From NCBI GenBank assembly GCA_030698495.1, contig JAUYKA010000005.1, positions 8,404-72,403 on the forward strand: a stretch of 64,000 nucleotides of DNA. The letters run 5' to 3'. This document shows positions 1 through 64,000 of this stretch, piece after piece; positions within the stretch are counted from its first letter, which is position 1, and every line of letters starts with the position of its first letter. Made by a program: the position numbers and the translations under genes. The notes beneath the pieces were generated by a model, which saw only the letters and a program-made list of their open reading frames with translations, was not told the origin of the DNA and did not search any database. This stretch comes from a bacterium (GTDB lineage Bacteria; Patescibacteriota; Andersenbacteria; UBA10190).

Positions 1-687
1 GCCGCCACCGCATCTTTTATATAAACAAAATCCCGTTCCTGCTCGCCATCGCCAAACCCATCGTTATATGATTTAAATAACTCAATAACCCCTTTGTCGC
101 GCACCTGCTCAAACTTTTTTGCTATCACACTACGCATCGACCCCTTGTGCTGCTCGTTCGAACCAAACACATTGAAATACCGCAATCCCACCACCTTATC
201 TAAATATCCGCCGTCCCTCGCCCAAATATCCACCGCTAACTTGGATTTGCCGTACAAATTTAGCGGCTTCAACCGATCAAATAAATCATGGTCGTCTTTA
301 AATCCCAGCTTGCCGTCGCCATAGGTCGCCGCACTGGAAGCATAAACACATCGCCCATCCCGATCAAAACACCAGCGTATTATATCCTTTGAATACTCAA
401 CGTTATTATCAACCAAATAATCCCAGTCATTTTCTGTCGTACTGCTGCACGCCCCCATATGCAACACCGCTTCAACGCCGCTATCGTTGTATTCCCCGGC
501 TACCAGCTTTTCCCGAAACTCTTTTATACCTGCCAACTGCTCATACTGCAAACCGGCAATATTTATTTCCTTGTCATCACTGTCAATGTCATCAACAACC
601 AAAACATCGCTAACCCCGCGTTCGTTCAGCCCCCACAACAAAGCACTGCCGATAAAACCCGCGCCGCCAGTGATAATATACTTCATA
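1..687 (-). CDS. hldD: ADP-L-glycero-D-manno-heptose 6-epimerase (SDR family). N-terminal part only; the C-terminus lies beyond the window start.
   Basis: Minus-strand translation starts MKYIITGGAGFIGSALLWGLNERG with the GxxGxxG Rossmann motif. The HKGSMRSV and ASSAATYG blocks are typical of HldD/RfaD. ATG at 685-687. Confidence 0.75.
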
Positions 688-690
688 TAT

Positions 691-1206
691 TTAGCTCTCT
701 TCCTTTATTTTTTTCACAATGTCGCTCGTGGCCAATCCCGGGCGGCGCTTAACCGTATAACCTTGCGCCCCAACTTCTTCCATTACCGGCCACTCTATCC
801 ATGTTTCCGGTTCACCGTATTCCGAACCGTTTACATGCACCTGCGGCTTTATCAAGCGTATTAAGGTTTGCGCCACCTCATCGTAAAGCCGATCAACAAT
901 CACCACGTAATCCACACTCTCTAGCGCCGCCAGCATTGCCGCTCGCTCATCTTCAGGAATATACGGCCGGCTCTCTCCCTTGCCTTCCCGCACCGACTTA
1001 TCCGAATTCAAACCGATAAACAAAACATCACCCTGCCGCTTGGCCTCCTCCAGAAAATCCAAATGCCCCGCGTGCAGCAAATCAAAAGAGCCGTTAACAG
1101 TCACAATTTTCTTCCCCGAAACCCGCAACTCCTCCGCTCGTCTCCCTCCCTCCTCCAAGGAAAGGATTTTGTCGTATCGCCAATTATGTTTAGTTTTATC
1201 ATCCAT
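691..1206 (-). CDS. hldC: D-glycero-beta-D-manno-heptose 1-phosphate adenylyltransferase (cytidylyltransferase fold, RfaE domain II-like stand-alone protein)
   Basis: GSFDLLHAGH nucleotidyltransferase (H/T)xGH motif; size 171 aa; sits between gmhB and hldD. Confidence 0.75.
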   Translation of the reverse strand: MDDKTKHNWRYDKILSLEEGGRRAEELRVSGKKIVTVNGSFDLLHAGHLDFLEEAKRQGDVLFIGLNSDKSVREGKGESRPYIPEDERAAMLAALESVDYVVIVDRLYDEVAQTLIRLIKPQVHVNGSEYGEPETWIEWPVMEEVGAQGYTVKRRPGLATSDIVKKIKEES

Positions 1207-1278
1207 AAATTATTATTACATTCTCATAATGACACCAGTCTTACCTATCTTGCAATGATACACACAGTGTCCAGCACT

Positions 1279-1414
1279 CACACCGCGTGTCTTTTGTGAC
1301 CGTCTAAAAGCCTGTCAGCTCGGTTCCCCGCCTTTGGGCGGGGATGACAGGCTTTTAGTCGATAGCGACCGCCGCTGGAGCGGTCGCTATGTGTCACAAA
1401 AAACACGCGGCGTG
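1279..1414. repeat. GC-rich structured intergenic element, family E, copy 1 (between gmhB and hldC)
   Basis: Conserved core GACCGTCTNAAG...CCGCC-loop-GGCGG...TCGA...CCGCCGCTGG..GCGG inside an outer stem whose sequence is unique to this copy. Confidence 0.7.
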
Positions 1415-1451
1415 AAAAGTGCCGGACACTAGTGAACCCGCGAAAGATAAT

Positions 1452-1997
1452 TTACCTAATAGACAAGACCATCTTCACCGCTTCAAACAAAGAATCAACT
1501 ATTAAATCCGGCCTATCACTCAATTTATCCTCCTCCCAAAACCTGCTCGTAATTAAAGCTGTGTGCATTCCCAGCGCCTTGCCAAAACCTAAATCCGCCT
1601 CCTTATCTCCTATCATCCAACTATTCCCATAATCAATCGGCCCCAGCGCCGCTTCAACCTGCTTGGCCATGCCCGTTCGCGGTTTACGACAATCACATAT
1701 ATCTTCCCGCCCGTGCGGACAATAGGCGATATAATCCAGTTTTGCCCCTGATTTTGCCAGCTCTTCTTCCATATACTCGTGCAATTTCTTCATATCTTCT
1801 GCCGTGTACAACCCGGCCGCTATGCCCGACTGATTAGTAATCACCGCCAACTTAAAACCGGCGTCCCGCAGTGCTATCAACGCCTCCGGCGCCCGCTCGG
1901 TGAACCGCCAATCTTCTATTTTATAAGTGAATCCGTCATCAATATTTATCGTCCCATCCCGGTCCAGAAAAAATACCTTATGTCCCTTACCGCTCAT
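1452..1997 (-). CDS. gmhB: D,D-heptose 1,7-bisphosphate phosphatase (HAD family)
   Basis: FLDRDGTIN HAD motif I; CPHGREDICDCRKP zinc-binding motif typical of GmhB; 11-nt overlap with the upstream kinase gene. Confidence 0.8.
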   Translation of the reverse strand: MSGKGHKVFFLDRDGTINIDDGFTYKIEDWRFTERAPEALIALRDAGFKLAVITNQSGIAAGLYTAEDMKKLHEYMEEELAKSGAKLDYIAYCPHGREDICDCRKPRTGMAKQVEAALGPIDYGNSWMIGDKEADLGFGKALGMHTALITSRFWEEDKLSDRPDLIVDSLFEAVKMVLSIR

Positions 1998-2985
1998 TAT
2001 AATGCGTCAGCAAATCAATAACTTCTGCCCCCGTTGTGCCGGCGCTGCCGATCTTATGCGCTACCACCGCGGCCGCCGCGTTAGCCAAATCGGCCGCTTC
2101 CGCATCTTCTGCCCCGCCCAGCTTAGCCAGCAGTACTACCGCTGCCACCGTATCACCGCACCCCGAAGGATCCAAAACGTCGTTGGATTTTACATAATCT
2201 TGAGGTATGTGTTCACCTTCTCCGCCACCGTCAAAAACGTAAATCCCTTGGTCGCTCAAAGTCAAAAATATTGTGGCGCCAAACGTCTCGTGTAACAGCG
2301 CCGCCAGTTCTTCCTTATCCTTGCCTCCACCGTCAAACTGATTCAACCCCAAAAACTCATGCGCTTCCTTTCGGTTGGGAGATAAATATGTCGCGTTGGT
2401 AAAGTAATTAATCCGCGACGGCTTTACGTCGGCCATCAGAGGCAAATTATTTTCCTTACACACAACCTGCACCGCCTCCGCCACTTTTTCTGTCACCACC
2501 CCTTTGGCATAATCGGACACCAATACTCCATCTGCCTCTTTTGCTGCTTCTCTTATGGCCGCTATTAGTTTTTCCTCAACTTCACCGGAAACATCGCTTG
2601 CTTCTTCATAATCCACCCGCAATATTTGCTGCGTCTTCACAATAAACCTGGTCTTATCGATTGTTGAACGTTCTTTATCCCGCACCGGTTTCAAATCGTA
2701 TCCTTCCTTACCCGCCGTTTCCGCTACCTCGTCAGCCACATCATCTTCACCGGATACACCAATCAAAATTGTTTGGGCGCCCAACATCGCCAAATTTTTC
2801 GCCGTATTCCCCGCCCCGCCTGTCGCTTTCTTTTCTTCCTGCGCCAGTAAAATCGGCACCGGCGCTTCCGGATTTAACCGTTCCACTTTGCCATAAATAT
2901 ACCTATCCAAAAAAACATCCCCAACCACCAGTACGCACTTACCGGCAAACTGATTAATCAATTCTTTTGCTCTACTTAATTCCAT
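1987..2985 (-). CDS. hldA: D-glycero-beta-D-manno-heptose 7-phosphate 1-kinase (PfkB family, RfaE domain I-like stand-alone protein)
   Basis: PfkB ribokinase-like fold with GGAGNTA and DPSGCGDT motifs; 332 aa; heptose gene context. Confidence 0.7.
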   Translation of the reverse strand: MELSRAKELINQFAGKCVLVVGDVFLDRYIYGKVERLNPEAPVPILLAQEEKKATGGAGNTAKNLAMLGAQTILIGVSGEDDVADEVAETAGKEGYDLKPVRDKERSTIDKTRFIVKTQQILRVDYEEASDVSGEVEEKLIAAIREAAKEADGVLVSDYAKGVVTEKVAEAVQVVCKENNLPLMADVKPSRINYFTNATYLSPNRKEAHEFLGLNQFDGGGKDKEELAALLHETFGATIFLTLSDQGIYVFDGGGEGEHIPQDYVKSNDVLDPSGCGDTVAAVVLLAKLGGAEDAEAADLANAAAAVVAHKIGSAGTTGAEVIDLLTHYNER

Positions 2986-3022
2986 TATAATAAGTTATGA
3001 GTTACGAGTTCCAAGTTATACA

Positions 3023-3589
3023 TTATGCTTCCGGCGGTTCAAACATCTCACACATCAGGTGTATTGCGTGCAAATGCATCTCTTGTATTCTGGCACCCGT
3101 CTCACTTGGCGACACAATCGCGTAATCCGCCATATCCTTAAATTCACCTTTTCTGCCTGTCATCGCCACCACCGTCATTCCCCGTTTTCTCGCTTCCTCC
3201 GCCGCCAGTAAAATATTTTTCGAAGTACCCGACGTTGTCAGGCCGATAAACACATCGCCCTCCCCGCCTAAAGCCTGTACCTGGCGTTTAAAAACATCCT
3301 CGTACCCCCAATCGTTACCAATACAAGTTATCACCGCTCCATCAGCCGTCAGTGCAATTACCGGATAAGCCGGCCTCTCCTGCTTATATTTCCCCACCAT
3401 CTCGTCCGATAAATGCTGTGCCTCCGCCGCCGAACCGCCATTACCGGCCACCAACACTTTATTCCCCCGCTCAAAAACCTCCCGCAAATGTTCTCCCACT
3501 TCCTCCACCTGCCGGTGAAATTCCTCCACGTCTGCCGTCACCTCGTGCAGCTCTTGCGAATGTTTTTTAAATATCTCTACTGTTTTCAT
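3023..3589 (-). CDS. gmhA: Phosphoheptose isomerase (SIS domain)
   Basis: SIS domain motifs (VAGNGGSAAEAQH, TTSGTSKN). The likely start is MKTVEIFKK, with ATG at 3587-3589; the longer ORF-track start lies inside the upstream spacer. Confidence 0.8.
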   Translation of the reverse strand: MKTVEIFKKHSQELHEVTADVEEFHRQVEEVGEHLREVFERGNKVLVAGNGGSAAEAQHLSDEMVGKYKQERPAYPVIALTADGAVITCIGNDWGYEDVFKRQVQALGGEGDVFIGLTTSGTSKNILLAAEEARKRGMTVVAMTGRKGEFKDMADYAIVSPSETGARIQEMHLHAIHLMCEMFEPPEA

Positions 3590-3675
3590 ACTGTTATTAT
3601 TTAATGCTTTATAACTATGACACAAAACATACAAATACCTTACAACCTTCCCGGGCGGGTGGCGCCTGCAGGCGC

Positions 3676-3835
3676 TTAGTCACGGCTGCTTTTGTTTTTT
3701 GCGACCGTCTCAAGAACTGCCAGCCCGGTCCCCGCCTTGAGTTTATCGAAAGGCGGGGTGGCAGATCTTGAGCCGAGCGCAGTCCGCCGCCGGGGCGGAC
3801 AAGTACGTCGCAAAAAGCAAAAGCAGCTGTGACTA
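3676..3835. repeat. Family E element, copy 2 (between gmhA and rfbD)
   Basis: Same core architecture; the outer stem is AGTCACGGCTGCTTTTGTTTTTTGCGAC paired with its complement. Confidence 0.7.
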
Positions 3836-3875
3836 AAAATGCACCCGCCAAAGACCGCTCTCCAACACTAATCAC

Positions 3876-4697
3876 TTACCTCGTTTTAATGTACTCGTCA
3901 AGAGCCGTCTCCCACGGCCGCAACACCGGCCCCCTCGTATTATTCAATATACTATATTTCGGCCTCGCCGCGGGCAAAGGATATTCACTGCTGGCAATCG
4001 GCCTAACTATTACCTTCATCCCCGCCAACTCAAAAATCTTGACCGCAAAATCATACCAACTGGCACGGCCGCTGTTCACGGCATGATAAACCCCCGGCTC
4101 ATAACCGCCCGACACAACTTCCTTTGTCGCCCCGGCCAAATCCATCGTATACGTCGGACTGCCCCACTGATCATTAACCACCCCCAACTCTTTCTTCTCG
4201 CCGACCAAACGCAGCATCGTCTCCACAAAATTCTTACCATACGCACCGTAAAGCCACGCTGTGCGTAATAAATAATACTTTGGCGCTATTTCCCGCAAAG
4301 CCTTCTCTCCGGCCAACTTTGATTCTCCATACACATTCACTGCCGGACCAGGCTCGTCATCTTCGCCGTACCCCGCTTCCTGCTTACCATTAAAAACATA
4401 GTCCGTACTATAATGTACTAATATCGCGCCGCTTTCTTTGGCCGCCAATGCCAGATTTCTCACGCCCGTCTCGTTTATAGCAAAAGCCAAGTCGCGCTCT
4501 TTCTCCGCCCCGTCGACGTTCGTATAAGCTGCCGCGTTAATAATCAACTCCGGTGACAGCTCACTAATTTCCCGATTAACATCAGACTGTTTCGTAATGT
4601 CCAGTTTATCCTTATCCCCCACAACAGCTTCTGCCCAAACAGAGCGCAGCGCGTGCCCCAGCATACCGTTGCCGCCCACAATCAGCACCTTGGCCAT
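3876..4697 (-). CDS. rfbD: dTDP-4-dehydrorhamnose reductase
   Basis: N-terminal GGNGMLG Rossmann motif; YSTDYVF and YGESK catalytic motifs of RmlD. Confidence 0.8.
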   Translation of the reverse strand: MAKVLIVGGNGMLGHALRSVWAEAVVGDKDKLDITKQSDVNREISELSPELIINAAAYTNVDGAEKERDLAFAINETGVRNLALAAKESGAILVHYSTDYVFNGKQEAGYGEDDEPGPAVNVYGESKLAGEKALREIAPKYYLLRTAWLYGAYGKNFVETMLRLVGEKKELGVVNDQWGSPTYTMDLAGATKEVVSGGYEPGVYHAVNSGRASWYDFAVKIFELAGMKVIVRPIASSEYPLPAARPKYSILNNTRGPVLRPWETALDEYIKTR

Positions 4698-4701
4698 ACT
4701 A

Positions 4702-5649
4702 TTATTTACTTGCCAGATAATTCTTAAGCCATATTACAAATTTTTTCGCGCCTTCATCCACCGAGATTTTAGGCTCATACCCCAGTAAATCTTTAGCTTT
4801 ATCGATATTGGCGAACGTAATCTTCATTTCGCCCGGAGGAGTCGGGCGATCTTTCACTTGCGCCTTCTTTTCTGCTGCTCTCTCTAACAATGATACCAGC
4901 TCTCTAATCACCACCGGCTCCCCCCGTCCGATATTTAACACCTCAAAATCCAGCTCTGTATCTAGAGCCGCCAGTACCGCCGGAACCACATCATCAATAT
5001 ATGTTAAATCTCTCTGCCGCTCATCCACGTTTACCTCCAATACTTCACCTTTTAATATGCGCTCCGCAAATATCATCGGCGCCATATCCGGCCGCCCCCA
5101 GGGACCGTAAACACTGAAGAAACGCAGCACGGTTATTTTAGTGCCATACAACTCATGCCACATCTGACAATAAACTTCCGCCGCCGCTTTCGAAGCTCCG
5201 TAAGGAGACTTCGGCTTTAAAGGATAACTGTCTTCCTTAAACGGAACCTGCTCGTCGTTATAAACAGACGAACTTCCCGCCAATACCACCCTGTTCACGC
5301 CATGACGGCGCGTCGCCTCCAAAACCGACAACGTCCCGTCAACATTAACACGTGTGTACTCAAAAGAATTATCCAGGCTGGTTTTAGGATTGGCGTGCGC
5401 CGCCAAATGCAGCACCACATCAACACCATTTTTCATCGCCTCGTCTAAAACCGCCGCGTCTAAAATACTTCCCTCAATCAGCCTGGCTCCCTTCCCAACC
5501 AACTCTGCCAATCGCCGGCGCTTTAAATCCGCTCCGTACACTAAGTCGCTAAAATTATCCACTATCACAACATCATCTCCACGCTCCGCCAGCGCCTTTG
5601 CCACATACGCGCCGATAAAACCGGCGCCGCCGGTAATAAGTACTTTCAT
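4702..5649 (-). CDS. NAD-dependent nucleotide-sugar epimerase/dehydratase (UDP-glucuronate 4-epimerase-like)
   Basis: GGAGFIG motif, the YGASK catalytic YxxxK and the GRPDMA motif of the Cap1J/UDP-GlcA epimerase subgroup. Confidence 0.6.
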   Translation of the reverse strand: MKVLITGGAGFIGAYVAKALAERGDDVVIVDNFSDLVYGADLKRRRLAELVGKGARLIEGSILDAAVLDEAMKNGVDVVLHLAAHANPKTSLDNSFEYTRVNVDGTLSVLEATRRHGVNRVVLAGSSSVYNDEQVPFKEDSYPLKPKSPYGASKAAAEVYCQMWHELYGTKITVLRFFSVYGPWGRPDMAPMIFAERILKGEVLEVNVDERQRDLTYIDDVVPAVLAALDTELDFEVLNIGRGEPVVIRELVSLLERAAEKKAQVKDRPTPPGEMKITFANIDKAKDLLGYEPKISVDEGAKKFVIWLKNYLASK

Positions 5650-6197
5650 ACAAAATTATATTCGCCCTTATCAAAATCCGGAAAATTCGCGTCCCTTTCG
5701 GATACTACCGGATTTTCTACCGGCCACTCGATATTCAGCTTTGCGTCGTTCCATCTTACGCCACGCTCGTGATCCGGCGAATAATAATCGGTGCAGTAAT
5801 AAATCACTTCGGCTTTATCTGCCAGCACTACAAATCCGTGCGCGAATCCCGGCGGAATGTATAGCAACTCTTTTGTCCGCGCCTCAAGTTTTTTTCCCAC
5901 CCACCTACCAAAACTATCCGATGATTTCCTTAAGTCAACCGCCACGTCAAAAATTTCTCCGGTTATAGCCGTAATTAATTTGCCTTGCGTCTTTGGTTCA
6001 AGCTGATAGTGCAAACCGCGCAAAACACCATGTTTACTTGCCGAGTGGTTAACCTGAACAAAGCCCATTTCAATGCCGTTGTCGCTAAATTCCTTCTTTC
6101 GATACATTTCTGCAAACAAACCACGCTCATCCGGATATAATTTCGGCCTGACGCTCACTACGCCACTAATTTCCAGCTGTTTAAACTCAAAAGACAT
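5646..6197 (-). CDS. rfbC: dTDP-4-dehydrorhamnose 3,5-epimerase
   Basis: Cupin fold with RGLHYQ, PPGFAHGF and YYCTDYYSP motifs of RmlC. Confidence 0.85.
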   Translation of the reverse strand: MSFEFKQLEISGVVSVRPKLYPDERGLFAEMYRKKEFSDNGIEMGFVQVNHSASKHGVLRGLHYQLEPKTQGKLITAITGEIFDVAVDLRKSSDSFGRWVGKKLEARTKELLYIPPGFAHGFVVLADKAEVIYYCTDYYSPDHERGVRWNDAKLNIEWPVENPVVSERDANFPDFDKGEYNFV

Positions 6198-6264
6198 AAT
6201 TTTAGTATCAGTTTATCCTATATACTACGCTTTCTCACCCCCATTTTCTAGTTTTAATATCCTT

Positions 6265-6612
6265 CTAAAATTTCGTTTGTTGCTCCACTAAAAAATCATC
6301 CAGCCACATCCTCGCCTCTTCGCCTTTTAATATCTCCTCCGCATTACTGCCTACCGCCGCGCCGGTCTTAGCCGGCAAAAGCGTATACGCGCCTTCCGAT
6401 AATAACAATACCCGCTTTTGCCGGCGACCAGTCAAAACATCGCCGCGTACCGCCGCCGCGATAATCGCGCCGACCAGCCATAAAACAAAACTCAACACCG
6501 GCACCGTATGCAAAATAACACTAATAAACAAACCGACCAAGGCGCCGCCCAAGACCCATAAAATAGTTACGATATTCTGTGTCGGCTTATCAGTAATCAT
6601 AAATAGCTCCAA
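6265..6612 (-). CDS. Hypothetical small membrane protein (2 TM)
   Basis: Hydrophobic ORF of 115 aa; no recognisable domain. Confidence 0.35.
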   Translation of the reverse strand: MELFMITDKPTQNIVTILWVLGGALVGLFISVILHTVPVLSFVLWLVGAIIAAAVRGDVLTGRRQKRVLLLSEGAYTLLPAKTGAAVGSNAEEILKGEEARMWLDDFLVEQQTKF

Positions 6613-6639
6613 ATCCTACCAAACCTTCGCCAAATAATC

Positions 6640-6815
6640 AACCGCCATACCAGCGAGTACAGTAAATACAGCAAGTACAGTTTTTCTAACCCCCTCTATT
6701 CTAATCCTTAGGTTTAGAAAGACCTCTACAGCCTGTCTAACACTCTTTCTAAACCTAAGGTTTAGAATAATTAGAATACTTTTCTGTATTTACTGTCCTC
6801 GCTGTATTTACTAAA
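6640..6815 (-). terminator. 175-bp nested inverted repeat 3' of lepA (outer CAGTAAATACAG/CTGTATTTACTG, inner TTCTAA..TTAGGTTTAGAAAG/CTTTCTAAACCTAAGG..TTAGAA)
   Basis: Two nested inverted repeats; the CTGTATTTACT motif recurs at 37083-37141 and 58683-58730. Confidence 0.45.
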
Positions 6816-6822
6816 TTTATCC

Positions 6823-8640
6823 TCACGTTCTCTTTAATACCGCCAAATATGCCTGCGTTGGAATTTTCACTTTGCCTTGCTGCCCCATCCGTTTCTTTCC
6901 CTTCTTCTGTTTTTCCAGCAACTTTCTTTTGCGGGTCACATCCCCACCATACAAATATCCCGTCACATCCTTGCGCATTGCCGGTAATGTTTCCCGCGCA
7001 ATAATATTGCCGCCAATCGCCGCCTGAATCGGTATGGCAAACAACTGGCGCGGAATCACCTCTTTAAGCTTCTTCACCATGCGTCGTCCGATTGCTTCCG
7101 ACCTGGAACGAGCCACAATCACCGAGAGCGCCTCTACCGTCTCATGATTTACCATTACTGCCAGCTTTACCACGTCCGCGTCGCGCCATTCCGTCAATTC
7201 ATAGCTCATCGACCCATAACCCGCCGTGACCGACTTCAAATGATCGTATAAATCAACCACTAATTCCCGCAACGGCATTTCATACGTCAGCTGAACACGA
7301 TCGGCCTCCAAATAATGTTGGTTTTTTATTACCGCCTCCCGATCTTGCATAATCTCAAACACCGCCCCCATATACTTAACCGGCGTCAGCACGTCCACTG
7401 CGGCGTATCTCTCTTTTATTGATTCAATATTAGACGGATCAGGCCAACTAGCCGGAGTGTTGGCTTCTATTTCCTTCCCCCCACGCCCCATTATCTTGTA
7501 AGCGACACTGGGTGTGGTAATCACCAAATCCAGTTTATGCTCCCGATGCAGCCTCTCTTGCACAATATCCATGTGCAACATACCTAAAAATCCGCAGTGA
7601 AAACCTTGGCCCAGCGCGTCGCTCCTTTCCTGAACCACCGAAATACTGGAATCGCTAAGCAGTAACTCTCCGATGGCGTCGCGCAAAATCGGAAAATCAT
7701 CGCCTCGTTCCGGAAAAATTCCGGCGAACACTTTCGGCTGGGGAATACTGAAACCGAGCAAAGCCGTCAATTTGCCACCATCCTTAACCAGCGCGATCGT
7801 ATCTCCAACCCTCGCTTGCCGCACATCTTTCAACCCGGTAGCAATGTAGCCTATTTCCCCGGCCGACAACTCGGACTTTACCTGCCAATCGGGATTAAAA
7901 ATGCCAACCTCCACCGCGCGATCCGACGCTCCCGTTCCCAAAAAAACAATTTCATCACGCGCCTTTACTTTCCCCTCCACCACGCGCACATAAGCCACCA
8001 CTCCTTTATAATCATCGTAAACGGAATCAAAAATCAAAGCGCGCAGGGGACTATTAACGACTTGTTCAGCTGCCGGCACCCGCGACAATATTGCGTCCAG
8101 AACCTTCTCCACGCCTTCGCCCGTTTTTGCCGAAATCAACAAAATATCTTCCTCCCTGCCGCCCAAAAGACTTATTATTTCTTTCTTCGTTTTTTTAACA
8201 TCCGCCGCCGGCAAATCAACTTTATTGATCACCGGAATTATAACCAGATTCTGCTCCAATGCCAGATACAAGTTGGCAATTGTTTGCGCCTGCACTCCTT
8301 GCGTAGCATCCACCAGCAATATCGCTCCCTCCACCGCCTGTAGGCTTCGGCTGACCTCGTACTGAAAATCAACGTGCCCGGGCGTGTCGATTAAATTCAA
8401 AACACTATCACGCCTGTCCCCCATAGCCGTCACATCATGGGACGCGGCGGGGGGCCAGCTCATCCGCACCGGCTGCAATTTAATGGTGATGCCGCGCTCC
8501 CGCTCCAGCTCCATCGAGTCTAATAATTGCTCCTTCATGTGGCGTTTATCGACCGTTCCCGTCAACTCCAGCATCCGATCCGCCAAAGTGCTTTTACCGT
8601 GATCAATATGAGCGATAATACAAAAATTATATATATTCAT
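6823..8640 (-). CDS. lepA: Translation elongation factor 4 (LepA)
   Basis: AHIDHGKST G1 motif, DTPGH motif and the LepA-specific C-terminal domain; 605 aa. Confidence 0.9.
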   Translation of the reverse strand: MNIYNFCIIAHIDHGKSTLADRMLELTGTVDKRHMKEQLLDSMELERERGITIKLQPVRMSWPPAASHDVTAMGDRRDSVLNLIDTPGHVDFQYEVSRSLQAVEGAILLVDATQGVQAQTIANLYLALEQNLVIIPVINKVDLPAADVKKTKKEIISLLGGREEDILLISAKTGEGVEKVLDAILSRVPAAEQVVNSPLRALIFDSVYDDYKGVVAYVRVVEGKVKARDEIVFLGTGASDRAVEVGIFNPDWQVKSELSAGEIGYIATGLKDVRQARVGDTIALVKDGGKLTALLGFSIPQPKVFAGIFPERGDDFPILRDAIGELLLSDSSISVVQERSDALGQGFHCGFLGMLHMDIVQERLHREHKLDLVITTPSVAYKIMGRGGKEIEANTPASWPDPSNIESIKERYAAVDVLTPVKYMGAVFEIMQDREAVIKNQHYLEADRVQLTYEMPLRELVVDLYDHLKSVTAGYGSMSYELTEWRDADVVKLAVMVNHETVEALSVIVARSRSEAIGRRMVKKLKEVIPRQLFAIPIQAAIGGNIIARETLPAMRKDVTGYLYGGDVTRKRKLLEKQKKGKKRMGQQGKVKIPTQAYLAVLKRT

Positions 8641-9124
8641 AAGCCTTAGTATCGAGAATATAACACAAGACCGTATCAGCTGCCATAAATAAAATTAGGC
8701 CGCCGTTATCTGCCAAGTATCGCGATCCCCCCAGGAATCAATGCGACTCGACAAACAACGACGGCCAAAAGGGCCAAGATTCTCGCTTCGCCTTTTGACT
8801 TCACCGCGTGAAAACCGGACTGTCTCTTGGCATCCCTTTTACCTCCAACTTTAGGGTTTAGGGTGCACAGGCCAGGGGATCGCGGTACGGCTGTCGGGTG
8901 ACTTCCCCGACATTCAAACCGTTACCCGCGCGCCCGGGGGCCGCCGTCAGGAGGTCGTCGCGCAATAAGACCTTTTCTCGAGCTTCCCTCGCATACGCGC
9001 TCCTTCCTGCCAGGGCAACTAGATAGCCACCCGGCAAAGAGACAGAAAAAGAGAACAACTAACTACCCGTTTTATAGTACCTATTGACACACGAGTCAAT
9101 AGTCACATAAAAAATTAACGAGAA

Positions 9125-9230
9125 ACTCAAAATGAAAAACTCAAATTAACAAGATAAAACCAAAAACAGTTGCGGCAGTTTTGCCTTTTGCGTTGTTATT
9201 TTGAGTTTTTCGTTTTTAGTTTTTAGTTCT
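9125..9230 (-). terminator. Long AT-rich imperfect hairpin (AAAAC-repeat family) 3' of murJ
   Basis: Arms GAAAAACTCAAA...CAAAA and TTTTG...TTTGAGTTTTTC. Confidence 0.4.
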
Positions 9231-9232
9231 CT

Positions 9233-10849
9233 CTACTCCAACATCCCCCCAAACCTCGGCGTCTCCGTTCCCGCCTCTATCTTCGCCCGCCGCGGCAAAT
9301 ATTTCCGTATCGCCGCCAGCTCGTCGCACCTAAACAACAAACACATAGCCACATACGCCGCCACCCCGCCGCCGAAAGATACTAACAGCTGCAGCAATAC
9401 CCCCCAAAACCTGGTCATATCCACCATCGCCGCCACCGGATATTTTAGCGCCTGCAAAACCATTCCGGCCAGTACCGCCGCTACCGTTATCCTCGCCAAA
9501 CTAAACAGCACCTCGCGATCATTAAAACCGTTCAACTGCCAATGCAGCACGCCCAACAGCATCACTAAATTCAAAATCGCCGCCACCGAAAAAGCCAGCG
9601 CCAGCCCCTGCACGCCCATTCGCGGCGCCAACCATATTGCCAGCGCCACATTTACCACAATACTGATTAAAGAAACCGTCACCGGAATAATCGTGTTTTG
9701 CCTCACATAAAACGCTCGCGTCAACAACGGCACCGTCGCTTGCGCAAACAAACTGATCAGCAGCAACCCCAGTGTTTCGAAGGTTAGAATAGTATCTTCC
9801 CAGTCAAAAGCGCCGTCGCCAAACAGCACCCGAATCAACTGCGCGCGCAGCAAAAAGAAAAAGACCGCCACCGGCACCACTAGAAACAAAATATACCGAA
9901 AGGTTTTTGTCAGTGTATTCCTGAATTCTTTTTCCTGTCCTCGCGCTACTTGCTCCGCCAAGGTGGGAAAAGCCGCTTGGGCAAACGCCAAGCCGAATAC
10001 CCCTATCGGCAGACTCTGCACATTACTGGCCAAATGAAAAACCGAAATGGTTCCCGCCGCCAGCCCGGAACCGATTATCGTAACTAAAAACAAATTCACC
10101 TGTGTTCCGGCCAAACCGAATATACGCGGAATTATCATTCGCCGCAGTTTTTTTACATCAACGGAAGACCACTCCATTATCAGCCGCCAGCGCCAGCCGA
10201 CCGCGATCGCGCTCGGCAATTGCACCAACATATGTAGTGCTGCGCCCAGCACCACACCCCACCCCAGTCCGGATACTCCCATCATCGGCACCAGCCAAAC
10301 CACGCCGATAATTATACCGACGTTATAAAGAATCGGCGCCATCGCGTAAGCCACAAAACGCTTAAACGAATTCAGCACCCCGGAGAAAATAAAACTGATA
10401 CTCAATAATATCGGCTGCAGCGCCATCACTCGGGAAAGCATTATCGTCATTGCCAACTTGCCGCCGCTAAAACCCGGCGTTATCAAAGGCACAATCTTAT
10501 CGGCCAACATCACATATAAAATACTGAATATTATTACCACAATCAGGACTAAGTGAAGAACGGACAAGGAAAAATCAAACGCCTCTCTCTTTTTTTTATC
10601 TTTGCTATGAACCAGTTTCTCTGTGAACAAAGGAATAAACGCGGCCGACAAAGCTCCTACTACAACCAAATTAAAAATCAGGTCTGGTAAACGAAACGCC
10701 GCCACAAAAGCGTCAAACGTATCACCCGCGCCAAAGGTCGTGGTAAAAACCCTTTCTCTGATTAAACCCATGAAACGCGAACCTAAAGAGGCCGCTCCTA
10801 AAATCAGGGCCGCCGACACTACTCGACTGCTTACACCGTTTCTGGCCAT
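9233..10849 (-). CDS. murJ: Lipid II flippase MurJ/MviN family
   Basis: 538-aa polytopic membrane protein with the MurJ N-terminal signature (FMGLIRERVFTTTFGAGDTFDAF). Confidence 0.8.
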   Translation of the reverse strand: MARNGVSSRVVSAALILGAASLGSRFMGLIRERVFTTTFGAGDTFDAFVAAFRLPDLIFNLVVVGALSAAFIPLFTEKLVHSKDKKKREAFDFSLSVLHLVLIVVIIFSILYVMLADKIVPLITPGFSGGKLAMTIMLSRVMALQPILLSISFIFSGVLNSFKRFVAYAMAPILYNVGIIIGVVWLVPMMGVSGLGWGVVLGAALHMLVQLPSAIAVGWRWRLIMEWSSVDVKKLRRMIIPRIFGLAGTQVNLFLVTIIGSGLAAGTISVFHLASNVQSLPIGVFGLAFAQAAFPTLAEQVARGQEKEFRNTLTKTFRYILFLVVPVAVFFFLLRAQLIRVLFGDGAFDWEDTILTFETLGLLLISLFAQATVPLLTRAFYVRQNTIIPVTVSLISIVVNVALAIWLAPRMGVQGLALAFSVAAILNLVMLLGVLHWQLNGFNDREVLFSLARITVAAVLAGMVLQALKYPVAAMVDMTRFWGVLLQLLVSFGGGVAAYVAMCLLFRCDELAAIRKYLPRRAKIEAGTETPRFGGMLE

Positions 10850-10890
10850 ATTTTTTCCTTGTTATATCTTAGCCCCCCAAATACAGATTG

Positions 10891-12843
10891 CTATTTACTC
10901 TCCAGCACCGCACCGATCAGCCTATCTTCCCTCAACTCGCCGCGATACGTAAAACGATTATAATCTGTTTGCGTAATTCCGTCACTTGGCACTATATAAC
11001 CCACCCTAACGTTTTCCGGCAGTCTTATCTCCGTTCGTAATTGCGTACGCGTATCTCCCGGCTGCTTAGCCACATACACCGAGTAACGCCCCGCTTTATT
11101 AATTAATCCTGGCATCTGCACACCCTGGGGAATAATATACCGATACAAAGCCACGGACGTCGCTCCCGGTTGCGTCACTATCCAGTTGGCAAAATACAAA
11201 TAGCCCGCTTCTTCACCTATCAACGTACCATTTTCCCCCTGCCGTTGCGCCTGCTGCCAGGCAGCCACGTCGGCATCAGCCGACAACCCCTCAATCTCCT
11301 CTGGCTCAACCAGCTGTGGTACTTGCCCGGCCGGAGTAAAACCTCGCACCTCCTCAAGCACGGCGCCTTTCGGAACAAACACCCGCTGATATATGACATT
11401 ATCTTTAAAGGCCGGGTCTTCTCCTTCCCGATAATTCCCCGCGATCTTCTCCTCCGGTCCGCGATGCGTCCGCCTGATTGTTACCGTTGCCTCCACCTCC
11501 CCGTTTTCCCTGACCTCACTGCGATAATCTATCTCCTGCTCCACAAACTGATCGCTTTTATGCCCGCCGATATTGGCGTTTATCACACTCAAAAAGCCCG
11601 GTTCCGCCTGCGGCCACGTACCGCTGCCGCCCATCTCATCCAGCCTCTGCTGCTCGGCACCGTCTTTCATGTAAACCAGCAGTTGCTTCTCTTGAATCAT
11701 TTTTGCCAGCGCCGACATTGCCTGTAGATTATTCTGTCCCGCTCCCGTAAAAACCTTATTCATCAGCAGCGGAGTTAAATCAGCCAAAAATTGTTTCGGC
11801 TTATTCACTTCCCGGTCATATGAATAAGTCACCTGGTCTTGCGTTAAAGCCACAAAATTATCGGCGCCCACCGTCACACCGTACGCCGGCACTTCAATCG
11901 GTCCCGTAATTTTGAGCAGCTCTTTTACCACCTCCGGCGTCATAGCAATAACTCCGTCCACCGTCGGACCGCCTTCTTTCTCAAAAAAGTCCGCCGCCTT
12001 AGCCGCGCTCACACTGTAATCCGCAAACCAATTTACATCGCGCAAATACCACCGATTCGTTATGCGCCTTAGCGGCTCCGGCGGCGCAATATAGTCTTTC
12101 ATCTGTCCGTCCGGATCATACACCGTTTGCACATCAACTGTTTCAATTATCCCCCGATCCACATTAACCAAGCCAATACTGCCGATAAATCCTCCAGTCG
12201 GCCGCTGTTCGTTGTTGTTTTCAAATAAAATCAGATACTGCCGCTCGCGCTTACTACCCAACAAAGTTAACAGCCAATCTCCCTGGTTAACCAATAAATC
12301 CAACGGTTTTTTTATCTTCGCTACCGCGTTTTTCGTTTCACTCACCTGCTGTTTCAACTCATTAGGCAAAAACACGTCGTTGACTGTGTTCAAATTCGCG
12401 TCCGCCGCGTCTATCTCCGCCGCCGCCGCTCTCATCTCCTCCAGAGAATCCGACAACGCTGACATAAAATTACTCCCCTCCGCATCGACACCATTGACCA
12501 GCGGCTCGGCTCCGCGGGCAAAATGTTGTCCGGCACGGGCAATAGCTTCGGCGGCACGTAATATTCTGTCCCCGGATTTTACCGTTCCCGTTAAATCAAC
12601 AACCTCCAACACAGTTTTGGCTGTCGCTAACGCCCCCGCCAACTCACTCCTGGCTTCAGCCAACAACTGTTCCGCTTCTCCAAACTTTGTCTCGCCTTCC
12701 GCAAAATTTTGATCGGCCAGCGCCGTCTGTCCCATCGCCACTCTCTCATACGCTTCCTTAGCGTTACTAGCCACCGAACCGAGCGCTGCGTAACCCCTGC
12801 CTAAAGCCTGCAAATTCCACAGCAACCCCCAAGACGCTGACAA
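10891..12843 (-). CDS. DUF4012 domain cell-envelope protein (C-terminal 650 aa; TTG start is probably artificial, see frameshift finding)
   Basis: YLILFENNNEQRPTGGFIGS is a DUF4012 hallmark. A TM helix (ANLILLLVGLSASWGLLW) is encoded immediately upstream in the same frame, without an ATG. Confidence 0.6.
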   Translation of the reverse strand: MSASWGLLWNLQALGRGYAALGSVASNAKEAYERVAMGQTALADQNFAEGETKFGEAEQLLAEARSELAGALATAKTVLEVVDLTGTVKSGDRILRAAEAIARAGQHFARGAEPLVNGVDAEGSNFMSALSDSLEEMRAAAAEIDAADANLNTVNDVFLPNELKQQVSETKNAVAKIKKPLDLLVNQGDWLLTLLGSKRERQYLILFENNNEQRPTGGFIGSIGLVNVDRGIIETVDVQTVYDPDGQMKDYIAPPEPLRRITNRWYLRDVNWFADYSVSAAKAADFFEKEGGPTVDGVIAMTPEVVKELLKITGPIEVPAYGVTVGADNFVALTQDQVTYSYDREVNKPKQFLADLTPLLMNKVFTGAGQNNLQAMSALAKMIQEKQLLVYMKDGAEQQRLDEMGGSGTWPQAEPGFLSVINANIGGHKSDQFVEQEIDYRSEVRENGEVEATVTIRRTHRGPEEKIAGNYREGEDPAFKDNVIYQRVFVPKGAVLEEVRGFTPAGQVPQLVEPEEIEGLSADADVAAWQQAQRQGENGTLIGEEAGYLYFANWIVTQPGATSVALYRYIIPQGVQMPGLINKAGRYSVYVAKQPGDTRTQLRTEIRLPENVRVGYIVPSDGITQTDYNRFTYRGELREDRLIGAVLESK

Positions 12844-12860
12844 ACCAACCAGCAGTAAAA

Positions 12861-13805
12861 TCAGGTTAGCGGTATAAAATACTGTTTTTTTTTACCCCGC
12901 GCCGCCTCGTCGCAAGAGAGGCGAAGTGGGTGTTTGCCCCGCGCCGCTTGATTGTAATCGGACCTCTGCGGGGTTTCACTCAACCCGACTTGATTGTCTT
13001 CAGTCATCCCGCCCGCGTCAACAAATTCCGGCGTCGGCTTATAACCCAAGACTGGTTTATGTTTCATTGGACTATGTTTTTTCCCAGGCAGCCGCCCAAA
13101 AGGCCAGATACTGAAATGCAATGGTAAGGCAAATCGTCGCCTCGGCTCCTCGATTGTTGCCGACGCTAAGATTGGTTCCGTCATTTCCAAAGTAGCCGGA
13201 GCCGAACTTTTTTCTTGCGACCAAGAATATGACACGTCTCTTTCTCCGCTCACCAACAGACCTGTAGGGATCTTTTCTTTTTTCCTGCTCGGCCAATTCG
13301 CCACTCCCGGTCGCTTAATTTTCTTGCGCGTCATATTTTCTGCCTTTACCGGCACTGTCCGCGCCACAGTCACTTTCGTCGTCGGTGCGGTTCTCCTCTT
13401 GACCGCCAAACCCACATATGGCGGTAATGTCATTTTTAGCGTCGGTTTCGACTGGCGATAAACATCTCCGGTGTGATATTCCACGCCCCTATTCACCTGC
13501 TTGGGCACTTTCAATCTGCCGTAAGCGGGTGCCGTACTCGGCAATTCGGAATATATCGGTCTTCTCTCAAAACGAACAATTGCCTCGCGTTGTTTTTTCT
13601 GCCGCCGCATACGCGTCATTTCCTCCCTCACTGGCCGGCGCAGTCTGGCCGGCAGACGCCAATCAATTTGTACCACTTTCGGCCCTGCTTGGTTCATCGT
13701 CTGACGCTTTCTGCTTTCCGCGCCCACTAAACGACGCCGGCGGTCTTTCCCTCCGCGCTCTTCGTGATTGTATGAAGGATTATTGGGTGCAACTACATCC
13801 AGCAC
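12861..13805 (-). pseudogene. Basic Pro/Arg/Lys-rich 314-aa ORF, probably the N-terminal cytoplasmic region of the DUF4012 gene split off by a 1-nt frameshift in a T9/A9 homopolymer (12885-12893)
   Basis: The ORF ends GKKKQYFIPLT* reading through AAAAAAAAA. One additional A fuses it in-frame to KKTVFYTANLILLLVGLSASW..., the start of the DUF4012 ORF. Confidence 0.5.
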
Positions 13806-13857
13806 ACTCCTATTGTAGAACCAAACTCGTTCTTAAGCCAGCCTAAAACAAACCGGA

Positions 13858-14988
13858 TCATCGTTTTCCTGTTGCCTCTTCATACACCTTAAGATGTTGT
13901 TCCACCGCCTTATCCCACTTAAAGAATTGCGCCCGCGCTCTCCCTTCATCCGTTAATCGCGCCCGCAATCTATCGTCGTTCATAACCCGCTCCACCCCGG
14001 CCGCTATATCAACCACGCTTTCCGGATTGACATAAATCGCCGCCTCCCCCATTACTTCAGGCAAACTGGACACGTTAGATGTAACCACCGGCGCGCCGCA
14101 GGCCGCCGCTTCCAGTACCGGCAAACCAAACCCTTCGTACAAACTGGGCCAAACAAAACACGCCGCTTCTGCGTACATGGCCGGTAACAATTTCTGCGGC
14201 ACATACCCGGGAAAAATTACTTTTTGCTCCAGACTCAATGTCCGTGTCAACTTTAAAACTTTTCCCCAACCCGCCTTGGGCCGTCCGGTAATCACTAATT
14301 TATAATCGAATCCTTTTTTAATCAGTAAACCAAACGCCCTGATTAAACGATCCAAATTCTTGTGGCTCATCCACACCCCCACAAATAGCAAATACGGTTT
14401 GTTCGTACCAATAAGCAGCCTGGCCTTCTGCCTCTCCTCTCCGGTCACCGGCCGCCAAAATGACTCGTCCACACCTTCATATATCACTGTAGTTTTATCC
14501 GACATCTGAAGCGGCAAAAAGTTCAGCGCTTCTTTTGTCGCTTGCGACACGGCGATTATCGCCCTTGCGCCCTCTATCGCTCTCTTAAATACATACTCGT
14601 ACGCTATTTGCTGTTTCAAACCCTGGCGCCGCTGGCCAGGAAAAATAAACCGTGTCACATCATGCACGGTTACCACATACGGTCCCCGAAAAAATACCGG
14701 CACGTTAAAATGAGTAAAATGCCACAAATCCGCCCGCACTCCCGCGAGCTGCCGCCAGAACACAGTCTGTTCCCGCCAGGAATAATACGACCCATCCACT
14801 AATTTCATCTCAACTTTCCCTTTCGGAAACTCCGCGGCAAATCGCTTAAACGCCTCAGCGTCCGGCGCGCTTACCAGCGCCACATACTTATGATTATCCT
14901 CACAGCGCGCCAGACCCGCGATGATATTTCTGGTATATCTCCCGATCCCCGCCCAGCTAAAAGCTCTCGCGTCAATTGCTATTCGCAT
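13858..14988 (-). CDS. Glycosyltransferase family 4 (GT-B, RfaB-like)
   Basis: C-terminal GT1/GT4 E-x7-E region (EGFGLPVLEAAACGAPVV). Confidence 0.8.
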   Translation of the reverse strand: MRIAIDARAFSWAGIGRYTRNIIAGLARCEDNHKYVALVSAPDAEAFKRFAAEFPKGKVEMKLVDGSYYSWREQTVFWRQLAGVRADLWHFTHFNVPVFFRGPYVVTVHDVTRFIFPGQRRQGLKQQIAYEYVFKRAIEGARAIIAVSQATKEALNFLPLQMSDKTTVIYEGVDESFWRPVTGEERQKARLLIGTNKPYLLFVGVWMSHKNLDRLIRAFGLLIKKGFDYKLVITGRPKAGWGKVLKLTRTLSLEQKVIFPGYVPQKLLPAMYAEAACFVWPSLYEGFGLPVLEAAACGAPVVTSNVSSLPEVMGEAAIYVNPESVVDIAAGVERVMNDDRLRARLTDEGRARAQFFKWDKAVEQHLKVYEEATGKR

Positions 14989-15053
14989 ACGTTATAGATT
15001 ATACATAATTTTTAATCTTCAGTTCGCAAACAAGGAGTTTGGAAATTTCTAAG

Positions 15054-16181
15054 TCACTCCAAGACGCTCTCCATAACTTCTATCGTCTCCCGTGCCGCGT
15101 TCCCCCAAGAATATCTATTCCGTATTTCCTCCCTTTGCTGACTGGTAACTTCCGGCAAATCATTCAACAGCTCGCGCAACACCACGGCAATTTCCGCCGC
15201 GTTGGCGGGGTCCACTAAAGTCGCCCAGTCGCCGACTACCTCCGGCAGTGATGAGTTAAAAGAAGTAACCACCGGCGTTCCCGCCAGCAACGCTTCCAGC
15301 GGTGGAAAACCAAACCCTTCGTAAAAACTGGGGTAAACAAACAAATCCGCTCCGGCATACAAACACTGCTTATCTTCTTCTTCCACAAAGCCCATCACCT
15401 TAATTCGCGCGCGCGCCGATGACTGCCTGACCGCCGCTTGAATCGGCCCCATTAACCAGCCCCTGCTGCCGGCAATAACCAGGTCTTGCTCGACACTATC
15501 GGCAATCGCGGTATACGAACGCACTACGCCAATAATATTTTTACGCGGTTCAAAAGTACCTAAAAACAGCACATATCTACGAGGCAATCCGTATTTTTCC
15601 CGCACCCGGTCAATCTCTTCGCGGGAAGGCGGCTCTTTCCAATCCGGCGTACCGGAATGAATGACCGTCACCTTAGCCGCGTCCAAACCGTAAATATCCG
15701 TTACGTCCCGGGCGGCGGCGGCGGAAACCGCGATTATGTGATCGGCATTCCTCAATAATTTTCTCGGCTGAACATATCGATGCCACAGACGCCTCTGTCG
15801 GGAATAAAATTCCGGAAAGCGCTCAAAAGATAAATCATGCACCGTCACCACGTATGGCGTCCTGGCCGACACCGGCAGGGGACGCGCGTTTGGCACAAAA
15901 AAACAATCCGCCGTGATCAAACCATCCCAGCGCGGCCAATTCAGTACATACTGACTGGCGTTGAATAGTTTATTGGGATATTTAAATACTGCCCTCTCAA
16001 TATCTTCGCCTAAATACGGCAACTCAACCGGCGACCAGGCGTTGTAGAAAACTTCGTATTTATTATCTCCGGGCACCTCCAGCATAGCCCTGATAATTTG
16101 CGAAGTGTACTCTTCGACTCCGCTGTGCCTGCCTTCCATCAGCGACCGAACGTCAATCGCTATTTTATGTCCCCCCTTCAT
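15054..16181 (-). CDS. Glycosyltransferase family 4
   Basis: EGFGFPPLEALLAGTPVV motif. Confidence 0.8.
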   Translation of the reverse strand: MKGGHKIAIDVRSLMEGRHSGVEEYTSQIIRAMLEVPGDNKYEVFYNAWSPVELPYLGEDIERAVFKYPNKLFNASQYVLNWPRWDGLITADCFFVPNARPLPVSARTPYVVTVHDLSFERFPEFYSRQRRLWHRYVQPRKLLRNADHIIAVSAAAARDVTDIYGLDAAKVTVIHSGTPDWKEPPSREEIDRVREKYGLPRRYVLFLGTFEPRKNIIGVVRSYTAIADSVEQDLVIAGSRGWLMGPIQAAVRQSSARARIKVMGFVEEEDKQCLYAGADLFVYPSFYEGFGFPPLEALLAGTPVVTSFNSSLPEVVGDWATLVDPANAAEIAVVLRELLNDLPEVTSQQREEIRNRYSWGNAARETIEVMESVLE

Positions 16182-16212
16182 AAGGAGGAAATTAAGAGGG
16201 GGTAAATAATTT

Positions 16213-16839
16213 TCACGCTTCTTCTTGATTCAGACTTTTCCATAATAACGCCCCGTTAACCAATATCAACAACGTCATAACAAACGTCGCTACCGTTATT
16301 ACCGGCACGCTTACCGCGCTTTTCCCTTCCCACGGCGTACTGGTCACCACCCTGAACTTCAGTGCCGGTATCCCTTCCTGCTGATATATATCAACATTAT
16401 TAGCCATTACCTCTTCTAGTCCCTTCGCCAGCAGACTGGCCTTTTCTTCGTCTCGGTCACGCACCGTAACCTGAATCAATTGCGGCGCTGTTTTTTCCGC
16501 CGTCACACTGCGCGCCAAGATTTTCGGATCTTCGCCGGGCAAATCCAAACCGGCCGACTCGTATGCCGCTACCACCGTCTCCGGAGTTGTTGCCCACTTG
16601 GCCAAAGAAGCCGCGAATAAATCCGTCGCCTGCAACGCGTAATAACCGTCAAAGGTGTATTCCGAAGGATTCTCGCGTTCACTTAAAGAAACCAAATAAG
16701 AATAATGCACTTCGTATGTTGGCCCGGAGCGCTCCGCCAGCGCATATGCCACCGCGGCGACGGCTAAACTCGCGATTAACAGCCACGGCATCATCCGCCA
16801 TAAATACTCCCGATAATATGACAAGCTCCCCCGGTTCAT
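16213..16839 (-). CDS. Wzz-like polysaccharide chain-length determinant (PCP) protein
   Basis: N- and C-terminal TM helices flanking a periplasmic domain. The likely start is MNRGSLSYY, whose ATG overlaps the upstream GT stop codon as ATGA (translational coupling). Confidence 0.55.
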   Translation of the reverse strand: MNRGSLSYYREYLWRMMPWLLIASLAVAAVAYALAERSGPTYEVHYSYLVSLSERENPSEYTFDGYYALQATDLFAASLAKWATTPETVVAAYESAGLDLPGEDPKILARSVTAEKTAPQLIQVTVRDRDEEKASLLAKGLEEVMANNVDIYQQEGIPALKFRVVTSTPWEGKSAVSVPVITVATFVMTLLILVNGALLWKSLNQEEA

Positions 16840-17951
16840 AATCTTACCGAATTTTCCTTTTGGTAAACCATCCATTGATTCTGCACCTCTTCCCGAATAG
16901 CGCGCAAGAAATTCTGCCGGCGATATTTCTCTGCGTGCCGCCGAATCAACTCCGGATCGAAATTCTTTTGTTCAAGCCTCAATATCGCCCCCATTAAACT
17001 TGTCACCGTCTGTTCTTCAAAAAAAACGCCCGTCTCATCCGCCACCACCGTTTCCAGCGCTCCTCCCCCCGCGTACGCCACCGTGGGCTTTCCCGCCGCG
17101 GCCGCCTCCAGCGGCGTTATGCCAAAATCTTCCTCCTGCGGAAAAAGCAGAGCCCGGCATCCCGCGTATAATTGCGGCAACTGTTCATCTGGCACAAACC
17201 CCAGAAATTCCACGTACTCGCCCCCGCGCTTACGCAGGGATTCATAGTCTTGTCCTGTTCCCGCAATTTTAAGCGGACGCTTCAAACGCTCGCATGCTTC
17301 TATCGCCAATTCCACTCGTTTATATGGCACCAGTCTTGATACCACCAAATAATACCCCCCCGTCTCTTTACTGACCTTAAAATCATCAACATCCACCGGC
17401 GGCGGTACCACACGCGAATCACGATGATAATATTTCTTTATCCGACGCGCCACCACCTGCGACAGTGTCAGATAGCTATCAACCCTTTGCGCCGCGTAAT
17501 AATCCCACAAACGCATGTAAGACAAACCTAAGGGCGCTAGTGGCTTAAATAAAGCTAATCGGGAAAATTCACGCACGTACCGGTGCGAATCATCCCACAA
17601 ATATCTTGTCGGCGTAAAACAATAAGATAGATGCATAGTCGACGCTCCGGTAATAATTCCCTTGGTAAAACTATGCGTATCCGATAACACCACATCGTAT
17701 TCGCTAAAATCAAACTGCTCCACCGCCAGCGGCATCAGCAGGGGAAAAAAACGATGGTGACGCTTGGCGCCCGGCACGCGCTGCAGGAAAGACACCCTGA
17801 TCCTCGCCTCATCGAAACCGGCCGGCATCACCCGCCCGTTATGCAACAATGTGAACACGGGAGCATTCTCAAATGCCTCCATTAGCGCCAACAAGACTCT
17901 CTCCGCCCCGCCAAACTGGGTTAAATAGTCATGGACAATAGCTACGCGCAT
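16836..17951 (-). CDS. Glycosyltransferase family 4
   Basis: GT-B fold; the N-terminal MRVAIVHDYLTQFGGAERV is typical of GT4. Confidence 0.8.
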   Translation of the reverse strand: MRVAIVHDYLTQFGGAERVLLALMEAFENAPVFTLLHNGRVMPAGFDEARIRVSFLQRVPGAKRHHRFFPLLMPLAVEQFDFSEYDVVLSDTHSFTKGIITGASTMHLSYCFTPTRYLWDDSHRYVREFSRLALFKPLAPLGLSYMRLWDYYAAQRVDSYLTLSQVVARRIKKYYHRDSRVVPPPVDVDDFKVSKETGGYYLVVSRLVPYKRVELAIEACERLKRPLKIAGTGQDYESLRKRGGEYVEFLGFVPDEQLPQLYAGCRALLFPQEEDFGITPLEAAAAGKPTVAYAGGGALETVVADETGVFFEEQTVTSLMGAILRLEQKNFDPELIRRHAEKYRRQNFLRAIREEVQNQWMVYQKENSVRL

Positions 17952-17995
17952 CCAGATATATTAACGTAAGGTTGGCGACAACGCCAACCCCGCCA

Positions 17996-18110
17996 TAAAC
18001 TTAAAACTAAAAACTAAAAACTAAAAACTGCACCATAAAAAGAAAAAAGAACCGCGTAAAATCGTTCTTTTTCGTTTTTCACTTTACGTTTTGCGTTTTC
18101 TTATACCGCA
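17996..18110 (-). terminator. AAAAC-repeat hairpin family, 3' of the WbaP-like gene
   Basis: (AAAACT)x4 arm, central GC hairpin, GTTTTTCACTTTACGTTTTGCG arm. Confidence 0.4.
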
Positions 18111-19555
18111 TTCTTATCCTTCAAAAGAAGCACCAAAGTTTTAAACAATAAAATTATATCCAAAAACAAAGACCACCCTTCCACGTACGCAATATCCAAA
18201 TTAGCTTCCTGATCAAACGAAAGACCGGCGTTTCCGTTTACCTGCGCCATCCCCGACATGCCCGGCTTAATGGTAAACAGCTTTTGGTGATGCTTGCCGT
18301 AACGGCTCACCTCATTCGGCAAATGCGGCCGCGGTCCGAACAAGCTCATTTCCCCTCGCGCCACATTAATCAATTGCGGCAACTCATCAATCCGCCATTT
18401 TCTTATAAATCTCCCCACCCGCGTCACCCGCGGGTCCATTTTCATTTTAAAAAGAGGCCCCGACCTCTCATTCGTTTCCTGCCGCAGTTTTTCTTCGTAT
18501 TGCCTCGCTTTTTCTCCACCGTAATTATTCCCCGTACAAAACTCCTGCTTCATACTGCGGAATTTATAAATATCAAACGGCTTCTTATTCCGCCCAATCC
18601 TGGTTTGACTGTATAAAATCGGTCCGGGCGAATCCATTCTTATAGCCACCGCCGCGGCCATGTAAATCGGTGCTAAAATGACCGCCCCCACCAACACGCC
18701 GAACAAATCCATCAGCCGCTTGGCCACCCGACCCCAGCCGTCCAATGGCGTGCGCTGCAATTCCATCACCGGCACTCCCCCAATCTGGCGAAATTGAACA
18801 TTGGCCGCGTGCGCCTCAAACGTATTGGGCACATATTTATAATCAATCTTGTATTTATCGCAAAAATCCAACAGCATCAAATTATCTTCATCCGTTAATG
18901 TCGGCGCTGTTTGAATAACCTCATCCAGCCCCGACCGCTGATACAACTCCTCCATTTCCTCCCAGCGCACCTTTTCCGACATTCCCACCACCACATAGCC
19001 AAGCTGGGGTTTTCGCCGAAAAACCCGCTCTAACTGATCGCCATATTTTCCGTTGCCTATCAAGGCCACGCGGTGGACCCCCGTGCCGCGACGCAACAAC
19101 CATTTCTGCGCGTACCTGACCCCGAACCTCCCCGCCGTCACAAAAATAATGGCGAACACATAAGCCGCCATCACAATGAATCGAGATTGAAACAAAGCCG
19201 CACTTAAGAAAACATAAACCAGCACTATCATCACCCCGATTGATATACTGGAAAAAATATGTGTTAACTCATCCAGCGGACGACGTGTCGCTCGCATCAC
19301 ATAAAGTCCCTGCATGGCGAAAATCACAATCGTTACTACCGCCACCACGCTTATCAACTGCAGATACTCAACCAGCGGCAAATCCAGCTGAAAAACAGCC
19401 GGTCTTATCTCCTGCGCCGTCGGACTCACCCGCAAATAATAAGCCAGCAACCCGGCCGCTATCATCGCGACGAAATCAATGGGCACTAAAATCGCCCCGA
19501 AAAATAACTCGGATCTTTTCATACTCTTGTATTCAACCAGCGACCATACGACCAA
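18101..19555 (-). CDS. Undecaprenyl-phosphate hexose-1-phosphate transferase (WbaP/CpsE-type initiating sugar transferase)
   Basis: Several N-terminal TM helices; C-terminal bacterial sugar transferase domain (DELPQLINV, KPGMSGMAQVNG). Confidence 0.8.
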   Translation of the reverse strand: MVVWSLVEYKSMKRSELFFGAILVPIDFVAMIAAGLLAYYLRVSPTAQEIRPAVFQLDLPLVEYLQLISVVAVVTIVIFAMQGLYVMRATRRPLDELTHIFSSISIGVMIVLVYVFLSAALFQSRFIVMAAYVFAIIFVTAGRFGVRYAQKWLLRRGTGVHRVALIGNGKYGDQLERVFRRKPQLGYVVVGMSEKVRWEEMEELYQRSGLDEVIQTAPTLTDEDNLMLLDFCDKYKIDYKYVPNTFEAHAANVQFRQIGGVPVMELQRTPLDGWGRVAKRLMDLFGVLVGAVILAPIYMAAAVAIRMDSPGPILYSQTRIGRNKKPFDIYKFRSMKQEFCTGNNYGGEKARQYEEKLRQETNERSGPLFKMKMDPRVTRVGRFIRKWRIDELPQLINVARGEMSLFGPRPHLPNEVSRYGKHHQKLFTIKPGMSGMAQVNGNAGLSFDQEANLDIAYVEGWSLFLDIILLFKTLVLLLKDKNAV

Positions 19556-19823
19556 TCACCTAAATTGTCAATACAATATGACACTGTCTTATATTGTAAT
19601 GCCGCTACCACCTAAACCGCAACGGTTATTTAACGTGCCTATCACGGCGGGTGACGCGCTGGGGGGTCCCCCGCCGAGCGCCTGCACCCGCCTAAATTTT
19701 GCCGCAGCAAAATATTAGGCGGGGAAGCCGTCGGGCGGGGGCTCGAGCGCGGCAGGACCCGCCGGAGATGAACAATATTAGCCCCAGTCGCCTAAACGTC
19801 GTTTGACAAACCCCACATTTCGT

Positions 19824-19829
19824 ATATAA
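19824..19829 (+). promoter_or_regulatory. Candidate -10 box (TATAAT) for rnpB
   Basis: TATAAT lies 8 nt upstream of the inferred RNase P RNA 5' end. Confidence 0.35.
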
Positions 19830-19837
19830 TGTCAAAT

Positions 19838-20350
19838 GAAGACAGGTGAATGGCCGCTCTTTGTTCAAAGTTCGAGGCAACCCCTTAGGGGTTTACCCTG
19901 AGCTTGTCGAAGGGAGGAAAGTCCGGACACCTTATTGATCTTTTTCAATAAACGGGTGGCAGATAACGTCTGCCCGGAGCAATCCGAGGGACCGATACAA
20001 AATGGATAGATAGACACACGTGTATATCTATTTAATCGGCCAAGAGTGCAACAGAAACATACCGCTTTCACCCGCCGAAGCTTTACGCGAAGGCGGGCTA
20101 GTCCACTTCTTGTGGAGAGTAAGGTTGAAATCGTGAGGCCCGCCTTCGCGCGGGATACCCCTCGCTTCGGCGAGGCAAAGTAAGAGCTCACGCGGCCGCG
20201 CGGCAACGCGCGGACGGGGCAAGCCCCACCCGGTGCAACCTCAAGCAATTCCGCCTTAAAACGGAATAGGTAGAGGGCAAGAGGCGTACGGCGACGTGCG
20301 TCCCAGATAGATGGCCATTCCAGACAGAATCCGGCTTACAGCCTGTCTTC
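19838..20350 (+). ncRNA. rnpB: RNase P RNA (bacterial type A-like), about 513 nt with insertions
   Basis: P4 strands GGAGGAAAGTCCGGACACC (5') and ACAGAATCCGGCTTAC (3'). P1 pairs GAAGACAGG with CCTGTCTTC. Conserved blocks AGTGCAACAGAAAC and GGTAAGGTTGAAA are present. The region has no ORF and is GC-rich. Confidence 0.8.
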
Positions 20351-20409
20351 AAAAAAACCGCCCAGATTTTTGTCTGAGCTGTTTTTTTATGCCAACCAAA
20401 TAGATAATT

Positions 20410-21837
20410 TTAATATGCCCTGCCAAACACAACTCGTTGCCTGGACGGTTTCCCGCTCTTAATGCACAAACCCTTCTCTTTCTCCGCCTTAAAGGGAATA
20501 CATCGAATGGTTGCTTTCGTTTCCTCTTTTATTTGTCTTTCAATGGCAGCGTCTCCCGACCAATGCGCCAGCACATAGTTACCGGCGTTAATTTCACGCA
20601 CAAACTCATCCCACGTATCCACTCGGCGAGCCTTTGTCTCCAGCAACTTTTGGGATCGAAGAAGCAAATTGTTTTGGATGTCTTTAAGCATATTTTCTAC
20701 CGATTTTTTCACATCGTCATTCGCGACAATGCTCTTCTCTCCCGTATCTCTTCGCACCAGCACTACTTTATTATTCGCTAAATCCTTGGGTCCCAACTCA
20801 AGTCGTAGAGGCACCCCCTTCTTCTCCCACTCGTAAAATTTTTCTCCCGGCCTGACTTCCAACCGGTCATCAAAAATCGGATTGTATTTTTTAAGATGCC
20901 TGTACATTTTCTTGGCGGCATCCGTAACATCTGACGGGGCGCTATTGGCTATTGGCACGATAACAATTTTATGAGGCGCTATTTTTGGTGGCAAAACTAT
21001 ACCCTTATCGTCTCCATGGCTCATAACTAGGCCCCCGATAAGACGCGTACTGACTCCCCAGCTCGTATTGTAAACGTACTGTTGTGTCCCGTCTTCGCTC
21101 AAATACCGCACATTGAATGCTTTGGCGAAATGATCCGACAAATCATGGCTTGTACCCGATTGCAAAAACTTACCGTCGCGCATCAACGTTTCAATGGAAT
21201 ACGTGCTTAACGCGCCCGCGAACTTTTCACTCTCCGTCTTCTGTCCGTCAATAACCGCCATGGCCAAATGTTTTTCCGCAAAAGGCTTGTAAACTTTTTT
21301 CAGAATCTTAAGCGCGTATTGCCTGGCTTCTCTTTTTGTCGCGTGCGCCGTGTGCCCTTCCTGCCACAGGAATTCCGTCGTGCGCAAGAAAAGACGCGGC
21401 CGCATTTCCCAGCGCACCACATTCGCCCATTGATTGATACGCAGCGGCAAATCCCTGTACGAATGAATCCAACGCGAGAACGCGTCGTAAATAATCGTTT
21501 CCGAAGTTGGCCGAATCACCAAAGGTTCCGTCAGCTCCTTGCCTCCGCCGTACGTCACAACCGCCAGCTCCGGACTGAATCCTTTAATGTGCTCCGCTTC
21601 CTTTTGTAAAAACTTCTCCGGAATAAGCAACGGAAAGTAGGCGTTCTCCACCCCTTGTTTCTGGAATTGACTATCAAGTTCCTTCCGGATATTCTCCCAA
21701 ATTGCGTATCCATACGGCTTAATCACCATACAACCGCGCACCGACGAATTCTCCGCCAGATCCGCGGCCGTGATAACGTCCTGATACCACTGGGCGAAGT
21801 TTTCCGCTTGTGGAGTAATTTTTGTATTATTTGACAT
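20410..21837 (-). CDS. proS: Prolyl-tRNA synthetase (archaeal/eukaryotic-type class II, without the editing-domain insertion)
   Basis: 475 aa; class II aaRS motifs and C-terminal Zn-binding domain; N-terminus MSNNTKITPQAENFAQWYQDVI is typical of ProRS. Confidence 0.9.
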   Translation of the reverse strand: MSNNTKITPQAENFAQWYQDVITAADLAENSSVRGCMVIKPYGYAIWENIRKELDSQFQKQGVENAYFPLLIPEKFLQKEAEHIKGFSPELAVVTYGGGKELTEPLVIRPTSETIIYDAFSRWIHSYRDLPLRINQWANVVRWEMRPRLFLRTTEFLWQEGHTAHATKREARQYALKILKKVYKPFAEKHLAMAVIDGQKTESEKFAGALSTYSIETLMRDGKFLQSGTSHDLSDHFAKAFNVRYLSEDGTQQYVYNTSWGVSTRLIGGLVMSHGDDKGIVLPPKIAPHKIVIVPIANSAPSDVTDAAKKMYRHLKKYNPIFDDRLEVRPGEKFYEWEKKGVPLRLELGPKDLANNKVVLVRRDTGEKSIVANDDVKKSVENMLKDIQNNLLLRSQKLLETKARRVDTWDEFVREINAGNYVLAHWSGDAAIERQIKEETKATIRCIPFKAEKEKGLCIKSGKPSRQRVVFGRAY

Positions 21838-21952
21838 ATATCAATCGGCGTTGAGATTAAACAACCTGAACTAATTTAATCATTATAACCGGTTTATAAC
21901 AAGGTGAAATACGAATAAAGACTATTCCAACACGGACATTGAATTTTCCCTG

Positions 21953-21982
21953 AAACGGCTCAACCGTACGGATGAGCCGTTT
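21953..21982 (-). terminator. Hairpin AAACGGCTCAACCGTACGGATGAGCCGTTT abutting the stop codon of the wHTH gene
   Basis: Same conserved stem as the hairpins at 25506-25535 and 63174-63208. Confidence 0.5.
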
Positions 21983-22354
21983 CTATATCACCTCGTACCG
22001 CACTCCCCGTCCGGTATTGCCTTCCTGTTTGAGCTTCCCCCGGAGTTCCAGCTCTTCCAAATATCTGGTGGCCGTAGCATCGGATACTCCCGTTGCCTTT
22101 TGCACCTCATCGTTACTCACGCCGCCGTGCTCGCGCGCGTACGCCATAACCTGCGCCAAAATATTTTCTTTGCGCTCCTGATCCTGCCGCACACTGTCCG
22201 CCAGCTCCGCCGGCACCGCTCCGCCACCACCGGAGCCCGAATCGTCCGCGCCACTACCAACCAAACCCAAACCGCGCCGCCTCAAAAACCAAGCACCCGC
22301 GCCCGCTACAATAAACCCAACTATAAATCCCCAAATAAATCCATTCATAAACAA
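21983..22354 (-). CDS. Membrane-anchored winged-helix DNA-binding protein (hypothetical regulator)
   Basis: N-terminal TM helix, Gly/Ser linker, C-terminal wHTH (VSNDEVQKATGVSDATATRYLEELE). Confidence 0.45.
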   Translation of the reverse strand: MFMNGFIWGFIVGFIVAGAGAWFLRRRGLGLVGSGADDSGSGGGGAVPAELADSVRQDQERKENILAQVMAYAREHGGVSNDEVQKATGVSDATATRYLEELELRGKLKQEGNTGRGVRYEVI

Positions 22355-22363
22355 ATACCTAAC

Positions 22364-22945
22364 CTACTGCAAAAGCCTAAATGATGAAATAACTTGTCTG
22401 ACTTCCTTCACGTTTTTATCAAAATCTTTTTGAGGACACGTAAATGTGATTTGATAATGCTTTTGTGCCCTTACACTATCAACCAGTAATTGCCGGCCTT
22501 GTTGTATTATGCCATTTGAATCAGTTGCTTCTTCTTTAGCAACCCTCTCTACCGCCATATTCCCCAAAAGCATAATATCGTCCTTGCTTATTAAGCTACT
22601 CGGCGAATTACCTATATGTGTCCCCGCTACAATCTGATCCAATGTCATCATATCCGGTTTTAATTCTCCAATTTCAACTTTAAAATCATCTTTTGCGTTA
22701 TCAAAAGTTAAGTAAATAATATCCTCGTCTCCCGGTGCATTTTTTTCATAAGTAACCTTTACCCTCTTCCATGACGACGGGTATGTAAACTCAAAACCAT
22801 ACTTATTATTTTGATAGGTAACCGAACGACTCAAACCGATAGCGGACAAACCATTGTGACTGTAGAAATAGTAACCTCCACCCAAAACAATAGCCCCTAG
22901 CAACAACACCGCAACTGCCGATACATAGCCTCCCTGCTTATTCAT
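22364..22945 (-). CDS. Hypothetical membrane-anchored/secreted protein
   Basis: N-terminal signal anchor; no recognisable domain. Confidence 0.45.
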   Translation of the reverse strand: MNKQGGYVSAVAVLLLGAIVLGGGYYFYSHNGLSAIGLSRSVTYQNNKYGFEFTYPSSWKRVKVTYEKNAPGDEDIIYLTFDNAKDDFKVEIGELKPDMMTLDQIVAGTHIGNSPSSLISKDDIMLLGNMAVERVAKEEATDSNGIIQQGRQLLVDSVRAQKHYQITFTCPQKDFDKNVKEVRQVISSFRLLQ

Positions 22946-23077
22946 AACTCAATATTAACACTAACTAAAAATCTCCCCAAATAAACCCGCTCATAAAGTC
23001 AGTTTAGCATAAATTCGTAAGTGAAAATAAAATTCTATACGCCAAATTATGACTATTCAAACATCGGGGGTGAATTT

Positions 23078-23854
23078 CTATTTAAACCTCTCAAAGTACT
23101 TGTCAATTTCTCCTCTTAACTCAATGCCAACTCTTTCAAAACAATCTAATAGGTTCTTATAAGCATTTTTACCACCTAGAAAATCCCAAAATTCATCAGC
23201 AACCTTAAGCTCATTGGGTAAATCCAACATTCCTCTCATGGTCCAACGATTATAAGCCTGCGGTTCATATGGATTATATGGAATAGCAATATAAGTATGT
23301 ATGGATGCCTTCGGTCTTTCTACTAATATTACAGCAACCCATTCTAGTAGTGTGCGCTTGAATTCCTTAAAACCACCTGCATTTGGTTTCGCTGTTTTTA
23401 TATCAAAAAGATAGTAGTCGTCATTACCAGATTCAACCATTAGGTCTACTCTCGTTGGTTTAACATCTACTATTTTACCTTTTTGGCAAACTTTTCTTAT
23501 ACGCTCAATTTCCTTTTGTTTATCGGGTGAAACACTCGCAGTAGTCAGCCCGTCGATAATTTTCTGGATTTCAGTTTGAGCTTCACTGCTTATCTGATGC
23601 CCCACAATCACTTGTGACTCAGCCTTTTTGAAGTTTTTTTGAGCCAAAGCTAAACCAACTGGTTCAAAAATACTTGTTCCGAAATTTGTATTTAATGAAT
23701 GAATAAAAGAGTATAGAGCTAATCTATCCTTACCAAGTAATCTAGTATGGAATGGCATAACCGCCGGCTCTGGTTTGTAGTTCTGAAACTTGTTTCTAAG
23801 ACTAGTCTTTAAAACCTCCTCGACTTCCTTAATTTGTTTATTTGATATAGACAT
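23078..23854 (-). CDS. Putative type II restriction endonuclease (TdeIII-like family, tentative)
   Basis: 258-aa protein whose start lies 1 nt from the stop of the DNA methyltransferase gene. Low-GC region. Family assignment is from memory of RE_TdeIII-like motifs, not from a search. Confidence 0.45.
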   Translation of the reverse strand: MSISNKQIKEVEEVLKTSLRNKFQNYKPEPAVMPFHTRLLGKDRLALYSFIHSLNTNFGTSIFEPVGLALAQKNFKKAESQVIVGHQISSEAQTEIQKIIDGLTTASVSPDKQKEIERIRKVCQKGKIVDVKPTRVDLMVESGNDDYYLFDIKTAKPNAGGFKEFKRTLLEWVAVILVERPKASIHTYIAIPYNPYEPQAYNRWTMRGMLDLPNELKVADEFWDFLGGKNAYKNLLDCFERVGIELRGEIDKYFERFK

Positions 23855-23855
23855 A

Positions 23856-25442
23856 CTAAATTTGCTTGAGATGAAAAATTATCTCTGAATATGGGTTTCT
23901 GTCACGCTCTGTTCTATTTAAAACCGGCCGCTTAAATCTATTAACTATTTCCATACCCGCTTTTTCTGCAATAGAAGGATATAAGTCATATTTATCATTT
24001 GCAACCAGGAAAACATTGCGGTCGTTTGCCAAATACTTTTTGCAGTTGTTTAAAACAAAAGCAATACCTTCAACGTATGACATTCTAGCTTCCGCACCTT
24101 GTCCTCTATATAAGGGGCCAATTTCATATTCGTCCCTGCGCTCAAAGCCAAACAAATCATAAGCATAGGCATGCTGCTCATGATAATCAATCTGACCAAC
24201 ATAAGGCGGCGAAGTAAAAATACCAGCAATTTTCTTCTTCTGCAAAATTCCATACAGTGTTTTATTTCTCTTTTTCACTTCCTTAAATATATCAACTTGT
24301 CTCGAATCTGCCGGAAGAATAGCATAGTGACTACCTGTTTTTAGATTGTCATATGTTTTGAGTCGATAGACAGTATCAGTTGCGTAACGATCAAACCAGG
24401 TTTTTATAGAAAACAATGGCTTACAAATTTTCTTATGCTTCCAACAATAATAAGTGGCCAGTTGCGGTTCTTTTAGTGTCGCTAAATCCGAGTGGGTCGT
24501 AGCACGACACGACCTAATGGTCCTGCTTAAAATCACTGCTAATATCTTTTTGTTTTTTATATCCGTTACTTTCTTAACCAAATCAAAAGCATAATCAATC
24601 TCTTTTCTAACTCCGTTAATATACCACCTATCAAGAAATGTATTTGTTCCTTTTTGCTTTAACTCAATACTATACTTCTTAATTTGACGCTTATAAACAC
24701 TCAAAAATTCTTTTTCTTTTTCCTCTGCATACTGTTTCTCATTAATCTGTCCCCTGTTTACCTTGTATTTATACTCAGGGCTTGGAAAATACTTATTATT
24801 AAATACAGCCAACTCATTTAGTAGCTCATTTTCAAAAGTGGACATCATACTATCATTTTCATATCCAGCTATTAAGGTTTTAATCTTATCAACATCCTTA
24901 TCTAAAAGGTTAAAATCATAATCCAGCAGCTTAGTCTCCGTAACCATACAGTTAAAGTGCGATATATCTACACCAATCGCATGAATACCCATTTCGTTAG
25001 CCTGAACTAATGCTGTTCCCGAACCGGAAAACGGGTCAAGAACCACGTCTCCTTTTTTAAAATAAACATCCTTTTTGAAATCATCAGTATGGCCATCTAA
25101 AAAATATTCAACCAACTGCGGAATAAACTTACCTTTGTACGGATGAAGTCGATGAACATGTTTAGTCGTGTCTTTTTCACGAAGATGATCAAAAGACAAT
25201 GACCAATTCAAATCGTTGCCCAAACGTTTTTTATACACTAACTCCCGCTTCCCACGAAATGATTTATAGTAGCGCTCAAGATCAGTAACGCTGACATATA
25301 CACCACTTTCGTTAACCCTTTTCTTTACTTTTCCGTACTGAATTAAGTAAGAAATATTAGACTCGCTTATATCTCTTTCTAAAAAATCACTAGCCCATCG
25401 ACTAGCTTCCATAAGAGTTAATAATTTCGTGTTGCCATTCAT
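23856..25442 (-). CDS. DNA methyltransferase (alpha-class amino-MTase; SPPY motif suggests N4-cytosine or N6-adenine)
   Basis: Motif I DPFSGSGT and motif IV TSPPY, separated by about 290 aa (alpha-class order). Confidence 0.8.
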   Translation of the reverse strand: MNGNTKLLTLMEASRWASDFLERDISESNISYLIQYGKVKKRVNESGVYVSVTDLERYYKSFRGKRELVYKKRLGNDLNWSLSFDHLREKDTTKHVHRLHPYKGKFIPQLVEYFLDGHTDDFKKDVYFKKGDVVLDPFSGSGTALVQANEMGIHAIGVDISHFNCMVTETKLLDYDFNLLDKDVDKIKTLIAGYENDSMMSTFENELLNELAVFNNKYFPSPEYKYKVNRGQINEKQYAEEKEKEFLSVYKRQIKKYSIELKQKGTNTFLDRWYINGVRKEIDYAFDLVKKVTDIKNKKILAVILSRTIRSCRATTHSDLATLKEPQLATYYCWKHKKICKPLFSIKTWFDRYATDTVYRLKTYDNLKTGSHYAILPADSRQVDIFKEVKKRNKTLYGILQKKKIAGIFTSPPYVGQIDYHEQHAYAYDLFGFERRDEYEIGPLYRGQGAEARMSYVEGIAFVLNNCKKYLANDRNVFLVANDKYDLYPSIAEKAGMEIVNRFKRPVLNRTERDRNPYSEIIFHLKQI

Positions 25443-25505
25443 GATGTCTTTCCTAATATATCATTCCCCATACAAAAATCAAAAACCCCGTCCCCAGCCA
25501 ACAAT

Positions 25506-25535
25506 AAACGGCTCAAGCGGACGCTTGAGCCGTTT
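25506..25535 (-). terminator. Hairpin AAACGGCTCAAGCGGACGCTTGAGCCGTTT downstream of Fic
   Basis: 10-bp GC stem plus flanking A/T runs; conserved-stem family (see findings). Confidence 0.5.
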
Positions 25536-25544
25536 ATTATAAGT

Positions 25545-26435
25545 CTATTGTTTGTAACTAAACCCTTCCCCTATCTTCCACACACCCTTCTCCCGAAAAG
25601 CGGGAATAGACTGCCGCCGCGCCGCATTAGTTATCGCCGACGCCGAAAGATTATTTTTCTTAATATATTCAGACAAACTGACAATGTTCTCTCCTTTTAA
25701 ATAAGTCACCCGTTTGTACAGGGATTCAATCAACATCAAAGCTAATATCTTTTCCATTGTTTTGGTATTCTTTTTCTCCCGATAGTCATCAAACGCCCGA
25801 TAATAATTGGTTTTCTCTTTATTGCGTACAATTAGACGGGGAAATCCCAATCGCAAGAGTTGAAAATTAACTATAACCCGCCCAATGCGTCCGTTACCAT
25901 CATTAAACGGGTGAATACTTTCAAAATCCAAATGCCACTTGGCGATTTTATCTAAGAAATACTTATCCAATTCACTGGAGTACTCCAACATAATTTCATC
26001 TATCAAACGCTCCACGTGCTCCGGCGGAGGCGCTACATGAGTTCCTACCCGAACATATTCACCTGCCTTGCGCCAACGCCCGGCAATTGCATCATCAATT
26101 CCACCTATCAGCATCTTGTGCAAAAGCAAAATCAATTCTTTGGAAACCTCTTCTGTTATCGCCTTGCCTCGCTTGTAATCAACAACCTGAGCCAAATTTT
26201 TTGCCTCGAAAACCTCCCGCAACGATACGTCCCGTGCCAACTCCTGTTCCAGCAAAATCTTCTCCGTTTCTTTCAAAGTGAGAGTTGAATTTTCTATCGC
26301 ATTTGAGTTATAGACACTTTCAGGAATTTCCGCTTCATCAATCATGCTTAAGAGCGACTCTTTACCCTTTTTTAAGGCATCAAAATCAGCCTTTAGCGTC
26401 TTAATTTGCTCCCTAAATTGTTTGGTTGTTGCCAT
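25545..26435 (-). CDS. Fic/Doc family protein (AMPylase)
   Basis: Canonical Fic motif HPFNDGNGRIGR. Confidence 0.85.
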   Translation of the reverse strand: MATTKQFREQIKTLKADFDALKKGKESLLSMIDEAEIPESVYNSNAIENSTLTLKETEKILLEQELARDVSLREVFEAKNLAQVVDYKRGKAITEEVSKELILLLHKMLIGGIDDAIAGRWRKAGEYVRVGTHVAPPPEHVERLIDEIMLEYSSELDKYFLDKIAKWHLDFESIHPFNDGNGRIGRVIVNFQLLRLGFPRLIVRNKEKTNYYRAFDDYREKKNTKTMEKILALMLIESLYKRVTYLKGENIVSLSEYIKKNNLSASAITNAARRQSIPAFREKGVWKIGEGFSYKQ

Positions 26436-26564
26436 AATTACATTATATCAAATTCACGCGTTTTTGTCAAAACCACGTGAATTGCACCCAATAACAGCCC
26501 TTCATTCACGCGTTTTTCTACAAATTCCCCCCCTGTCCACACTCGGTGTGGACAGGGAAATCAT

Positions 26565-27275
26565 CTATTTCCTCATCAGCCCATTTTCCCGAAAGCTGAA
26601 CAGTTGCGTTTTGCTGACTACCACATGATCTAGTAATCCTATTCCCATCAATTTTCCCGCTTCAGTTATTTGTTTTGTCACCGCCAAATCCGCTTCGCTC
26701 GGATTGGGATCGCCGGAAGGATGATTGTGGCAAACAGCGATGCTGGCGGCGTGCCGTCTTATTGCCGCGTCAAATGTTTCGCGCGGATGCACTAAATTAG
26801 CGTTAAGCGTCCCGACACCAATCAAGTCCACCCCTAACACCCGGTTACGATTATCAAACGAGGCTACGAAAAAATGTTCTTTCTGCCAGTCGCCAATAAA
26901 TGGTTTTACCAGCCGGGCGATGTCCTCCGGTGCCGCCACCGCTTTTGACTTATTTCTCTTTACCTCACTATCAGTTTCCTCCCGCACCACCCGCCGGGCA
27001 ATTTCCAGACATGCTTTTAATTGCAGTGCTTTCGCCTGCCCCAATCCCGGCACTTTCTGTAACTCCTCAACTGAAGCCGATACTACACCTGCCAACGATC
27101 CAAAACAACTCAACAAATTCTGCGCTATCTGCATTACCGATAACCCCGCCGTCCCGCGACCAAGCACGACGGCAATCAACTCCTGTGCCGAAACACTGCC
27201 AGCGCCGTATTTTACCAAACGCTCCCGCGGCCTCTCCTCCACAGGCATGTCCCGCACCGTGAAATTTTGCTTCAT
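26565..27275 (-). CDS. radC: RadC-like JAB/MPN domain protein
   Basis: HNHPSGDPNPSEAD JAMM motif; N-terminal HhH; start MKQNFTVRDMPVEERPRERL (ATG at 27273-27275). Confidence 0.8.
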   Translation of the reverse strand: MKQNFTVRDMPVEERPRERLVKYGAGSVSAQELIAVVLGRGTAGLSVMQIAQNLLSCFGSLAGVVSASVEELQKVPGLGQAKALQLKACLEIARRVVREETDSEVKRNKSKAVAAPEDIARLVKPFIGDWQKEHFFVASFDNRNRVLGVDLIGVGTLNANLVHPRETFDAAIRRHAASIAVCHNHPSGDPNPSEADLAVTKQITEAGKLMGIGLLDHVVVSKTQLFSFRENGLMRK

Positions 27276-27319
27276 GATTTTATCTACTGAATTTCCCCGC
27301 CCTAAGCCGCCATGATTAA

Positions 27320-27610
27320 TTAGTAAATATTTACCCCCCCACCAAGAACAAAGAGTACCCATACCACCAGAAGAAATCCAACCCAGGCTACACTACCATA
27401 CAAAGCAAATAGATTTATCAAAAAAAATCTACTGGGCTTTTCCAAGTTATTAAGTCGTATTAAATAAAAAAACTCTAATAAAGCAACAGCCACTGGAATA
27501 ATAAACGCAAATATTAAATCATTCTCATTAAAAAAAACAAGGATCGTTAGTGCAACACTAACCACAGCTAAAATTACCGCGACTGCTAAATGTATTTTTA
27601 TCATTCTCAT
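27320..27610 (-). CDS. Hypothetical small membrane protein
   Basis: 96 aa with three hydrophobic helices. Confidence 0.35.
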   Translation of the reverse strand: MRMIKIHLAVAVILAVVSVALTILVFFNENDLIFAFIIPVAVALLEFFYLIRLNNLEKPSRFFLINLFALYGSVAWVGFLLVVWVLFVLGGGVNIY

Positions 27611-27763
27611 AAAACTCTTTATATTTTACAACGTTTCTCTAATTGCGGCTATCATTTCCCGTAACGGTAACGCTTTCTCCTGATCAACCCTACCCCCGCG
27701 TATTGACCCGGCAAAATATATATACATATTTTTATTCTATCCCACCCATACAAAAAACAATAA

Positions 27764-27782
27764 ATCCAACACCCGATGTTAA
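27764..27782 (+). repeat. Direct repeat ATCCAACACCCGATGTTAA, copy 1
   Basis: Identical 19-mer at 29022-29040; extended similarity of about 30 bp. Confidence 0.7.
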
Positions 27783-27879
27783 TATTACACCGTAACACTA
27801 CTGTGCATTAACCACACTAGCCGTTTGGGTATCGTGTTTTTAGTGCTATGATTAAAGAAATTATCATTAATTTTATTCT

Positions 27880-28986
27880 ATGGAAAATATGGGGATGGAC
27901 AATCAAATAAATGAACAGCAGGAAGGTCAGTTTAATAACCAGCAAGCGGGTCAGCCTACTGAAGTTATTAACGAAATAAAGCCTAGAAAAAATTATACAT
28001 TGGCTATTGTTCTATTGGTTCTTGTTATATTTATAATGGTTTTTGCGGGAGGAGTTTTCGCTTATCTGTATTTTTCTTCCAAGACTAATAATATTGTGGC
28101 TGATGTGCCGATGGATACGAGCGCGCCCGTAGAATCTGCTACGCCAAGTCCCTCTGGTGAGTTGTCTGTAGTGTTTACACCTCCATATCCGGTTGTGTTT
28201 TCGGAAAGGGACAATACGCCAAACTTTGGCGGCGCGGGAAAATTTTCCCTAACTGGAGTTACGATAGGTGATTATGAGGTTACGGAAAGTAATAAGATGT
28301 CTTTCTGGGACGGATTTAAATACACATACGACGTGGGGCAGAAAATTAATTCCGTTGCATTAGAATTTAAAATTAACGTCACTGAGGGAGGCCAGCTTCC
28401 TCAAAGTATTAGAATGATTTCCGTGGATGAAGCGGGGGGTGAAGACAGGACACCACCGATAAACAGAGATTATTTGTATGATGGCCATAAGCCGATGAAT
28501 GATTTTGCGACGACTGACTCTACTGTCGAGAATGCACAGGTTGTTTTTGCAGTGCCGGAAGGCGCGACTTCATTTATGTTTACGAGCGGGGGAAGTTCAG
28601 AAATTAAGTTTAGTGTGGCCGTAAACAACGGACAGATATCAGTTAACCAGGCAAATCTTGGTGAAACCAGTACATTCACGAAATATATGACTGGAAATAT
28701 TGGGATTGATGTGGTTGAAGTGATGATTAATAGAGAAGGAGGAGTGCTGGCAGGAAATTTTGTGTCGGATAAAAAAGTCGGGATTATAAAGGGGACAGTG
28801 GATAGTGCCGGAAATTATTTTATGCAGTTAACGTTTCTAGAAGATAATCAGGAGTACGGAGTAATGACGGGCGCTCTTACGCTAGTGGATGATATAACTG
28901 GTAATTGGCGGGCGGCGGGTTCACTTGAGGATGTTCCGTTCACTTTGACCAAGGCGCAAATACGAATACCAGCCTTTGCTCAGTAG
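27880..28986 (+). CDS. Hypothetical membrane-anchored extracellular protein (the only substantial plus-strand CDS apart from rpmB)
   Basis: Q/N-rich N-terminus, single TM helix (LAIVLLVLVIFIMVFAGGVFAYLYF), and a 300-aa beta-rich ectodomain. Confidence 0.6.
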   Translation: MENMGMDNQINEQQEGQFNNQQAGQPTEVINEIKPRKNYTLAIVLLVLVIFIMVFAGGVFAYLYFSSKTNNIVADVPMDTSAPVESATPSPSGELSVVFTPPYPVVFSERDNTPNFGGAGKFSLTGVTIGDYEVTESNKMSFWDGFKYTYDVGQKINSVALEFKINVTEGGQLPQSIRMISVDEAGGEDRTPPINRDYLYDGHKPMNDFATTDSTVENAQVVFAVPEGATSFMFTSGGSSEIKFSVAVNNGQISVNQANLGETSTFTKYMTGNIGIDVVEVMINREGGVLAGNFVSDKKVGIIKGTVDSAGNYFMQLTFLEDNQEYGVMTGALTLVDDITGNWRAAGSLEDVPFTLTKAQIRIPAFAQ

Positions 28987-29021
28987 AAGAGATAAAAAAA
29001 TTTGTAAGGAAAAATAAGCCA

Positions 29022-29040
29022 ATCCAACACCCGATGTTAA
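29022..29040 (+). repeat. Direct repeat ATCCAACACCCGATGTTAA, copy 2
   Basis: See copy 1. Confidence 0.7.
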
Positions 29041-29176
29041 CATCGCAAATCGCGTGAATTTTAGTGAAAAACGGGTCTCATTCACGCGTTTTTCCTGATT
29101 TTTCCTACTTCACATACTCCACTGAACCACCCTTAATCTTCTTGTTTTTCAAGCAATCAACTGCCATAGGCACCAT

Positions 29177-29533
29177 CTATGACAAACCTTCAATACCACC
29201 GTCCGGCAAATCATCCGCCTCAAACCACTCTATTTCTTCATCCGTAGTAGTAGAAAAGTCGTTGGTATCCCCTTTATAAACAATGGCGTATAAATCTACC
29301 CGCCAACCTTTTGCTTTTAGCTTCCCGAAATATTTCCAGTCTTTCTTTTTGGTTTTCACGCCGGCTTCTTCTTTTACCTCCCTGACAATACAGTCACTGC
29401 TTTCCTCACCGCGCTCAATCCTGCCACCAATTCCATTCAGCTTGCCCGCTTGCCAGTCTGGCCTATTTTTATGCATCAATAAAACCTTTAAAAGATCATG
29501 GCTAAAAATAAAACCGAGAGTATAAGCTTTCAT
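29177..29533 (-). CDS. NUDIX hydrolase
   Basis: Nudix box GIGGRIERGEESSDCIVREVKEEAGV. Confidence 0.75.
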   Translation of the reverse strand: MKAYTLGFIFSHDLLKVLLMHKNRPDWQAGKLNGIGGRIERGEESSDCIVREVKEEAGVKTKKKDWKYFGKLKAKGWRVDLYAIVYKGDTNDFSTTTDEEIEWFEADDLPDGGIEGLS

Positions 29534-29653
29534 ACTCTAACTATATCAGAACCTGACACTCCTATCTGATCCGATCCAGTGCCTCGTTCACCATTTTGTC
29601 CGCTATCTTGTTTTTCTCCCTGGCCACACGATATGGTTTATTTCCGGAGTTAG

Positions 29654-29947
29654 TTATTCCTTAAACTTGAATGAGCGCTTGTTAGCTTCTTGCAGGATTT
29701 TTAATGTTGCCTGCACAGACAAATTGTCGCTTGGTAACAGCACCAGACGGTCGCCTAATTCATCGGCAAGAGGACTTAAAAATTCATCAGTCCACGACGG
29801 CGACAGGGTCAGCACCCCGGAAAAATCTATTTCCAAAACATCATCCCGTGGTAAATCACGTAAGGTAGTCCGAAACGCTTTAAGGGCCTCACTTCCCAAC
29901 TCCCGGGTAATTAAAGTGGTTCCGAATTTTTCCAACATCAATTTCAT
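29654..29947 (-). CDS. STAS-like domain protein (DUF4325-like; anti-sigma-factor-antagonist fold)
   Basis: 97 aa; secondary-structure pattern and size are consistent with the STAS/DUF4325 family (assignment from memory). Sits immediately downstream of a GHKL ATPase. Confidence 0.45.
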   Translation of the reverse strand: MKLMLEKFGTTLITRELGSEALKAFRTTLRDLPRDDVLEIDFSGVLTLSPSWTDEFLSPLADELGDRLVLLPSDNLSVQATLKILQEANKRSFKFKE

Positions 29948-29970
29948 AAATTTATATATTATCTTATTGC

Positions 29971-30690
29971 TTAAAAATCAATCTTGGCCAAACACCCGTT
30001 TATCGTATTTACTCCCCTAACAACTTTAAAGTCTTTATTGTCATTCTGTAGACGCACTTCAGCATCTCCGCTGGTAAAAAACAGATTAATCGGATTACCG
30101 ACTACAACTTCCCGAACCAATTTCAAACCGTTGCCTCGTTTCTCCGGCGCCCGGCCGGAAATAAATTCAGTAAAAGCCACTTTTACCGCGGCAACATGGT
30201 TAGACAACTCCGGACGAACTTGACGCAATGTCCTTAGAATACCAAGTCCTCTGTCAGCTAATACAATTACCCCCTTCTTAATATCATACCCAAAAAATAT
30301 TCCGGGCACATCCGGCCATTTGCCTAAATTATGAGCAAATGAATTATCACCTATTTCACCGGCAATCAAGACAATAAGTGAATATAACTCTTCAAATCCA
30401 GGCTTGGCCATAAGTTCACGCTCCATTTTTACCAGCCTTGCTTGAAAGACAGCACTTGTCTGACAATAGAATCTCTCCGGAAATTCAGTTTTGTCACCAG
30501 CCCATTCGAAAGCGAATTTTAAAAGATCACTCGCGAAAATTTCGAGATCTTTCTCTCGATAATATCTGTGTGTTCCGCCTTCCTTTTTAATGGCAACCAA
30601 TTTTCCTCTTTCATCCCACCGGCGCAGGGTATCAATTGAAACACCAAGTATTTCAGCCGCTTGACTGATTGTTAACAGTTTTCTTTCCAT
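29971..30690 (-). CDS. MerR-type HTH fused to a GHKL (histidine-kinase-like / anti-sigma-factor-kinase-like) ATPase domain
   Basis: N-terminal LTISQAAEILGVSIDTLRRWDERGKL (MerR HTH). N-box GEIGDNSFAHN, G1 box DRGLGI and G2 box GNGLKLVRE. Confidence 0.6.
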   Translation of the reverse strand: MERKLLTISQAAEILGVSIDTLRRWDERGKLVAIKKEGGTHRYYREKDLEIFASDLLKFAFEWAGDKTEFPERFYCQTSAVFQARLVKMERELMAKPGFEELYSLIVLIAGEIGDNSFAHNLGKWPDVPGIFFGYDIKKGVIVLADRGLGILRTLRQVRPELSNHVAAVKVAFTEFISGRAPEKRGNGLKLVREVVVGNPINLFFTSGDAEVRLQNDNKDFKVVRGVNTINGCLAKIDF

Positions 30691-30832
30691 ATCTACACTA
30701 TAACATACCCTATAAATCTATGCAATTATTACATAAAACTATGCATTATTACTATAATCTATGCATTTTATTGATATTTATGGGCAAATTTCATACTTTC
30801 AGCTCATAAATTCACGCGTTTTTCCTGATTTT

Positions 30833-31237
30833 CTATTTCTCCCGATCCAGCGCTTCATTCACTAGCCTATCAGCTATCTTATTTTTATCCCGCGTCACGT
30901 GCGTAAAAGAAGTTGTCTCAAACTTATCCGCTAGTTCCTTCGCCTCAACAAATAACTGTTTTAATCCGTTATTTTTCACCCGATAATTTCCTTTCAACTG
31001 CTCCACCACCAACTGGCTGTCCAGAAAACATTTTATCTCGGACACCCCCGCCTCCAGCGCCATAGCTAATCCTTTTATCAACGCTTTATATTCCGCCTGA
31101 TTGTTTGTCGTCTCGCCGATATACTCGCCGTACTCCAGCGCCTGTTCCCCTTCCACCCTAAGCACTAAACCGATTCCCGCCGGCCCCGGGTTCCCTCTGG
31201 CTCCTCCATCGGTAAATAAAGTGGCTTTTTTTGACAT
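30833..31237 (-). CDS. rnhA: Ribonuclease HI
   Basis: TDGGARGNPG, NNQAEY and DSQLVV catalytic DEDD motifs. Confidence 0.8.
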   Translation of the reverse strand: MSKKATLFTDGGARGNPGPAGIGLVLRVEGEQALEYGEYIGETTNNQAEYKALIKGLAMALEAGVSEIKCFLDSQLVVEQLKGNYRVKNNGLKQLFVEAKELADKFETTSFTHVTRDKNKIADRLVNEALDREK

Positions 31238-31240
31238 ATT

Positions 31241-32941
31241 TTATTTTTGAAATGTTATTTTCATCTCGCCCGCTCGCGCCGCGTCCCGGACGTTAAACTG
31301 CAGCCTTCTTCTGCCTTGCCATTGATTTTCGGTTAATTCTCCCAATATATCAATAGATCCTTTGGTAATTTTAGCCGCGGCCATCTCGTGTGCCAATCCG
31401 AAACCGATGCCGTCAACTAATTCGTTGTTTATAACCAGCCCCAACTTGGCGTGATCCGAATTTTTTCCCACCGCCCGCCACTCGTGTAGCTGTATGTTTT
31501 GTGCCACCAGTTGCGGCCTTTTATTCCCCTCCCCGAACGGCGCGAACTCTTCTATCACCCGCACCGTCTGTTTATCTAAAATTTCCGGCGCCACCAGTGC
31601 TTCCGCTTCCAAAGTCAGCAGTCGTTCCCGCTCTTCAATAACTGCCCCGGCTTCCATCCCCCGCATCGCCTCGGTGAACATCGGCAGATTACTCACGTCT
31701 ATCGTCAACCCCGCCGCCTGACTGTGCCCGCCCAGTTTTACCAGCATACTTTGTGCCTGCCGCAGTATTTCCAGCACATTTGTTCCTTCCGGGCTGCGCG
31801 CCGAACCTACTCCGCCCCGCCCGAAGACCACCGCCGGTTTGCCATATTTATCCGCCAGACGATTAGCCGCCAAACCAACCACGCCGGGCGGCCAGTCTTC
31901 TCCGCTGGCTACAATTACCGCGCCGCATCCCGCCAGTTGTTTTTCCGCTTCCCGCACTACCTTCTGTGTAACCGTCTGCCGCCTTCTGTTTAACAGATTC
32001 AACTCGGCCACCAGCTTGTCCGCTTTGGCTTCGTCTTTTGTCATTAACAGCTCCAGCGCCGGCTGGGCGTGATCCATTCGGCCGGCCGCGTTCAGCATCG
32101 GTACTATTTTAAACACCACGTCCTCCGTCGATACTTCCTTGCCGGCCAACCCGACAAAATCAATCAGTTTCCGCAGGCCCACGCGCTTGGTCCGCCGTAA
32201 AACATCCAAACCGAAACGTACAATTGCCCGATTTTCTCCCAGCACCGGCACCGAATCGCCCAGAGTTCCCAACATCGCCAAATCCAACAGCCACTTTACT
32301 CTATCGGTGTCTCCTCTCCAAACCGAGCGATTATCATTAGACAAAGCCTGCGCCACTTTCCACGCCGTGCCGGCGCCGCATAAATAAGGCCAAGAGTAGC
32401 TGCCAACCGGATAATTGGGATGGATAATAGCAACCGCCGCCGGCTTCACCCTCCCCGGCGTATGATGATCGACTATAACCGTGTCTATTTTCTGGCGCTT
32501 CAGCCACTTAACTTCTTCCGCCGCGGTAACGCCGCAGTCAACCGTAACCAGCAGCGACATCTCCGGCGCCAGCCTTTCCAGCACTTCTTTATTAAGTCCG
32601 TATCCGTCATCTATCCGGTGCGGAATATATGGACTTACCCGCGCGCCGTGCTCGCGCAAAGTTTCCACTAAAATAGCCGTACTACTGATGCCGTCGGCGT
32701 CATAATCGCCGTAAACTATGATCTGCTCCTTATCCTTTATGGCCCGAAAAATTCTGTCCACGCCCGCGGCCATATCGGGGAAATTTCCCGGATCATGAAT
32801 ATCGTCTTTATACGAGGAACGAAAAAAACCGGCCGCCCCATCGGCGCCGACTCCCCGACGCACTAGCAAAAATCCCCTTAATTCTTCCGTCGAACTGATC
32901 GCGCCGCGCGCGTCTGCCGTCACTACCCACTGTCTATTCAT
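31241..32941 (-). CDS. recJ: Single-stranded-DNA-specific exonuclease RecJ
   Basis: DHH motifs (YGDYDADGISS, DHH) and DHHA1 domain; 566 aa. Confidence 0.85.
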   Translation of the reverse strand: MNRQWVVTADARGAISSTEELRGFLLVRRGVGADGAAGFFRSSYKDDIHDPGNFPDMAAGVDRIFRAIKDKEQIIVYGDYDADGISSTAILVETLREHGARVSPYIPHRIDDGYGLNKEVLERLAPEMSLLVTVDCGVTAAEEVKWLKRQKIDTVIVDHHTPGRVKPAAVAIIHPNYPVGSYSWPYLCGAGTAWKVAQALSNDNRSVWRGDTDRVKWLLDLAMLGTLGDSVPVLGENRAIVRFGLDVLRRTKRVGLRKLIDFVGLAGKEVSTEDVVFKIVPMLNAAGRMDHAQPALELLMTKDEAKADKLVAELNLLNRRRQTVTQKVVREAEKQLAGCGAVIVASGEDWPPGVVGLAANRLADKYGKPAVVFGRGGVGSARSPEGTNVLEILRQAQSMLVKLGGHSQAAGLTIDVSNLPMFTEAMRGMEAGAVIEERERLLTLEAEALVAPEILDKQTVRVIEEFAPFGEGNKRPQLVAQNIQLHEWRAVGKNSDHAKLGLVINNELVDGIGFGLAHEMAAAKITKGSIDILGELTENQWQGRRRLQFNVRDAARAGEMKITFQK

Positions 32942-32947
32942 GCCGTG

Positions 32948-33376
32948 CTATTGAATTCTCGGACCCTTCGTGTGCCGGTTGATAACATTTTTTTCCGTCC
33001 GGGTATGCCTGATAAACTTATGCAGCAAATCCACGATGCCCGCGTACTGGGTGATAATACTGGACAAATCGCGCTGCACCTCTTCTTTCTGCTGGAGCAC
33101 GTATGCCAACCTCAACCAATAATCCGTTTCAATCGCTTTCATCCTCGCCTCCGTCAAATGTCTATCAAAATCACCCGGCTCCTCCGCCGCGTTCGCCCGC
33201 ACCAAGTGGGTGCCCACTGCCATAGCCGTTTTCACCATTTCCTGCTTCACTATCACCCCGCCCGCGTCATCCTCCAAAGAATCCGCCAGCGTCACCACAT
33301 CCTGAATAACCTGAAAAATCCGGTCCCACAATTCCGCCTGCCGATGCTCCCAAATTGAAGAATGCGAATCTTCCAT
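32948..33376 (-). CDS. Four-helix-bundle protein (23S rRNA intervening-sequence protein family)
   Basis: 142-aa all-alpha protein resembling the TIGR02436-type family (from memory). Confidence 0.45.
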   Translation of the reverse strand: MEDSHSSIWEHRQAELWDRIFQVIQDVVTLADSLEDDAGGVIVKQEMVKTAMAVGTHLVRANAAEEPGDFDRHLTEARMKAIETDYWLRLAYVLQQKEEVQRDLSSIITQYAGIVDLLHKFIRHTRTEKNVINRHTKGPRIQ

Positions 33377-33446
33377 ACTTAGTATATGTCAATTATAGAA
33401 CATATTCTGTTTCTGAACCAGTACACCACCCATGCGGCTAATTTAT

Positions 33447-34775
33447 CTAAACATCATCTTTAATATTAACCCCGCCTGTATCCGGCTGATGGTATTCCAA
33501 AAAAGCCTGAAAAGGCTTGGCCAGCTTCGCCTGTGTCTCCTCCTCGATCCGTAACAGCCGGTTATACTTCGCTGTTCTCTCTGATCGTGTCGGCGCGCCC
33601 GTCTTGATTTGTCCTGCTCCGGTAGCTACCGCCAAATCGGCGATAAAAGTATCCTCCGTCTCGCCGGAGCGATGCGAAATAATAACATTTTGCTTGGCCT
33701 CTTGCGCCATCAATATCGCCTGCAGAGTTTCCGAAACGGTACCCACCTGGTTAAGCTTAATCAGCACCGCATTGGCCGCTCCGCGCACAATGCCCTCGCG
33801 TATTCTTGTGCTGTTAGTCACGTACAAATCATCGCCCACAATCTGTAACGCCTGCCCGTTGCGCTTGGTAAAATTCACCCAGTCATCCCAACTATCTTCA
33901 TCAAAAGGATCTTCGATAGAAATAAGTGGATAGCGTTCTCTCCATGTTTTATACAAATAAGCCAAGTCACCCGGCGGCATATCCTTACCGTCCATCTTAT
34001 AAACCTTGTTTTCGTGATCATAAAATTCGTTGGCCGCCGCGTCTATCCCCAGAAAAGCATCCACCCCCGGCTTATAGCCGGCCGTTTCAATTGCCCTGTT
34101 TAAAAACGTAAATACCAGCTCACTTTGCCCCAGCTTCGGCGCGAAGCCCCCCTCGTCAGCCACTTCCACCTGCCAGCCTTCTTTCTTTAAAATATCGCGC
34201 AAAGCATAGTGAATTTCCGCGCCCATGCGCAAAGCCTCGCTAAAACTGGCCGTCCCTACCGGCAGAACATGAAATTCCTGTATCGCCAGCTGATTACTCG
34301 CGTGCACTCCGCCATTTATCAAATTCATTTGCGGTACTGGCAGCCTTGCTTCTCGCTCCGGAAAAAGCTGCTGCAGATACATATACAGCGGCAAACCTTG
34401 TGCCGCCGCCTCCGCTCGGACACACGCCATCGATACCGCCAGTATCGCGTTGGCTCCCAGTCTCGATTTATTCGGTGTGCCATCCAACTCCAGCAATGTC
34501 CGATCAATTTTTGATTGATTGGCTGTATCTTTTCCGTGTAAAGCCGCGTTAATCTCGCCTCTAATATTCTTAACCGCTCCCAGTATGCCCTTTCCCCGAT
34601 AACGCTTCTCATCGCCGTCACGTAGCTCGTGCGCTTCGTGCTTTCCCGTGGAAGCGCCCGAGGGCACCATCGCGCTCACGCTAATACCGCCGGCCGCGTC
34701 CACCTGCGCCTCCACCGTCGGATTTCCCCGGGAATCCAAAATCTCCCTCGCAATTATCTTCTCAATCTTGGCCAT
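33447..34775 (-). CDS. eno: Enolase
   Basis: N-terminal IIAREILDSRGNPTVEA; enolase signature SHRSGETED. Confidence 0.95.
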   Translation of the reverse strand: MAKIEKIIAREILDSRGNPTVEAQVDAAGGISVSAMVPSGASTGKHEAHELRDGDEKRYRGKGILGAVKNIRGEINAALHGKDTANQSKIDRTLLELDGTPNKSRLGANAILAVSMACVRAEAAAQGLPLYMYLQQLFPEREARLPVPQMNLINGGVHASNQLAIQEFHVLPVGTASFSEALRMGAEIHYALRDILKKEGWQVEVADEGGFAPKLGQSELVFTFLNRAIETAGYKPGVDAFLGIDAAANEFYDHENKVYKMDGKDMPPGDLAYLYKTWRERYPLISIEDPFDEDSWDDWVNFTKRNGQALQIVGDDLYVTNSTRIREGIVRGAANAVLIKLNQVGTVSETLQAILMAQEAKQNVIISHRSGETEDTFIADLAVATGAGQIKTGAPTRSERTAKYNRLLRIEEETQAKLAKPFQAFLEYHQPDTGGVNIKDDV

Positions 34776-34800
34776 AATCCTACAGGCTAATGACTAATAG

Positions 34801-35991
34801 CTAATCACTAACATACAGCGGTTCCAATCCCGGCATCCTCTTATTCTCCAGAAAAGCGATCATCGCGCCGCCGCCCACCGAAACATGGTCGTACTTATTC
34901 AGCACTTTCGCTTTCTGTAAAGCGATAATAGTATCACCGCCGCCTACCACCCGATAGCTGGATAATTGCGCCAGCTCCGTTGCCAAAGCCTCCGTCGCCT
35001 TGGCATAAGCCGGTACCTCAAAACGCCCCATCGGTCCATTCCACATAATAGTCGCGGCTTCCCTGGCGTATTTCATAAACAGTTCCACCGTTTTAGGCCC
35101 GACATCAAAAACTCCCGCCACCCCCTCCGGTATCTCATCAACGCCTGCTACCACAGCATCGCTTCCATCCTCATTGCCAATCACCACATCAACCGGCAAA
35201 ACTATTTTATCGCCGCCTTTATCCAGCAAGACCCGGGCAACCGATGTCTCGTCAGCCGTAAAATGGTCCGCGCGCTTACCCTGCGCCGCCAAAAAAACAT
35301 TGGCTAACCGGCCTCCGATGCATAACTTATCCACCTGTTCCAGCAACCGATAAAGCATCCCTATCTTCGTCTCAATTTTTGCTCCTGAAGTTATCGCCAC
35401 ATACGGCTTAGCCGGATTACTCCTTAACTTTGTCAGCTTCGCCACTTCCTCCACCGTCCGCCGTCCCGCGCCCGAAGACAATAATCTGGGTGCGATAGAC
35501 ACCGACGCGTGATTACGGTGTGACACACTGAAAGCTTCATTTATATATACCTCCGCGTTATCGCAAATTTCCCGAGCGAATTGTTCGCTGCCTTCCTCTT
35601 CCCGCACATCCATCCGCACATTCGGCAGCAAAGCCACATCTCCCGGGTTCATACCTCCCAGCACCGCCTTAACTCCATCGCCGTACAACTTATTGATACT
35701 GGTTACTTCCTCGCCCAACAAGCCCTCCAAACGATCACGCACCGGCCCCAGCTCCGTGTTTTCCTTGCTCTCCCCCGGACGGCCGCGATGGGTAAGCAAT
35801 AGCACCTTGCATCTTCTTTGCATCAACTCTTCGATCGTCGCTAGAGCCGCTTTTATCCGGTAATCTTCCGTTTCTTCCACTCTCCCGCTATCATTCGTCG
35901 CCACGTTAAAATCAACTCTCACTAAAACTGCCTTACCGTCCACCGGCAAGTCATCAAGAGTTTTTAACTTTCTCGCGGTCTTATTCTCCAT
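34801..35991 (-). CDS. pgk: Phosphoglycerate kinase
   Basis: RVDFNV and MAKKGVT-like motifs; 396 aa. Confidence 0.95.
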   Translation of the reverse strand: MENKTARKLKTLDDLPVDGKAVLVRVDFNVATNDSGRVEETEDYRIKAALATIEELMQRRCKVLLLTHRGRPGESKENTELGPVRDRLEGLLGEEVTSINKLYGDGVKAVLGGMNPGDVALLPNVRMDVREEEGSEQFAREICDNAEVYINEAFSVSHRNHASVSIAPRLLSSGAGRRTVEEVAKLTKLRSNPAKPYVAITSGAKIETKIGMLYRLLEQVDKLCIGGRLANVFLAAQGKRADHFTADETSVARVLLDKGGDKIVLPVDVVIGNEDGSDAVVAGVDEIPEGVAGVFDVGPKTVELFMKYAREAATIMWNGPMGRFEVPAYAKATEALATELAQLSSYRVVGGGDTIIALQKAKVLNKYDHVSVGGGAMIAFLENKRMPGLEPLYVSD

Positions 35992-36018
35992 AAAGTCAGA
36001 TTATCACAACCAACCCGC

Positions 36019-37029
36019 TTATTTTGCGCTTTGCCTTATCGCCACGGCTTGTTCAACCAATCGATTGGAATACCCCCACTCGTTATCGTACCAACCCATA
36101 ACCTTCACTAAATTGCCGCCTACCACGCGCGTCATGGCCAAATCTACCGTCACTGAATGCGGATCGCCGATAAAATCACTGGATACCACCGGCTCGCTCG
36201 TTACCGCCAGCACTCCCTCATAAAGAGGATTGCTCGCCGCTTCTTCAAAGACCTTAACGATTTCCTCGACTGTCACTTCTTTCTTAGTCACCAACACGCA
36301 ATCCGACATCGACACCACCGGTACCGGCACCCGCAAGGCCACCCCGTCAAACTTGCCCGCCAGTGGCTGATACGCTTTGGTCGCCGCTATCGCCGCGCCG
36401 GTAGAAGACGGCACCATGTTAGCCGCGGCCGCCCGTCCGCGCCGAAAATCTTTCTTCGCCGGTCCGTCAACAACACTCTGCGTGGCCGTGTAGGCATGCA
36501 CCGTAGTCATAACCGCTTTCTCCACCCCGAACGCGTTATCCATCACCGCCACCATTGGCGCCACGCAATTTGTGGTGCACGAAGCATTGGAAACTATTTC
36601 CTTACCCGCCAAATCTTTATCGTTGACACCCATAACCACCGTGGCTACCCCCTCGCTTTTTGTGGGCGCCGAGATAATAACATGCTTAGCCCCGGCCGTT
36701 ATGTGACGACGGGCTTCCTCTTCTTCAGTGAAGACACCGGTGGACTCAATGACCGTATCAATGCCCATCTCCCCCCAGGGCAACTTGTCCGGCTCGCGTT
36801 CATTCAGCACTTTTATCTCCTTGTCATCAACTCGCAGAACACCGTCGCTCATTGTTACTTTTCTGGCATAGCGACCGTACACTGTGTCGTATCGCAATAA
36901 ATAAGCTAAATTTTCCGGATCACCCAAGTCGTTTATCGCCACCATTTCCACATCATCGTTCTCCAACGCTATTTTAAAAACCGCCCGGCCGATGCGCCCG
37001 AAACCATTGATTGCAATTTTTGTTTTCAT
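36019..37029 (-). CDS. gap: Glyceraldehyde-3-phosphate dehydrogenase
   Basis: INGFGRIGR NAD-binding motif; ASCTTNC active site. Confidence 0.95.
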   Translation of the reverse strand: MKTKIAINGFGRIGRAVFKIALENDDVEMVAINDLGDPENLAYLLRYDTVYGRYARKVTMSDGVLRVDDKEIKVLNEREPDKLPWGEMGIDTVIESTGVFTEEEEARRHITAGAKHVIISAPTKSEGVATVVMGVNDKDLAGKEIVSNASCTTNCVAPMVAVMDNAFGVEKAVMTTVHAYTATQSVVDGPAKKDFRRGRAAAANMVPSSTGAAIAATKAYQPLAGKFDGVALRVPVPVVSMSDCVLVTKKEVTVEEIVKVFEEAASNPLYEGVLAVTSEPVVSSDFIGDPHSVTVDLAMTRVVGGNLVKVMGWYDNEWGYSNRLVEQAVAIRQSAK

Positions 37030-37141
37030 AGTTGAGTAGAATTAAGAATCATGAATAAAGAATACAATATACTTAATTTACTGTCCTCGCCTTGTCCTCC
37101 GTAGCTTCATGCGAAGGATGGGCTGTATTTACTGTATTTAC

Positions 37142-38152
37142 TTAAATAGTGCCATAAACCACAGGCTTAATCTTGCTGTTTTTGCGAATCAATTGCTCTA
37201 CACCATCTTTATTTAAAAGCCCCTCCCTCGCCCCGATATAACGCACCACCGAAGTTGAATTAGCATTACCCCACAGCATTGCCTCGGTTATTGTTTTACC
37301 GTGCACTAAAGCCCCCATAAACCCGGCGCCATAACTGTCCCCGGCCCCTGTTCTTTCCACCACTTCACCGGCAAAAATTTTCAACCTTAAAATTTTTCCT
37401 CCGTCAACCGCGTATGAACCGTTCGGGCCATCAGTTAGCACCACGCTGCCAACCCCGATATCCAAAAACCCCTTTATCAATTGACCTACATCATCGCTTG
37501 ATATCCTCAACAGCTCTTGCGATTCCTCGCGATTAATAAATAGTACCTCGGTCTTTTCTAACAACGGCTTTAATCCCTCTAGACCCAAATTCATCTGGTG
37601 CGTCCCCGGATTAAACGCTATCTTTACTTCCGGATTTTCCTCTAAATACGCCAGTACTTGCTCATGTAAACTTTTTACTCCGCCGCCAGACGAAGACGTC
37701 AAATAAATCCAGCGCGGCCGGGCAAAATGCGGCAAGCGATACTCCCGCGGCTCATGATAAACCAGAATAGTCCGCTCGCTGTTAAAGTTTATTACTGCAG
37801 AGAAGTTGGTACCGTGCTCCTTATCAAAAACAACATATCTCGCATCTACCCCGTTCTCCCGAAAAACATCCTGGGCTAAATGACCCTGCACATCGTCTCC
37901 TAACACCGTATAAATAGCCGCTCTCAAACCCAAACGCGCCACCCCGATGGCGTGATTAGCCGCGTTCCCGACTGCCGGCACATCCGTCTTTTTCTCTACC
38001 GCTATTTTGTCCGCAAATCGCAAACAGAATTTACAATTACCGCCTTGATTGTCGCAGTGAACTTCCGCATCAGACATCTGCAAAAAAACATCTTCCGTCG
38101 TATCGCCAATAGCGACAATATCAAAAACCGGCGCGCTCACTCTTTTCTCCAT
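37142..38152 (-). CDS. PfkB-family carbohydrate kinase (candidate phosphofructokinase, PFK-2 type)
   Basis: PfkB signature GAGDSYGAGFMGAL; embedded between gap and fba. Confidence 0.7.
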   Translation of the reverse strand: MEKRVSAPVFDIVAIGDTTEDVFLQMSDAEVHCDNQGGNCKFCLRFADKIAVEKKTDVPAVGNAANHAIGVARLGLRAAIYTVLGDDVQGHLAQDVFRENGVDARYVVFDKEHGTNFSAVINFNSERTILVYHEPREYRLPHFARPRWIYLTSSSGGGVKSLHEQVLAYLEENPEVKIAFNPGTHQMNLGLEGLKPLLEKTEVLFINREESQELLRISSDDVGQLIKGFLDIGVGSVVLTDGPNGSYAVDGGKILRLKIFAGEVVERTGAGDSYGAGFMGALVHGKTITEAMLWGNANSTSVVRYIGAREGLLNKDGVEQLIRKNSKIKPVVYGTI

Positions 38153-38202
38153 TGGCTTATTGTATCATTTTTAACCTCTCTTGTCTCTCGCAAAAGCGGG
38201 CA

Positions 38203-38372
38203 GCGACACGCGCAGAATTTCCCTTGTCGGCCGTCTGAAGACCTGCCGGCCCGGTCTCCGCCATTGTTTTGCCTTGGCAAAACAATGGCGGAGCGGCAGG
38301 GCTTCAGCCGAGTAACACCCACCGCTGGGGTGGGTGTTATGTGCCAACAAGGGAAATTCTGCGCGTGTCGCT
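38203..38372. repeat. Family E element, copy 3 (between the PfkB kinase gene and fba)
   Basis: Same core; the outer stem is AGCGACACGCGCAGAATTTCCCTTGT paired with its complement. Confidence 0.7.
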
Positions 38373-38390
38373 CACTAAAATTCGATGCAC

Positions 38391-39278
38391 TTAAGCTGCC
38401 TTACCGTCGCTACCAAAAAGTCTAATCTTCTCTTCCACCACCCGTTGCACCGCATCTCTGGCCGGCCCCAGTATTTTACGCGGATCACACTTATCATGCT
38501 CCTGGCCAAAATAACTTTTTACAGCACGCTCAAACGCCAACCGCAGCTCCGTATCCACATTTACTTTACAGACATTAGTATGCGCCACTCTCTGCAAATG
38601 TTCGCTCGCCAGCCCCGAAGCCCCATGAATGACCAACGGCAATGCCGGCAGCTGCTTGGCTATTTCCTCTACTAACTCAAACCTGATATACTCCCGACCA
38701 CTAAACGCACCGTGTATCGTACCAACCGCCACCGCTAAACAATCAACCCCCGTCGCTTCCACAAATTTCTTTGTCTGCGCGGGATTCGTTAGCAACTCAT
38801 CCGAAGGCGCCTCTCCCTGCAAAGTTTTTATCCCTTCCGCCCCTAAAATAGTGCCCAGCTCTGCCTCCACCCACACTCCGTGCGCATGCGCATATTCAAC
38901 CACTTCGCCGGTCAACGCGATATTTTCGTCTATCGGCTTGGTAGAGGCGTCAATCATTACGGAAGTGTATCCGGCCTCAATGCAATTTTTCACCACTGCC
39001 ATACTGTGACCGTGATCCAAATGCATCACCACCGGCACATTTGCTTCCCCTGCCAGGGAACTGATAATCGCTGCTATCTGTTTTTGCCCCGTGTATTCTA
39101 TTGCCCCCTCCGACGTTTGCACTATAACCGGCGCACGTTGTTTCTGTGCTGCCCAGATAATTGCCTGTGTTAACTCTAAATTTGATGTATTAAAAGCGCC
39201 CAATGCGTACTGCATATTAAATGCCTTGGCAAATAATTCACGAGGTTTAACTAACATATCATTATAATAAATTTTCAA
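38391..39278 (-). CDS. fba: Fructose-bisphosphate aldolase class II
   Basis: HLDHG metal-binding motif; the N-terminus is typical of FbaA. Confidence 0.9.
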   Translation of the reverse strand: MKIYYNDMLVKPRELFAKAFNMQYALGAFNTSNLELTQAIIWAAQKQRAPVIVQTSEGAIEYTGQKQIAAIISSLAGEANVPVVMHLDHGHSMAVVKNCIEAGYTSVMIDASTKPIDENIALTGEVVEYAHAHGVWVEAELGTILGAEGIKTLQGEAPSDELLTNPAQTKKFVEATGVDCLAVAVGTIHGAFSGREYIRFELVEEIAKQLPALPLVIHGASGLASEHLQRVAHTNVCKVNVDTELRLAFERAVKSYFGQEHDKCDPRKILGPARDAVQRVVEEKIRLFGSDGKAA

Positions 39279-39328
39279 TTATCAATTTACAATTTTCATT
39301 GAAGCATCAATGATTCAATTTCTAAACA

Positions 39329-40108
39329 TTAAAAAGTTCTTTCAATCTTTTCTACAGCTTTTACAATATTCACAAACTCTGCCGATTTTACCGAAGCGCC
39401 TCCCACCAGCACGCCGTCCACCCCCGGCTCACTAACAAAATCCGCTGCGTTTCCGGCATTTACACTCCCGCCGTATAAAATTCTGATCTTCTCCGCCGCC
39501 TCCGCTCCCAACTTTTCCGCTGCTATTTTCCGAATCAACAGCATAGTCTGCGCCGCTTCCGCCGGATCGGGCGTTTCTCCCGTACCAATCGCCCAGATCG
39601 GTTCATATGCAATTACCAACCGAGACACAGACACTCCGGTTTGTTGGGTAAATATTGCAGTAGCTTGCCGGGTAATCTTACTCACAGTCTCTCCCCTGTT
39701 TCTTTCATCTGCGGTTTCTCCCACACATACAATCGGCGTCAACCCGTGCTTCTGTAACACGTAAACTTTTGCTCTTACCTGCTCGTCCGTCTCCCCAACC
39801 AACTGACGTCGCTCCGAATGCCCCACAATGCACCAGCGCGCAAACGGTGTCAGCTGGGACACCGACACCTCACCCGTCCAGGCTCCTCCTTCTTCCCAAT
39901 GAACATTTTGCGCTCCAAGTTGCACTTTTTCATTTTTTGCTAACTTGGTCGCTACCGCCGGCAAAGACGTAAATGAAGGCGCGATTACTACATCCACATC
40001 CAAATAAATACCGGCTAACATCTTTTTTATCGCTCCGGCAACTTCCAAAGCCGCCTTATGCGATAGATCCATTTTCCAATTTCCAACAACCAAAAACTTA
40101 TTCGCCAT
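39329..40108 (-). CDS. tpiA: Triosephosphate isomerase
   Basis: GNWKMD, GHSERR and AYEPIWAIGTG motifs. Confidence 0.9.
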   Translation of the reverse strand: MANKFLVVGNWKMDLSHKAALEVAGAIKKMLAGIYLDVDVVIAPSFTSLPAVATKLAKNEKVQLGAQNVHWEEGGAWTGEVSVSQLTPFARWCIVGHSERRQLVGETDEQVRAKVYVLQKHGLTPIVCVGETADERNRGETVSKITRQATAIFTQQTGVSVSRLVIAYEPIWAIGTGETPDPAEAAQTMLLIRKIAAEKLGAEAAEKIRILYGGSVNAGNAADFVSEPGVDGVLVGGASVKSAEFVNIVKAVEKIERTF

Positions 40109-40155
40109 ATATCTAGTATATGAATAATTATAAAATTTAGTAATTAAGAAATTGA

Positions 40156-40680
40156 TTAAAAATTATTACCCCAAATCCCCCGTATTGTAAACACCGTTCC
40201 GGCCGTTACCACCAACACAATAACCGCCGATATACAAACACCGACAAAAATCGCCCAAAAAGAACGCGCTCGCGGCAGACCAAAAACAAACGCCGCCAGT
40301 GTTCCTGTCCATGCCCCTGTCACCGGCAAAGGAATAGCCACAAACAAAGCCAATGCCCACACACCGTATTTTGTCACGTTGCCCTGCAACTTAACACGCG
40401 TCCTCGCAAATAAATAATCGAAAAATCTATCCGCTGTCCTTGAATGAACTCTAGACCATTCGGCTATCTTCTCAAAAAATACCAGTAAGAAATACACCGG
40501 CAGCATATTACCCGCTATTGCCAAAAACATTGCTTCCGCCAGCGGCAGCTTATAAACGGTCAGCGCCACCGGTAAAGCTCCGCGCAACTCGCCGATAGGT
40601 ATCATCGCCAGAATTACTGTCGCTACTTCAGGCGGCACCGCTCGCAAAGCATTAATGATTGCAGTCAACATAATAAACAT
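40156..40680 (-). CDS. Small multidrug-export-like membrane protein (COG2426 family)
   Basis: IPIGELRG and VTGAWTG motifs; 4 TM. Confidence 0.5.
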   Translation of the reverse strand: MFIMLTAIINALRAVPPEVATVILAMIPIGELRGALPVALTVYKLPLAEAMFLAIAGNMLPVYFLLVFFEKIAEWSRVHSRTADRFFDYLFARTRVKLQGNVTKYGVWALALFVAIPLPVTGAWTGTLAAFVFGLPRARSFWAIFVGVCISAVIVLVVTAGTVFTIRGIWGNNF

Positions 40681-40690
40681 TCTACACCTC

Positions 40691-41758
40691 TTAACAATTT
40701 TCGCAGTCCCGCAAATGCTCGGCTGCGTCTTCCGGCGCCACGTCCAATATTTCCAGCCCTGTGCCTAGTTCAAACCCGCCCCAAATATTTAATCTGGGCG
40801 TTACCTGCAAATGCCAGCGCCAGCGATCAAAATAATCAGGATTGCAAACCGACCCCGTTGCGCCACAGGGTGCCGAATAAATAAAATAATTAAGCGGCGG
40901 ATCGCCTAACACCGAATACATTCTCTTCAAGGTTTCCTGCAAAGCCCGAGCTAAGGCCTCTCTCTGTCCGGGGTTGATATTGGCAAAATTAGATCCAGGC
41001 TCCTTTGGCATAATCCATGTCTCGTAAGCCACTCGCGGCGCGAACGGACAAAAAACAGTAAACATATCATTCTCCCAGACTACCCGCCTTCCTTCCCGAC
41101 GTTCATATAACAACATGTCTTCAAAAATATCACCGCCAGTTCTCTCGTGATACCTCTGCGCCCCCAGCAGCATATCCTGAACATCGCTGGGCAAAACCGG
41201 CGTGGCAAATATCTGGTGATGCGGATGAGCCAAAGAAGCTCCGGCCGGTACCCCATAATTCCTTATTATCTGTATATAATTCACCGAGGATTTTATCTGC
41301 AACTGCCGGTATCTCAACACCAACGCTTCAATCTCCAGCGCCAAGTCAGCCTCGCTCACCAAACGCTCTACCGCGTTATGATACCTGGTAACCAGCAATT
41401 CGTGCCAACCAACCGCCTCCACCGCCCGATATGGCCCTTCTTGGCGCGAACGAAAATCTTCCTGCGGATGCAGTGCCGGGTATTTATTGGCGAAAACGTG
41501 CACCCGCCAGCTATGCGGATCATCCGGCAAACGAATAACATCCGGCGGTTGCGGATTATCAGCCAAATTACAAAACGGACAATCGTCGCGATACCTTACG
41601 TCATCGTCTCCTTTCTTTTTCTTGCCACCCGCCTTTTTACCATGCGGCCGCTTTGACCGCCCAATAGCCACAATCACCCACTTGCCCGTAATTAAGTCCT
41701 GCCGCAGTTCACCGCCACTTTGTCTCTCGGTTTTTCTTTCTATTAAATCTTTCATCAC
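40691..41758 (-). CDS. galT: Galactose-1-phosphate uridylyltransferase-like HIT-family nucleotidyltransferase
   Basis: CPFC zinc motif and HPHHQ (HxHxQ) active site. Confidence 0.7.
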   Translation of the reverse strand: MMKDLIERKTERQSGGELRQDLITGKWVIVAIGRSKRPHGKKAGGKKKKGDDDVRYRDDCPFCNLADNPQPPDVIRLPDDPHSWRVHVFANKYPALHPQEDFRSRQEGPYRAVEAVGWHELLVTRYHNAVERLVSEADLALEIEALVLRYRQLQIKSSVNYIQIIRNYGVPAGASLAHPHHQIFATPVLPSDVQDMLLGAQRYHERTGGDIFEDMLLYERREGRRVVWENDMFTVFCPFAPRVAYETWIMPKEPGSNFANINPGQREALARALQETLKRMYSVLGDPPLNYFIYSAPCGATGSVCNPDYFDRWRWHLQVTPRLNIWGGFELGTGLEILDVAPEDAAEHLRDCENC

Positions 41759-41956
41759 AATAAACAGATCTTATATTTAACCTGTCAGATAATTTCCAAT
41801 TTTCAATTCTCAATTTTCATATAAACGCCAATGCCCCAATTACCAAATCCTGATACAACGACCGCGTCTTTGTGTCTTGGTCATTGTAATTTATATGGAA
41901 ATTGGAAATTGATCATTGAAAATTTTATTACATACAAAACAACCATTGCGTTAGTT

Positions 41957-42694
41957 TTACCTATCTTTTTTATAAACACCCTGCCAAATATTCAACCTCA
42001 CTTGCACCACTTCCTTTAATACTTCCACATAAGCGGATCCGGAAACTTTGCTATTCGGATCATTAATCCACCTGATCGGCCGCTCCGCTATTTTATAACC
42101 GCGCATTTTGGTCACAGCCAGTGCTTCCACATCAAACCCCCACCGATCAATTGTTAAATAGGGAAACACATCTTCCGCCGCGTAATCAGTAAACACCTTA
42201 AATCCCGCCTGTGTATCTTTGATTCCCGGCACCGCCCAAAACCTAATCCACAAATTTCCCAAATTTCCCAGCCTCTCTTTCCACCAAGCTTGATGCACTC
42301 GTATATCCGATTCTTTTAAATGCCGCGAGCCTATCACCACATCGTAACCCATATCAAAAAAGGTTTTAAATTGCTCAAAATGATCGACTGTCGTGGAATT
42401 ATCCGCGTCCATAAACAAACGGTACTTACCAACTACATGCGTCATCCCGTATCTCACCGCGTATCCTTTGCCGCGATTTGTCCCATACTGCAGTAATTTC
42501 ACCCTCCTGTCCTGCACCGCCGCCTCCCGTACTAAATCCGCTGTCTTATCTTTAGAACCATCATCAACCACTGCCACTTCCCAGGTATATGTCTGCTTAC
42601 TCAAATACGTCAAAACCGCCTTTAAAGTGTGCGGCAATCTCTGTTCTTCGTTATATGCCGGTATCACCACCGACAAAAAAACCTTTTCGTTCAT
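41957..42694 (-). CDS. Glycosyltransferase family 2 (polyprenyl-phosphate glycosyltransferase-like)
   Basis: SVVIPAYNEE, VVDDGSKD and DAD motifs. Confidence 0.8.
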   Translation of the reverse strand: MNEKVFLSVVIPAYNEEQRLPHTLKAVLTYLSKQTYTWEVAVVDDGSKDKTADLVREAAVQDRRVKLLQYGTNRGKGYAVRYGMTHVVGKYRLFMDADNSTTVDHFEQFKTFFDMGYDVVIGSRHLKESDIRVHQAWWKERLGNLGNLWIRFWAVPGIKDTQAGFKVFTDYAAEDVFPYLTIDRWGFDVEALAVTKMRGYKIAERPIRWINDPNSKVSGSAYVEVLKEVVQVRLNIWQGVYKKDR

Positions 42695-42762
42695 GTCTTT
42701 AATATAGCATTATTTCTACAAAACCAGAATCAAAAATATTCTCCGCTTTATAAAAAATGCTG

Positions 42763-43155
42763 TCAGATTTTTTTCAAGTAATCGCTTAGCATCATCCGCG
42801 CCGCTTCGGCATGCGCGTCATCTTTGTCCGCCCCTTCGCTTTTTATCCGACGATCAGCTTCCACGCTAGTGAATGTTTCGTCCACGCCCCCCACCTCAAC
42901 TCGCGGCAACAACCCGCGCAGCTTCTCTATAAAAGCCAAGGACTGCTGGGTCTGGTCAGTTTCTTCACGCAACAAATTCAAGGGTACGCTTACCAGAATT
43001 TTCTCTACCATCTCTTTCTCAACAATATTTTTTATGACCTCCATCGCCTTCTGCTCTTTTTGATCAATTACAGAATGCCGCAACGCGATTTTATTTTCGG
43101 CATCCGTTATCGCCACACCGATATATCTTTTACCGTAATCAAGACAAAGAAGCAT
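42763..43155 (-). CDS. ruvX: YqgF/RuvX-like putative pre-16S rRNA nuclease
   Basis: LCLDYGKRYIGVAITD N-terminus; RNase H-like fold; 130 aa. Confidence 0.8.
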   Translation of the reverse strand: MLLCLDYGKRYIGVAITDAENKIALRHSVIDQKEQKAMEVIKNIVEKEMVEKILVSVPLNLLREETDQTQQSLAFIEKLRGLLPRVEVGGVDETFTSVEADRRIKSEGADKDDAHAEAARMMLSDYLKKI

Positions 43156-43270
43156 GAAATTAACGTAAAATTAAAAACTAAAAACGTAAAACAACAACGT
43201 AAAAACCAAAAGACTGACGACGTTAGCGATATGGTTGTTTTTACTTTTGAGTTGTTGCTTTTCGTTTTTC
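43145..43270 (-). terminator. AAAAC-repeat hairpin family, 3' of map
   Basis: Arms of about 50 nt; shares CGTTTTTCACTTTAAGTTTT with the copy at 45045-45172. Confidence 0.45.
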
Positions 43271-43273
43271 ACT

Positions 43274-44116
43274 TTAAGTTTTTCGCTTACTCGTTAACAC
43301 TACTGGCCCCTCTTCCATCACCGCCACCGTGTGCTCCGCGTGCGCCGATAAGTTCCCGGATTTTATTTTTACCGACCAGCCATCCTCACCAGTCACCACA
43401 ACCGGATTTCCTTTTGTCACCATCGGCTCAATCGCAATCACCAACCCCGGTTCTATTAAAGCGCCGGCGCCTGCTCGGCCGAAGTTCGGCACCTGTGGTT
43501 CCTCATGCACCGCGTAACCAACACCATGCCCGACCAGCTGGCGCACTACTTCAAACCCCGCTGACTCAACATAACGCTGAATGGCACAACCGATATCACC
43601 AATCCTATTCCCTGGCAAAGCCGCCGCTATTCCCCGCTGTAGTGCTTCTTCTGTAACCGCCACTAATTCTTTTGTCTTACCGGATCCGCCTCCGACTATA
43701 ACCGTCTGCGCACTATCCAGATAATATTTACCCCGATAAATCAACCCCAAATCCAAACCAACCACATCCCCGCCAACAAATGGCGCGTCAGTTGGTATGC
43801 CATGTACCACCGCATCATTTATTGAAACACAAAGCGCCGCCGGAAAAGGTTGCTGGCCACTTGAAGCGTAATTCAAGAAAGCCGGTTCGCAACCTCGCGC
43901 CCGAATTAACCGCGTGGCCAATTCATCCAGTTCTGCTCCGGTTGTACCAACCTTAACAACACCGGCCAGTTCTGCCAACACTTCTCCCAGCATCCTTCCT
44001 CCCTCTCTTAATTTCTCTATATCATCCTTGGTTTTTAAGCGAATCACATTATTAGAATTAAGAATTATCCCCCGTCGCCCCGTCTTGACGGGGACTATGG
44101 GGGACAGGTGAATCAA
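43274..44116 (-). CDS. map: Methionine aminopeptidase type I
   Basis: Metal-ligand motifs (GHGVG, HEEP). The start is uncertain between MIHLSP and a downstream codon. Confidence 0.85.
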   Translation of the reverse strand: MIHLSPIVPVKTGRRGIILNSNNVIRLKTKDDIEKLREGGRMLGEVLAELAGVVKVGTTGAELDELATRLIRARGCEPAFLNYASSGQQPFPAALCVSINDAVVHGIPTDAPFVGGDVVGLDLGLIYRGKYYLDSAQTVIVGGGSGKTKELVAVTEEALQRGIAAALPGNRIGDIGCAIQRYVESAGFEVVRQLVGHGVGYAVHEEPQVPNFGRAGAGALIEPGLVIAIEPMVTKGNPVVVTGEDGWSVKIKSGNLSAHAEHTVAVMEEGPVVLTSKRKT

Positions 44117-44206
44117 GAATCAAGACTATCCTCCTTCCCCACCCACCATCCTCTCTACTCTTAATGAGTAATATGCCTTTAATCAACCAAATAGGCAAAG
44201 TCAGTA

Positions 44207-44372
44207 CCAACAAACGATACTCACGGCGCCCGTGCATGAGGGACCGTCTCAAGGCTTGCCGGCCTGGTCTCCGCCTTTAGGCGGAGCGGCAAGCCTTGAG
44301 TCGAGTGCCGCCCGCCGCTGGGGCGGGCAAAGGTGTCACTCATGTGCGGGTGACGGGAGTATCGTTTGTTGG
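44207..44372. repeat. Family E element, copy 4 (between map and adk)
   Basis: Same core; the outer stem is CCAACAAACGATACTC...GAGTATCGTTTGTTGG. Confidence 0.7.
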
Positions 44373-44381
44373 CAACAATAA

Positions 44382-45041
44382 TTAATTCTGCACTTTATCA
44401 ATAACCTTCATCACACTCTTAAAAACCTCCGCCACACTCGGCATCCCGTCCAACTCATGCAGTTCTCCCCGCCGGCGGTACTCCTCCACCACCGGGTATG
44501 TTAACGTCATGAACTGATCCCAGCGCGTCGCAAACTTACCCGGCTCATCATCGGGACGTACCCCTATCATTCCCCTTCTCTCCTCACAGCGGCGTCGGTC
44601 ATCGTCATTAACCACCGGAAAGTCGCCCGACACCCCCAAACAAAACTTGCGCTTAGAATTGCGCTCAATCATCTCTGCCCGATCAACAGCCAGATAGATA
44701 ACCAGCGGTTTCCCATAGTTCTCCTCGGCAAAAAAAAGATCAACAATTTTGGCTTCCGCCACCGTTCTGGGCGTGCCGTCAAAAACCAACCCCCTGCCGG
44801 ATTCAATATGTTCTTTTACCGCCGTCATTACAATTTCAGCAGCCATCTCCGGCGGCGCCAGATACCCGTTATCAATCGTCTCCTTAACGCGGTGCCCTAA
44901 ATCCGTATTCTGACGCGCCACTTCTCGAAACGCATCGCCCGTACTGAACTGATGATAACCAATTTTTTCCGCCAGCATTTTTGCCTGCGTCCCTTTTCCT
45001 GCACCTGGTGCACCCATAATATAAATAATTTTTGGCAACAT
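44382..45041 (-). CDS. adk: Adenylate kinase
   Basis: P-loop GAPGAGKGTQA; LID region with Cys/acidic residues. Confidence 0.9.
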   Translation of the reverse strand: MLPKIIYIMGAPGAGKGTQAKMLAEKIGYHQFSTGDAFREVARQNTDLGHRVKETIDNGYLAPPEMAAEIVMTAVKEHIESGRGLVFDGTPRTVAEAKIVDLFFAEENYGKPLVIYLAVDRAEMIERNSKRKFCLGVSGDFPVVNDDDRRRCEERRGMIGVRPDDEPGKFATRWDQFMTLTYPVVEEYRRRGELHELDGMPSVAEVFKSVMKVIDKVQN

Positions 45042-45044
45042 GAA

Positions 45045-45172
45045 AAATAAAAGTTAAAAACTAAAAGCGAAAAACAACAACGCAAAAATAAAAACAACTA
45101 CGCCGACGTCGGTCTTTTTGCTTTTGCGTTGTTGTTTTGCGTTTTTCACTTTAAGTTTTACGTTTACGAAAA
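45045..45172 (-). terminator. AAAAC-repeat hairpin family, 3' of secY
   Basis: GCGAAAAACAACAACGCAAAA pairs with TTTTGCGTTGTTGTTTTGCG; shared motif CGTTTTTCACTTTAAGTTTT. Confidence 0.45.
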
Positions 45173-46465
45173 CCCCTCATACTCCCGCATTGTCAGCTGC
45201 GACTCAATCTGTTTCAACGTCTCTACCACCACGGAAACCACGATCAACAAAGCTGTACCGCCAATCGTCAGGGTGGTTAAACCGGTAAATGCCTGTAATA
45301 ACAAAGGCAAAACGGCGATAAATCCCAGAAAAATCGCGCCCGTCAAAGTAATCCGGTTAATCACGTATTTCAAAAACATGGTTGTTTGTCGCCCTGGACG
45401 TATCCCGGGAATAAACCCTCCCTGTTTTTGAATGTTTTCCGCTACATTCTTCGGATCAAAAGTCACCGCCGTGTAGAAATATGTAAAAACCACCACCAAC
45501 ACAAAATACATCGCTCCGTAAAATAACTGGTTTTGGAACGCGTTCACAATACGCTGGGCCACACTACTCACTACAGCATTACTTACTCCCACAAAAAAGT
45601 TAGCGATCACTCCGGGAAACAACATGATCGACAACGCGAAAATTATCGGAATAACTCCGGCTTGATTAACCCGCAAAGGCAGATGAGTTGAAACACCGCC
45701 AAACATCCGATTTCCCCGCACCCGCTTAGCGTAACTCACCGGAATTGATCTCTGCCCCTCTGTAATAATCACCACTCCGGCCACAACCACTACAGAAATC
45801 ACCAGAAAAGCGCCATAGGTAAGCAGTTGGTCAGAAGTTAAAGTTGATAAAATTTGTGCCGTTACGCTCGGCAGACGGGCGATAATGCCAACAAATATAA
45901 TTAAAGAAATACCATTACCTATATTCTGTTCGGTAATCAATTCTCCCAGCCACATCAAAAATATCGTCCCGGCCGTAACGCTGATGATAGTCACCACTAA
46001 TTGCCAAAAAGAAAAAGTAATCTCCGGCCCTGTCCCGCCGGATAATCCTCCGCGCTGGATCAGATTCAAAAAAGCAAACGCCTGCAAAGCGGCCAACGGC
46101 ACCGTCAACAGTCTCGTCCATTGATTTATCTTTCGGCGGCCGGCTTCTCCTTCCTCTTTTTGCATTTCCTCCAACCGCGGCACGATCATTGTCATCAACT
46201 GCATTACAATTGACGCGGTAATATACGGACCGACCCCCAACATAACTATCGAAAGATTTGATAACCCTCCGCCTGAAAACACGTCCAATAAACCGAATAA
46301 TTGATTGCCGGCGAATAAATTATGTAAACTCGTCGGATCAATACCCGGTACCGGTATAACCGCCGCGATTCTAAAAACAACCAACAACCCCAATACTATC
46401 AAAATTTTCTTGCGCAACTCCGGCACCCGAAACATCGCCAGATATCTTTTCCAATTCAAAGCCAT
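45164..46465 (-). CDS. secY: Preprotein translocase SecY
   Basis: 10-TM protein with conserved SecY blocks; sits after rplO. Confidence 0.95.
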   Translation of the reverse strand: MALNWKRYLAMFRVPELRKKILIVLGLLVVFRIAAVIPVPGIDPTSLHNLFAGNQLFGLLDVFSGGGLSNLSIVMLGVGPYITASIVMQLMTMIVPRLEEMQKEEGEAGRRKINQWTRLLTVPLAALQAFAFLNLIQRGGLSGGTGPEITFSFWQLVVTIISVTAGTIFLMWLGELITEQNIGNGISLIIFVGIIARLPSVTAQILSTLTSDQLLTYGAFLVISVVVVAGVVIITEGQRSIPVSYAKRVRGNRMFGGVSTHLPLRVNQAGVIPIIFALSIMLFPGVIANFFVGVSNAVVSSVAQRIVNAFQNQLFYGAMYFVLVVVFTYFYTAVTFDPKNVAENIQKQGGFIPGIRPGRQTTMFLKYVINRITLTGAIFLGFIAVLPLLLQAFTGLTTLTIGGTALLIVVSVVVETLKQIESQLTMREYEGFS

Positions 46466-46603
46466 ATATTTAAACTAATACTACAATTCCCAATGCACAA
46501 TTTCCAATTTCCATATAATACCCAATGCACAATAATCAAATATCAAATAGTGTCGTTATTGTATTGGGAAATTGGCTATTGATTATTATATGAAAATTGA
46601 AAA

Positions 46604-47047
46604 TTACGCGATTATCTCCACTTTACCGCCCGCTTTCTCCACCCGCTCCTTGGCCGCTTCGCTCACACCATGAACCCTGACAGTCAGCTTCTTATCTACT
46701 AACCCGGACACTATCAACTTGACCCGATCGGACCGACCCGAAATCCAACCAAGCTTTTTCATTTGTCCCGGTCCAACCACCGTTCCGTCATCAAACCTTT
46801 GTAATTGTCCCGTGCTTACCGTTAATACCCGTACTCTCTTTTTGGTCATGCGATGTTTTGTCCCTCTGCCTTTCGGCAAACGCATATACAAAGGCGTTTG
46901 CCCGCCTTCAAAACCAAGCTTGCGGCTGTAACCGGCTCGCGAGCGCTGTCCCTTCATCCCTCGTCCCGACTTGGCTCCCCGCCCGCCAATACCGCGGCCA
47001 ACCCGCTTTTTCCGCTTAACAATTTTTGGTAACTCGTGTAAAAACAT
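46604..47047 (-). CDS. rplO: Ribosomal protein L15
   Basis: Conserved sequence; position in the spc operon. Confidence 0.9.
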   Translation of the reverse strand: MFLHELPKIVKRKKRVGRGIGGRGAKSGRGMKGQRSRAGYSRKLGFEGGQTPLYMRLPKGRGTKHRMTKKRVRVLTVSTGQLQRFDDGTVVGPGQMKKLGWISGRSDRVKLIVSGLVDKKLTVRVHGVSEAAKERVEKAGGKVEIIA

Positions 47048-47049
47048 AT

Positions 47050-47592
47050 TTATTCTTTATCAACTTTCTTTTTAACCGAACCAACCGACACGCCTGACGC
47101 TACTAGGGCTGCTAACGCTGCTTTCGCGTTGCTCATCTTATTAACCGATCCATACCTCTTGGAAACCAAATCTTTTATCCCCGCCAGATCAGCCACCGTT
47201 CTGACTATGCCGCCGGCAATTACTCCCGTACCGGGCTTGGCCGGCTTCAGTAATATCTGCGCGCCTTTATATGAAACTTGCACCGAGTGTAAAATCGTTC
47301 CTTTCTTAAGAGACACTTTTATCACCCGTTTAGCTGCAGCATCTTCCGCTTTCTTTATGGCTTGCTGTACATCCCGGCTTTTACCCACACCCAATCCTAC
47401 CATTCCCGATCTGTCGCCAACCACCACGCTGGCCCTGAACCTGAACCTGCGGCCGCCCTTTACCACCCTGACTACCCGGGCAATTTCCAGTACCTCGTGA
47501 TCAAACTGACTGGCCTTTTCTCCTTTATTAAAAGTCCGGCGGCGGCGAGGCCCCATGGATGAATTCGGCTGAACAGTTAAATTAGTAGACAT
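47050..47592 (-). CDS. rpsE: Ribosomal protein S5
   Basis: Conserved S5 dsRBD and C-terminal domains. Followed by rplO after a 2-nt gap, so there is no rpmD. Confidence 0.9.
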   Translation of the reverse strand: MSTNLTVQPNSSMGPRRRRTFNKGEKASQFDHEVLEIARVVRVVKGGRRFRFRASVVVGDRSGMVGLGVGKSRDVQQAIKKAEDAAAKRVIKVSLKKGTILHSVQVSYKGAQILLKPAKPGTGVIAGGIVRTVADLAGIKDLVSKRYGSVNKMSNAKAALAALVASGVSVGSVKKKVDKE

Positions 47593-47608
47593 AGTTTTAT
47601 TTTTTCAG

Positions 47609-47956
47609 TTACACCTTAATTCCTTCCGCCCGCATAGCCTCCACCACAGCCTTAACCCGGCCATGATAGCGATACCCGGAACGATCAAATATCATCGCGT
47701 TAATTCCGGCCTTCTTCGCCGCTTTAGCCAAAGTCCGCCCGACTAAAGCGGCTTGCTCTGTCTTGTTTTTCGCTTTTTCTTTTTTACCATGACTAGCCAA
47801 AACTGTCTTCCCTTTTTGGTCATCTATCAACTGAACCTCAACGTATCGGTCCGAGCGAAACACACTCACGCGGGGCCTCTTGGCCGTACCAAACAATCGC
47901 GCTCTGATTCGTCGATGACGTCTGGCTCGATTATCTCTTTTTGATGATTTATTCAT
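47609..47956 (-). CDS. rplR: Ribosomal protein L18
   Basis: Conserved sequence and operon position. Confidence 0.9.
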   Translation of the reverse strand: MNKSSKRDNRARRHRRIRARLFGTAKRPRVSVFRSDRYVEVQLIDDQKGKTVLASHGKKEKAKNKTEQAALVGRTLAKAAKKAGINAMIFDRSGYRYHGRVKAVVEAMRAEGIKV

Positions 47957-47973
47957 AGCGGTATTCTTCTTAA

Positions 47974-48519
47974 TTATTCAGTTGTCGAACCGACCACTTT
48001 ACCGACCTTCCGACGTACATGCTCACCAACATAACGCACCCCTTTACCTTTATACGGCTCCGGCGGACGTAACTTGCGTATATCGGCCGCCACTTGCCCC
48101 ACCAGCACATTATCTCTGCCGGTTATGGTAATAATTTCTTTTTCTACCGTGAATTTTATCCCTTCCGGCGCCTTCACTGAAATCGGATGAGAAAATCCTA
48201 ATGACATATCCAAACCGTCTCCCTTTGCCTGCGCCCGAAAACCTACACCCTGCAATTCCAACTGCTTACTAAAACCTTTCGTCACTCCCTCGACAATATT
48301 AGCCAGCCTGGCTCTCGTTGTCCCCCATAAAGCCGCTGCCTTTTTACCTGGCTTAACCACTCGAACAACCAACTCGCCGTCCGTTAAGGCAACTCCTATA
48401 GCCGGATGCACCCCGTAGACTAACTCACCCAGCGGTCCTTTCACCTTAACTTCCCTGCCAGCCACTTCGGCCGTAACGCCATCAGGTATAACTATCGGTT
48501 GTTTTCCTATACGAGACAT
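47974..48519 (-). CDS. rplF: Ribosomal protein L6
   Basis: Conserved sequence and operon position. Confidence 0.9.
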   Translation of the reverse strand: MSRIGKQPIVIPDGVTAEVAGREVKVKGPLGELVYGVHPAIGVALTDGELVVRVVKPGKKAAALWGTTRARLANIVEGVTKGFSKQLELQGVGFRAQAKGDGLDMSLGFSHPISVKAPEGIKFTVEKEIITITGRDNVLVGQVAADIRKLRPPEPYKGKGVRYVGEHVRRKVGKVVGSTTE

Positions 48520-48599
48520 AACTTTTTAGCTTAACTAACCTATTAGCAATACTAAACAATATAATACAAACCAATAATTAGCAAGAGACGCTATTTTCT

Positions 48600-48986
48600 C
48601 TACCATATTTCACAAATCATCTCTCCGCCCAGTCCGGCCTTTCTTGCCTTGTGATCATCCATTAAGCCTTGCGGCGTCGACAACACAATACAACCCATCC
48701 CGTCCATTGAATACGGTATGCGAGACTTTTTAACATACCACCTCTGCCCGGGGCGACTAATTCTCTTTAAGCCATGTATGCGCGCTTGACCCTTTTCATC
48801 ATAAGCCAAAGTTAATACCAGCTTTGCCTTTGGTCCGCTTTGCACCCGCAACGCTGACAAAAATCCTTTCTCTTGCAATATCTGTGCCAATCTTTCTTTG
48901 ATACCGGAATAAGGCACAGCCACGCGCTGCTTACCCGCCCGCTGCGCGTTTATAAGAGATGTTAACATGTTCGCTATTGTATCCAT
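48600..48986 (-). CDS. rpsH: Ribosomal protein S8
   Basis: Conserved sequence and operon position. Confidence 0.9.
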   Translation of the reverse strand: MDTIANMLTSLINAQRAGKQRVAVPYSGIKERLAQILQEKGFLSALRVQSGPKAKLVLTLAYDEKGQARIHGLKRISRPGQRWYVKKSRIPYSMDGMGCIVLSTPQGLMDDHKARKAGLGGEMICEIW

Positions 48987-49016
48987 AATAATTTGAAGAT
49001 TGAAAATTGATATCTG

Positions 49017-49202
49017 CTACCAGGAAGATTTTCGCACGCCCGGAACATGCCCCCGCTCGGCATTCTCCCTAAAACAAATGCGACACAAACCGAAATCCCG
49101 CATGTAGCCTCGCTTGCGTCCGCATAAGGCGCACCGCCTGACAAGCCGAGAAGTAAACTTCGGGACTTTTCTGCTTTTTGCTTTTTGCGCTTCTGTTGCC
49201 AT
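49017..49202 (-). CDS. rpsZ: Ribosomal protein S14 type Z (zinc-binding, 61 aa)
   Basis: CxxC...CxxC zinc motif ([20 protein letters not shown]). Confidence 0.9.
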
Positions 49203-49366
49203 ACCTAGTATATCAACATCACCCAGCGACGCTCATAAGCTTGCCGCCTGGGGATTGCTGTTAAGATTAAGTTAAACGTATTCATAAGCTCGTTTTGCTG
49301 ATTATGACCGCGCGCTGCATTCAAGGCAAGCTTGGGCGATGTTGTATTACTAGGCATGAAATTATC
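49203..49366 (-). other. 164-nt ORF-free structured spacer between rpsZ and rplE, closed by an imperfect stem of about 28 bp
   Basis: CCTAGTATATCAACATCACCC...AAGCTTGCC (49203-49244) pairs with GGCAAGCTTGGGCGATGTTGTATTACTAGG (49324-49353). Confidence 0.5.
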
Positions 49367-49972
49367 TTAAGATTTATTTTTACTCTTTCCCTTCTTCTCT
49401 GCTACTGGGACAACGCCGACATTATCAATCTCTTCTTTCGTTAACGGAAAACCAAGCGCGCGAAACAGAGCTTCACCCGTTTCGTTATCAGCAGCGCCGG
49501 TTACAAAAGTTACCTGCACTCCAAACACGAAATCTGTCTTATCAGCATGCACTTCCGGAAAAGGCAGTTGTTCCCTCAAACCCACGTTTAAATTGCCCCT
49601 ACCGTCCAGGGCAGTCACACTGATGCCACGAAAATCTCTCACCCGAGGCAAGGTCACAGCTACAAAACGCTTAATAAAATCATCCCGCCGCGCTCCGCGC
49701 AAAGTCACTCGATATCCAACCAGATTACCTTGTCTGACCTTAAACCCGGCTACCGCTTTACGCGCCTTTCTTTCGTGCGGCATCTGCCCGCATATCATGG
49801 CCACGTCCCGTTTGACCGTTTCCAGAAACGCTTGATTATCACGGTTCTTACCGACACCAACATTCACCACCACCCTGGTTACTTTGGGGACAGCCTGAAT
49901 ATTGGACACGCCGATTTGCTTGCCAAACGCCTTGTATTCTTTTGTAAAATTTGTGGACATATAACCAATCAA
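49367..49972 (-). CDS. rplE: Ribosomal protein L5 (TTG start)
   Basis: Conserved sequence and operon position. Confidence 0.9.
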   Translation of the reverse strand: MIGYMSTNFTKEYKAFGKQIGVSNIQAVPKVTRVVVNVGVGKNRDNQAFLETVKRDVAMICGQMPHERKARKAVAGFKVRQGNLVGYRVTLRGARRDDFIKRFVAVTLPRVRDFRGISVTALDGRGNLNVGLREQLPFPEVHADKTDFVFGVQVTFVTGAADNETGEALFRALGFPLTKEEIDNVGVVPVAEKKGKSKNKS

Positions 49973-49983
49973 TCTAAATACAT

Positions 49984-50322
49984 TTATTTAATGGGCGCTT
50001 GGCATTTCTTGCACAAACGCTGCCGCCCGCCATTATCACGACTGATACCGACACGCGTGGGTTTTTTACAAGACGGACATACCAACTGAACATTCGATAT
50101 AGTCATAGGCGCGGCCACGCTTACTCGCTGCCCCTTACTTCCAGACCGCTTAGGTTTAATATGTTTCTTAACCATGTTCACACCCTCAACCATTACTCTG
50201 CCCTGTCTAGGAAATACCACCAAAACCCTGGCTCGCTTGCCACGATCCTTGCCCAACAAAACCTTCACCAAGTCGCCTTTCTTGATCCGAACAGCTATTC
50301 TTTTGGACTTAATCTCTTTCAT
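49984..50322 (-). CDS. rplX: Ribosomal protein L24
   Basis: KOW motif; operon position. Confidence 0.9.
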   Translation of the reverse strand: MKEIKSKRIAVRIKKGDLVKVLLGKDRGKRARVLVVFPRQGRVMVEGVNMVKKHIKPKRSGSKGQRVSVAAPMTISNVQLVCPSCKKPTRVGISRDNGGRQRLCKKCQAPIK

Positions 50323-50360
50323 CTTATTAGCTTATCTAGCTTATTAACTTATCTCGCCAA

Positions 50361-50732
50361 TTACCAAACTTCGGGCGCCAACGAAACTATCTTCTGATAA
50401 CCCCCATTGCGCACTTCCCGGGCGATAGGCCCAAACACACGCGTTCCTATTGGCTCCTTGCTTTCCTTTTGCAGTATTACCGCCGCGTTATCGTCAAACC
50501 GAATTGCCGATCCGTCTTTCCTCTTTTCCTCTTTGCTGGTACGAACAATTACAGCACGCACTACATCGCTCTTTTTTACTGCTCCCCTCGGTTCGGCTAT
50601 TTTTACTGTTACTACCACAATATCACCCAAATATGCATACCGGCGGCCGGTATTGCCCAACACCCGAATCACCTGCAGCAACTTGGCTCCGGTATTGTCT
50701 GCGACACTCAACATTGTCCGTTCATGTACCAT
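50361..50732 (-). CDS. rplN: Ribosomal protein L14
   Basis: Conserved sequence. Confidence 0.9.
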
Positions 50733-50875
50733 ATATACTTATCTCGCTTATCAACTTATCTTACTTTGCCCGCCGGCCGTGTCCCTCCGTAGCCTTGTGC
50801 GGAGGGGGACCGTGTCCCTCCGTAGCCTTGTGCGGAGGGGGAAGCTTTAGCGAAGGCTGGGCTTATCTCGCTTAA
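50733..50875 (-). repeat. Intra-operon repeat element, copy 1 (GATAAG-repeat leader plus tandem-duplicated hairpin TCCCTCCG-N10-CGGAGGGA plus a segment encoding DKPSLR-stop)
   Basis: Near-identical copy at 53117-53235. Its distal end supplies the last 6 codons and the stop codon of rpsQ. Confidence 0.7.
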
Positions 50876-51137
50876 CCACCACCCAGCGCTTCCGAGCGGA
50901 TAGTGGCCTCGATTCTCTTATCATCACCTTATCGCCCGCTTGACACTCGTTCTGCTCGTCATGTGCCAGATATATTTTGGAGCGCAAACGCCGCTTTTGA
51001 TACATACTGTGGACTTCCACGGTTTCTACCTGAACAGCCACCGTTTTATCTCCGGACTTTTTTGTCACCACGCCCGTTAGCGTCTGTCTTCTTCCCGACG
51101 ACACCGGTTCTTGTTTTGTTTCTGCTTGTTTTGACAT
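50847..51137 (-). CDS. rpsQ: Ribosomal protein S17
   Basis: Conserved OB fold; the C-terminus DKPSLR is encoded by the repeat element. Confidence 0.9.
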   Translation of the reverse strand: MSKQAETKQEPVSSGRRQTLTGVVTKKSGDKTVAVQVETVEVHSMYQKRRLRSKIYLAHDEQNECQAGDKVMIRESRPLSARKRWVVVKRDKPSLR

Positions 51138-51157
51138 AATCTAATATTCTGCAACAA

Positions 51158-51364
51158 TTAATCTTTTTTTGCAACTTGTCTGCGCTGTTCCTGATACACG
51201 GTTTCCGCTCTGGCAATATCCGCCCGAATAACCTTCAAAATGGCATGGTTTTTCTCTTTTCCCGACCTGATATCGATTTGTTTCTTAAAGTAATCTCCTT
51301 TAAGAGTGTGTATCCTGGCCGCCAACTCATCGGTATTTAAGTTTCTAAAATCATGCGCTTTCAT
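51158..51364 (-). CDS. rpmC: Ribosomal protein L29
   Basis: Conserved sequence. Confidence 0.85.
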   Translation of the reverse strand: MKAHDFRNLNTDELAARIHTLKGDYFKKQIDIRSGKEKNHAILKVIRADIARAETVYQEQRRQVAKKD

Positions 51365-51774
51365 AACCCGTGTCTCTTAATGAATCTGGTTTTTACCGGC
51401 AATTTATGCCCGGCTAAACGCAGCGCTTCTCTAGCCGTGGCTTCGTCAACCCCGTCCATTTCGAAAATCACCCGACCGCGATGCAGCGGCACAACAAAGT
51501 GATCTACCGCGCCCTTGCCGTTCCCCATAGGAACTTCCGCTCCTTTTTTAGTAATTGGCTTATCAGGAAATACTCTGATCCATATTTTTCCGCTGCGCTG
51601 GACAAATCTTGTCATCGCTCGTCTCGCCGCCTCAATCTGCCTGGCAGTCAGCCAGCGATTTTCCATCGCCTTCAAACCGTACTGACCGAAATCAACCGTC
51701 TGCGCGCCTTTCGAGGCACCCTTTACGGTCCCTTTCTGATGCTTACGATGTTTTACTTTTCGTGGCATTAACAT
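51361..51774 (-). CDS. rplP: Ribosomal protein L16
   Basis: Conserved sequence; 4-nt overlap with rpmC. Confidence 0.9.
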   Translation of the reverse strand: MLMPRKVKHRKHQKGTVKGASKGAQTVDFGQYGLKAMENRWLTARQIEAARRAMTRFVQRSGKIWIRVFPDKPITKKGAEVPMGNGKGAVDHFVVPLHRGRVIFEMDGVDEATAREALRLAGHKLPVKTRFIKRHGL

Positions 51775-51788
51775 ATCAATAGTCTCCT

Positions 51789-52541
51789 CTATTCATTAAC
51801 TTCTACTTTTGTCTCCACCGCCTTATCGGCCAGAGATTTTCGATGTCTGCGACTGGTTACCTTGCTTGGCTCAATACTTTTTCCCGGCTTTTCTTCGTTT
51901 TCTACTTTGTATTCGCCGCGATTTATCCAAACTTTCACGCCGATTGTTCCGTAAGTCGTGTAGGCTGTCATTTGCGCGTAGGATATATCGGCTCTAAATG
52001 TATGCAGAGGCACATTACCCTCCGCCAACCATTCTCGACGGGCAATTTCCGCTCCGTTCAAGCGGCCGGACAATGCCACTCGCACCCCAACCGCTCCGGC
52101 TTGCATAGCTCGCGATACGGATTGTTTTAAAACGCGCCGAAAGGGCATTCGCCTCTCCAGCTGATCCACAATCTGCGTTGCTACCGCTGCTGAATCAGTA
52201 TCAGGATTGCGTATTTCCTGCACATTAATTCTTATTTTACCCGTGGGGCCGAACTTTCTAGTCAAATCCTTCTGTATTTTTTCGATCCCTGAACCGCCCC
52301 GGCCAATCACCACCGCCGGCCGAGACGTGTGAATCGTCAGCACCGTCTCCTTTTGATCCCGTGCTATTTCCACCCGCGAGATAGAAGCGCTGCGCAATTC
52401 TTTACGCAAGTATTCACGAATTAGCAAATCCTGCCGCAATTGCCGTCGATAAATGTGGCGACGATCAGCAAACCATTTAGGATCCCATGACCGCAAGGTA
52501 TTGCTGATACGTATTATATTCGGATTTGTTTTTCTTCCCAT
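51789..52541 (-). CDS. rpsC: Ribosomal protein S3 (with a C-terminal extension)
   Basis: KH and S3-C domains. Confidence 0.9.
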   Translation of the reverse strand: MGRKTNPNIIRISNTLRSWDPKWFADRRHIYRRQLRQDLLIREYLRKELRSASISRVEIARDQKETVLTIHTSRPAVVIGRGGSGIEKIQKDLTRKFGPTGKIRINVQEIRNPDTDSAAVATQIVDQLERRMPFRRVLKQSVSRAMQAGAVGVRVALSGRLNGAEIARREWLAEGNVPLHTFRADISYAQMTAYTTYGTIGVKVWINRGEYKVENEEKPGKSIEPSKVTSRRHRKSLADKAVETKVEVNE

Positions 52542-52579
52542 ACTTTATTATTTGAAAATTGATAATTGAAAATTGTTTG

Positions 52580-53116
52580 TTATCCTTCTCCCATCGACTT
52601 GCGCCGATAGGATTTATGCGCATCGCCACCCTGCTGCGGCATTCTTTTTATATTACGCACATCCTTCTGTTTTTCTTTTACTTCGGATACTTCTTTACTC
52701 GGCGTCTGCCCGGCAACAAAATCTTCAGCGGCTATGGTTTCGATCTGACTCTTCTTTCCCTTCCTGGCCGCCCCTTTGGCCACGCCGATTTCTTCCAGCA
52801 CCACCGTCACGTGGGCAGTCCGCTTTAAAATCGGATGGGCCGATCCTTTACTGGCCGGTTGGGAACGCTTCATCACAAAACCGCCGTCCACTACCATATC
52901 CGCTACTCCCAGAGAGGCTTCTTCGATAGAATAATTATGTTGGGCGTTTGCCATCGCGCTGCGCAATACATTTCCCACTAAGTCGGCTGCTTTCCCCGGC
53001 ATAAACTCAAGCTGCGCTCTAGCCTCCACCGCCGACAAGCCAACAATTGCCTCACGAATCAATCGCAGCTTTCTCGCCGCTATCCTGGCATTCTTATGTT
53101 GTGCTTTTACTTCCAT
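52580..53116 (-). CDS. rplV: Ribosomal protein L22 (with a charged C-terminal extension of about 60 aa)
   Basis: Conserved L22 core. Confidence 0.85.
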   Translation of the reverse strand: MEVKAQHKNARIAARKLRLIREAIVGLSAVEARAQLEFMPGKAADLVGNVLRSAMANAQHNYSIEEASLGVADMVVDGGFVMKRSQPASKGSAHPILKRTAHVTVVLEEIGVAKGAARKGKKSQIETIAAEDFVAGQTPSKEVSEVKEKQKDVRNIKRMPQQGGDAHKSYRRKSMGEG

Positions 53117-53235
53117 ATGCTTATTATCTTATTTACTTATCTCGCTTATTAACTTATTTTACTTTGCCCGCCGGCCGTGTCCCTCCGTAGCCTTGTGCGA
53201 AGGGGGAAGCTTTAGCGAAGGCTGGGCTTATCTGC
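53117..53235 (-). repeat. Intra-operon repeat element, copy 2 (ATAAG x5 leader plus hairpin plus DKPSLR-stop segment)
   Basis: See copy 1. Supplies the C-terminal DKPSLR and the stop codon of rpsS. Confidence 0.7.
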
Positions 53236-53544
53236 CGCCGGCTTTATCGCCGCAGCTGCGGCGGCCGCCATCTCCGCCTCTTTCTGTATGCGTCCACCAT
53301 GTTTAACAAACTTGCGTGTTGGCGAAAATTCTCCCAGTTTATGCCCTACCATTTCCTCAACTACCAGCACTTCCACGTGTTCGCGTCCGTTGTGCACGCC
53401 AAACCTGAAACCGACCATTTCTGGATATATCGTAGAGGAACGCGCCCAGGTTTTTATAACCGTACGATCACCGGCTTTTAGACGCTTAACTTTGGCTAAA
53501 AGTTTCGGTTCAATGTATGGTCCTTTTTTGGTTGATCTAGACAT
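53212..53544 (-). CDS. rpsS: Ribosomal protein S19
   Basis: Conserved sequence; the C-terminal AADKPSLR is encoded by the repeat. Confidence 0.9.
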
Positions 53545-53566
53545 AATTTAGAAATTGAAAATTGTA

Positions 53567-54412
53567 TTAACGCCTTTTTTTCTTAGTCCGACGTTTTAAT
53601 ATCATACTATCCGAATACTTTCCCTTACGCCGTGTTTTAACCCCCAGCGCCGGCTTCCCCCATAAAGTCTTAGGATGCTTCAAACCGATTGGCTGCGCAC
53701 CTTCACCGCCACCATGAGGATGATCAACCGGATTCATCGCCTTGCCTCGCACTTGAGGCCTTCGTCCGCGCCGACGCATTCTCCCGGCCGATCCCGCCCG
53801 TTCCAGCCAGGCATCGGCATTACTCGCTTCGCCTATAGTGGCATACGCCTCCCTCGCAATCAAGCGGATTTCACCGGATGGCATTTTCAGCTGCGCGTGC
53901 CCGCCTTTTACATCCATTAGTACAGCCGATGCCCCCGCCGCCCGCAATATCTGACCGCCGCGTCCCGGTTTCAGCTCCACATTAAAGACCGCTGTTCCCG
54001 GTGTTATCGCTTTCAGAGCCATCCGATTTCCGGGTTTTTCCGGCGCTTTATCGCTAACAACAATTTCATCTCCTTCTCTCGCGCCTTCCCAGGAAACCAC
54101 ATAGCGACGCTCGCCGTCCCGGTATAACAACAGTGCTAAAAAAGCCGAGCGGTTTGGATCATACTCTATCTTTTCCACTTTGGCCGGAATATCTTTTTTA
54201 TCCTGTCTGAAATCGACTACACGCCACAATCTCTTGGCGCCTCCGCCGCGATGCCGCACTGTTATAATACCCTGTGAACCTCTCCCGTTTAAACGTTTTC
54301 GGCCCACCACTAACGACCGATGCGGCTTACCCGCGCTTAAATCCCGCCGATCAATAACCGACATATTTTTTCTGGCTGCGCGATTTGTTTTGTAATTTCT
54401 GACTGGCATCAC
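53567..54412 (-). CDS. rplB: Ribosomal protein L2
   Basis: Conserved sequence. Confidence 0.9.
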   Translation of the reverse strand: MMPVRNYKTNRAARKNMSVIDRRDLSAGKPHRSLVVGRKRLNGRGSQGIITVRHRGGGAKRLWRVVDFRQDKKDIPAKVEKIEYDPNRSAFLALLLYRDGERRYVVSWEGAREGDEIVVSDKAPEKPGNRMALKAITPGTAVFNVELKPGRGGQILRAAGASAVLMDVKGGHAQLKMPSGEIRLIAREAYATIGEASNADAWLERAGSAGRMRRRGRRPQVRGKAMNPVDHPHGGGEGAQPIGLKHPKTLWGKPALGVKTRRKGKYSDSMILKRRTKKKRR

Positions 54413-54438
54413 TTTTACTATTAACTAAAGACTAATAA

Positions 54439-54861
54439 CTAAACCGTAAAATCGATTGTTTTTCCGGCCGGCAGTTTCACGTACGCTTTTTTCCAGTAGT
54501 TTGTCTGTCCGCTGGTTGCGCCGCGCCGTCTATTTTTTGCCGGCATGTTCATTGTCCGCACCATAACCGGCTCAATCTTATATTGCTCCAAAACCGCTGC
54601 CGCTATCTGATTTTTGTTTGCGTCGCAGCTAACCCGGAAAACAACTGTATTCGTATCACTCTGCGCATCGACTCCTTTTTCCGTTACTAACGCAACCAAC
54701 CCAATTTTTCCGGCCAAAACAGATACTTCTCTATCAACCACGTCTGGCTTATCCGCCAATTTCATTTTTGGTTTAGCCAAACTCACCGGACTCTTCTTCG
54801 TCGGCTTTTTTTTGCCTGGCACACTACCGGGTTCTCTTTTTAAAAATGATAGTACAGACAT
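54439..54861 (-). CDS. rplW: Ribosomal protein L23 (with a basic N-terminal extension)
   Basis: Conserved L23 core. Confidence 0.85.
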   Translation of the reverse strand: MSVLSFLKREPGSVPGKKKPTKKSPVSLAKPKMKLADKPDVVDREVSVLAGKIGLVALVTEKGVDAQSDTNTVVFRVSCDANKNQIAAAVLEQYKIEPVMVRTMNMPAKNRRRGATSGQTNYWKKAYVKLPAGKTIDFTV

Positions 54862-54865
54862 ATTA

Positions 54866-55552
54866 TTATGCTTTTATTTCTACACTTGACTTGCCGCAAC
54901 GTCTCTCAACCTCCGGCAACGCTGTCCTGGCCAACCATACTTTCCTGGCCACCATCAAATCGGATACTGTTGCTTGCGCCACCGGCATCACTTTAATCGC
55001 CGGCAAATTTCTCGTTGCTCTGGCTAAAGAACCGGACTCCCCCGCGGCTGTCAGAATCAACAACCCCCGGCAATCCGCCGGCAGCTTCTCTTTTATTTCG
55101 TTTGTTTTAACGGGCAAATCCTTGTTTATCTCAACCACTGCCAATCGATCCGCTTGCGCTAAATTATATAAAACTCCCGCGAAGGCGCGTCTTTTCATTG
55201 CTGTCGGCACCGGCAGAACCCTTGTCTTACGTGAGCGGGGACCAAAAGTTATTCCGCCGCCAACCCATATCGGCGATCTGATTGAACCGTGTCTGGAATT
55301 ACCCGTGCCCTTCTGTTTCCATGGCTTTCTTCCGCCGCCACGCACTTCCGCTCTGCCTTTGGTATGTGCCCGACGCACTCGCACTCTTTTTTGGTGCGTT
55401 AACACAGTCTGCGCCAACAATCTGTCTGAAACCTCTTTTATTATGTATTCCGGCCAAGGCATAACTCCCGTTGGCTTGCCGCCCAAATCAACAACCGCCA
55501 GCTCGTTTTTCGTCTGTTTACGATTATCGATTTTTTTAGGTTCAGAATTCAT
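54866..55552 (-). CDS. rplD: Ribosomal protein L4
   Basis: Conserved sequence. Confidence 0.9.
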   Translation of the reverse strand: MNSEPKKIDNRKQTKNELAVVDLGGKPTGVMPWPEYIIKEVSDRLLAQTVLTHQKRVRVRRAHTKGRAEVRGGGRKPWKQKGTGNSRHGSIRSPIWVGGGITFGPRSRKTRVLPVPTAMKRRAFAGVLYNLAQADRLAVVEINKDLPVKTNEIKEKLPADCRGLLILTAAGESGSLARATRNLPAIKVMPVAQATVSDLMVARKVWLARTALPEVERRCGKSSVEIKA

Positions 55553-55567
55553 TTATGTAATCAAAGA

Positions 55568-56128
55568 TTAATCAACTTGCTTGATTTCCAACACAGCCCC
55601 CCGCCTACCCGGCACCGCCCCCCTTATCGCCAGTACATTTTGTTCTGCGTCCACCGCCGCCACCCGCAAATTTTTCACCGTCACCCGATCGGCACCCATG
55701 CGCCCCGCCATCCGCACTCCCTTTCTGGTGTGCTGGGGATACCGGGAACCGATTGACCCGGGACGACGCAATACATGCCTGTGGCCATGACTAGCCGGAC
55801 CGCCCTTAAAATGATGGCGCTTAACCACCCCTTGAAAGCCCTTCCCCTTGGAAACCCCGCTTACTTCCACCGTGTCGCCAACCTCAAACTGCCCGACACC
55901 CAACTCTTCCACGTCTTGAGCCACTTCAATAGCAAATTCTTTCTTTATTGAATATTTCCCCTTTCGATCCACCATACCCAGCTGAACCGCTTCGTACCCA
56001 TCCCTAGCTTCACTGCGCCTTAAAGTTACTTTATTAGGCACAGCTTCCACCAAGGTAACAGCCAACACTTCTCCCTCGGGAGAAAACATCTGCGACATAC
56101 CGATTTTTCTTCCTAACAAAGCTTTCAT
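55568..56128 (-). CDS. rplC: Ribosomal protein L3
   Basis: Start MKALLGRKIGMSQMF (ATG at 56126-56128). Confidence 0.9.
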   Translation of the reverse strand: MKALLGRKIGMSQMFSPEGEVLAVTLVEAVPNKVTLRRSEARDGYEAVQLGMVDRKGKYSIKKEFAIEVAQDVEELGVGQFEVGDTVEVSGVSKGKGFQGVVKRHHFKGGPASHGHRHVLRRPGSIGSRYPQHTRKGVRMAGRMGADRVTVKNLRVAAVDAEQNVLAIRGAVPGRRGAVLEIKQVD

Positions 56129-56382
56129 AACAAACTGAACATTATTTAAACAAAAAACCACTCACCTTAAAACCGAGAGGTTTTTATCTAGCTATCAGAC
56201 ATGACCGCGTACTGTTTACCCTGAGCGAGCGAAGCGAGTCGAAGGGCCCCCTCGACAACCCTCAATCACCAGGCGTACATCATCCGCGACTAATCTAAGG
56301 CTGGTTATACTATAAATAATCCTGCCCAAAAACGCAAATTTATTCCTCTACTTCTCAAAGCGAAAAGTTGTTTCTGTCCTTC

Positions 56383-56739
56383 CTAACCTGTTTTCATCGA
56401 CACATCAACCCCCGCCGGAAGATTCAAACTCATCAGAGTATCTACCGTTCTTGGTGTTGATTCCACAATATCAATTAACCGCTTGTGTACTCGAATCTCA
56501 TACTGATCCCTGGAATTCTTATGCACAAACGTCGATCGATTAACCGTGTATTTTTTCTTACTGGTAGGCAACGGTACCGGACCGGCTATTTTGCCGCCCT
56601 CCCGCTCAACCGCGTCAACAATCTGTTTAGCTGATTGATCGATCAGCTTATGATCGTAGGCCTTCAGTTTTATCCGAATGCGCGGCACCGCCGGTGCTGG
56701 AGTTTCTTCTGTCTCTTTCGTTGCCGCTTTTGCGTTCAT
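56383..56739 (-). CDS. rpsJ: Ribosomal protein S10
   Basis: Conserved sequence. Confidence 0.9.
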
Positions 56740-56786
56740 GCAGTTCGAGTTACAAGTTCCAAGTTATAAGTTATAAGTTATGAGTT

Positions 56787-57980
56787 CTACTCAATAATTT
56801 TCGTCACCACACCGGCGCCGACCGTCCGGCCGCCTTCGCGGATGGCAAAGCGCATGCCGTCTTCCATAGCTACTGCTGAAACCAACTCAACTTTCAAATC
56901 AACTTCATCACCGGGCATAACCATCTCGGCACCCTCGGGCAATTCAACCGAACCGGTAACATCAGTCGTTCTCACATAAAACTGCGGCTTATATCCCTTA
57001 AAGAATGGTGTGTGCCTTCCGCCTTCATCTTTGGTGAGAATATACACCTTACACTCGAATTTCTTATGCGGCGTAATGGTACCGGGTTTGGCCAATACTT
57101 GCCCGCGCTCGACATCTTCCTTCTTTAGTCCGCGCAACAGCACCCCGGCATTGTCACCAGCCTGGCCTTCATCCAACTGTTTGTTAAACATTTCTATACC
57201 GGTTACCACCGTTTTCTGCGTCTCACGCAAACCGACAATTTCCACCTCATCATTAAGATTAACCTTACCGCGCTCAATCCGTCCGGTCACCACCGTACCG
57301 CGTCCTTCAATACTAAACACATCTTCAATCGGCATCAGGAAAGGCTTTTCCACATCGCGTACCGGCTCCGGAATCGTCTCGTCTAAAGCAGTGATCAAAT
57401 CAACAATCGGCTTGGCCGCTTCGTCATCCGGACTTTTGGTATCCAACGCTTTTAGCGCCGAACCGCGAATAACCTTAATGTTTTTCCCGTCATATTTATA
57501 CTTCGTCAGTAATTCCCGCACTTCCTCTTCCACTAAATCAACCAACTCCGGATCGTCCACTTGATCCACTTTGTTCAGAAAAACCACAATCGCCGGCACA
57601 CCAACTTGATAGGCCAGCAAAATATGCTCGCGTGTCTGCGGCATCGGACCATCAGTTGCCGAAACAACCAATACCGCGCCATCCATCTGGGCGGCTCCGG
57701 TAATCATGTTCTTGATGTAATCGGCATGCCCGGGACAATCCACATGCGCGTAATGCCTCTTGTCCGATTCATACTCACAATGAGTCGTGGAAATGGTGAT
57801 ACCACGCGCTTTTTCTTCCGGAGAGTTATCAATTTCGTCAACGGTAAGAACTTTCTTAGCCCCGCCCTTCATGCCCATAACGTGCAAAATTGCAGCCGTC
57901 AGGGTTGTCTTGCCGTGATCAACGTGTCCAATTGTTCCCACGTTGACATGCGGCTTTGATCGATCAAACTTCTCTGCCAT
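56787..57980 (-). CDS. tuf: Translation elongation factor Tu
   Basis: GHVDHGKTT and DCPGH motifs; start [19 protein letters not shown] (ATG at 57978-57980). Confidence 0.95.
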
Positions 57981-58218
57981 ATGTTTGTTGCTTTTAATAA
58001 TAATCAAAAAACCCTCCGACGTTTCAGCCACCCGCCTATTTTGCGCCGCAAATATTGACAGGCGTCGAGGTTACCTATTTTGTAACACAAGCCGTTTTAA
58101 ATGTAAACACCTTTTTTCAGTATCCTAAACCCTCACTATTCTGGCACACCACACTCAATCAATTATTGAAAAAATAAAAATTAAATGGAAATTGAAAATT
58201 GATAATTGAAAATTGTAT

Positions 58219-58665
58219 CTATTCCTGCAGCTCCGGCGGCAAGTCCCCCCTGATCGGTTCAAACCTGATTCTTCGCGGCGGCTCGTATGCTCTCTTTTGC
58301 AACTCCTCCCCAACCAACGTCGGTTCTTCCTCCTCAACCATATCGCCTTGCTCTATTTCTTCACTGTCAAACTCCATTTCTTCCTCTTCCGGATCCTGTC
58401 CCTGCCTATCTTGATCTTGCTGCCACTGAAAAAGAGCAATATCCCGGTTAATCTTATCCAACATATCGCCCGCGGAAGGTACTTCCTCGACTTCTCCCGC
58501 ACCGGGCAAAGCCAGTTGCACGTCTCTCACCGACTGCTGCAAATCCTCAAAATCTTCCTTGGCTGTTATCACATACTCCCTCCCATCTCCGGCCGGAAAC
58601 ACAAAATAACCGCCCAACTCCCGCAAAGCCGCGATTACCATCTCAATTGAACCATTATCTAACAT
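58219..58665 (-). CDS. Hypothetical acidic protein located between fusA and tuf
   Basis: 148 aa; the N-terminal 60 aa resemble a YefM/Phd-like fold (weak); C-terminal poly-Asp/Glu tail. Confidence 0.45.
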   Translation of the reverse strand: MLDNGSIEMVIAALRELGGYFVFPAGDGREYVITAKEDFEDLQQSVRDVQLALPGAGEVEEVPSAGDMLDKINRDIALFQWQQDQDRQGQDPEEEEMEFDSEEIEQGDMVEEEEPTLVGEELQKRAYEPPRRIRFEPIRGDLPPELQE

Positions 58666-58715
58666 CTATTTAAATTACCCCTATACAGTAAAGACAGCAA
58701 GGGCAGCGGCTGTAT

Positions 58716-60821
58716 TTACTTACCCCTGCCTGTCTGCTTTAAGCCGACAATCTCGTCCTGGATATTCTTTGGCACACCTTCGTAATGATCAAACTCCATC
58801 GAATATATCGCCCGACCGGAAGTCAGTGAACGTAACGCCGTAGCATAACCAAACATTTCCGCCAACGGCACCGTCGCGTCAATTACCTTGATGTTACCCC
58901 TGTCTTCAATGCTATTTATTTGTCCGCGTCTGGAATTAACATCTCCCACCACATCGCCCATGTGCTTCTCCGGCGTTGTCACCTCGATTTTCATAATCGG
59001 CTCCAGCAATACGGGACTGGCTTTCTTAAACGCCGCGCGAAAGGCCATCGAACCGGCAATCTTAAAGGCAATTTCCGAACTGTCTACTTCATGGTAGCTG
59101 CCGTCAAAAGCGATGGCTTTCACGTCAACCACCGGGTATCCGGCCAGCACGCCGTTATTAGCCGCTTCATTTACCCCTTTACCGATAGGTGTAATATACT
59201 CCTGCGGTACCGTGCCTCCTTTGATTTGACTCTCATACTCAACCCCGGCGCCACGCTCTTGCGGCTCCAGCCTTAGCCACACATGACCATACTGACCACG
59301 GCCGCCGCTCTGTTTGATGTATCTCCCTTCCGCTTCGGCCACTTTGCGAATGGTTTCCTTGTACGCCACCTGCGGTTTTCCCACATTAACTTCCACCCCA
59401 AACTCTCTCTTCAACCGATCGGCAATAATTTCCAAATGCAGCTCACCCATCCCCTGCATAATCGTCTGCAAAGTTTCTGCGTCCGTTTTCACGCGGAAAG
59501 TGGGATCTTCACTCTGCAAAGCCTTCAACGCCATACCCATCTTTTCCTGATCCGCTTTAGTCCTTGGTTCCACCGCGATGGAAATAACCGGCTCCTGCCC
59601 CACAATGCGTTCCAGTAAAATCGGCTGGTCCTGGTCACACAAAGTATCGCCGGTAGTTGTATTCTTCAAGCCAACCAGCGCGCCGATTCCGCCCGCGCCG
59701 ATTTCTTTCACATCTTCGCGATCATTGGAATGCATCCGCAATATGCGGCTGATTCTTTCTTTTCTGCCATTGGAAGCGTTAAGAACATACGATCCGGAAG
59801 TTAACCTGCCCGAATAAACACGAAAATATGTAATTTGTCCGACAAAAGGATCGGTTGCCACCTTAAACGCCAGCGCCGCAAACGGTTCATTATCTTCCGG
59901 TTTTCTTTGGAGTTTCACTTCGTGGTTGTCCGGATCTGTTCCTTCCACCGGCGGCAAATCCATCGGCGACGGCAGATAATCAACAATCGCGTCCAAAACT
60001 AACTGCACCCCTTTATTCTTCAAAGCCGAACCGCACAACACCGGCACCACCTCGCCCTTGATAACCGCCCGGCGCAATACTGCCTTCAGATCATCAATCA
60101 CCATCTCCTCTCCGTTTAAGAATTTCTCAATCAAAGCTTCATCAAAACCGGCGATCTTCTCAACCGTCTCATCTCGATATTTAGCCGCTTCTTCTCTTAA
60201 TTCCTGCGGAATATCCTTCCACACAACTTTTTCTCCTTTTTGTCCTTCAAAATACACCGCCTGATTGCGCAGTAGATCCACCACTCCTTCCAGTTTGTCT
60301 TCTGTCCCGATCGGTATATTCATGATCACTGTTTTGTCCGTCAGTCGCTCATGAATCGACCCTACCGCCTTCCAAAAATCCGCTCCGGTTCGGTCCAATT
60401 TATTGATAAAACACATGCGCGGTACCTGATACTTATCCGCTTGACGCCATACTGTTTCACTCTGCGGCTCTACTCCCGCCACACCGTCAAACACCACTAC
60501 TGCTCCATCCAAAACACGCAGACTACGCTCTACCTCTACGGTGAAATCAACGTGCCCCGGCGTGTCAATCAAATTCAAGCGATGCCCCTGCCAAAAACAG
60601 GTGGTTGTCGCTGACGTAATGGTAATGCCGCGCTCCCGTTCCTGTTCCATCCAGTCCATCACCGCCGCGCCTTCGTGCACCTCACCGATTTTGTGTGTTA
60701 AGCCGGTATAAAAAAGCACTCGCTCCGATACGGTGGTTTTACCGGCGTCAATGTGGGCAATGATACCGAAATTTCTTACTTTTTCGATAGTAACACTGGG
60801 AAATTGTTTTAAGTCACTCAT
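58716..60821 (-). CDS. fusA: Translation elongation factor G
   Basis: AHIDAGKTT and DTPGH motifs; 701 aa with five domains. Confidence 0.95.
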
Positions 60822-60946
60822 ACTATCAATCTTTAATTTCCAATTTCCAATTTCCCCACGCGAATAGCGTCGTTTCGTCGTGTTTGCTAATTGTAAATTG
60901 GCAATTCAATGGAAATTGAAAATTGTAAATTGGAAATTTTAGCTAC

Positions 60947-61420
60947 TTACGCAAAGTGGCTAAATGCCCGGTTCGACTCCGCCATCCGATGCACATCGTC
61001 GCGCTTCTTTATCGCCGCGCCTTCCTTATTGGATGCCGCGATAATTTCCGCTGCTAACTTTTCCGCCATACTTTTGCCGGAACGATTGCGCGCCGCGTCC
61101 CGCAGCCAGCGCATCGCCAATGTCTCTTTCCTGTCCCCGCGCACTTCAATCGCCACCTGATAATTCGCCCCCCCTATACGCCGCGCTTTCACTTCCAAAA
61201 CCGGCGATACGTTTCTTATCGCGTTATCAAATACCAGTAGGGGATCGTTTTTTGTCTGCGCCGAAACCAATTCCAAGGCATCATAAACCACTTTTTGCAC
61301 CGTGTTTTTTTTACCACCCTTCATCAGATGATTGATGAATTTGGACAACATCAAATTACCGAACTTCGGATCCGGCTTTAAAAACTTTTTATTCTTATAG
61401 ACTCTTTTACGTCGCGGCAT
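60947..61420 (-). CDS. rpsG: Ribosomal protein S7
   Basis: Conserved sequence. Confidence 0.9.
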   Translation of the reverse strand: MPRRKRVYKNKKFLKPDPKFGNLMLSKFINHLMKGGKKNTVQKVVYDALELVSAQTKNDPLLVFDNAIRNVSPVLEVKARRIGGANYQVAIEVRGDRKETLAMRWLRDAARNRSGKSMAEKLAAEIIAASNKEGAAIKKRDDVHRMAESNRAFSHFA

Positions 61421-61444
61421 GGTTTGAAAATTGAAATTTGAAAA

Positions 61445-61867
61445 TTACGCCTTCGGGCGTTTGGCGCCATAACGACTGCGTCCCCGTCTGCGCCCTTCTA
61501 CTCCGGATGCGTCCAACACACCACGCACCACCTGATAACGTACACCGGGCAAATCCTTACGCCGCCCGCCGCGCACCAACACAATCGAGTGCTCCTGCAA
61601 ATTATGCCCTTCGCCCGGAATAAACGCTGTCACTTCAACACCGTTGGTCAAACGCACCCGCGCCACCTTGCGCAAAGCTGAATTAGGTTTCTTTGGTGTC
61701 ATAGTCTTTACCTGCAAACAAACTCCCCGCTTAAACGGCGAGCCTCCCTTTTTAAACCGAACCGGCTTATTTTTCAAGACATTAAAACCCCGTAACAACG
61801 CCGGCGCTTTTGATTTCTTCTTCTTACTCACCCGCCCCTTACGGACTAACTGATTCGTGGTTGGCAT
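61445..61867 (-). CDS. rpsL: Ribosomal protein S12
   Basis: Conserved sequence ([13 protein letters not shown]). Confidence 0.9.
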
Positions 61868-62043
61868 CTTAACTGACCTTTAACGTTTAACCTTTAACGT
61901 TTAACCCTGTCGATCAACGTAAAGTCAAAAGTCAAAGGTTAAATGTCAAATGTTTCTTTAAATACGCACCGCCAAGCGGTGCTGTTACCCGCCAAAAGCG
62001 AGTAGCCACACTATAAAAAAAGTTTAGCTACTTGTCAAAACCG

Positions 62044-62116
62044 TTTTTTGTAACTACTCACAACCTTGAAGTCGTTCGTCATTATCCTCGGTCTTGTGAG
62101 TAGTTACCGTTTTTTT
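62044..62116 (-). terminator. Rho-independent terminator-like hairpin (14-bp stem GTAACTACTCACAA/TTGTGAGTAGTTAC) flanked by T/A runs
   Basis: Perfect 14-bp inverted repeat with T6-T7 runs on both sides; lies immediately 3' of the M50 protease gene. Confidence 0.6.
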
Positions 62117-62129
62117 ACTTTATCGCTCA

Positions 62130-62798
62130 CTACAACAAACTGATCAGCTCCGTCACCGAAAATCCCGAGAACAAACTCGTTAAGCGCAATGTCGGCAGAA
62201 ACACCAACTGCGTCAGCAAACTGCCGCCGAAAAACAAAACGACCAGTAATAAAATCAAACCGTATCTCTCCATCCAAGCGATCACATCCGGCCGCTTCTC
62301 CAAAAACAGATACAGCACCTTCGACCCGTCCAGCGGCGGCACCGGAATCAAATTAAACAACATTAGTATTCCGTTAATCAACGCTATCGTCGCCAACAAC
62401 GCCGGCAACTCCGTCGATGCCGGCGCGATTCTGGCCAGCCCGCCGAAAATAGCTAACAACAAAAAATTAGTCATCGGCCCGGCCAGCGCCACAATTAACG
62501 GACCCCATTTTCCGCGGCGCAAATTATAATAGTTAACCGGCACCGGCTTGGCCCAACCGAAGATGATGCCAATTTGGGAAATATAAAGAAGCACCGGTAT
62601 TATTATCGTTCCCCACAGATCTATATGCGCTATCGGATTTAATGTCAGACGTCCCGCCAATTTTGCTGTCGGATCACCCAAACGCAGCGCCGCCACCCCG
62701 TGCGACACCTCGTGAAAAATGACCGCGATCAAAAAACCCAACAACAGCGCGCCACCCTGCGCGACACCGCTGCTGAATCCGAAAGCTTGTAACATCAT
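62130..62798 (-). CDS. Site-2 protease family (M50) zinc metalloprotease
   Basis: HEVSHG (HExxH) within a TM helix; polytopic membrane protein. Confidence 0.75.
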   Translation of the reverse strand: MMLQAFGFSSGVAQGGALLLGFLIAVIFHEVSHGVAALRLGDPTAKLAGRLTLNPIAHIDLWGTIIIPVLLYISQIGIIFGWAKPVPVNYYNLRRGKWGPLIVALAGPMTNFLLLAIFGGLARIAPASTELPALLATIALINGILMLFNLIPVPPLDGSKVLYLFLEKRPDVIAWMERYGLILLLVVLFFGGSLLTQLVFLPTLRLTSLFSGFSVTELISLL

Positions 62799-62939
62799 AA
62801 ATACACTCTATCAATTATTAGCCTAACCGCCAATGTTCTTGCCAAAAATATCTATATCTGCTATCAATTAACACACTACCAAAGGGAAAACAAATACAAA
62901 CCCTTACTGCTTGCTACTAACTACTTACTACTAATATAT

Positions 62940-63131
62940 ATGCCTCGCATATGCGCCATCTGCGGTAAAGGAAAACAAATGGGTAACACCCGCAAGCTTT
63001 TGCGCGGTCATTACAACATCACCGGCCGTCGTGCTTTCAAGCCCAACTTGCAAAAGACCACTTACCAGGGTGAAAAAGTTCTCGCCTGCGTAAAGTGCAT
63101 CAAAACCCAACACAAATCCGCCCGCGCCTAA
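62940..63131 (+). CDS. rpmB: Ribosomal protein L28
   Basis: MPRICAICGKGKQMGN...PNLQ pattern of L28. Confidence 0.8.
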   Translation: MPRICAICGKGKQMGNTRKLLRGHYNITGRRAFKPNLQKTTYQGEKVLACVKCIKTQHKSARA

Positions 63132-63173
63132 TTCCTCTTTAGAAACAATAATAGCAGCTTAACAAAGCAAAGA

Positions 63174-63208
63174 AAAACGGCTCAGGCGTGCGCTTGAGCC
63201 GTTTTTTC
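63174..63208 (+). terminator. Terminator hairpin AAAAACGGCTCAGGCGTGCGCTTGAGCCGTTTTTT after rpmB
   Basis: GC stem GGCTCA/TGAGCC plus T6; bidirectional (A5 upstream). Confidence 0.65.
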
Positions 63209-63700
63209 GTTCTCTATAAAGAGCTCCGTTTTCACCATCCACAACGAGCCGTATGAACGGCGGCTTTGTAGTAGCCCCACCTCACCAATGCCTTCACCCG
63301 ACAGGCGCGCTGGAAAACCAGACACCATAAAGTGAAGTCTCTCACCTTCTTCACCGCACGGCGCATCCGCTTCAACTCCCACTCTGACCGCTCCACCGGA
63401 CCAACCCTGTATGCTCTTTCTTTCATCGCCAACCCCTTCCCTGAAAAAGAACAAGAAACCGTTTCTGTCGCAATTACTGAACGAAGCTCGAACCTTTTTT
63501 GAACAAAACTCTGACTGATTGCCGCGCTTCGCGCGGCAGAAACTGAACGCTCCGCCTGCGTTGAAACTTCGGCGGACAAGTCGGGCGGGCAAAAAGGAAG
63601 GGGGTTGGGGGGGAAGGAATTTTTGCCCGCCCTCGCTTTCCGATTCCGATTTTTCCGCCGCCGCTGAATTTCGTGCCAGTGAAACTGGCGCGCCGCACCA

Positions 63701-63991
63701 TTAGCTCAAATCCTTCTTTCTTTCGTCAAACTCTTTTTTGTCAATCTCACCTTTTGCATATCGTTCTTTCAAAATTTCAAGTGGAGATTTTTCGCGGACG
63801 CCATTGCCGCGAGATTGACCTGTGAGCCATTTGATAAGTGCTACAATTCCAGCGATTATTAACACCCACCAAAGAATCATAAAAATCCAACCGAAACCAC
63901 CAAAGGGTGAAAATCCAAAGTTCATCATAGAATTATTTCCTTGATTAAGTCCCGAGGGAGACGACCACCCTCCCATCATCATTTGCATCAT
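63701..63991 (-). CDS. SHOCT-domain membrane protein (start near the window edge, possibly incomplete)
   Basis: C-terminal [26 protein letters not shown] is a SHOCT motif; TM helix; Met/Gly/Phe-rich N-terminus. Confidence 0.6.
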
Positions 63992-64000
63992 GGGTATAAA

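Follow-up and report, generated by a model that had tools for sequence, protein, structure and literature searches.

A variable spot between rnhA and rnpB in an Andersenbacteria genome was probably filled by several independent events

Is the GC-poor stretch between proS and recJ in the genome of an uncultured Candidatus Andersenbacteria (CPR) a single block of acquired DNA? The first-pass annotation had proposed one island bounded by these two genes, at positions 21983-31240 of the 64,000-nucleotide stretch analyzed here (the window). The ORFs that it listed are all present at the coordinates it gave. Two other samples (Logan assemblies) show the same gene arrangement, which excludes an assembly artefact.

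We compared the locus with that of five relatives, whose RecJ is 45-52% identical to the window RecJ. All five (L004, L005, L006, L059, and L060) share the order eno-IVP-recJ-rnhA-(0-2 genes)-rnpB-Bac_transf (sugar transferase). In each of them rnhA follows recJ, directly in four and after a 175-aa ORF in L059, which also carries two different genes at the same rnhA/rnpB spot. The genes that frame the comparison are the following:

19838-20354, plus strand: rnpB, RNase P RNA (Rfam RF00010, 170.6 bits); conserved right-hand flank, adjoining rnhA in the five relatives
20410-21837, minus strand: proS, archaeal-type ProRS (Pfam ProRS-C_1, tRNA-synt_2b, HGTP_anticodon; GC3 0.544)
30833-31237, minus strand: rnhA, RNase HI (Pfam RNase_H and RVT_3; GC3 0.541); conserved left-hand flank, outside the accessory segment

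Because recJ-rnhA adjoins rnpB across the five relatives, rnhA is conserved backbone. Relative to them, the extra segment of the window spans 20355-30832 (about 10.5 kb), from the rnhA stop codon to rnpB, with proS inside; no ProRS match was found in L004-L006 over a stretch that begins 10 kb upstream of recJ and ends at least 8.8 kb downstream of that gene. The stretch is missing at the recJ-rnhA-rnpB locus of all five, so the region is variable, as had been claimed. Its proposed limits do not hold, since rnhA falls outside the extra segment and proS, an essential gene of native composition, falls within it. That a single old island was acquired horizontally between proS and recJ (21983 to 31240) and then lost its integrase is very improbable: the absence of the whole stretch from the relatives would fit, as would the mean GC (0.41 vs 0.49) and the several defence-type genes detected by PADLOC, but rnhA belongs to the syntenic backbone shared with all relatives and proS, outside the proposed block, is likewise missing at their locus.

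Base composition argues in the same direction. GC is 0.408 for 21983-31240 against 0.492 in the rest of the window, and 0.356 for the restriction-modification (R-M) genes, which had been described as more AT-rich than their flanks and indeed have a GC3 4-5 sd low. The region as a whole is thus low in GC but not uniformly so. According to GC3 z-scores computed against the 55 other genes of the window, rnhA (+0.2), RadC (+0.2), proS (+0.3), and the 123-aa HTH gene (+1.7) are in the native range. They are interleaved with strongly deviating genes, namely the 96-aa ORF (-5.9), the endonuclease (-5.3), the methyltransferase (-4.6), the MerR-HTH gene (-4.0), the PsbP-like gene (-3.7), and the 368-aa gene (-3.1), while NUDIX (-2.3), Fic (-1.8), and STAS (-1.4) are milder. 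This alternation of native genes with genes 3-6 sd low, together with the flanking repeats that several modules have of their own, speaks against one acquisition.

Nor is the block delimited by an integrase, a tRNA, or terminal repeats. No tRNA was found in the whole window and no integrase domain among the genes scanned with Pfam, in agreement with the first-pass annotation, which had seen no such boundary and had turned to two hairpins as possible delimiters. The elements concerned are these:

21953-21982, minus strand: terminator-type hairpin after the 123-aa gene (-22 kcal/mol, z -6.3)
25506-25535, minus strand: terminator-type hairpin after Fic (-27.9 kcal/mol, z -8.8), 87% identical to the 21953 hairpin
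29080-29102, unstranded: first of two identical 23-nt direct repeats (ATTCACGCGTTTTTCCTGATTTT), lying downstream of NUDIX; next comes an inverted CGCGTGAAT...ATTCACGCG pair
30810-30832, unstranded: second copy of this repeat, directly behind the stop codon of rnhA

The first hairpin is real, but its motif (AAACGGCTCA-N10-TGAGCCGTTT) is generic; because it recurs at 25506-25535 and, far outside the region, at 63175-63204, it is no marker of an island boundary. The second (30809-30832) forms no such structure (-2.4 kcal/mol, z 0.16) and was rejected as a hairpin; it is one copy of the 23-nt repeat, which is present in two exact copies in the window and never in shuffled sequences.

The clearest of the AT-rich units consists of two genes:

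23078-23854, minus strand: Type II restriction endonuclease (REase) of the TdeIII family, 258 aa (PF09520, RE_TdeIII, full length, 317.8 bits, E 6e-95; PADLOC REase_II; GC3 0.293)
23856-25442, minus strand: DNA methyltransferase, 528 aa (Pfam N6_N4_Mtase; PADLOC MTase_II PDLC03249, full length, E 3e-220)

The HMM search thus names the 258-aa protein, previously a putative endonuclease, as a restriction enzyme. In the methyltransferase, DPFSGSGT (motif I) lies near residue 145 and TSPPY (motif IV) near residue 408. The N6_N4_Mtase profile, a beta-class model, matches with its C-terminal (FxGxG) part only (profile positions 135-216), at residues 73-165, and the order is therefore that of the alpha class, as proposed. 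The SPPY motif suggests that the enzyme probably methylates cytosine at N4 (m4C), which would fit a GGNCC-type recognition site better than GANTC; statistics of site avoidance do not tell the two apart (O/E 0.78 for GGNCC, 0.76 for GANTC). The TAG of the methyltransferase gene is separated from the ATG of the endonuclease gene by a single base (23855), confirming the 1-nt distance reported earlier. With the methyltransferase gene placed first, coupled translation would keep restriction from outrunning methylation.

This unit is found well beyond the present locus. The best 120 of 5715 REase homologues are 75-81% identical to the window protein and are spread across named CPR lineages, while the best non-self RecJ match reaches only 52%, which supports the view that the R-M genes are foreign. 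In L007-L012 the REase homologue is directly preceded by a 524-aa methyltransferase homologue, and the compact two-gene unit recurs across many CPR lineages in unrelated housekeeping contexts. Similarity at the DNA level (68-71%) is limited to 25232-23074 of the window. No flanking duplication surrounds the unit in three other loci, and here it is bracketed by the generic hairpin only.

RadC and further genes downstream and upstream of it are the following:

25545-26435, minus strand: Fic protein, 296 aa (Pfam Fic, E 1.4e-20; PADLOC PDC-S04, E 1.9e-37, and SoFic, E 8.5e-28)
26442-26470, minus strand: Fic promoter, perfect TTGACA-17-TATAAT (12/12 consensus positions), with one AAAAACGCGTGAAT copy in the spacer
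26565-27362, minus strand: RadC, full-length housekeeping type (UPF0758 N-domain, HhH, and JAB; Pfam RadC and UPF0758_N; GC3 0.54)
27320-27610, minus strand: 96-aa hydrophobic ORF, lowest GC3 of the region, no family match; called as a 94-aa gene in the Logan assemblies
29177-29533, minus strand: NUDIX hydrolase, 118 aa (Pfam NUDIX, E 2.4e-11; PADLOC PDC-S07, E 7e-12; GC3 0.429)

Pfam, NCBIfam, and PADLOC agree with the earlier naming of Fic, NUDIX, RNase HI, and RadC. Fic, of class II type, has HPFNDGNGRIGR as its active-site motif and, N-terminally, the inhibitory-helix motif SNAIEN. The AAAAACGCGTGAAT motif occurs four times, always within the region (26452, 26504, 29080, and 30810). RadC had been listed among mostly poorly conserved or defence- and mobilome-associated genes; its match to NF000642 (233 bits vs a cutoff of 180) identifies the full-length housekeeping type and not the short mobilome type. 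This match starts at residue 46, and the true start is likely M30, at 27275.

Three other genes and the repeats around two of them complete the inventory on this side of the kinase/STAS pair:

21983-22354, minus strand: 123-aa protein comprising a hydrophobic N-terminal segment, a linker rich in Gly, and a winged HTH (Pfam FaeA, HTH_24, HTH_IclR at residues 60-120; GC3 0.607)
22364-22945, minus strand: PsbP-like exported or membrane-anchored protein, 193 aa (Pfam PsbP, PsbP_2; GC3 0.366)
22974-22997, minus strand: 24-nt pseudo-copy of the 5' end of the 123-aa gene (TTTATGAGCGGGTTTATTTGGGGA vs TTTATGAATGGATTTATTTGGGGA at 22328-22351), bracketing the PsbP-like gene
27752-27785, unstranded: left copy of a 34-nt direct repeat (D4) bracketing the 368-aa gene; 82% identity, 20 nt exact, spacing 1258 nt
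27880-28986, plus strand: 368-aa membrane-anchored protein, no family match (GC3 0.393)
29010-29043, unstranded: right copy of D4

The 123-aa gene likely starts at the ATG at 22348 (the Logan gene call is 121 aa). The 368-aa gene is the only plus-strand gene of the region, and the sign of the GC skew is reversed across it. Comparison of the region with itself gave repeat scores of 23, 20, 18, 17, 17, 16, 15, and 15; in shuffles the top score averaged 13.9 and never exceeded 19. The exact 20-mer of D4 scores 20, above that maximum. Both repeats are short, and the 24-nt one (D12; 88% identity, spacing 646 nt, score 15) is borderline against the shuffles.

The last module, a kinase/STAS pair, is highly conserved and has the following parts:

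29562-29627, minus strand: pseudo-copy of the rnhA end, that is, the last 21 codons and the stop codon (VAREKNKIADKMVNEALDRIR before the stop); downstream arm of an imperfect target duplication around the pair
29654-29947, minus strand: STAS-like (DUF4325) partner, 97 aa (weak DUF4325 match, E 0.008); Ser51 of its TLSPSW motif is invariant
29971-30690, minus strand: 239-aa protein with a MerR-type HTH (Pfam MerR, MerR_1, HTH_17 at residues 5-52) and a predicted divergent GHKL (Bergerat-fold) ATPase/kinase domain
30715-30766, minus strand: three direct operator-like repeats, ATGCATAGATT, ATGCATAGTTT, and TTGCATAGATT, at -76, -56, and -35 from the kinase ATG

The pair had been recognized as an HTH-GHKL protein with a STAS partner; both are present, and the details are a MerR-type HTH, a putative GHKL domain, and a DUF4325 STAS. 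Pfam finds no match in the C-terminal 166 residues of the window HTH-GHKL protein. Its AF2 model (pLDDT 62.6) has the N-domains of Hsp90, TRAP1, and GRP94 as top Foldseek PDB matches (E 2e-4, TM about 0.29), residues E112, N116, D146, G148, G150, and G186 (N-box, G1, and G2) are invariant, and distant family members give weak, sub-threshold matches to HATPase_c and HATPase_c_2. The mediocre model, the conserved motifs, and the sub-threshold HMM matches together suggest the GHKL assignment. For the partner, the orthologue in L052 matches DUF4325 above the cutoff (35.9 bits, E 6e-9). Of 45 loci, 44 include downstream sequence, and in each of these the kinase gene is followed by the STAS gene, directly so in 43; in L035 a GIY-YIG ORF lies between them.

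Among 4718 HTH-GHKL homologues, the best 120 are 75-84% identical to the window protein, and across CPR lineages the pair shows 70-84% identity. Copies in other loci match that of the window at 70-80% identity, whereas the RadC, RnhA, and 123-aa HTH proteins next to them reach only 41-54%. The GC of the pair tracks that of the host (r 0.68). Like the R-M unit, the pair occurs on its own and in unrelated contexts in other genomes, which again argues against a single island.

The duplication around the pair (D1) is 66 nt long and 73% identical to 30833-30898, with a spacing of 1271 nt. By tblastn, RnhA residues 113-132 are 75% identical to the pseudo-copy (E 3e-5), which keeps the frame and the stop codon; seven codon changes are synonymous and six mostly conservative. 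Imperfect host duplications of 14 to 311 nt, with 86-100% identity, flank the pair in seven independent loci (L027/28, L031, L033, L035, L042, L043/44, and L052). The pair would have entered by recombination leaving an imperfect target duplication ("insertion with long target duplication"); the same route is probable for the PsbP-like and 368-aa genes, and no integrase or transposase would have taken part in the entry of the modules.

These scars also bear on an improbable alternative, in which the segment is ancestral chromosome, its low GC is due to small genes under weak constraint, and the relatives lost or relocated theirs. The relatives are too distant to fix polarity, four genes of the segment have native composition, and RadC, rnhA, and a gene like the 123-aa HTH gene adjoin the pair in some other CPR loci, hinting at an old loose neighbourhood. 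Against this, the rnhA pseudo-copy and the further target duplications read as insertion scars, the REase and HTH-GHKL proteins are 75-84% identical to those of other CPR lineages when the best RecJ is at 52%, the R-M DNA similarity ends exactly at the borders of the gene pair, and a GC3 4-5 sd low in long, well-conserved genes is unlike relaxed selection on short ORFs. As for polarity, proS, the 123-aa HTH gene, and RadC could have moved in here or out elsewhere, as the nearest relatives are distant and the window lineage may be their outgroup.

How might the pair work? The last operator-like repeat overlaps the -35 element of its promoter, and the three-repeat layout and the promoter are kept in other loci of the pair. 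The repeat sequence (GCATAG vs GTAG) co-varies perfectly with HTH residues 14 and 20, which supports that the HTH would bind the three repeats over its own promoter. The closest characterised relatives are CapK/CapS; by analogy with these and with SpoIIAB/SpoIIAA, the GHKL domain would bind or phosphorylate Ser51 of the STAS partner. The pair would then be a mobile, autoregulated kinase-substrate switch. We hold it possible, though doubtful, that it is instead a toxin-antitoxin-like addiction module or abortive-infection sensor and not a transcriptional regulator, with a toxic or effector kinase, STAS as antidote, and tight autorepression and mobility serving its own maintenance. The compact, autoregulated two-gene operon with its three-site promoter and the high mobility with insertion scars are consistent with this, and R-M methyltransferase genes are frequent neighbours of the pair (HsdM of type I in L020 and L035, Mod of type III in L028); VapKSC, a TA-type anti-phage system, is related to it (PMC13373217). 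However, the pair is not accompanied by a nuclease gene or any other gene recognisable as a toxin, a single weak relative (53%) was found among 2.9 million viral contigs, and PADLOC matches are limited to the HTH of the kinase.

Taken together, the spot from the rnhA stop codon (30833) to rnpB (20354) was probably filled by several independent events, by the module entry and with the kinase-substrate switch set out above, and not by one island. Its native-composition genes are proS, the membrane-anchored winged-HTH protein, and the full-length RadC, interleaved with AT-rich, self-contained modules: the R-M unit, Fic with its own consensus promoter, the PsbP-like gene, the 368-aa surface protein, NUDIX, and the HTH-GHKL/STAS pair. 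This very conserved pair is the most interesting part of the region and appears to hop between related genomes; its high conservation could in part be due to strong purifying selection acting on a regulator inherited vertically. The region would thus be a patchwork in which native genes stand among selfish or defence modules, each acquired separately.

The first-pass annotation had described a single low-GC island at 21983-31240, between proS and recJ. Comparison with relatives shows that this reading is wrong, as are its boundaries. Apart from identical copies, the closest RecJ proteins share only 45-52% identity, and a RecJ scan of genome contigs returned one truncated 43% locus only; synteny was instead based on a homologue search and the contigs it yielded. 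The contigs of five relatives (L004, L005, L006, L059 and L060) all carry glycolysis genes, eno, IVP, recJ and rnhA in this order, followed by the RNase P RNA and then by a Bac_transf sugar transferase and GT4 genes. The matching backbone of the window lies at 33447...31241, 30833-31237, 19838-20354 and 18101-19555. In four of the five relatives the gap between rnhA and rnpB is empty, save for one short ORF call (59-97 aa, no family match) in three of them, and the window holds approximately 10.5 kb at this junction (20355-30832). The synteny of the relatives thus makes rnhA a backbone gene and places proS within the extra segment. At the same junction, L059 contains a nucleoside 2-deoxyribosyltransferase gene and a 185-aa ORF (12698-13874), unrelated to the cargo of the window, which points to a recurrent insertion hotspot. 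The recJ-to-proS gene order is also found on contigs of two other sequencing runs and is therefore not an assembly artefact. The features discussed below are as follows.

Features of the region and its flank
31241-32941: recJ, backbone gene next to rnhA
29971-30690, minus strand: putative kinase gene of the kinase/STAS pair (239 aa, MerR-type HTH and GHKL-like domain)
29654-29947, minus strand: STAS partner gene (97 aa)
23856-25442, minus strand: methyltransferase gene (528 aa)
23078-23854, minus strand: endonuclease gene (258 aa)
21983-22354: HTH123, winged-HTH gene (123 aa)

In L004-L006, neither the upstream flank of recJ (10 kb for L004 and L006, 74 nt for L005) nor the downstream one (about 9-10 kb) contains a homologue of ProRS, RadC or HTH123. 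The five relatives are far removed from the window lineage and could all be sister to it; they do not fix the polarity of the genes with native composition. Three side observations concern the backbone itself. A 23S rRNA IVP-like four-helix-bundle gene (PF05635) lies directly upstream of recJ in the window (32948-33376) and in four relatives, by family match in L006, L059 and L060 and by 67% similarity in L004 (L005 has no upstream sequence); its product is 67-72% identical to the window copy and is better conserved than RecJ. The RNase P RNA measures 517 nt against a model of 367 positions, which indicates large ribozyme insertions in the window lineage (relatives, 363 to 512 nt). In L006 and L059, rnpB is inverted with respect to recJ.

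We then compared the third-position GC content (GC3) of each gene with the values of 55 further genes in the window (mean 0.530, sd 0.045).

GC3 z-scores of genes in and next to the region
96-aa ORF: -5.9
endonuclease gene: -5.3
methyltransferase gene: -4.6
MerR-HTH gene: -4.0
PsbP-like gene: -3.7
368-aa gene: -3.1
NUDIX gene: -2.3
Fic gene: -1.8
STAS gene: -1.4
rnhA: +0.2
RadC gene: +0.2
proS: +0.3
HTH123: +1.7

The composition of the region is a mosaic that includes native-type genes. The block as a whole is missing at the locus in the five relatives, yet it is not uniformly deviant, and with essential genes amid the cargo GC alone gives the wrong boundaries. Nearly all genes of the window (GC 0.479) lie on the minus strand, and the plus-strand GC skew is about -0.3 over all 64 kb. 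It rises to +0.26 only over the lone plus-strand gene at 27880-28986, so that the skew tracks the coding strand (G-rich third positions) and not merely the direction of replication.

The gene content of the earlier annotation fared better. The listed ORFs are present as described, and profile searches bear out the families of the Fic, RadC, NUDIX, MerR-type HTH and RNase HI proteins. The Fic protein (296 aa; Pfam Fic, E 1.4e-20) carries HPFNDGNGRIGR, which matches the HxFx(D/E)GNGRxxR active-site motif, and RadC, with 233 bits for NF000642 (cutoff 180), is a full-length protein of the housekeeping type. The absence of a tRNA or integrase boundary also stands: there is no tRNA or tmRNA gene in the 64 kb, none of the genes of the region contains a recombinase domain, and the hallmarks of a classical integrase-mediated island (integrase or recombinase, tRNA/tmRNA or att boundary) are missing from what these scans covered. 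Like defence islands and variable hotspots, the region clusters an R-M system, Fic (PDC-S04/SoFic-like), NUDIX (PDC-S07-like; PADLOC) and the kinase/STAS regulator between conserved genes, and a relative (L059) has other cargo at the same spot. It differs from them in that the essential proS and the housekeeping RadC gene sit amid the cargo and that recombinase and tRNA anchor are absent.

Two hairpins had been proposed as island delimiters. The one at 21953-21982 does form a strong fold (-22 kcal/mol, z -6.3), but its motif recurs at 63175, and the sequence at 30809-30832 does not fold (-2.4 kcal/mol, z 0.16); neither serves as a boundary. The AAACGGCTCA-N10-TGAGCCGTTT terminator hairpin also has a degenerate copy, with 3 mismatches, at 20355-20384, exactly between the rnpB end and the proS stop. 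Another motif, ATTCACGCGTTTTT, has four copies in the 64 kb, always in intergenic DNA of the region, and may act as an operator, a terminator or a recombination site.

Copies of ATTCACGCGTTTTT
26452-26465
26504-26517
29080-29093
30810-30823

One copy lies inside the spacer of the perfect TTGACA-17-TATAAT promoter of Fic. The motif is sometimes arranged in CGCGTGAAT...ATTCACGCG inverted pairs, and similar CGTGAAAA...TTTTCACG hairpins precede the kinase/STAS cassette in two metagenome loci (L014 and L043). Integron attC-like sites were considered for the CGCGTGAAT motif and rejected: there is no integron integrase and no attC consensus, and the motif sits in a promoter spacer.

The call of an R-M system was right. 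The 258-aa endonuclease matches a restriction-enzyme family, RE_TdeIII (PF09520), over profile positions 2-242 of 242 (317.8 bits, cutoff 27.2; E 6e-95), and an identical protein bears the NCBI name of a TdeIII-family enzyme. A single base separates the stop codon (TAG) of the adjacent DNA methyltransferase gene from the endonuclease ATG, as first noted. The methyltransferase matches Pfam N6_N4_Mtase and PADLOC MTase_II (E 3e-220), and its 528 residues contain the AdoMet motif DPFSGSGT (around residue 145) and the catalytic motif TSPPY (around residue 408). Motif I comes before motif IV, the long intervening stretch being the target-recognition region, and the beta-ordered Pfam N6_N4_Mtase model aligns only by its C-terminal part (positions 135-216, residues 73-165), which confirms the earlier alpha-class assignment. 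SPPY is the usual form in N4-cytosine methyltransferases. CPR lineages are known to rely on R-M rather than CRISPR.

We found 5715 homologues of the endonuclease. The best 120 are 75-81% identical, compared to 52% for the best RecJ, and their NCBI labels include Gracilibacteria, Kaiserbacteria, Taylorbacteria, Woesebacteria, Paceibacterota, Parcubacteria and even "archaeon". In three independent genomes (R-M loci L007-L012), a 524-aa methyltransferase gene lies 2-5 nt upstream of the endonuclease gene, in unrelated housekeeping surroundings (holB, frr, ABC transporter). DNA similarity between the window and these loci (68-71%) is confined to 25232-23074 and does not extend past the endonuclease stop codon. 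In every host, the flanks are less AT-rich than the unit, by 13.5 points in the window. On these comparisons, the unit is a compact two-gene unit that appears to circulate horizontally. Flanking duplications around it in the three other genomes did not exceed the shuffle level. A viral origin was rejected, as IMG/VR contains no relative of the endonuclease and only one 53% relative of the kinase, and PHROGs matches were generic.

TdeIII itself is TDE0911 of Treponema denticola (PMC12878829), and a TdeIII-like system was earlier inferred to have moved into H. pylori, e.g., PeCan4 (PMC3467074). The unit of the window resembles the T. denticola system (TDE0911 endonuclease, TDE0909 methyltransferase) in its full-length PF09520 match and adjacent methyltransferase gene. 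It differs in its CPR host and in an unusually uniform subfamily, with 75-81% identity across many CPR lineages for the best 120 of the 5715 homologues. The recognition sequence of TdeIII is GGNCC (REBASE/Pfam). The hmmscan library calls PF09520 RE_TdeIII, but the precomputed Pfam table calls it HinfI; family membership thus does not fix specificity, and the family probably spans enzymes of differing specificity. Palindrome avoidance does not separate the candidate sites either: GGNCC (O/E 0.78) and GANTC (0.76) each show mild depletion, which is stronger for GGCC and CTNAG. A PDB sequence search returned no relative of the endonuclease.

The kinase/STAS pair is very conserved. The 239-aa protein has 4718 homologues, of which the best 120, drawn from many CPR lineages, are 75-84% identical; 108 of these 120 are exactly 239 aa long (range 235-251 aa). 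Among 45 metagenome loci, the 97-aa STAS gene lies downstream of the kinase gene in all 44 that have downstream sequence, directly so in 43. At L035, the pair is otherwise intact with a 94-aa ORF (4739-5023), GIY-YIG-like by sequence appearance only, between the two genes, and RadC and type I HsdM genes follow it. Where the neighbouring RadC, RnhA or HTH123 proteins are only 41-54% identical to those of the window, the kinase of the same loci is 73-76% identical. The genes downstream of the pair vary (LemA, HsdM, type III Mod, SNF2, RadC).

The kinase has an HTH at residues 5-52 and a GHKL-like fold at approximately 80-239, separated by about 25-45 residues and with no STAS domain. Its AF2 model (pLDDT 62.6) shows an alpha/beta sandwich after the HTH, for which the best Foldseek matches in the PDB are the N-domains of Hsp90, TRAP1 and GRP94 (E 2e-4, TM only about 0.29). 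Residues E112 and N116 (N-box), D146, G148 and G150 (G1) and G186 (G2) are invariant. Pfam gives no GHKL match for the window protein, which is too divergent from the SpoIIAB/RsbW type for detection by HATPase_c_2; its more distant relatives P0466, P0470 and P0499 match HATPase_c or HATPase_c_2 at E 0.002-0.02, below cutoff. A PDB sequence search with the kinase, profile included, returned HTH matches only. The MerR-HTH protein also matches TIGR01764 and the IS607 HTH, but an IS607-like serine recombinase or excisionase was rejected on the C-terminal GHKL-like motifs and fold, which are not those of a recombinase. Across the GHKL family (P0393-P0470) the N-terminal domain is swapped, being a MerR HTH, a MarR-type wHTH, cytidylyltransferase-like, or without HTH (about 190-200 aa).

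The window STAS protein scores 16.4 bits against DUF4325 (PF14213), below the cutoff of 23, and its orthologue in L052 scores above it (35.9 bits, E 6e-9). A single-sequence AF2 model has low confidence (pLDDT 51) and a beta-alpha pattern compatible with STAS. Ser51 (TLSPSW) is invariant in 26 STAS sequences, partners at 45-46% identity included.

Upstream of the kinase gene, three direct repeats (30715-30766) are located at -76, -56 and -35, the last overlapping the promoter -35 element. The other loci examined keep this layout, except L053, the most divergent of them, where it is not evident. Residues 20 and 14 of the HTH are D and I/F where the repeats read GCATAG (the window, L020, L032/37 and L052, which is 50% identical), and N and Y in all 18 loci with (T/G/A)GTAG repeats. 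With no exceptions in 23 loci (the window and the L013-L052 set), this co-variation is good evidence that the HTH would bind its own operator.

We also observed scars of insertion around the pair. Just after the STAS gene, at 29562-29627, lies a 66-nt pseudo-copy of the rnhA 3' end (73% identity), 1271 nt from the real end. It keeps the reading frame and stop, and its codon changes relative to the real end are synonymous in 7 cases and mostly conservative in the other 6. This coding-like pattern indicates that both copies evolved as coding sequence and suggests that one arm came with the insert from a diverged or related donor, rather than by duplication in situ. Imperfect duplications of host sequence surround the pair in seven further independent loci.

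Flanking duplications of the kinase/STAS pair in other loci
14-24 nt, tight against the cassette: L027/28, L033, L042, L052
54 nt: L035
83 nt: L031
311 nt: L043/44 (ABC-transporter gene 3' end and terminator)

Other repeats were found within the region. A 34-nt repeat (20 nt exact) flanks the 368-aa gene on both sides, a perfect 23-nt repeat has copies after rnhA and after NUDIX, and a 24-nt copy of the HTH123 5' end, borderline alone against shuffles, brackets the PsbP-like gene. Self-comparison repeat scores were 23, 20, 18, 17 and lower, against shuffles with a mean top score of 13.9 and a maximum of 19.

Insertion with long target duplication has been described by Nobusato, Furuta and Kobayashi for R-M systems inserted without integrase or transposase (PMC2853133). 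Such events leave direct repeats of more than 30 bp, often overlapping a gene 3' end, with a single-copy target in insert-free genomes; the published repeats are near-identical, e.g., 44/46 and 417/423 (PMC2853133). Likewise, the 66-nt rnhA end is repeated here and the relatives, distant as they are, have a single rnhA end before rnpB. In contrast, the cargo is the kinase/STAS pair and the arms are only 73-91% identical.

CapK/CapS and VapKSC are the closest characterised systems to the pair. CapK is an HTH-STAS-GHKL protein, CapS a STAS protein with a C-terminal DNA-binding wHTH, and VapKSC is related to them; the kinase activity is activated by ssDNA or DNA damage and the adjacent operon is controlled (Chambers et al., EMBO J 2026; PMC13373217). 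The pair shares with these systems the arrangement of two adjacent genes, kinase then STAS protein, the N-terminal HTH, here joined to a putative GHKL domain of anti-sigma-factor-kinase type, and a frequent neighbourhood of R-M or immune genes (PMC13373217, section 7). An absolutely conserved STAS serine lies near residue 50 in each (Ser51 here, S54 in CapS, S48 in VapS; PMC13373217). However, the 239-aa protein is too short for an internal STAS domain, and its partner is a bare 97-aa STAS-like domain (DUF4325) without wHTH, so the pair is not a strict member of the CapK/CapS family. DNA binding would then have to reside in the kinase, as the operator/HTH co-variation also suggests. Neither a fixed downstream operon nor a VapC-like toxin accompanies the pair. 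The SpoIIAB/SpoIIAA and RsbW/RsbV partner switches combine a GHKL serine kinase with a single-domain STAS substrate, as the pair may do, and distant family members have weak HATPase_c_2 matches; here, no sigma factor target is present and the kinase is fused to a DNA-binding domain.

By analogy with these systems, our best mechanistic guess is a kinase-substrate switch that would act on Ser51. Jointly, the observations allow a reading that we offer only tentatively, as one rather unlikely to be right in full: the pair would be a mobile regulatory cassette, uncharacterised so far and spread across the CPR, that amounts to a pared-down relative of CapK/CapS with DNA binding on the kinase. The kinase would repress its own promoter through the three phased repeats, and phosphorylation or binding of STAS Ser51, possibly in response to DNA damage or ssDNA, would switch its state. 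The pair would spread between genomes by target-duplicating recombination, without a recombinase, and would land preferentially next to genes of DNA repair (rnhA, RadC) and of R-M systems, with a possible influence on their expression.

The region is real but ordinary in kind, a variable chromosomal spot that carries an R-M system and further genes of defence type. It illustrates that a low-GC "island" of a streamlined CPR genome can be a mosaic, and it contains one TdeIII-type R-M unit that seems to circulate almost unchanged through many CPR lineages. The part most worth attention is the putatively autoregulated HTH-GHKL/STAS cassette with its apparently recombinase-free scars. The pair is very conserved and apparently mobile, with a clear putative operator code, and would add a smaller architecture, and the CPR as hosts, to the range of kinase-substrate regulators recently described with CapK/CapS. 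Its insertion scars suggest gene mobility without a recombinase in organisms that take up environmental DNA.

Follow-up and report, generated by a model that had tools for sequence, protein, structure and literature searches.

The 64-kb stretch of DNA analysed here (the window) carries, at a synteny break after rnhA, an island of genes that includes fic, a NUDIX gene and merR-GHKL, whose product has a MerR/HTH_17-type N-terminal domain. A short motif recurs around these genes. The relevant features are listed below, with sites named for the role proposed for them.

25545-26435, minus strand: fic gene (296 aa; Pfam Fic E = 1.4e-20; PADLOC matches to PDC-S04 and SoFic)
26442-26470, minus strand: predicted fic promoter, TTGACA-17-TATAAT, agreeing with the sigma-70 consensus at 12/12 positions, with TG before the -10 box
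26452-26466, minus strand: candidate operator site 3 (a), CAAAAACGCGTGAAT, within the 17 nt that separate the -35 box from the -10 box
26468-26482, plus strand: candidate operator site 2 (a'), inverted, reading CAAAACCACGTGAAT on the plus strand
26504-26518, minus strand: candidate operator site 1 (b), reading GAAAAACGCGTGAAT on the minus strand, hexamer at 26504-26509, 21 nt upstream of site 2
29045-29094, no strand assigned: orphan operator-type palindrome (c'/c), CGCGTGAAT-N20-ATTCACGCG, with flanking A and T tracts
29080-29102, minus strand: 23-nt direct repeat, copy 1, reading AAAATCAGGAAAAACGCGTGAAT on the minus strand and starting 2 nt after the original NUDIX stop
29105-29533, minus strand: NUDIX gene with an in-frame TGA at 29177-29179 (original ORF 142 aa)
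29562-29650, minus strand: rnhA', the 3' fragment of a second, diverged rnhA, whose product ends in REKNKIADKMVNEALDRIR and stop
30810-30832, minus strand: 23-nt direct repeat, copy 2 (site d), a lone half-site adjoining the rnhA stop

On the plus strand the core ATTCACGCG lies at 26452, 26504, 29080 and 30810, and its reverse form CGCGTGAAT at 29051-29059. Counted on both strands, this gives five matches in the 64-kb window against 0.91 expected, a number reached in 0/100 shuffles. A scan with the 15-mer GAAAAACGCGTGAAT, allowing at most two mismatches, returned six sites, all within 26452-30824 and none elsewhere in the 64 kb, and only two GTGAAT-N18-23-ATTCAC pairs occur in the window (26477-26509 and 29054-29085; 0.017 expected). 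These counts show the motif to be genuine and, within the 64 kb, bear out the claim of a first-pass annotation that it is confined to the island. The annotation also placed CACGTGAAT correctly at 26474-26482, and ATTCACGCGTTTTTCCTGATTTT is present in two identical copies, at 29080-29102 and 30810-30832, the second adjoining the rnhA stop codon at 30833-35. Both of the copies that the annotation placed near fic are present, at 26452-26465 and 26504-26517 rather than 26451-26464 and 26513-26526, and the CGCGTGAAT that it correctly located at 29051-29059 is separated from the copy at 29080 by 20 nt, not 21. The arrangement is not an assembly artefact, as two sequencing runs agree with the window: Logan contigs from SRR13727534 and SRR26726065 match it at 100% over 19.9 kb and 7.1 kb.

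Read on the gene strand, the region upstream of fic is GTGAAT-N21-ATTCAC-N6-TTGACA-N7-GTGAAT-N4-TATAAT-N6-ATG. The three half-sites alternate in orientation with gaps of 21 and 19 nt, about 2.5 helical turns from centre to centre. Site 2, which on the gene strand is ATTCAC (26482-26477), precedes the -35 box with 6 nt between them, and 16 nt separate site 3 from the ATG of fic. A long-spacer inverted repeat overlaps the -35/-10 region of fic's own promoter, as would be expected of regulation of the CccR type. Because the ATG begins 6 nt past the -10 box, the fic mRNA would probably be leaderless.

The same array lies upstream of fic homologues (63-76% identity) at about 80 metagenome loci from many lineages. 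In a Portnoybacteria homologue (76% amino acid identity) the promoter reads GTGAAT-N20-ATTCAC-N6-TTGACA-N7-GTGAAT-N4-TATAGAAT, then ATG, and in a 73%-identity homologue AGTGAAT-N21-ATTCACT is followed by TTGACA; the layout of TTGACA and TATAAT relative to the sites recurs among homologues. For a wider promoter survey, 80 further metagenome loci yielded 76 non-redundant upstream regions. An inverted hexamer pair at N19-22 is found in 72 of these 76, compared with 13.4 in shuffles, and a perfect three-site arrangement, X-N20/21-rcX-N19-X, in 39/76, compared with 0.16. A site 1 equivalent was found in most fic homologue promoters. Where spacing was scored (34 loci), the gap between sites 1 and 2 is 20 nt in 28 loci and 21 nt in 6, the gap between sites 2 and 3 is 19 nt in 34/34, and the distance from site 3 to the ATG is 16 nt in 18. 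A fourth or fifth phased site is present in some homologues.

The hexamer varies jointly across all three sites, being GTGAAT, GTTAAT or GTGAAA, and the site 2 position holds ATTCAC in 56 and ATTAAC in 10 of 72 non-redundant promoters. Conservation across homologues concerns hexamer identity and DNA phasing; the spacers differ freely in sequence and show no signs of compensatory pairing. The sole gene common to all array loci is fic, and the 88 fic loci carrying the array contain no homologue of MerR-GHKL or STAS. As to whether the motif travels with the island genes, it does so with fic (about 80 loci) and, in the homologue loci compared, not with NUDIX or rnhA.

The window Fic contains the catalytic motif HPFNDGNGRIGR and the N-terminal inhibitory motif SNAIEN, matching the pattern HPFx[D/E]GN[G/K]R plus an inhibitory [S/T]xxxE[G/N] helix that we used to define a CccR-like protein, and both types of motif are invariant in an alignment of 29 sequences. 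Its activity is presumably restrained by its own inhibitory helix. The AF2 model predicts a C-terminal winged-helix domain of beta-alpha-alpha-beta-beta type at residues ~250-290 (window ~25566-25688), with a strand at 251-253, helices at 254-260 and 265-273 and strands at 279-282 and 285-289 (pLDDT 87-95), and the C-terminal segment NAARRQ...IPAFREKGVWKI is nearly invariant in the 29-sequence alignment. The isolated C-terminal 66 residues matched no Pfam HTH family, and a fold search with the Fic model gave results dominated by the Fic core. By eye, the domain resembles excisionase-type HTH domains. Since Pfam finds no HTH, we base the assignment of this domain on the AF2 model and on the resemblance in sequence. 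The family is large, with at least 8000 homologues at E <= 1e-20, the best 120 of them showing 70-76% identity. Patescibacteria, Nitrospirota and other lineages have members, usually beside restriction-modification genes.

Within this family, hexamer class covaries with a residue of the C-terminal domain. The residue before the invariant NAARRQ, T269 in the window Fic, falls in helix 265-273, the predicted recognition helix. It is T, S or F (some A, L or I) in ATTCAC loci and L or I in 10/10 ATTAAC loci, an imperfect correlation (L also occurs with GTGAAT) among loci that are phylogenetically related. When a tree is built with the HTH region left out, the GTTAAT loci fall in at least two distinct parts of it.

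We infer binding, repression and the identity of the binder from the layout of the sites, from its conservation alongside fic and from the joint change of the hexamer. On sequence grounds we consider it quite likely that the motif is an operator half-site of the fic family, and reasonably likely that the protein bound to it is Fic itself, through its C-terminal domain. The extended half-site, A-tract-CGC-GTGAAT, would then be the operator unit of a horizontally spread Fic with its own winged-helix domain. Fic, probably as a dimer or higher oligomer, would bind the three sites over its own promoter and block RNA polymerase, and this autorepression would hold a potentially toxic AMP-transferase at a low, self-limited level. 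If true, the model explains how such an enzyme is limited without an antitoxin, and the phased three-site operator and the candidate specificity residue T269 make it directly testable.

The remaining copies lie away from the fic promoter. The perfect 9+9 palindrome c'/c spans 29051-29088, with the 368-aa gene and the NUDIX pseudogene converging on it from either side; its N20 is the canonical spacing of sites 1 and 2, and its spacer fits, by eye, the family consensus c..ttt.T. The half-site of d (30810-30824) lies about 120 nt upstream of the merR-GHKL start, and no partner half-site follows it. Together the identical 23-nt copies at 29080 and 30810 flank a 1.7-kb insert that contains the foreign rnhA 3' fragment, which is 73% identical to 30833-30898 over 66 nt. 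Copies c and d also share the 9 nt 5' of the half-site, AAAATCAGG, for which duplication would be the sole explanation at hand. The original NUDIX stop codon is at 29105-29107; the in-frame TGA is probably a W-to-stop change, and once the sequence is repaired, NUDIX homologues (141 aa) cover 99-100% of it.

Near other fic genes there are hardly any extra palindromes, with one pair only in the 341 kb within +/-2.5 kb of these genes. Orphan copies of the operator are thus not a family feature, and their origin and role here are conjecture. The palindrome at 29051-29088 and the half-site at 30810-30824 may be displaced duplicates of the upstream part of the operator, most likely derived from foreign DNA that recombined into a hotspot downstream of rnhA with the site as short homology. 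A possible route would be a single crossover within the 23-nt sequence with a circular fragment carrying rnhA'-NUDIX-motif-merR-STAS. The 23-nt copies probably mark a recombination joint, and we put the chance that the orphan copies are recombination scars within the site at about even.

The surroundings describe a composite region. The island downstream of rnhA is a patchwork in which joints reuse short repeats, several other modules being flanked by short direct repeats of unrelated sequence (73-88% identity). In relatives of rnhA (65-68% identity) the RNase P RNA gene directly follows rnhA, with no island and no motif, and the NUDIX homologue loci (L011-L013 and L108) have neither the motif nor an rnhA neighbour. 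No donor genome with the predicted order rnhA-NUDIX-motif-merR was found among the NUDIX and rnhA homologue loci, nor did comparison of the rnhA' C-terminus with 120 rnhA homologues identify a donor. Exact-protein matches for rnhA and MerR-GHKL came from the same strain only, a RecJ search of genome contigs returned one distant relative only (43% identity), and viral contigs held no relative of MerR-GHKL. The only Rfam match in the window is the RNase P RNA (19838-20354), and no tRNA genes were found there. A second fic pseudogene near the orphan palindrome was also considered and rejected: the one weak tblastn match, at 63335-63670 (E = 0.47), has no convincing gene at that position.

Instead of scars, the orphan copies might be functional secondary Fic-binding sites, acting as a roadblock, an insulator or in looping, by which Fic would govern read-through from recJ-rnhA or other island genes close by. 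The c/c' pair (9+9, perfect) is a better palindrome than the site 1/site 2 pair of the promoter, CccR acts on genes beyond its own (PMC9755527), and the additional phased sites of some homologues point the same way. However, the genes on either side of c/c' converge on it with their 3' ends and there is no promoter close by, the adjoining NUDIX gene has already become a pseudogene, d consists of one half-site only, and the rarity of extra palindromes near other fic genes also speaks against such a function, which we regard as unlikely.

It is more doubtful still that the motif serves a mobile cassette system as att site or terminal repeat, with a site-specific recombinase acting on the 23-nt sequence. 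The first-pass suggestion of conserved mobile-module ends finds faint support in the 23-nt copies that bracket the 1.7-kb insert. The position of the island at a synteny break, the direct repeats around other modules and the likeness by eye of the Fic C-terminal domain to excisionase-type HTH domains (again, no Pfam match) would suit it as well. However, no recombinase, transposase or integrase domain is present among the ten island proteins, and the motif does not stand at the ends of any unit that recurs elsewhere. The other flanking repeats are unrelated in sequence and hence a poor fit to a single site-specific system, and the conserved promoter array, which goes with fic everywhere, accounts for the half-sites. 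In viral contigs the exact 20-mer ATCAGGAAAAACGCGTGAAT and the paired pattern had no matches, and a 17-mer had four, about chance by rough estimate. We hold it to be equally improbable that Fic sites serve as crossover or architectural points that capture foreign modules downstream of rnhA, the orphans being working parts of a system that builds or insulates the island.

A structural reading, in which the lone copies are decayed halves and the palindromic ones are REP-like hairpins or intrinsic terminators working in both directions, strikes us as very improbable. An intrinsic terminator would have a G+C-rich stem, a short loop and a U-run after it. The c'/c pair does sit between convergent genes, forming on the plus strand a 9-bp stem with TTTTTCCTGATTTTT after it, and folding is possible for the b/a' and a'/a pairs too (z -2.35 and -2.42). 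However, these z-scores are modest, the loops are 20-21 nt, a terminator scan made no call at the motif sites, site a lies inside a promoter spacer and a U-run follows only on the plus strand after site c. Homologues preserve hexamer identity and phasing rather than pairing, and the genome's own terminator-like hairpin, present in three copies, is different (AACGGCTCA-N10-TGAGCCGTT).

The first-pass annotation had proposed operator sites for the neighbouring MerR-HTH-GHKL protein. The operator part of that proposal agrees with an array kept with fic at about 80 loci, whereas the choice of regulator does not, as these loci lack any homologue of it. That this protein, with its STAS-like partner, co-regulates the island genes through the sites seems extremely improbable: it has a MerR/HTH_17-type domain and is encoded within the island, 120 nt downstream of copy d, but the fic promoter spacer is 17 nt where MerR-activated promoters typically have 19-20 nt, the repeats in the merR-GHKL promoter are others (3 x CTATGCA at 20-21 nt spacing), and copy d, a lone half-site, is well upstream of the latter promoter. 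The motif is thereby reassigned from the MerR-GHKL protein to Fic. Readings as sigma-H, ECF or sigma-54 promoters, an integron attC site or an IS200/IS605 hairpin were dropped because spacing or cores misfit and no cognate gene is present.

For the preferred reading, autoregulation by Fic, the closest precedent by analogy would be CccR of Yersinia pseudotuberculosis, a Fic protein with a C-terminal HTH that represses its own promoter (PMC9755527). CccR binds AGATAATCAT-N26-ATGATAATCT near the -35 and -10 boxes, and its negative autoregulation was demonstrated by footprinting, EMSA and reporter assays (PMC9755527). In both cases an unusually long-spacer inverted repeat covers the -35/-10 region of the protein's own promoter. 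The CccR operator is one 10-N26-10 palindrome, whereas the window Fic has three alternating hexamers (up to five in homologues) with gaps of 20/21 and 19 nt. The two proteins have only the Fic core in common: PDB 7xux, most likely CccR judging by length and release date, matches Fic residues 71-199 (E = 1.1e-10). The DNA-binding domain of the window Fic is a predicted short beta-alpha-alpha-beta-beta unit, whereas binding by CccR is experimental. CccR, the single experimental precedent, would in this way be extended to a much larger and unrelated-looking group.

SoFic and PDC-S04 are single-gene Fic defence candidates (PADLOC; 10.1101/2022.05.11.491447, Millman et al. 2022 preprint). Matches of the window Fic to their models, at E = 1.9e-37 for PDC-S04 and E = 8.5e-28 for SoFic, cover the Fic core only (residues 41-231). 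Like these candidates, the window Fic has neighbours of the defence type, with a type II MTase/REase pair directly downstream of it, and at two homologous loci (L018 and L024) fic is upstream of type I or IIG restriction-modification genes. The searched literature reports no operator or autoregulation for SoFic or PDC-S04.

The arrangement also recalls the operators of type II toxin-antitoxin systems, in which the expression of a toxic gene is likewise limited by repeated palindromic sites that overlap its promoter. There, conditional autoregulation is exerted by an HTH antitoxin, whereas here there is no separate antitoxin gene and the predicted DNA-binding module is fused to the toxin-like enzyme.

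The repeated motif singled out by the first-pass annotation exists: the 64-kb window contains ATTCACGCG five times where 0.9 would be expected, a 21-mer is present in two exact copies, and only two GTGAAT-type inverted pairs with long spacers occur in the 64 kb against 0.017 expected. Its restriction to the accessory island also held in a search of the 64-kb window, in which all six matches to the 15-mer GAAAAACGCGTGAAT (at most two mismatches) fall within 26452-30824. Two coordinates needed correction, as the second copy in the fic region begins at 26504, not 26513, and the gap between 29059 and 29080 is 20 nt. An assembly artefact is excluded by Logan contigs of two sequencing runs that match the window at 100%. 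One of these contigs (L003, SRR26726065) maps to 26497-33600 and stops at 26497, within the spacer between sites 1 and 2 of the fic promoter; strain heterogeneity, or a break that repeats induced at the putative operator, may explain this.

The source is a Candidatus Andersenbacteria (Patescibacteria/CPR) MAG. Nearly all genes of the window lie on the minus strand, GC skew is strong, and GC is low (0.35-0.43 vs about 0.5) from about 23000 to 31000.

Gene order through the island, in gene direction
recJ, rnhA, motif d (lone half-site at 30810, abutting the rnhA stop codon)
merR-HTH-GHKL (29971-30690), STAS-like gene
29562-29650, 5'-truncated 3' end of a second rnhA copy (73% identity to 30833-30898 over 66 nt), between the STAS-like gene and NUDIX
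NUDIX (29105-29533), then motifs c and c' (palindrome, 29051-29088)
368-aa gene, opposite orientation
96-aa membrane protein, RadC
motifs b (26504), a' (26468-26482) and a (26452), which are sites 1, 2 and 3 of the fic promoter, then fic
type II MTase, TdeIII-like REase
PsbP-like gene, 123-aa wHTH protein, proS, RNase P RNA (19838-20354)

On the gene strand, the region upstream of fic reads GAAAAACGCGTGAAT-N21-ATTCACGTGGTTTTGACAAAAACGCGTGAATTTGATATAATGTAATT-ATG. A promoter scan identified TTGACA-17-TATAAT here, with 12/12 consensus positions; one half-site lies within the -35/-10 spacer, an inverted half-site stops 6 nt short of the -35 box, and a third lies 21 nt upstream of the inverted one. 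With 6 nt between the -10 box and the ATG, the fic transcript is probably leaderless. A -10-like box (TATAAT or TATAGT) sits exactly 6 nt before the ATG of fic (26436-26447), merR-GHKL (30691-30702) and NUDIX (29534-29545), and with no Shine-Dalgarno at these three starts the island genes appear leaderless.

The fic family is very large, highly conserved and widely transferred, with at least 8000 matches at E ≤ 1e-20, including sequences from Portnoybacteria, Falkowbacteria, Nitrospira and Nitrospinae. In the two homologous loci inspected first, the promoter layout was that of the window, and a metagenome scan with a 29-sequence alignment yielded 80 further fic loci. Aligned at the -35 box, 72 non-redundant promoters gave the consensus aaaa....gtgAat-N20-ATTCAC-N6-TTGACA-N7-GTgAAT-N4-TAtAaT. 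A perfect X-N20/21-rc(X)-N19-X array was present in 39/76 upstream regions (0.16 in shuffles), and an inverted hexamer pair at N19-22 in 72/76 (13.4 in shuffles). Among 34 scored loci, the gap between sites 1 and 2 is 20 nt in 28 and 21 nt in six, that between sites 2 and 3 is 19 nt in all 34, and the distance from site 3 to the ATG is 16 nt in 18; in some loci the array extends to four or five phased sites. No gene other than fic is shared by the array-bearing loci. Restriction-modification genes of type I or IIG lie downstream of the fic homologue in loci L018 and L024, and a type II pair lies downstream of fic in the window. RadC adjoins fic in 7/88 loci of other organisms, downstream in L026, L029, L030, L048, L050 and L058 and upstream in L103, as in the window, suggesting either repeated insertion at this place or a functional link.

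The hexamer itself varies, being GTGAAT in most loci, GTTAAT in about ten and GTGAAA in a few, and within a locus its class switches jointly at all three sites, as expected when one specific protein recognises all of them. We consider Fic itself, acting through its C-terminal domain, the likely binder, and the copies at its promoter likely operators of Fic. Structure modelling gives the C-terminus (...SLSEYIKKNNLSASAITNAARRQSIPAFREKGVWKIG...) a high-confidence beta-alpha-alpha-beta-beta fold, helix 265-273 taking the place of the recognition helix. In ATTCAC loci, the invariant NAARRQ is directly preceded by T, S or F, and in a few cases by A, L or I, and in ATTAAC loci by L or I (10/10); a tree made from sequence outside this domain puts the GTTAAT loci in two or more separate positions. 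We go no further than likely because the correlation is imperfect, L being found with GTGAAT too, and because Pfam does not recognise the domain. Since site 3 lies within the promoter spacer, bound Fic should exclude RNA polymerase. In PADLOC, Fic further matches the models PDC-S04 and SoFic.

The remaining copies lie away from fic. Motifs c and c' form the perfect palindrome CGCGTGAAT-N20-ATTCACGCG, between convergent 3' ends with no promoter there to control, and no fic remnant was found nearby. Their spacing is that of sites 1 and 2 and their spacer fits the family's weak consensus c..ttt.T, which marks them as a homologous copy of the upstream operator half and not a chance palindrome. These orphans could conceivably serve as roadblocks or auxiliary putative operators, but extra pairs are almost absent around other fic genes (one in 341 kb, searching +/-2.5 kb). 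They are best read as recombination scars. Motif d shares 23 identical nt with c, an identity that stops precisely where the hexamer ends on its inner side, and between the two 23-mers lie merR-GHKL, the STAS-like gene, the rnhA fragment and NUDIX. The truncated rnhA end indicates that foreign DNA from a related lineage recombined here. Judging from the sequence arrangement, a resident rnhA-motif-N20-motif' locus may have received a circular fragment ordered rnhA'-NUDIX-motif-merR-STAS by a single crossover within the motif. This would fit the gene order and the truncated rnhA copy, the 23-mers at 100% beside rnhA ends at 73% identity, and the partner half-site kept by c alone; no donor arrangement was found among the homologue loci examined.

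Other explanations of the motif fare less well. A terminator or REP element fits poorly, as the loops are 20-21 nt, a terminator scan made no call at the motif sites, the folding z-score is about -2.4, and homologues keep hexamer identity and DNA phasing rather than base pairing. The first-pass annotation had proposed operator sites for the MerR-HTH regulator or ends of a mobile module, and had asked whether the motif travels with the island genes in other genomes. Operator sites are supported, though probably Fic's, and the motif does travel with fic; the assignment to MerR-GHKL is contradicted by the lack of a MerR-GHKL or STAS homologue in 88 fic loci (tblastn, 0/88), by the 17-nt fic promoter spacer and by the different repeats of the merR-GHKL gene. 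These are three direct CTATGCA repeats (30718-30765; on the gene strand, TGCATAG) at intervals of 21 and 20 nt, directly upstream of and overlapping its predicted leaderless promoter, and they are the more likely candidate MerR-GHKL operator. The N-terminal 57 residues of MerR-GHKL match the PADLOC model mad1, a MADS defence system component (E = 2.4e-14), and with its partner, a weak STAS-like/DUF4325 protein, it resembles a partner-switching module. Mobile-element ends or att sites are an unlikely reading, the island having no recombinase and no recurring motif-bounded unit having been found.

Three relatives (L005, L007 and L010; rnhA 65-68% identical) keep the glycolysis-recJ-rnhA block, with a convergent RNase P RNA gene directly 3' of rnhA (about 10420-10830 in each) and neither island nor motif in between, marking the region 3' of rnhA as an insertion hotspot. 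In the window, about 10.5 kb, including the island and proS, separates rnhA from an unusually long RNase P RNA (517 nt vs a 367-position model). Other island modules have short imperfect direct repeats on both sides, and these bracketing repeats suggest that the island was built up by repeated short-homology recombination. The 368-aa gene is flanked by an exact 20-nt direct repeat (27763-27782 / 29021-29040; 34 nt at 82% identity when extended to 27752-27785 / 29010-29043), whose second copy contains a perfect 14-nt palindrome, CGATGTTAACATCG (29032-29045), that abuts c'. Across the PsbP-like gene lies a second copy of the 5' end of the 123-aa wHTH gene (22319-22351 / 22963-22997, 83-88% identity), as if the PsbP-like gene had been inserted with a flanking duplication. 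NUDIX has an in-frame TGA at 29177-29179, probably W to stop. Since its 141-aa homologues can be aligned along the whole of the repaired protein (142 aa), the annotated product of 118 aa represents a truncated pseudogene. Separately, the hairpin AACGGCTCA-N10-TGAGCCGTT occurs three times (0 expected), at gene ends within and beyond the island (21954-21981, 25507-25534, 63176-63203); it is a probable bidirectional terminator or REP-like element of this genome. The stretch at about 63230-63700 (about 470 nt), with no convincing ORF and no Rfam match, has one of these terminator-like hairpins at its end and could be an unannotated RNA.

The closest comparison is CccR of Yersinia pseudotuberculosis, a Fic protein that carries an inhibitory helix at its N-terminus and an HTH domain at its C-terminus. 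CccR binds AGATAATCAT-N26-ATGATAATCT near the -35/-10 boxes and represses its own promoter (PMC9755527). The family described here follows a similar logic, with a putative HTH fused to Fic, inverted repeats with long spacers across the fic promoter and a half-site inside the promoter spacer. Its sequence and its predicted DNA-binding fold are different, and its half-sites are three and phased. We read fic and its array as a computationally well-supported, probable case of an autoregulated Fic-HTH protein, a kind already known, whose distinctive part is the conserved three-site architecture.

Follow-up and report, generated by a model that had tools for sequence, protein, structure and literature searches.

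A 20-bp direct repeat around the only plus-strand protein-coding gene of a 64-kb Andersenbacteria locus, a possible junction duplication of a single-gene insertion

Here we describe a 20-bp sequence that occurs twice, exactly and in the same orientation, around the only plus-strand protein-coding gene among the more than 60 of a locus. The locus comes from a metagenome-assembled genome of Candidatus Andersenbacteria (CPR/Patescibacteria) and was analysed as a window of 64 kb, which denotes the whole stretch of DNA under study. We give an even chance to the reading that the repeat is a junction duplication, left behind by the insertion of a single-gene module of about 1.26 kb. A sequence-only reading of the same DNA had pointed to perfect 19-bp direct repeats around the gene and to the gene as the only plus-strand coding sequence of its region. 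Both statements are borne out: there are two exact copies whose true extent is 20 bp, and for protein genes the statement about strand holds across the entire window. The features that define the arrangement are as follows.

27763-27782, plus strand: direct repeat copy 1, AATCCAACACCCGATGTTAA, in the spacer from which the gene of a 96-aa membrane protein and the plus-strand gene diverge
27880-28986, plus strand: the bracketed gene, 368 aa, alternative starts at 27889 and 27895; the open reading frame starts 97 nt after copy 1 and ends 34 nt before the 20-bp copy 2
29021-29040, plus strand: direct repeat copy 2, AATCCAACACCCGATGTTAA, separated from the stop codon by the 34 nt of 28987-29020 and located 6 nt before a terminator hairpin
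29032-29045, no strand assigned: perfect 14-bp palindrome CGATGTTAACATCG, covering the right end of copy 2 and host flank
19838-20354, plus strand: RNase P RNA, the only other plus-strand gene of the window

Within the 64-kb window the 19-mer ATCCAACACCCGATGTTAA occupies exactly two places, 27764-27782 and 29022-29040, in plus-strand orientation each time, and a search of the same window allowing up to three mismatches revealed no further site. Shuffled sequences lead to an expectation of 0.03 matches, and two matches were reached in 0 of 100 shuffles. Likewise, the longest word common to shuffled versions of the two spacers did not exceed 13 nt in 2000 shuffles, versus the 20 nt observed. Exact identity extends over 20 bp, or over 23 bp if one mismatch is allowed, and the edges of the repeat are sharp, with identity falling to background immediately on both sides. 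Beyond the repeat, the two intergenic regions were found to have nothing else in common. The similarity over about 30 bp that had been suggested earlier amounts to A-rich resemblance only (34 nt at 82 %, not significant).

Both copies are intergenic. On either strand reading, one of them lies 5′ and the other 3′ of the same single gene, which is the geometry of junctions; families of promoters or terminators are arranged differently. A weak dyad, AACA-N5-TGTT, is present within the 20-mer, and at copy 2 the dyad has a 5+4+5 structure (CGATG TTAA CATCG). Removing one copy together with the intervening DNA reconstructs an empty site that reads ...ACAATA-AATCCAACACCCGATGTTAA-CATCGCAAATCGCG..., with the sequence after the repeat beginning CATCGC, and the palindrome CGATGTTAACATCG is located at the junction point of this reconstructed site. 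No common RNA fold was found around the two copies, the structures being different and the z scores -0.8 and -2.1, and no match to Rfam or to known RNA families was obtained at or near the repeats.

Two Logan assemblies, of SRR13727534 and of SRR26726065, contain the same locus, as does GCA_034372665.1 (JAXMKP010000045). Over 21.6 kb and 7.1 kb the Logan contigs match the window without a difference (100 % identity), and the NCBI contig differs from it by 5 substitutions and one 166-bp indel elsewhere. Taken together, the three assemblies, from at least two samples, have 99.96-100 % identity at the locus, and all of them carry the gene and both repeat copies. Because the repeat sequence is identical in the NCBI MAG and in two independent Logan assemblies, it is not an assembly artefact. 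The three assemblies represent one population and provide no comparison between lineages. The next relative outside this population, found by a search for RecJ homologues, is distant, its RecJ being just 52 % identical.

With 42 homologues and a confident AlphaFold model (pLDDT 80), the bracketed open reading frame is a real gene. The other long plus-strand open reading frames of the window are shadows of minus-strand RuvX, Peptidase_M24, L4 and other genes. The encoded protein consists of a low-complexity N-terminal tail, a transmembrane helix (residues 39-67), a beta-sandwich (approximately 95-257) and an eight-stranded beta domain (265-358), and a Foldseek search relates it weakly to surface lipoproteins, namely to the barrel domains of HphA, TbpB and fHbp (best E = 0.012). 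According to this model, the product is membrane-anchored and probably extracytoplasmic, consistent with its earlier description as a membrane-anchored extracellular protein. The gene is a near-orphan. Its family is small, the 42 homologues being drawn from 1.8 billion representatives with 7 of them at E<1e-30, and comparison of the protein with Pfam, NCBIfam and PADLOC returned no family. Homologues elsewhere, at most 40 % identical, are found in unrelated contexts where they are co-oriented with their upstream neighbours, and no flanking repeats were found around these homologous genes.

Transcription signals and adjoining genes place one promoter candidate inside the repeat-bounded segment and the terminator outside of it.

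27844-27852, plus strand: candidate extended -10 promoter TGcTATGAT, within the repeat-bounded segment and 28 nt upstream of the ATG, read from sequence
27703-27732: alternative sigma-70-like promoter candidate TTGACC-16/18, outside the repeat-bounded unit
29047-29093, plus strand: terminator hairpin CGCGTGAAT / ATTCACGCG followed by TTTTT, outside the repeats
27320-27610, minus strand: left neighbour, a 96-aa protein with multiple transmembrane segments and no family
26565-27362: RadC, next after the gene of the 96-aa protein
29177-29533, minus strand: right neighbour, a short NUDIX protein of 118 aa that matches the PADLOC candidate defence family PDC-S07

In line with the proposal that the unit carries its own promoter, TGcTATGAT is a plausible candidate between the repeats; the TTGACC candidate outside of them is an alternative. 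The hairpin at 29047-29093 is the terminator of the plus-strand gene and serves the NUDIX gene convergently. In the NUDIX reading frame, 24 further sense codons come after a TAG.

The strand composition of the region changes close to the two copies. Across the whole window the minus strand is G-rich, with a third-codon-position skew of +0.2 to +0.7 in every minus-strand gene and a skew of intergenic DNA of -0.19 to -0.41 on the plus strand. The bracketed gene reverses this bias, with a GC3 skew of +0.41 on its own (plus) coding strand. When cumulative G-C is fitted with two breakpoints, the best solution has one switch near 27820, which is 38 nt inward from the end of copy 1, and another near 29018, which is 3 nt ahead of the start of copy 2. 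Within the repeats, the non-coding DNA counts G20/C19, whereas the portions of these spacers outside the repeats count G32/C80. A composition switch of this kind is equally expected from a plus-strand transcription unit.

The gene and its repeats are part of an island of about 9 kb (~21.9-30.8 kb) with a GC content of 35-47 %, compared to about 50 % around it. All island genes apart from the bracketed one are on the minus strand. The island encodes a wHTH protein, a PsbP-like protein, a TdeIII-type restriction enzyme with its methylase (type II R-M), Fic (PADLOC candidates PDC-S04, SoFic), RadC, the 96-aa membrane protein, the bracketed gene, the PDC-S07-like NUDIX protein, a DUF4325/STAS-like 97-aa protein and a MerR/excisionase-type HTH + GHKL-like protein. 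In addition to genes, it contains repeats and a gene remnant.

21983-22354 and 29971-30690: HTH regulators near the bracketed gene
29080-29102, plus strand: 23-mer ATTCACGCGTTTTTCCTGATTTT, identical to 30810-30832, with related copies at 26452 and 26504
30810-30832, plus strand: second exact copy of the 23-mer ATTCACGCGTTTTTCCTGATTTT, abutting the RNase H stop codon
29562-29630, minus strand: remnant of an RNase H 3′ end, 66 nt with 71 % identity to 30833-30898

The RNase H remnant sits between the NUDIX gene and the gene of the 97-aa protein; at the amino acid level 15 of 20 residues are identical (75 %, E=2e-5), a score unreached in 500 shuffles. There are five ATTCACGCG sites in the window, all within 26.4-30.9 kb, and a 17-mer is common to 26502 and 29078. 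The 23-mer represents a second family of module-boundary repeats that is confined to the island; beyond the 23-mer, the similarity between the NUDIX 3′ flank and the RNase H 3′ end is not significant. The RNase H remnant and the boundary repeats thus show that the island was built piecemeal, by insertion and duplication at junctions. A relative whose RecJ is 49 % identical (L012) is without the whole island and keeps the flanking synteny, in the order RuvX, GT2, GalT, TIM, FBA, PfkB, GAPDH, PGK, enolase, RecJ and RNase H, followed directly by Bac_transf and GT4 genes; this relative is too distant for a base-level comparison of the empty site.

Intergenic copies, a G-C switch near them and the patchwork of the island agree with the inserted-unit geometry put forward by the sequence-only reading. 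From these observations we infer an insertion event and propose a mechanism for it. The module would consist of its own promoter candidate and the gene for a membrane-anchored, beta-rich surface protein, inserted head-on into intergenic DNA of a variable/defence island, with the NUDIX terminator on one side and the promoter region that serves the genes of the 96-aa protein and RadC on the other. The most economical mechanism would be a single crossover between incoming DNA, circular or linear, and the chromosome at one 20-bp sequence common to both; a single crossover of this type necessarily leaves one copy at each junction. Such an event may have been att-core-like or may have used short homology in the manner of Campbell-type integration, and it could have been catalysed in trans or by host functions. 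The present state would be a fixed scar, and its only predictable activity would be rare precise loss through recombination or slippage between the repeats.

Active mobility is improbable, as the 64 kb searched and the three assemblies offer no positive evidence for it. The suggestion that the unit is a mobile cassette or a product of site-specific recombination is not supported by any anatomy of known elements: no recombinase, tRNA target, attC, dif or transposon features were found. More specifically, the annotated open reading frames, which cover ~0.7-46.5 kb of the window, include no recombinase, cognate or otherwise. According to ARAGORN, the window contains neither a tRNA nor a tmRNA, and the target of the repeat is not of this kind. 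The repeat was also considered as a tRNA fragment (T-arm plus acceptor 3′ half) and rejected, as no GTTGG/TTCGA partner is located upstream of any copy and ARAGORN gave no hit. Identification of the protein encoded at 29971-30690 as an IS607-type serine recombinase was likewise rejected, because its HTH alone matches. This 239-aa protein, about 1 kb from the repeat-bounded unit, scores 28.1 bits against TIGR01764 with a cut-off of 28.8; it has an excisionase/MerR-type HTH, its C-terminal part displays GHKL-like motifs by eye, and the resolvase domain is absent. Between the inner flanks of the duplication (27783-27850 versus 28950-29020), no terminal inverted repeats were found.

The same 19-mer beside different cargo would be a signature of mobility, and the matches found in genome, metagenome and viral collections remain at the level of chance. 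In 185,579 species genomes the 19-mer has one match, inside a coding open reading frame of Haloflavibacter, with about 4 expected by chance. The 20-mer has one match in the JGI metagenomes, on an unrelated AT-rich contig of 1.5 kb (L010), with about 1 expected according to a rough estimate. The match on L010 is intergenic, just downstream of a promoter-like TTGACA-17-TAGAAT and within a hairpin with a 9-bp stem; its identity with copy 1 extends to 23 nt, and the hairpin is absent from both copies of the window. This match is probably due to chance. In viral contigs the 20-mer has no match and a 17-mer has three, which is the chance level. No phage or plasmid relatives of the gene or of the region were found.

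Empty sites, extra copies and alternative cargo, whose absence the sequence-only reading had set as the refutation of mobility, are all missing from the three near-identical assemblies, and no circular junction was seen. The claim of mobility is thus unsupported, although the test is a weak one, with no close relative in the databases and 64 kb of genome searched. Exact look-ups of the NUDIX protein, the 96-aa protein and RecJ returned only the same strain, with the gene always present, and no NUDIX-bearing contig without the gene was found. The three assemblies are not polymorphic at the unit, though the 166-bp indel elsewhere was detectable. RadC homologues were tried as a synteny anchor and rejected, their contexts not being conserved.

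Several known systems share part of this arrangement. Islands and prophages integrated by tyrosine or serine integrases have an identical direct core at both junctions (attL and attR), as is the case here with 20 of 20 positions; known cores measure 15-25 bp, and dyad symmetry is seen at the reconstructed target here too. Unlike in att elements, however, no integrase is found inside the unit or nearby, the cargo is one gene of 1.1 kb, and the target is neither a tRNA or tmRNA nor the 3′ end of a gene. Transposons, IS elements and MITEs are also flanked by a direct duplication upon insertion, but 20 bp is longer than the usual target-site duplications, and inner terminal inverted repeats and a transposase are absent. 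In E. coli, excision of the microcin H47 island between the repeats at its ends requires neither RecA nor any of the 16 site-specific recombinases of K-12 (PMC5426353). This 13-kb island has long imperfect repeats in which four blocks of homology are shared, and experiments have demonstrated that it excises (PMC5426353, PMC3191183). Like it, our unit carries a direct repeat at either end and encodes no recombinase, and its loss would likewise proceed through RecA-independent recombination by the host. It differs in having one 20-bp block and a length of 1.26 kb, and no sign of excision was seen in the three assemblies.

The likeness to integron cassettes consists of a single-gene unit in an array-like modular region and of the repeat heptamer ATCCAAC, which fits the inverse core RYYYAAC. 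An attC site is an imperfect palindrome of 57-141 nt, RYYYAAC ... GTTRRRY, at the 3′ end of the cassette, and cassettes are co-oriented and mostly promoterless. Here, by contrast, the GTTRRRY partner is absent within 140 nt downstream and the terminator hairpin is the main structure in the fold of 28987-29110; IntI is absent, the gene runs head-on and brings a promoter candidate of its own, and repeats of 20 bp, instead of 7-bp cores, form the boundaries. Xer modules (IMEX, pdif) are likewise small and bounded by short sites, with host enzymes acting on them in trans. A dif site has 28 bp, with two inverted arms of ~11 bp around a spacer of 6-8 bp, and pdif modules usually have oppositely oriented sites. 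In architecture, on which the comparison with dif was made, the repeat lacks the 11-6-11 arrangement, and the locus is not at a skew switch, the cumulative GC skew being monotonic across the window.

Among the other ways to account for the two copies, the one that keeps them outside any recombination history is unlikely but deserves attention. Both copies would be binding sites of one DNA- or RNA-binding regulator, either as a looping operator pair or as an element common to 5′ and 3′ UTR, and selection would have kept them identical. Such sites would be intergenic and sharp-edged, as the copies are, and the weak dyad of the 20-mer, together with the perfect 14-bp palindrome into which copy 2 runs, would suit a binding site. 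Should the outer TTGACC promoter candidate (27703) be used, both copies would be in the mRNA. HTH regulators are encoded nearby, and other intergenic repeats of this DNA are regulatory. One of these, CGTTTTTCACTTTAAGTTTT at 43263 and 45140, is another exact intergenic repeat of 20-25 nt; given such exact regulatory repeats in this genome, an exact 20-mer alone is no proof of recombination. However, the regulatory repeats of this genome come as families of 3-7 copies in equivalent positions; the stop codons of MurJ, Bac_transf, Map and SecY, for instance, are the sites of terminator families. The 20-mer, by contrast, has just two copies, at non-equivalent positions, and none more in 64 kb even at three mismatches. 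An RNA element is further disfavoured by the lack of a common fold and of an Rfam match. Identity at 20 of 20 positions exceeds what an operator typically needs, and homologous genes elsewhere do without the repeat. We consider it quite improbable that the repeat is instead what erosion has left of a larger local duplication of intergenic DNA in which the arrival of the gene played no part. The island does hold duplications in partial decay, the RNase H 3′ end at 71 % being one, and a weak A-rich similarity runs for 11 nt leftwards from the repeat; yet decay should be gradual, and identity drops abruptly on both sides. A chance match or an assembly artefact has next to no probability, as neither the 100 nor the 2000 shuffles reach the observed match and independent assemblies are identical.

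Other readings retain recombination but make it an ongoing activity. It is rather doubtful that the unit is an active mobilisable cassette, with the 20-mer as an att-like core and a recombinase encoded elsewhere in the genome, excising and re-integrating as a circle in the manner of integron or Xer modules. This would produce the same geometry as the insertion scar that we favour and would make sense of the palindrome at the reconstructed junction, of the excisionase-type HTH protein 1 kb away and of the exact 20-nt (23-nt) match on L010. Against it stand the lack of a recombinase among the annotated open reading frames (~0.7-46.5 kb), the lack of a second cargo or a second site, public matches at chance level, three non-polymorphic assemblies and failed attC and dif tests. 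More speculative still, and highly improbable, is the idea of a minimal CPR cassette system that uses the 20-mer for core attachment and has its recombinase in trans, in which single surface-protein genes with their own promoters would be exchanged at a palindromic intergenic site of the defence island and L010 would represent a second site. The sequence-only reading had also raised the prospect of an invertible module. That the sole reverse-oriented gene encodes a surface protein would fit an invertible surface-protein switch (inverton), but the repeats are direct, no inverted repeat pair surrounds the gene or the promoter, and the three assemblies have a single orientation. Since recombination between direct repeats deletes and does not invert, inversion between these copies is excluded, and we attach almost no weight to such a switch.

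If the insertion reading is right, this locus would provide a base-resolved example of how streamlined and near-fully co-oriented CPR genomes gain single accessory genes. The gene would have entered an intergenic slot of a variable/defence island, with a 20-bp duplication at its borders and no recombinase encoded by the element. For this one locus, in one population, the surface protein would then be predicted to be precisely losable.

Part of the RNase H gene, which stands at the edge of the low-GC island of variable and defence genes (about 21.9-30.8 kb of the window), is found a second time inside the island. This remnant and the features around it are:

29562-29630, minus strand: remnant of the 3' end of the RNase H gene, between the NUDIX gene and the 97-aa gene
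30709-30770: three tandem boxes, CTATGCA(A/T)T(A/T)TTAC, upstream of the gene encoding a MerR/excisionase-type HTH and GHKL-like motifs (29971-30690)
26452-26526, 29047-29102 and 30808-30832: motif family ATTCACGCGTTTTT(CCTGATTTT), confined to the island

The remnant is 71% identical to the RNase H gene over 66 nt and encodes 15 of 20 identical amino acids, with the position of the stop codon included. Such a duplicated gene end implies one of two histories: either a module made up of the 97-aa and HTH/GHKL-like genes would have been inserted beside RNase H, duplicating the junction, or a donor segment carrying RNase H and NUDIX would have recombined into the locus. The tandem boxes upstream of the HTH/GHKL-like gene are likely an operator array.

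The island-confined motif family may represent terminators specific to the island or repeats that mark module boundaries. All five ATTCACGCG sites of the window fall inside the island, where 0.9 would be expected, and some copies of the family form hairpins by pairing with an inverted copy. Positions 29080 and 30810 each carry a copy of an exact 23-mer, and the second of these copies adjoins the stop codon of RNase H. The NUDIX open reading frame (118 aa; region 29105-29533, minus strand) has TAG as its stop codon, after which 24 further sense codons (MVPMAVDCLKNKKIKGGSVEYVK) continue in frame, and the next stop lies 2 nt from the 23-mer. A nonsense mutation may have truncated the NUDIX gene.

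Repeats of other kinds are distributed over the window:

9114-9238, 17995-18107, 43159-43297 and 45028-45174: family of long AT-rich inverted repeats (AAAACTAAAAACT... / ...GTTTTTCACTTTAAGTTTT)
21946, 25499 and 63168: second repeat family, AAACGGCTCAAGCGnnCGCTTGAGCCGTTT
50727-50868 and 53125-53233: 83-nt and 59-nt repeats with GC-rich hairpins, between ribosomal-protein genes
38192-38357: 166-bp segment between PfkB and FBA, ending in 26-bp inverted repeats (AGCGACACGCGCAGAATTTCCCTTGT) and containing nested palindromes

The stop codons of MurJ, Bac_transf, Map and SecY are the precise sites of the AT-rich inverted repeats, which look like a common terminator family; exact identity between copies reaches 20 nt. 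The repeats among the ribosomal-protein genes are 93-98% identical and share perfectly matching blocks of 41 and 33 nt; one of them contains an internal duplication (at 50777 and 50810). The predicted fold of the 166-bp segment is a branched hairpin of extreme stability (-137 kcal/mol, z=-16). Both the window and the Logan assembly SRR13727534 have this segment, but the same strain's NCBI MAG contig (GCA_034372665.1, JAXMKP010000045) lacks it, a difference that reflects either a MITE-like strain polymorphism or the collapse of the hairpin during assembly.

Strand asymmetry of the window is extreme. All protein genes but one lie on the minus strand. GC skew stays near -0.3 from end to end, GC3 skew on the coding strands ranges from +0.2 to +0.7, and the skew extends to intergenic DNA.

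Outside the locus, one of the two direct repeats flanking the lone plus-strand gene (copy 1, 27763-27782) has a match in an unrelated metagenome contig:

L010 690-830, minus strand: stretch of 23 nt identical to repeat copy 1, in an AT-rich JGI metagenome contig

The match lies immediately 3' of a promoter-like site (TTGACA-17-TAGAAT) and constitutes the 5' arm of a perfect 9-bp hairpin (AACACCCGA...TCGGGTGTT), within about 150 nt that are apparently non-coding. The hairpin region has no match in Rfam. This match could be due to chance or could belong to a small RNA.

The samples behind two other assemblies of the locus (Logan SRR13727534 and SRR26726065) both contain a second Andersenbacteria population, whose RadC is 91% identical to that of the island. 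The context of this RadC, PQQ_2 - RadC - tyrosine phosphatase, is unlike that in the island. Such close similarity of sequence in different surroundings suggests that the island RadC has been exchanged between co-resident relatives.
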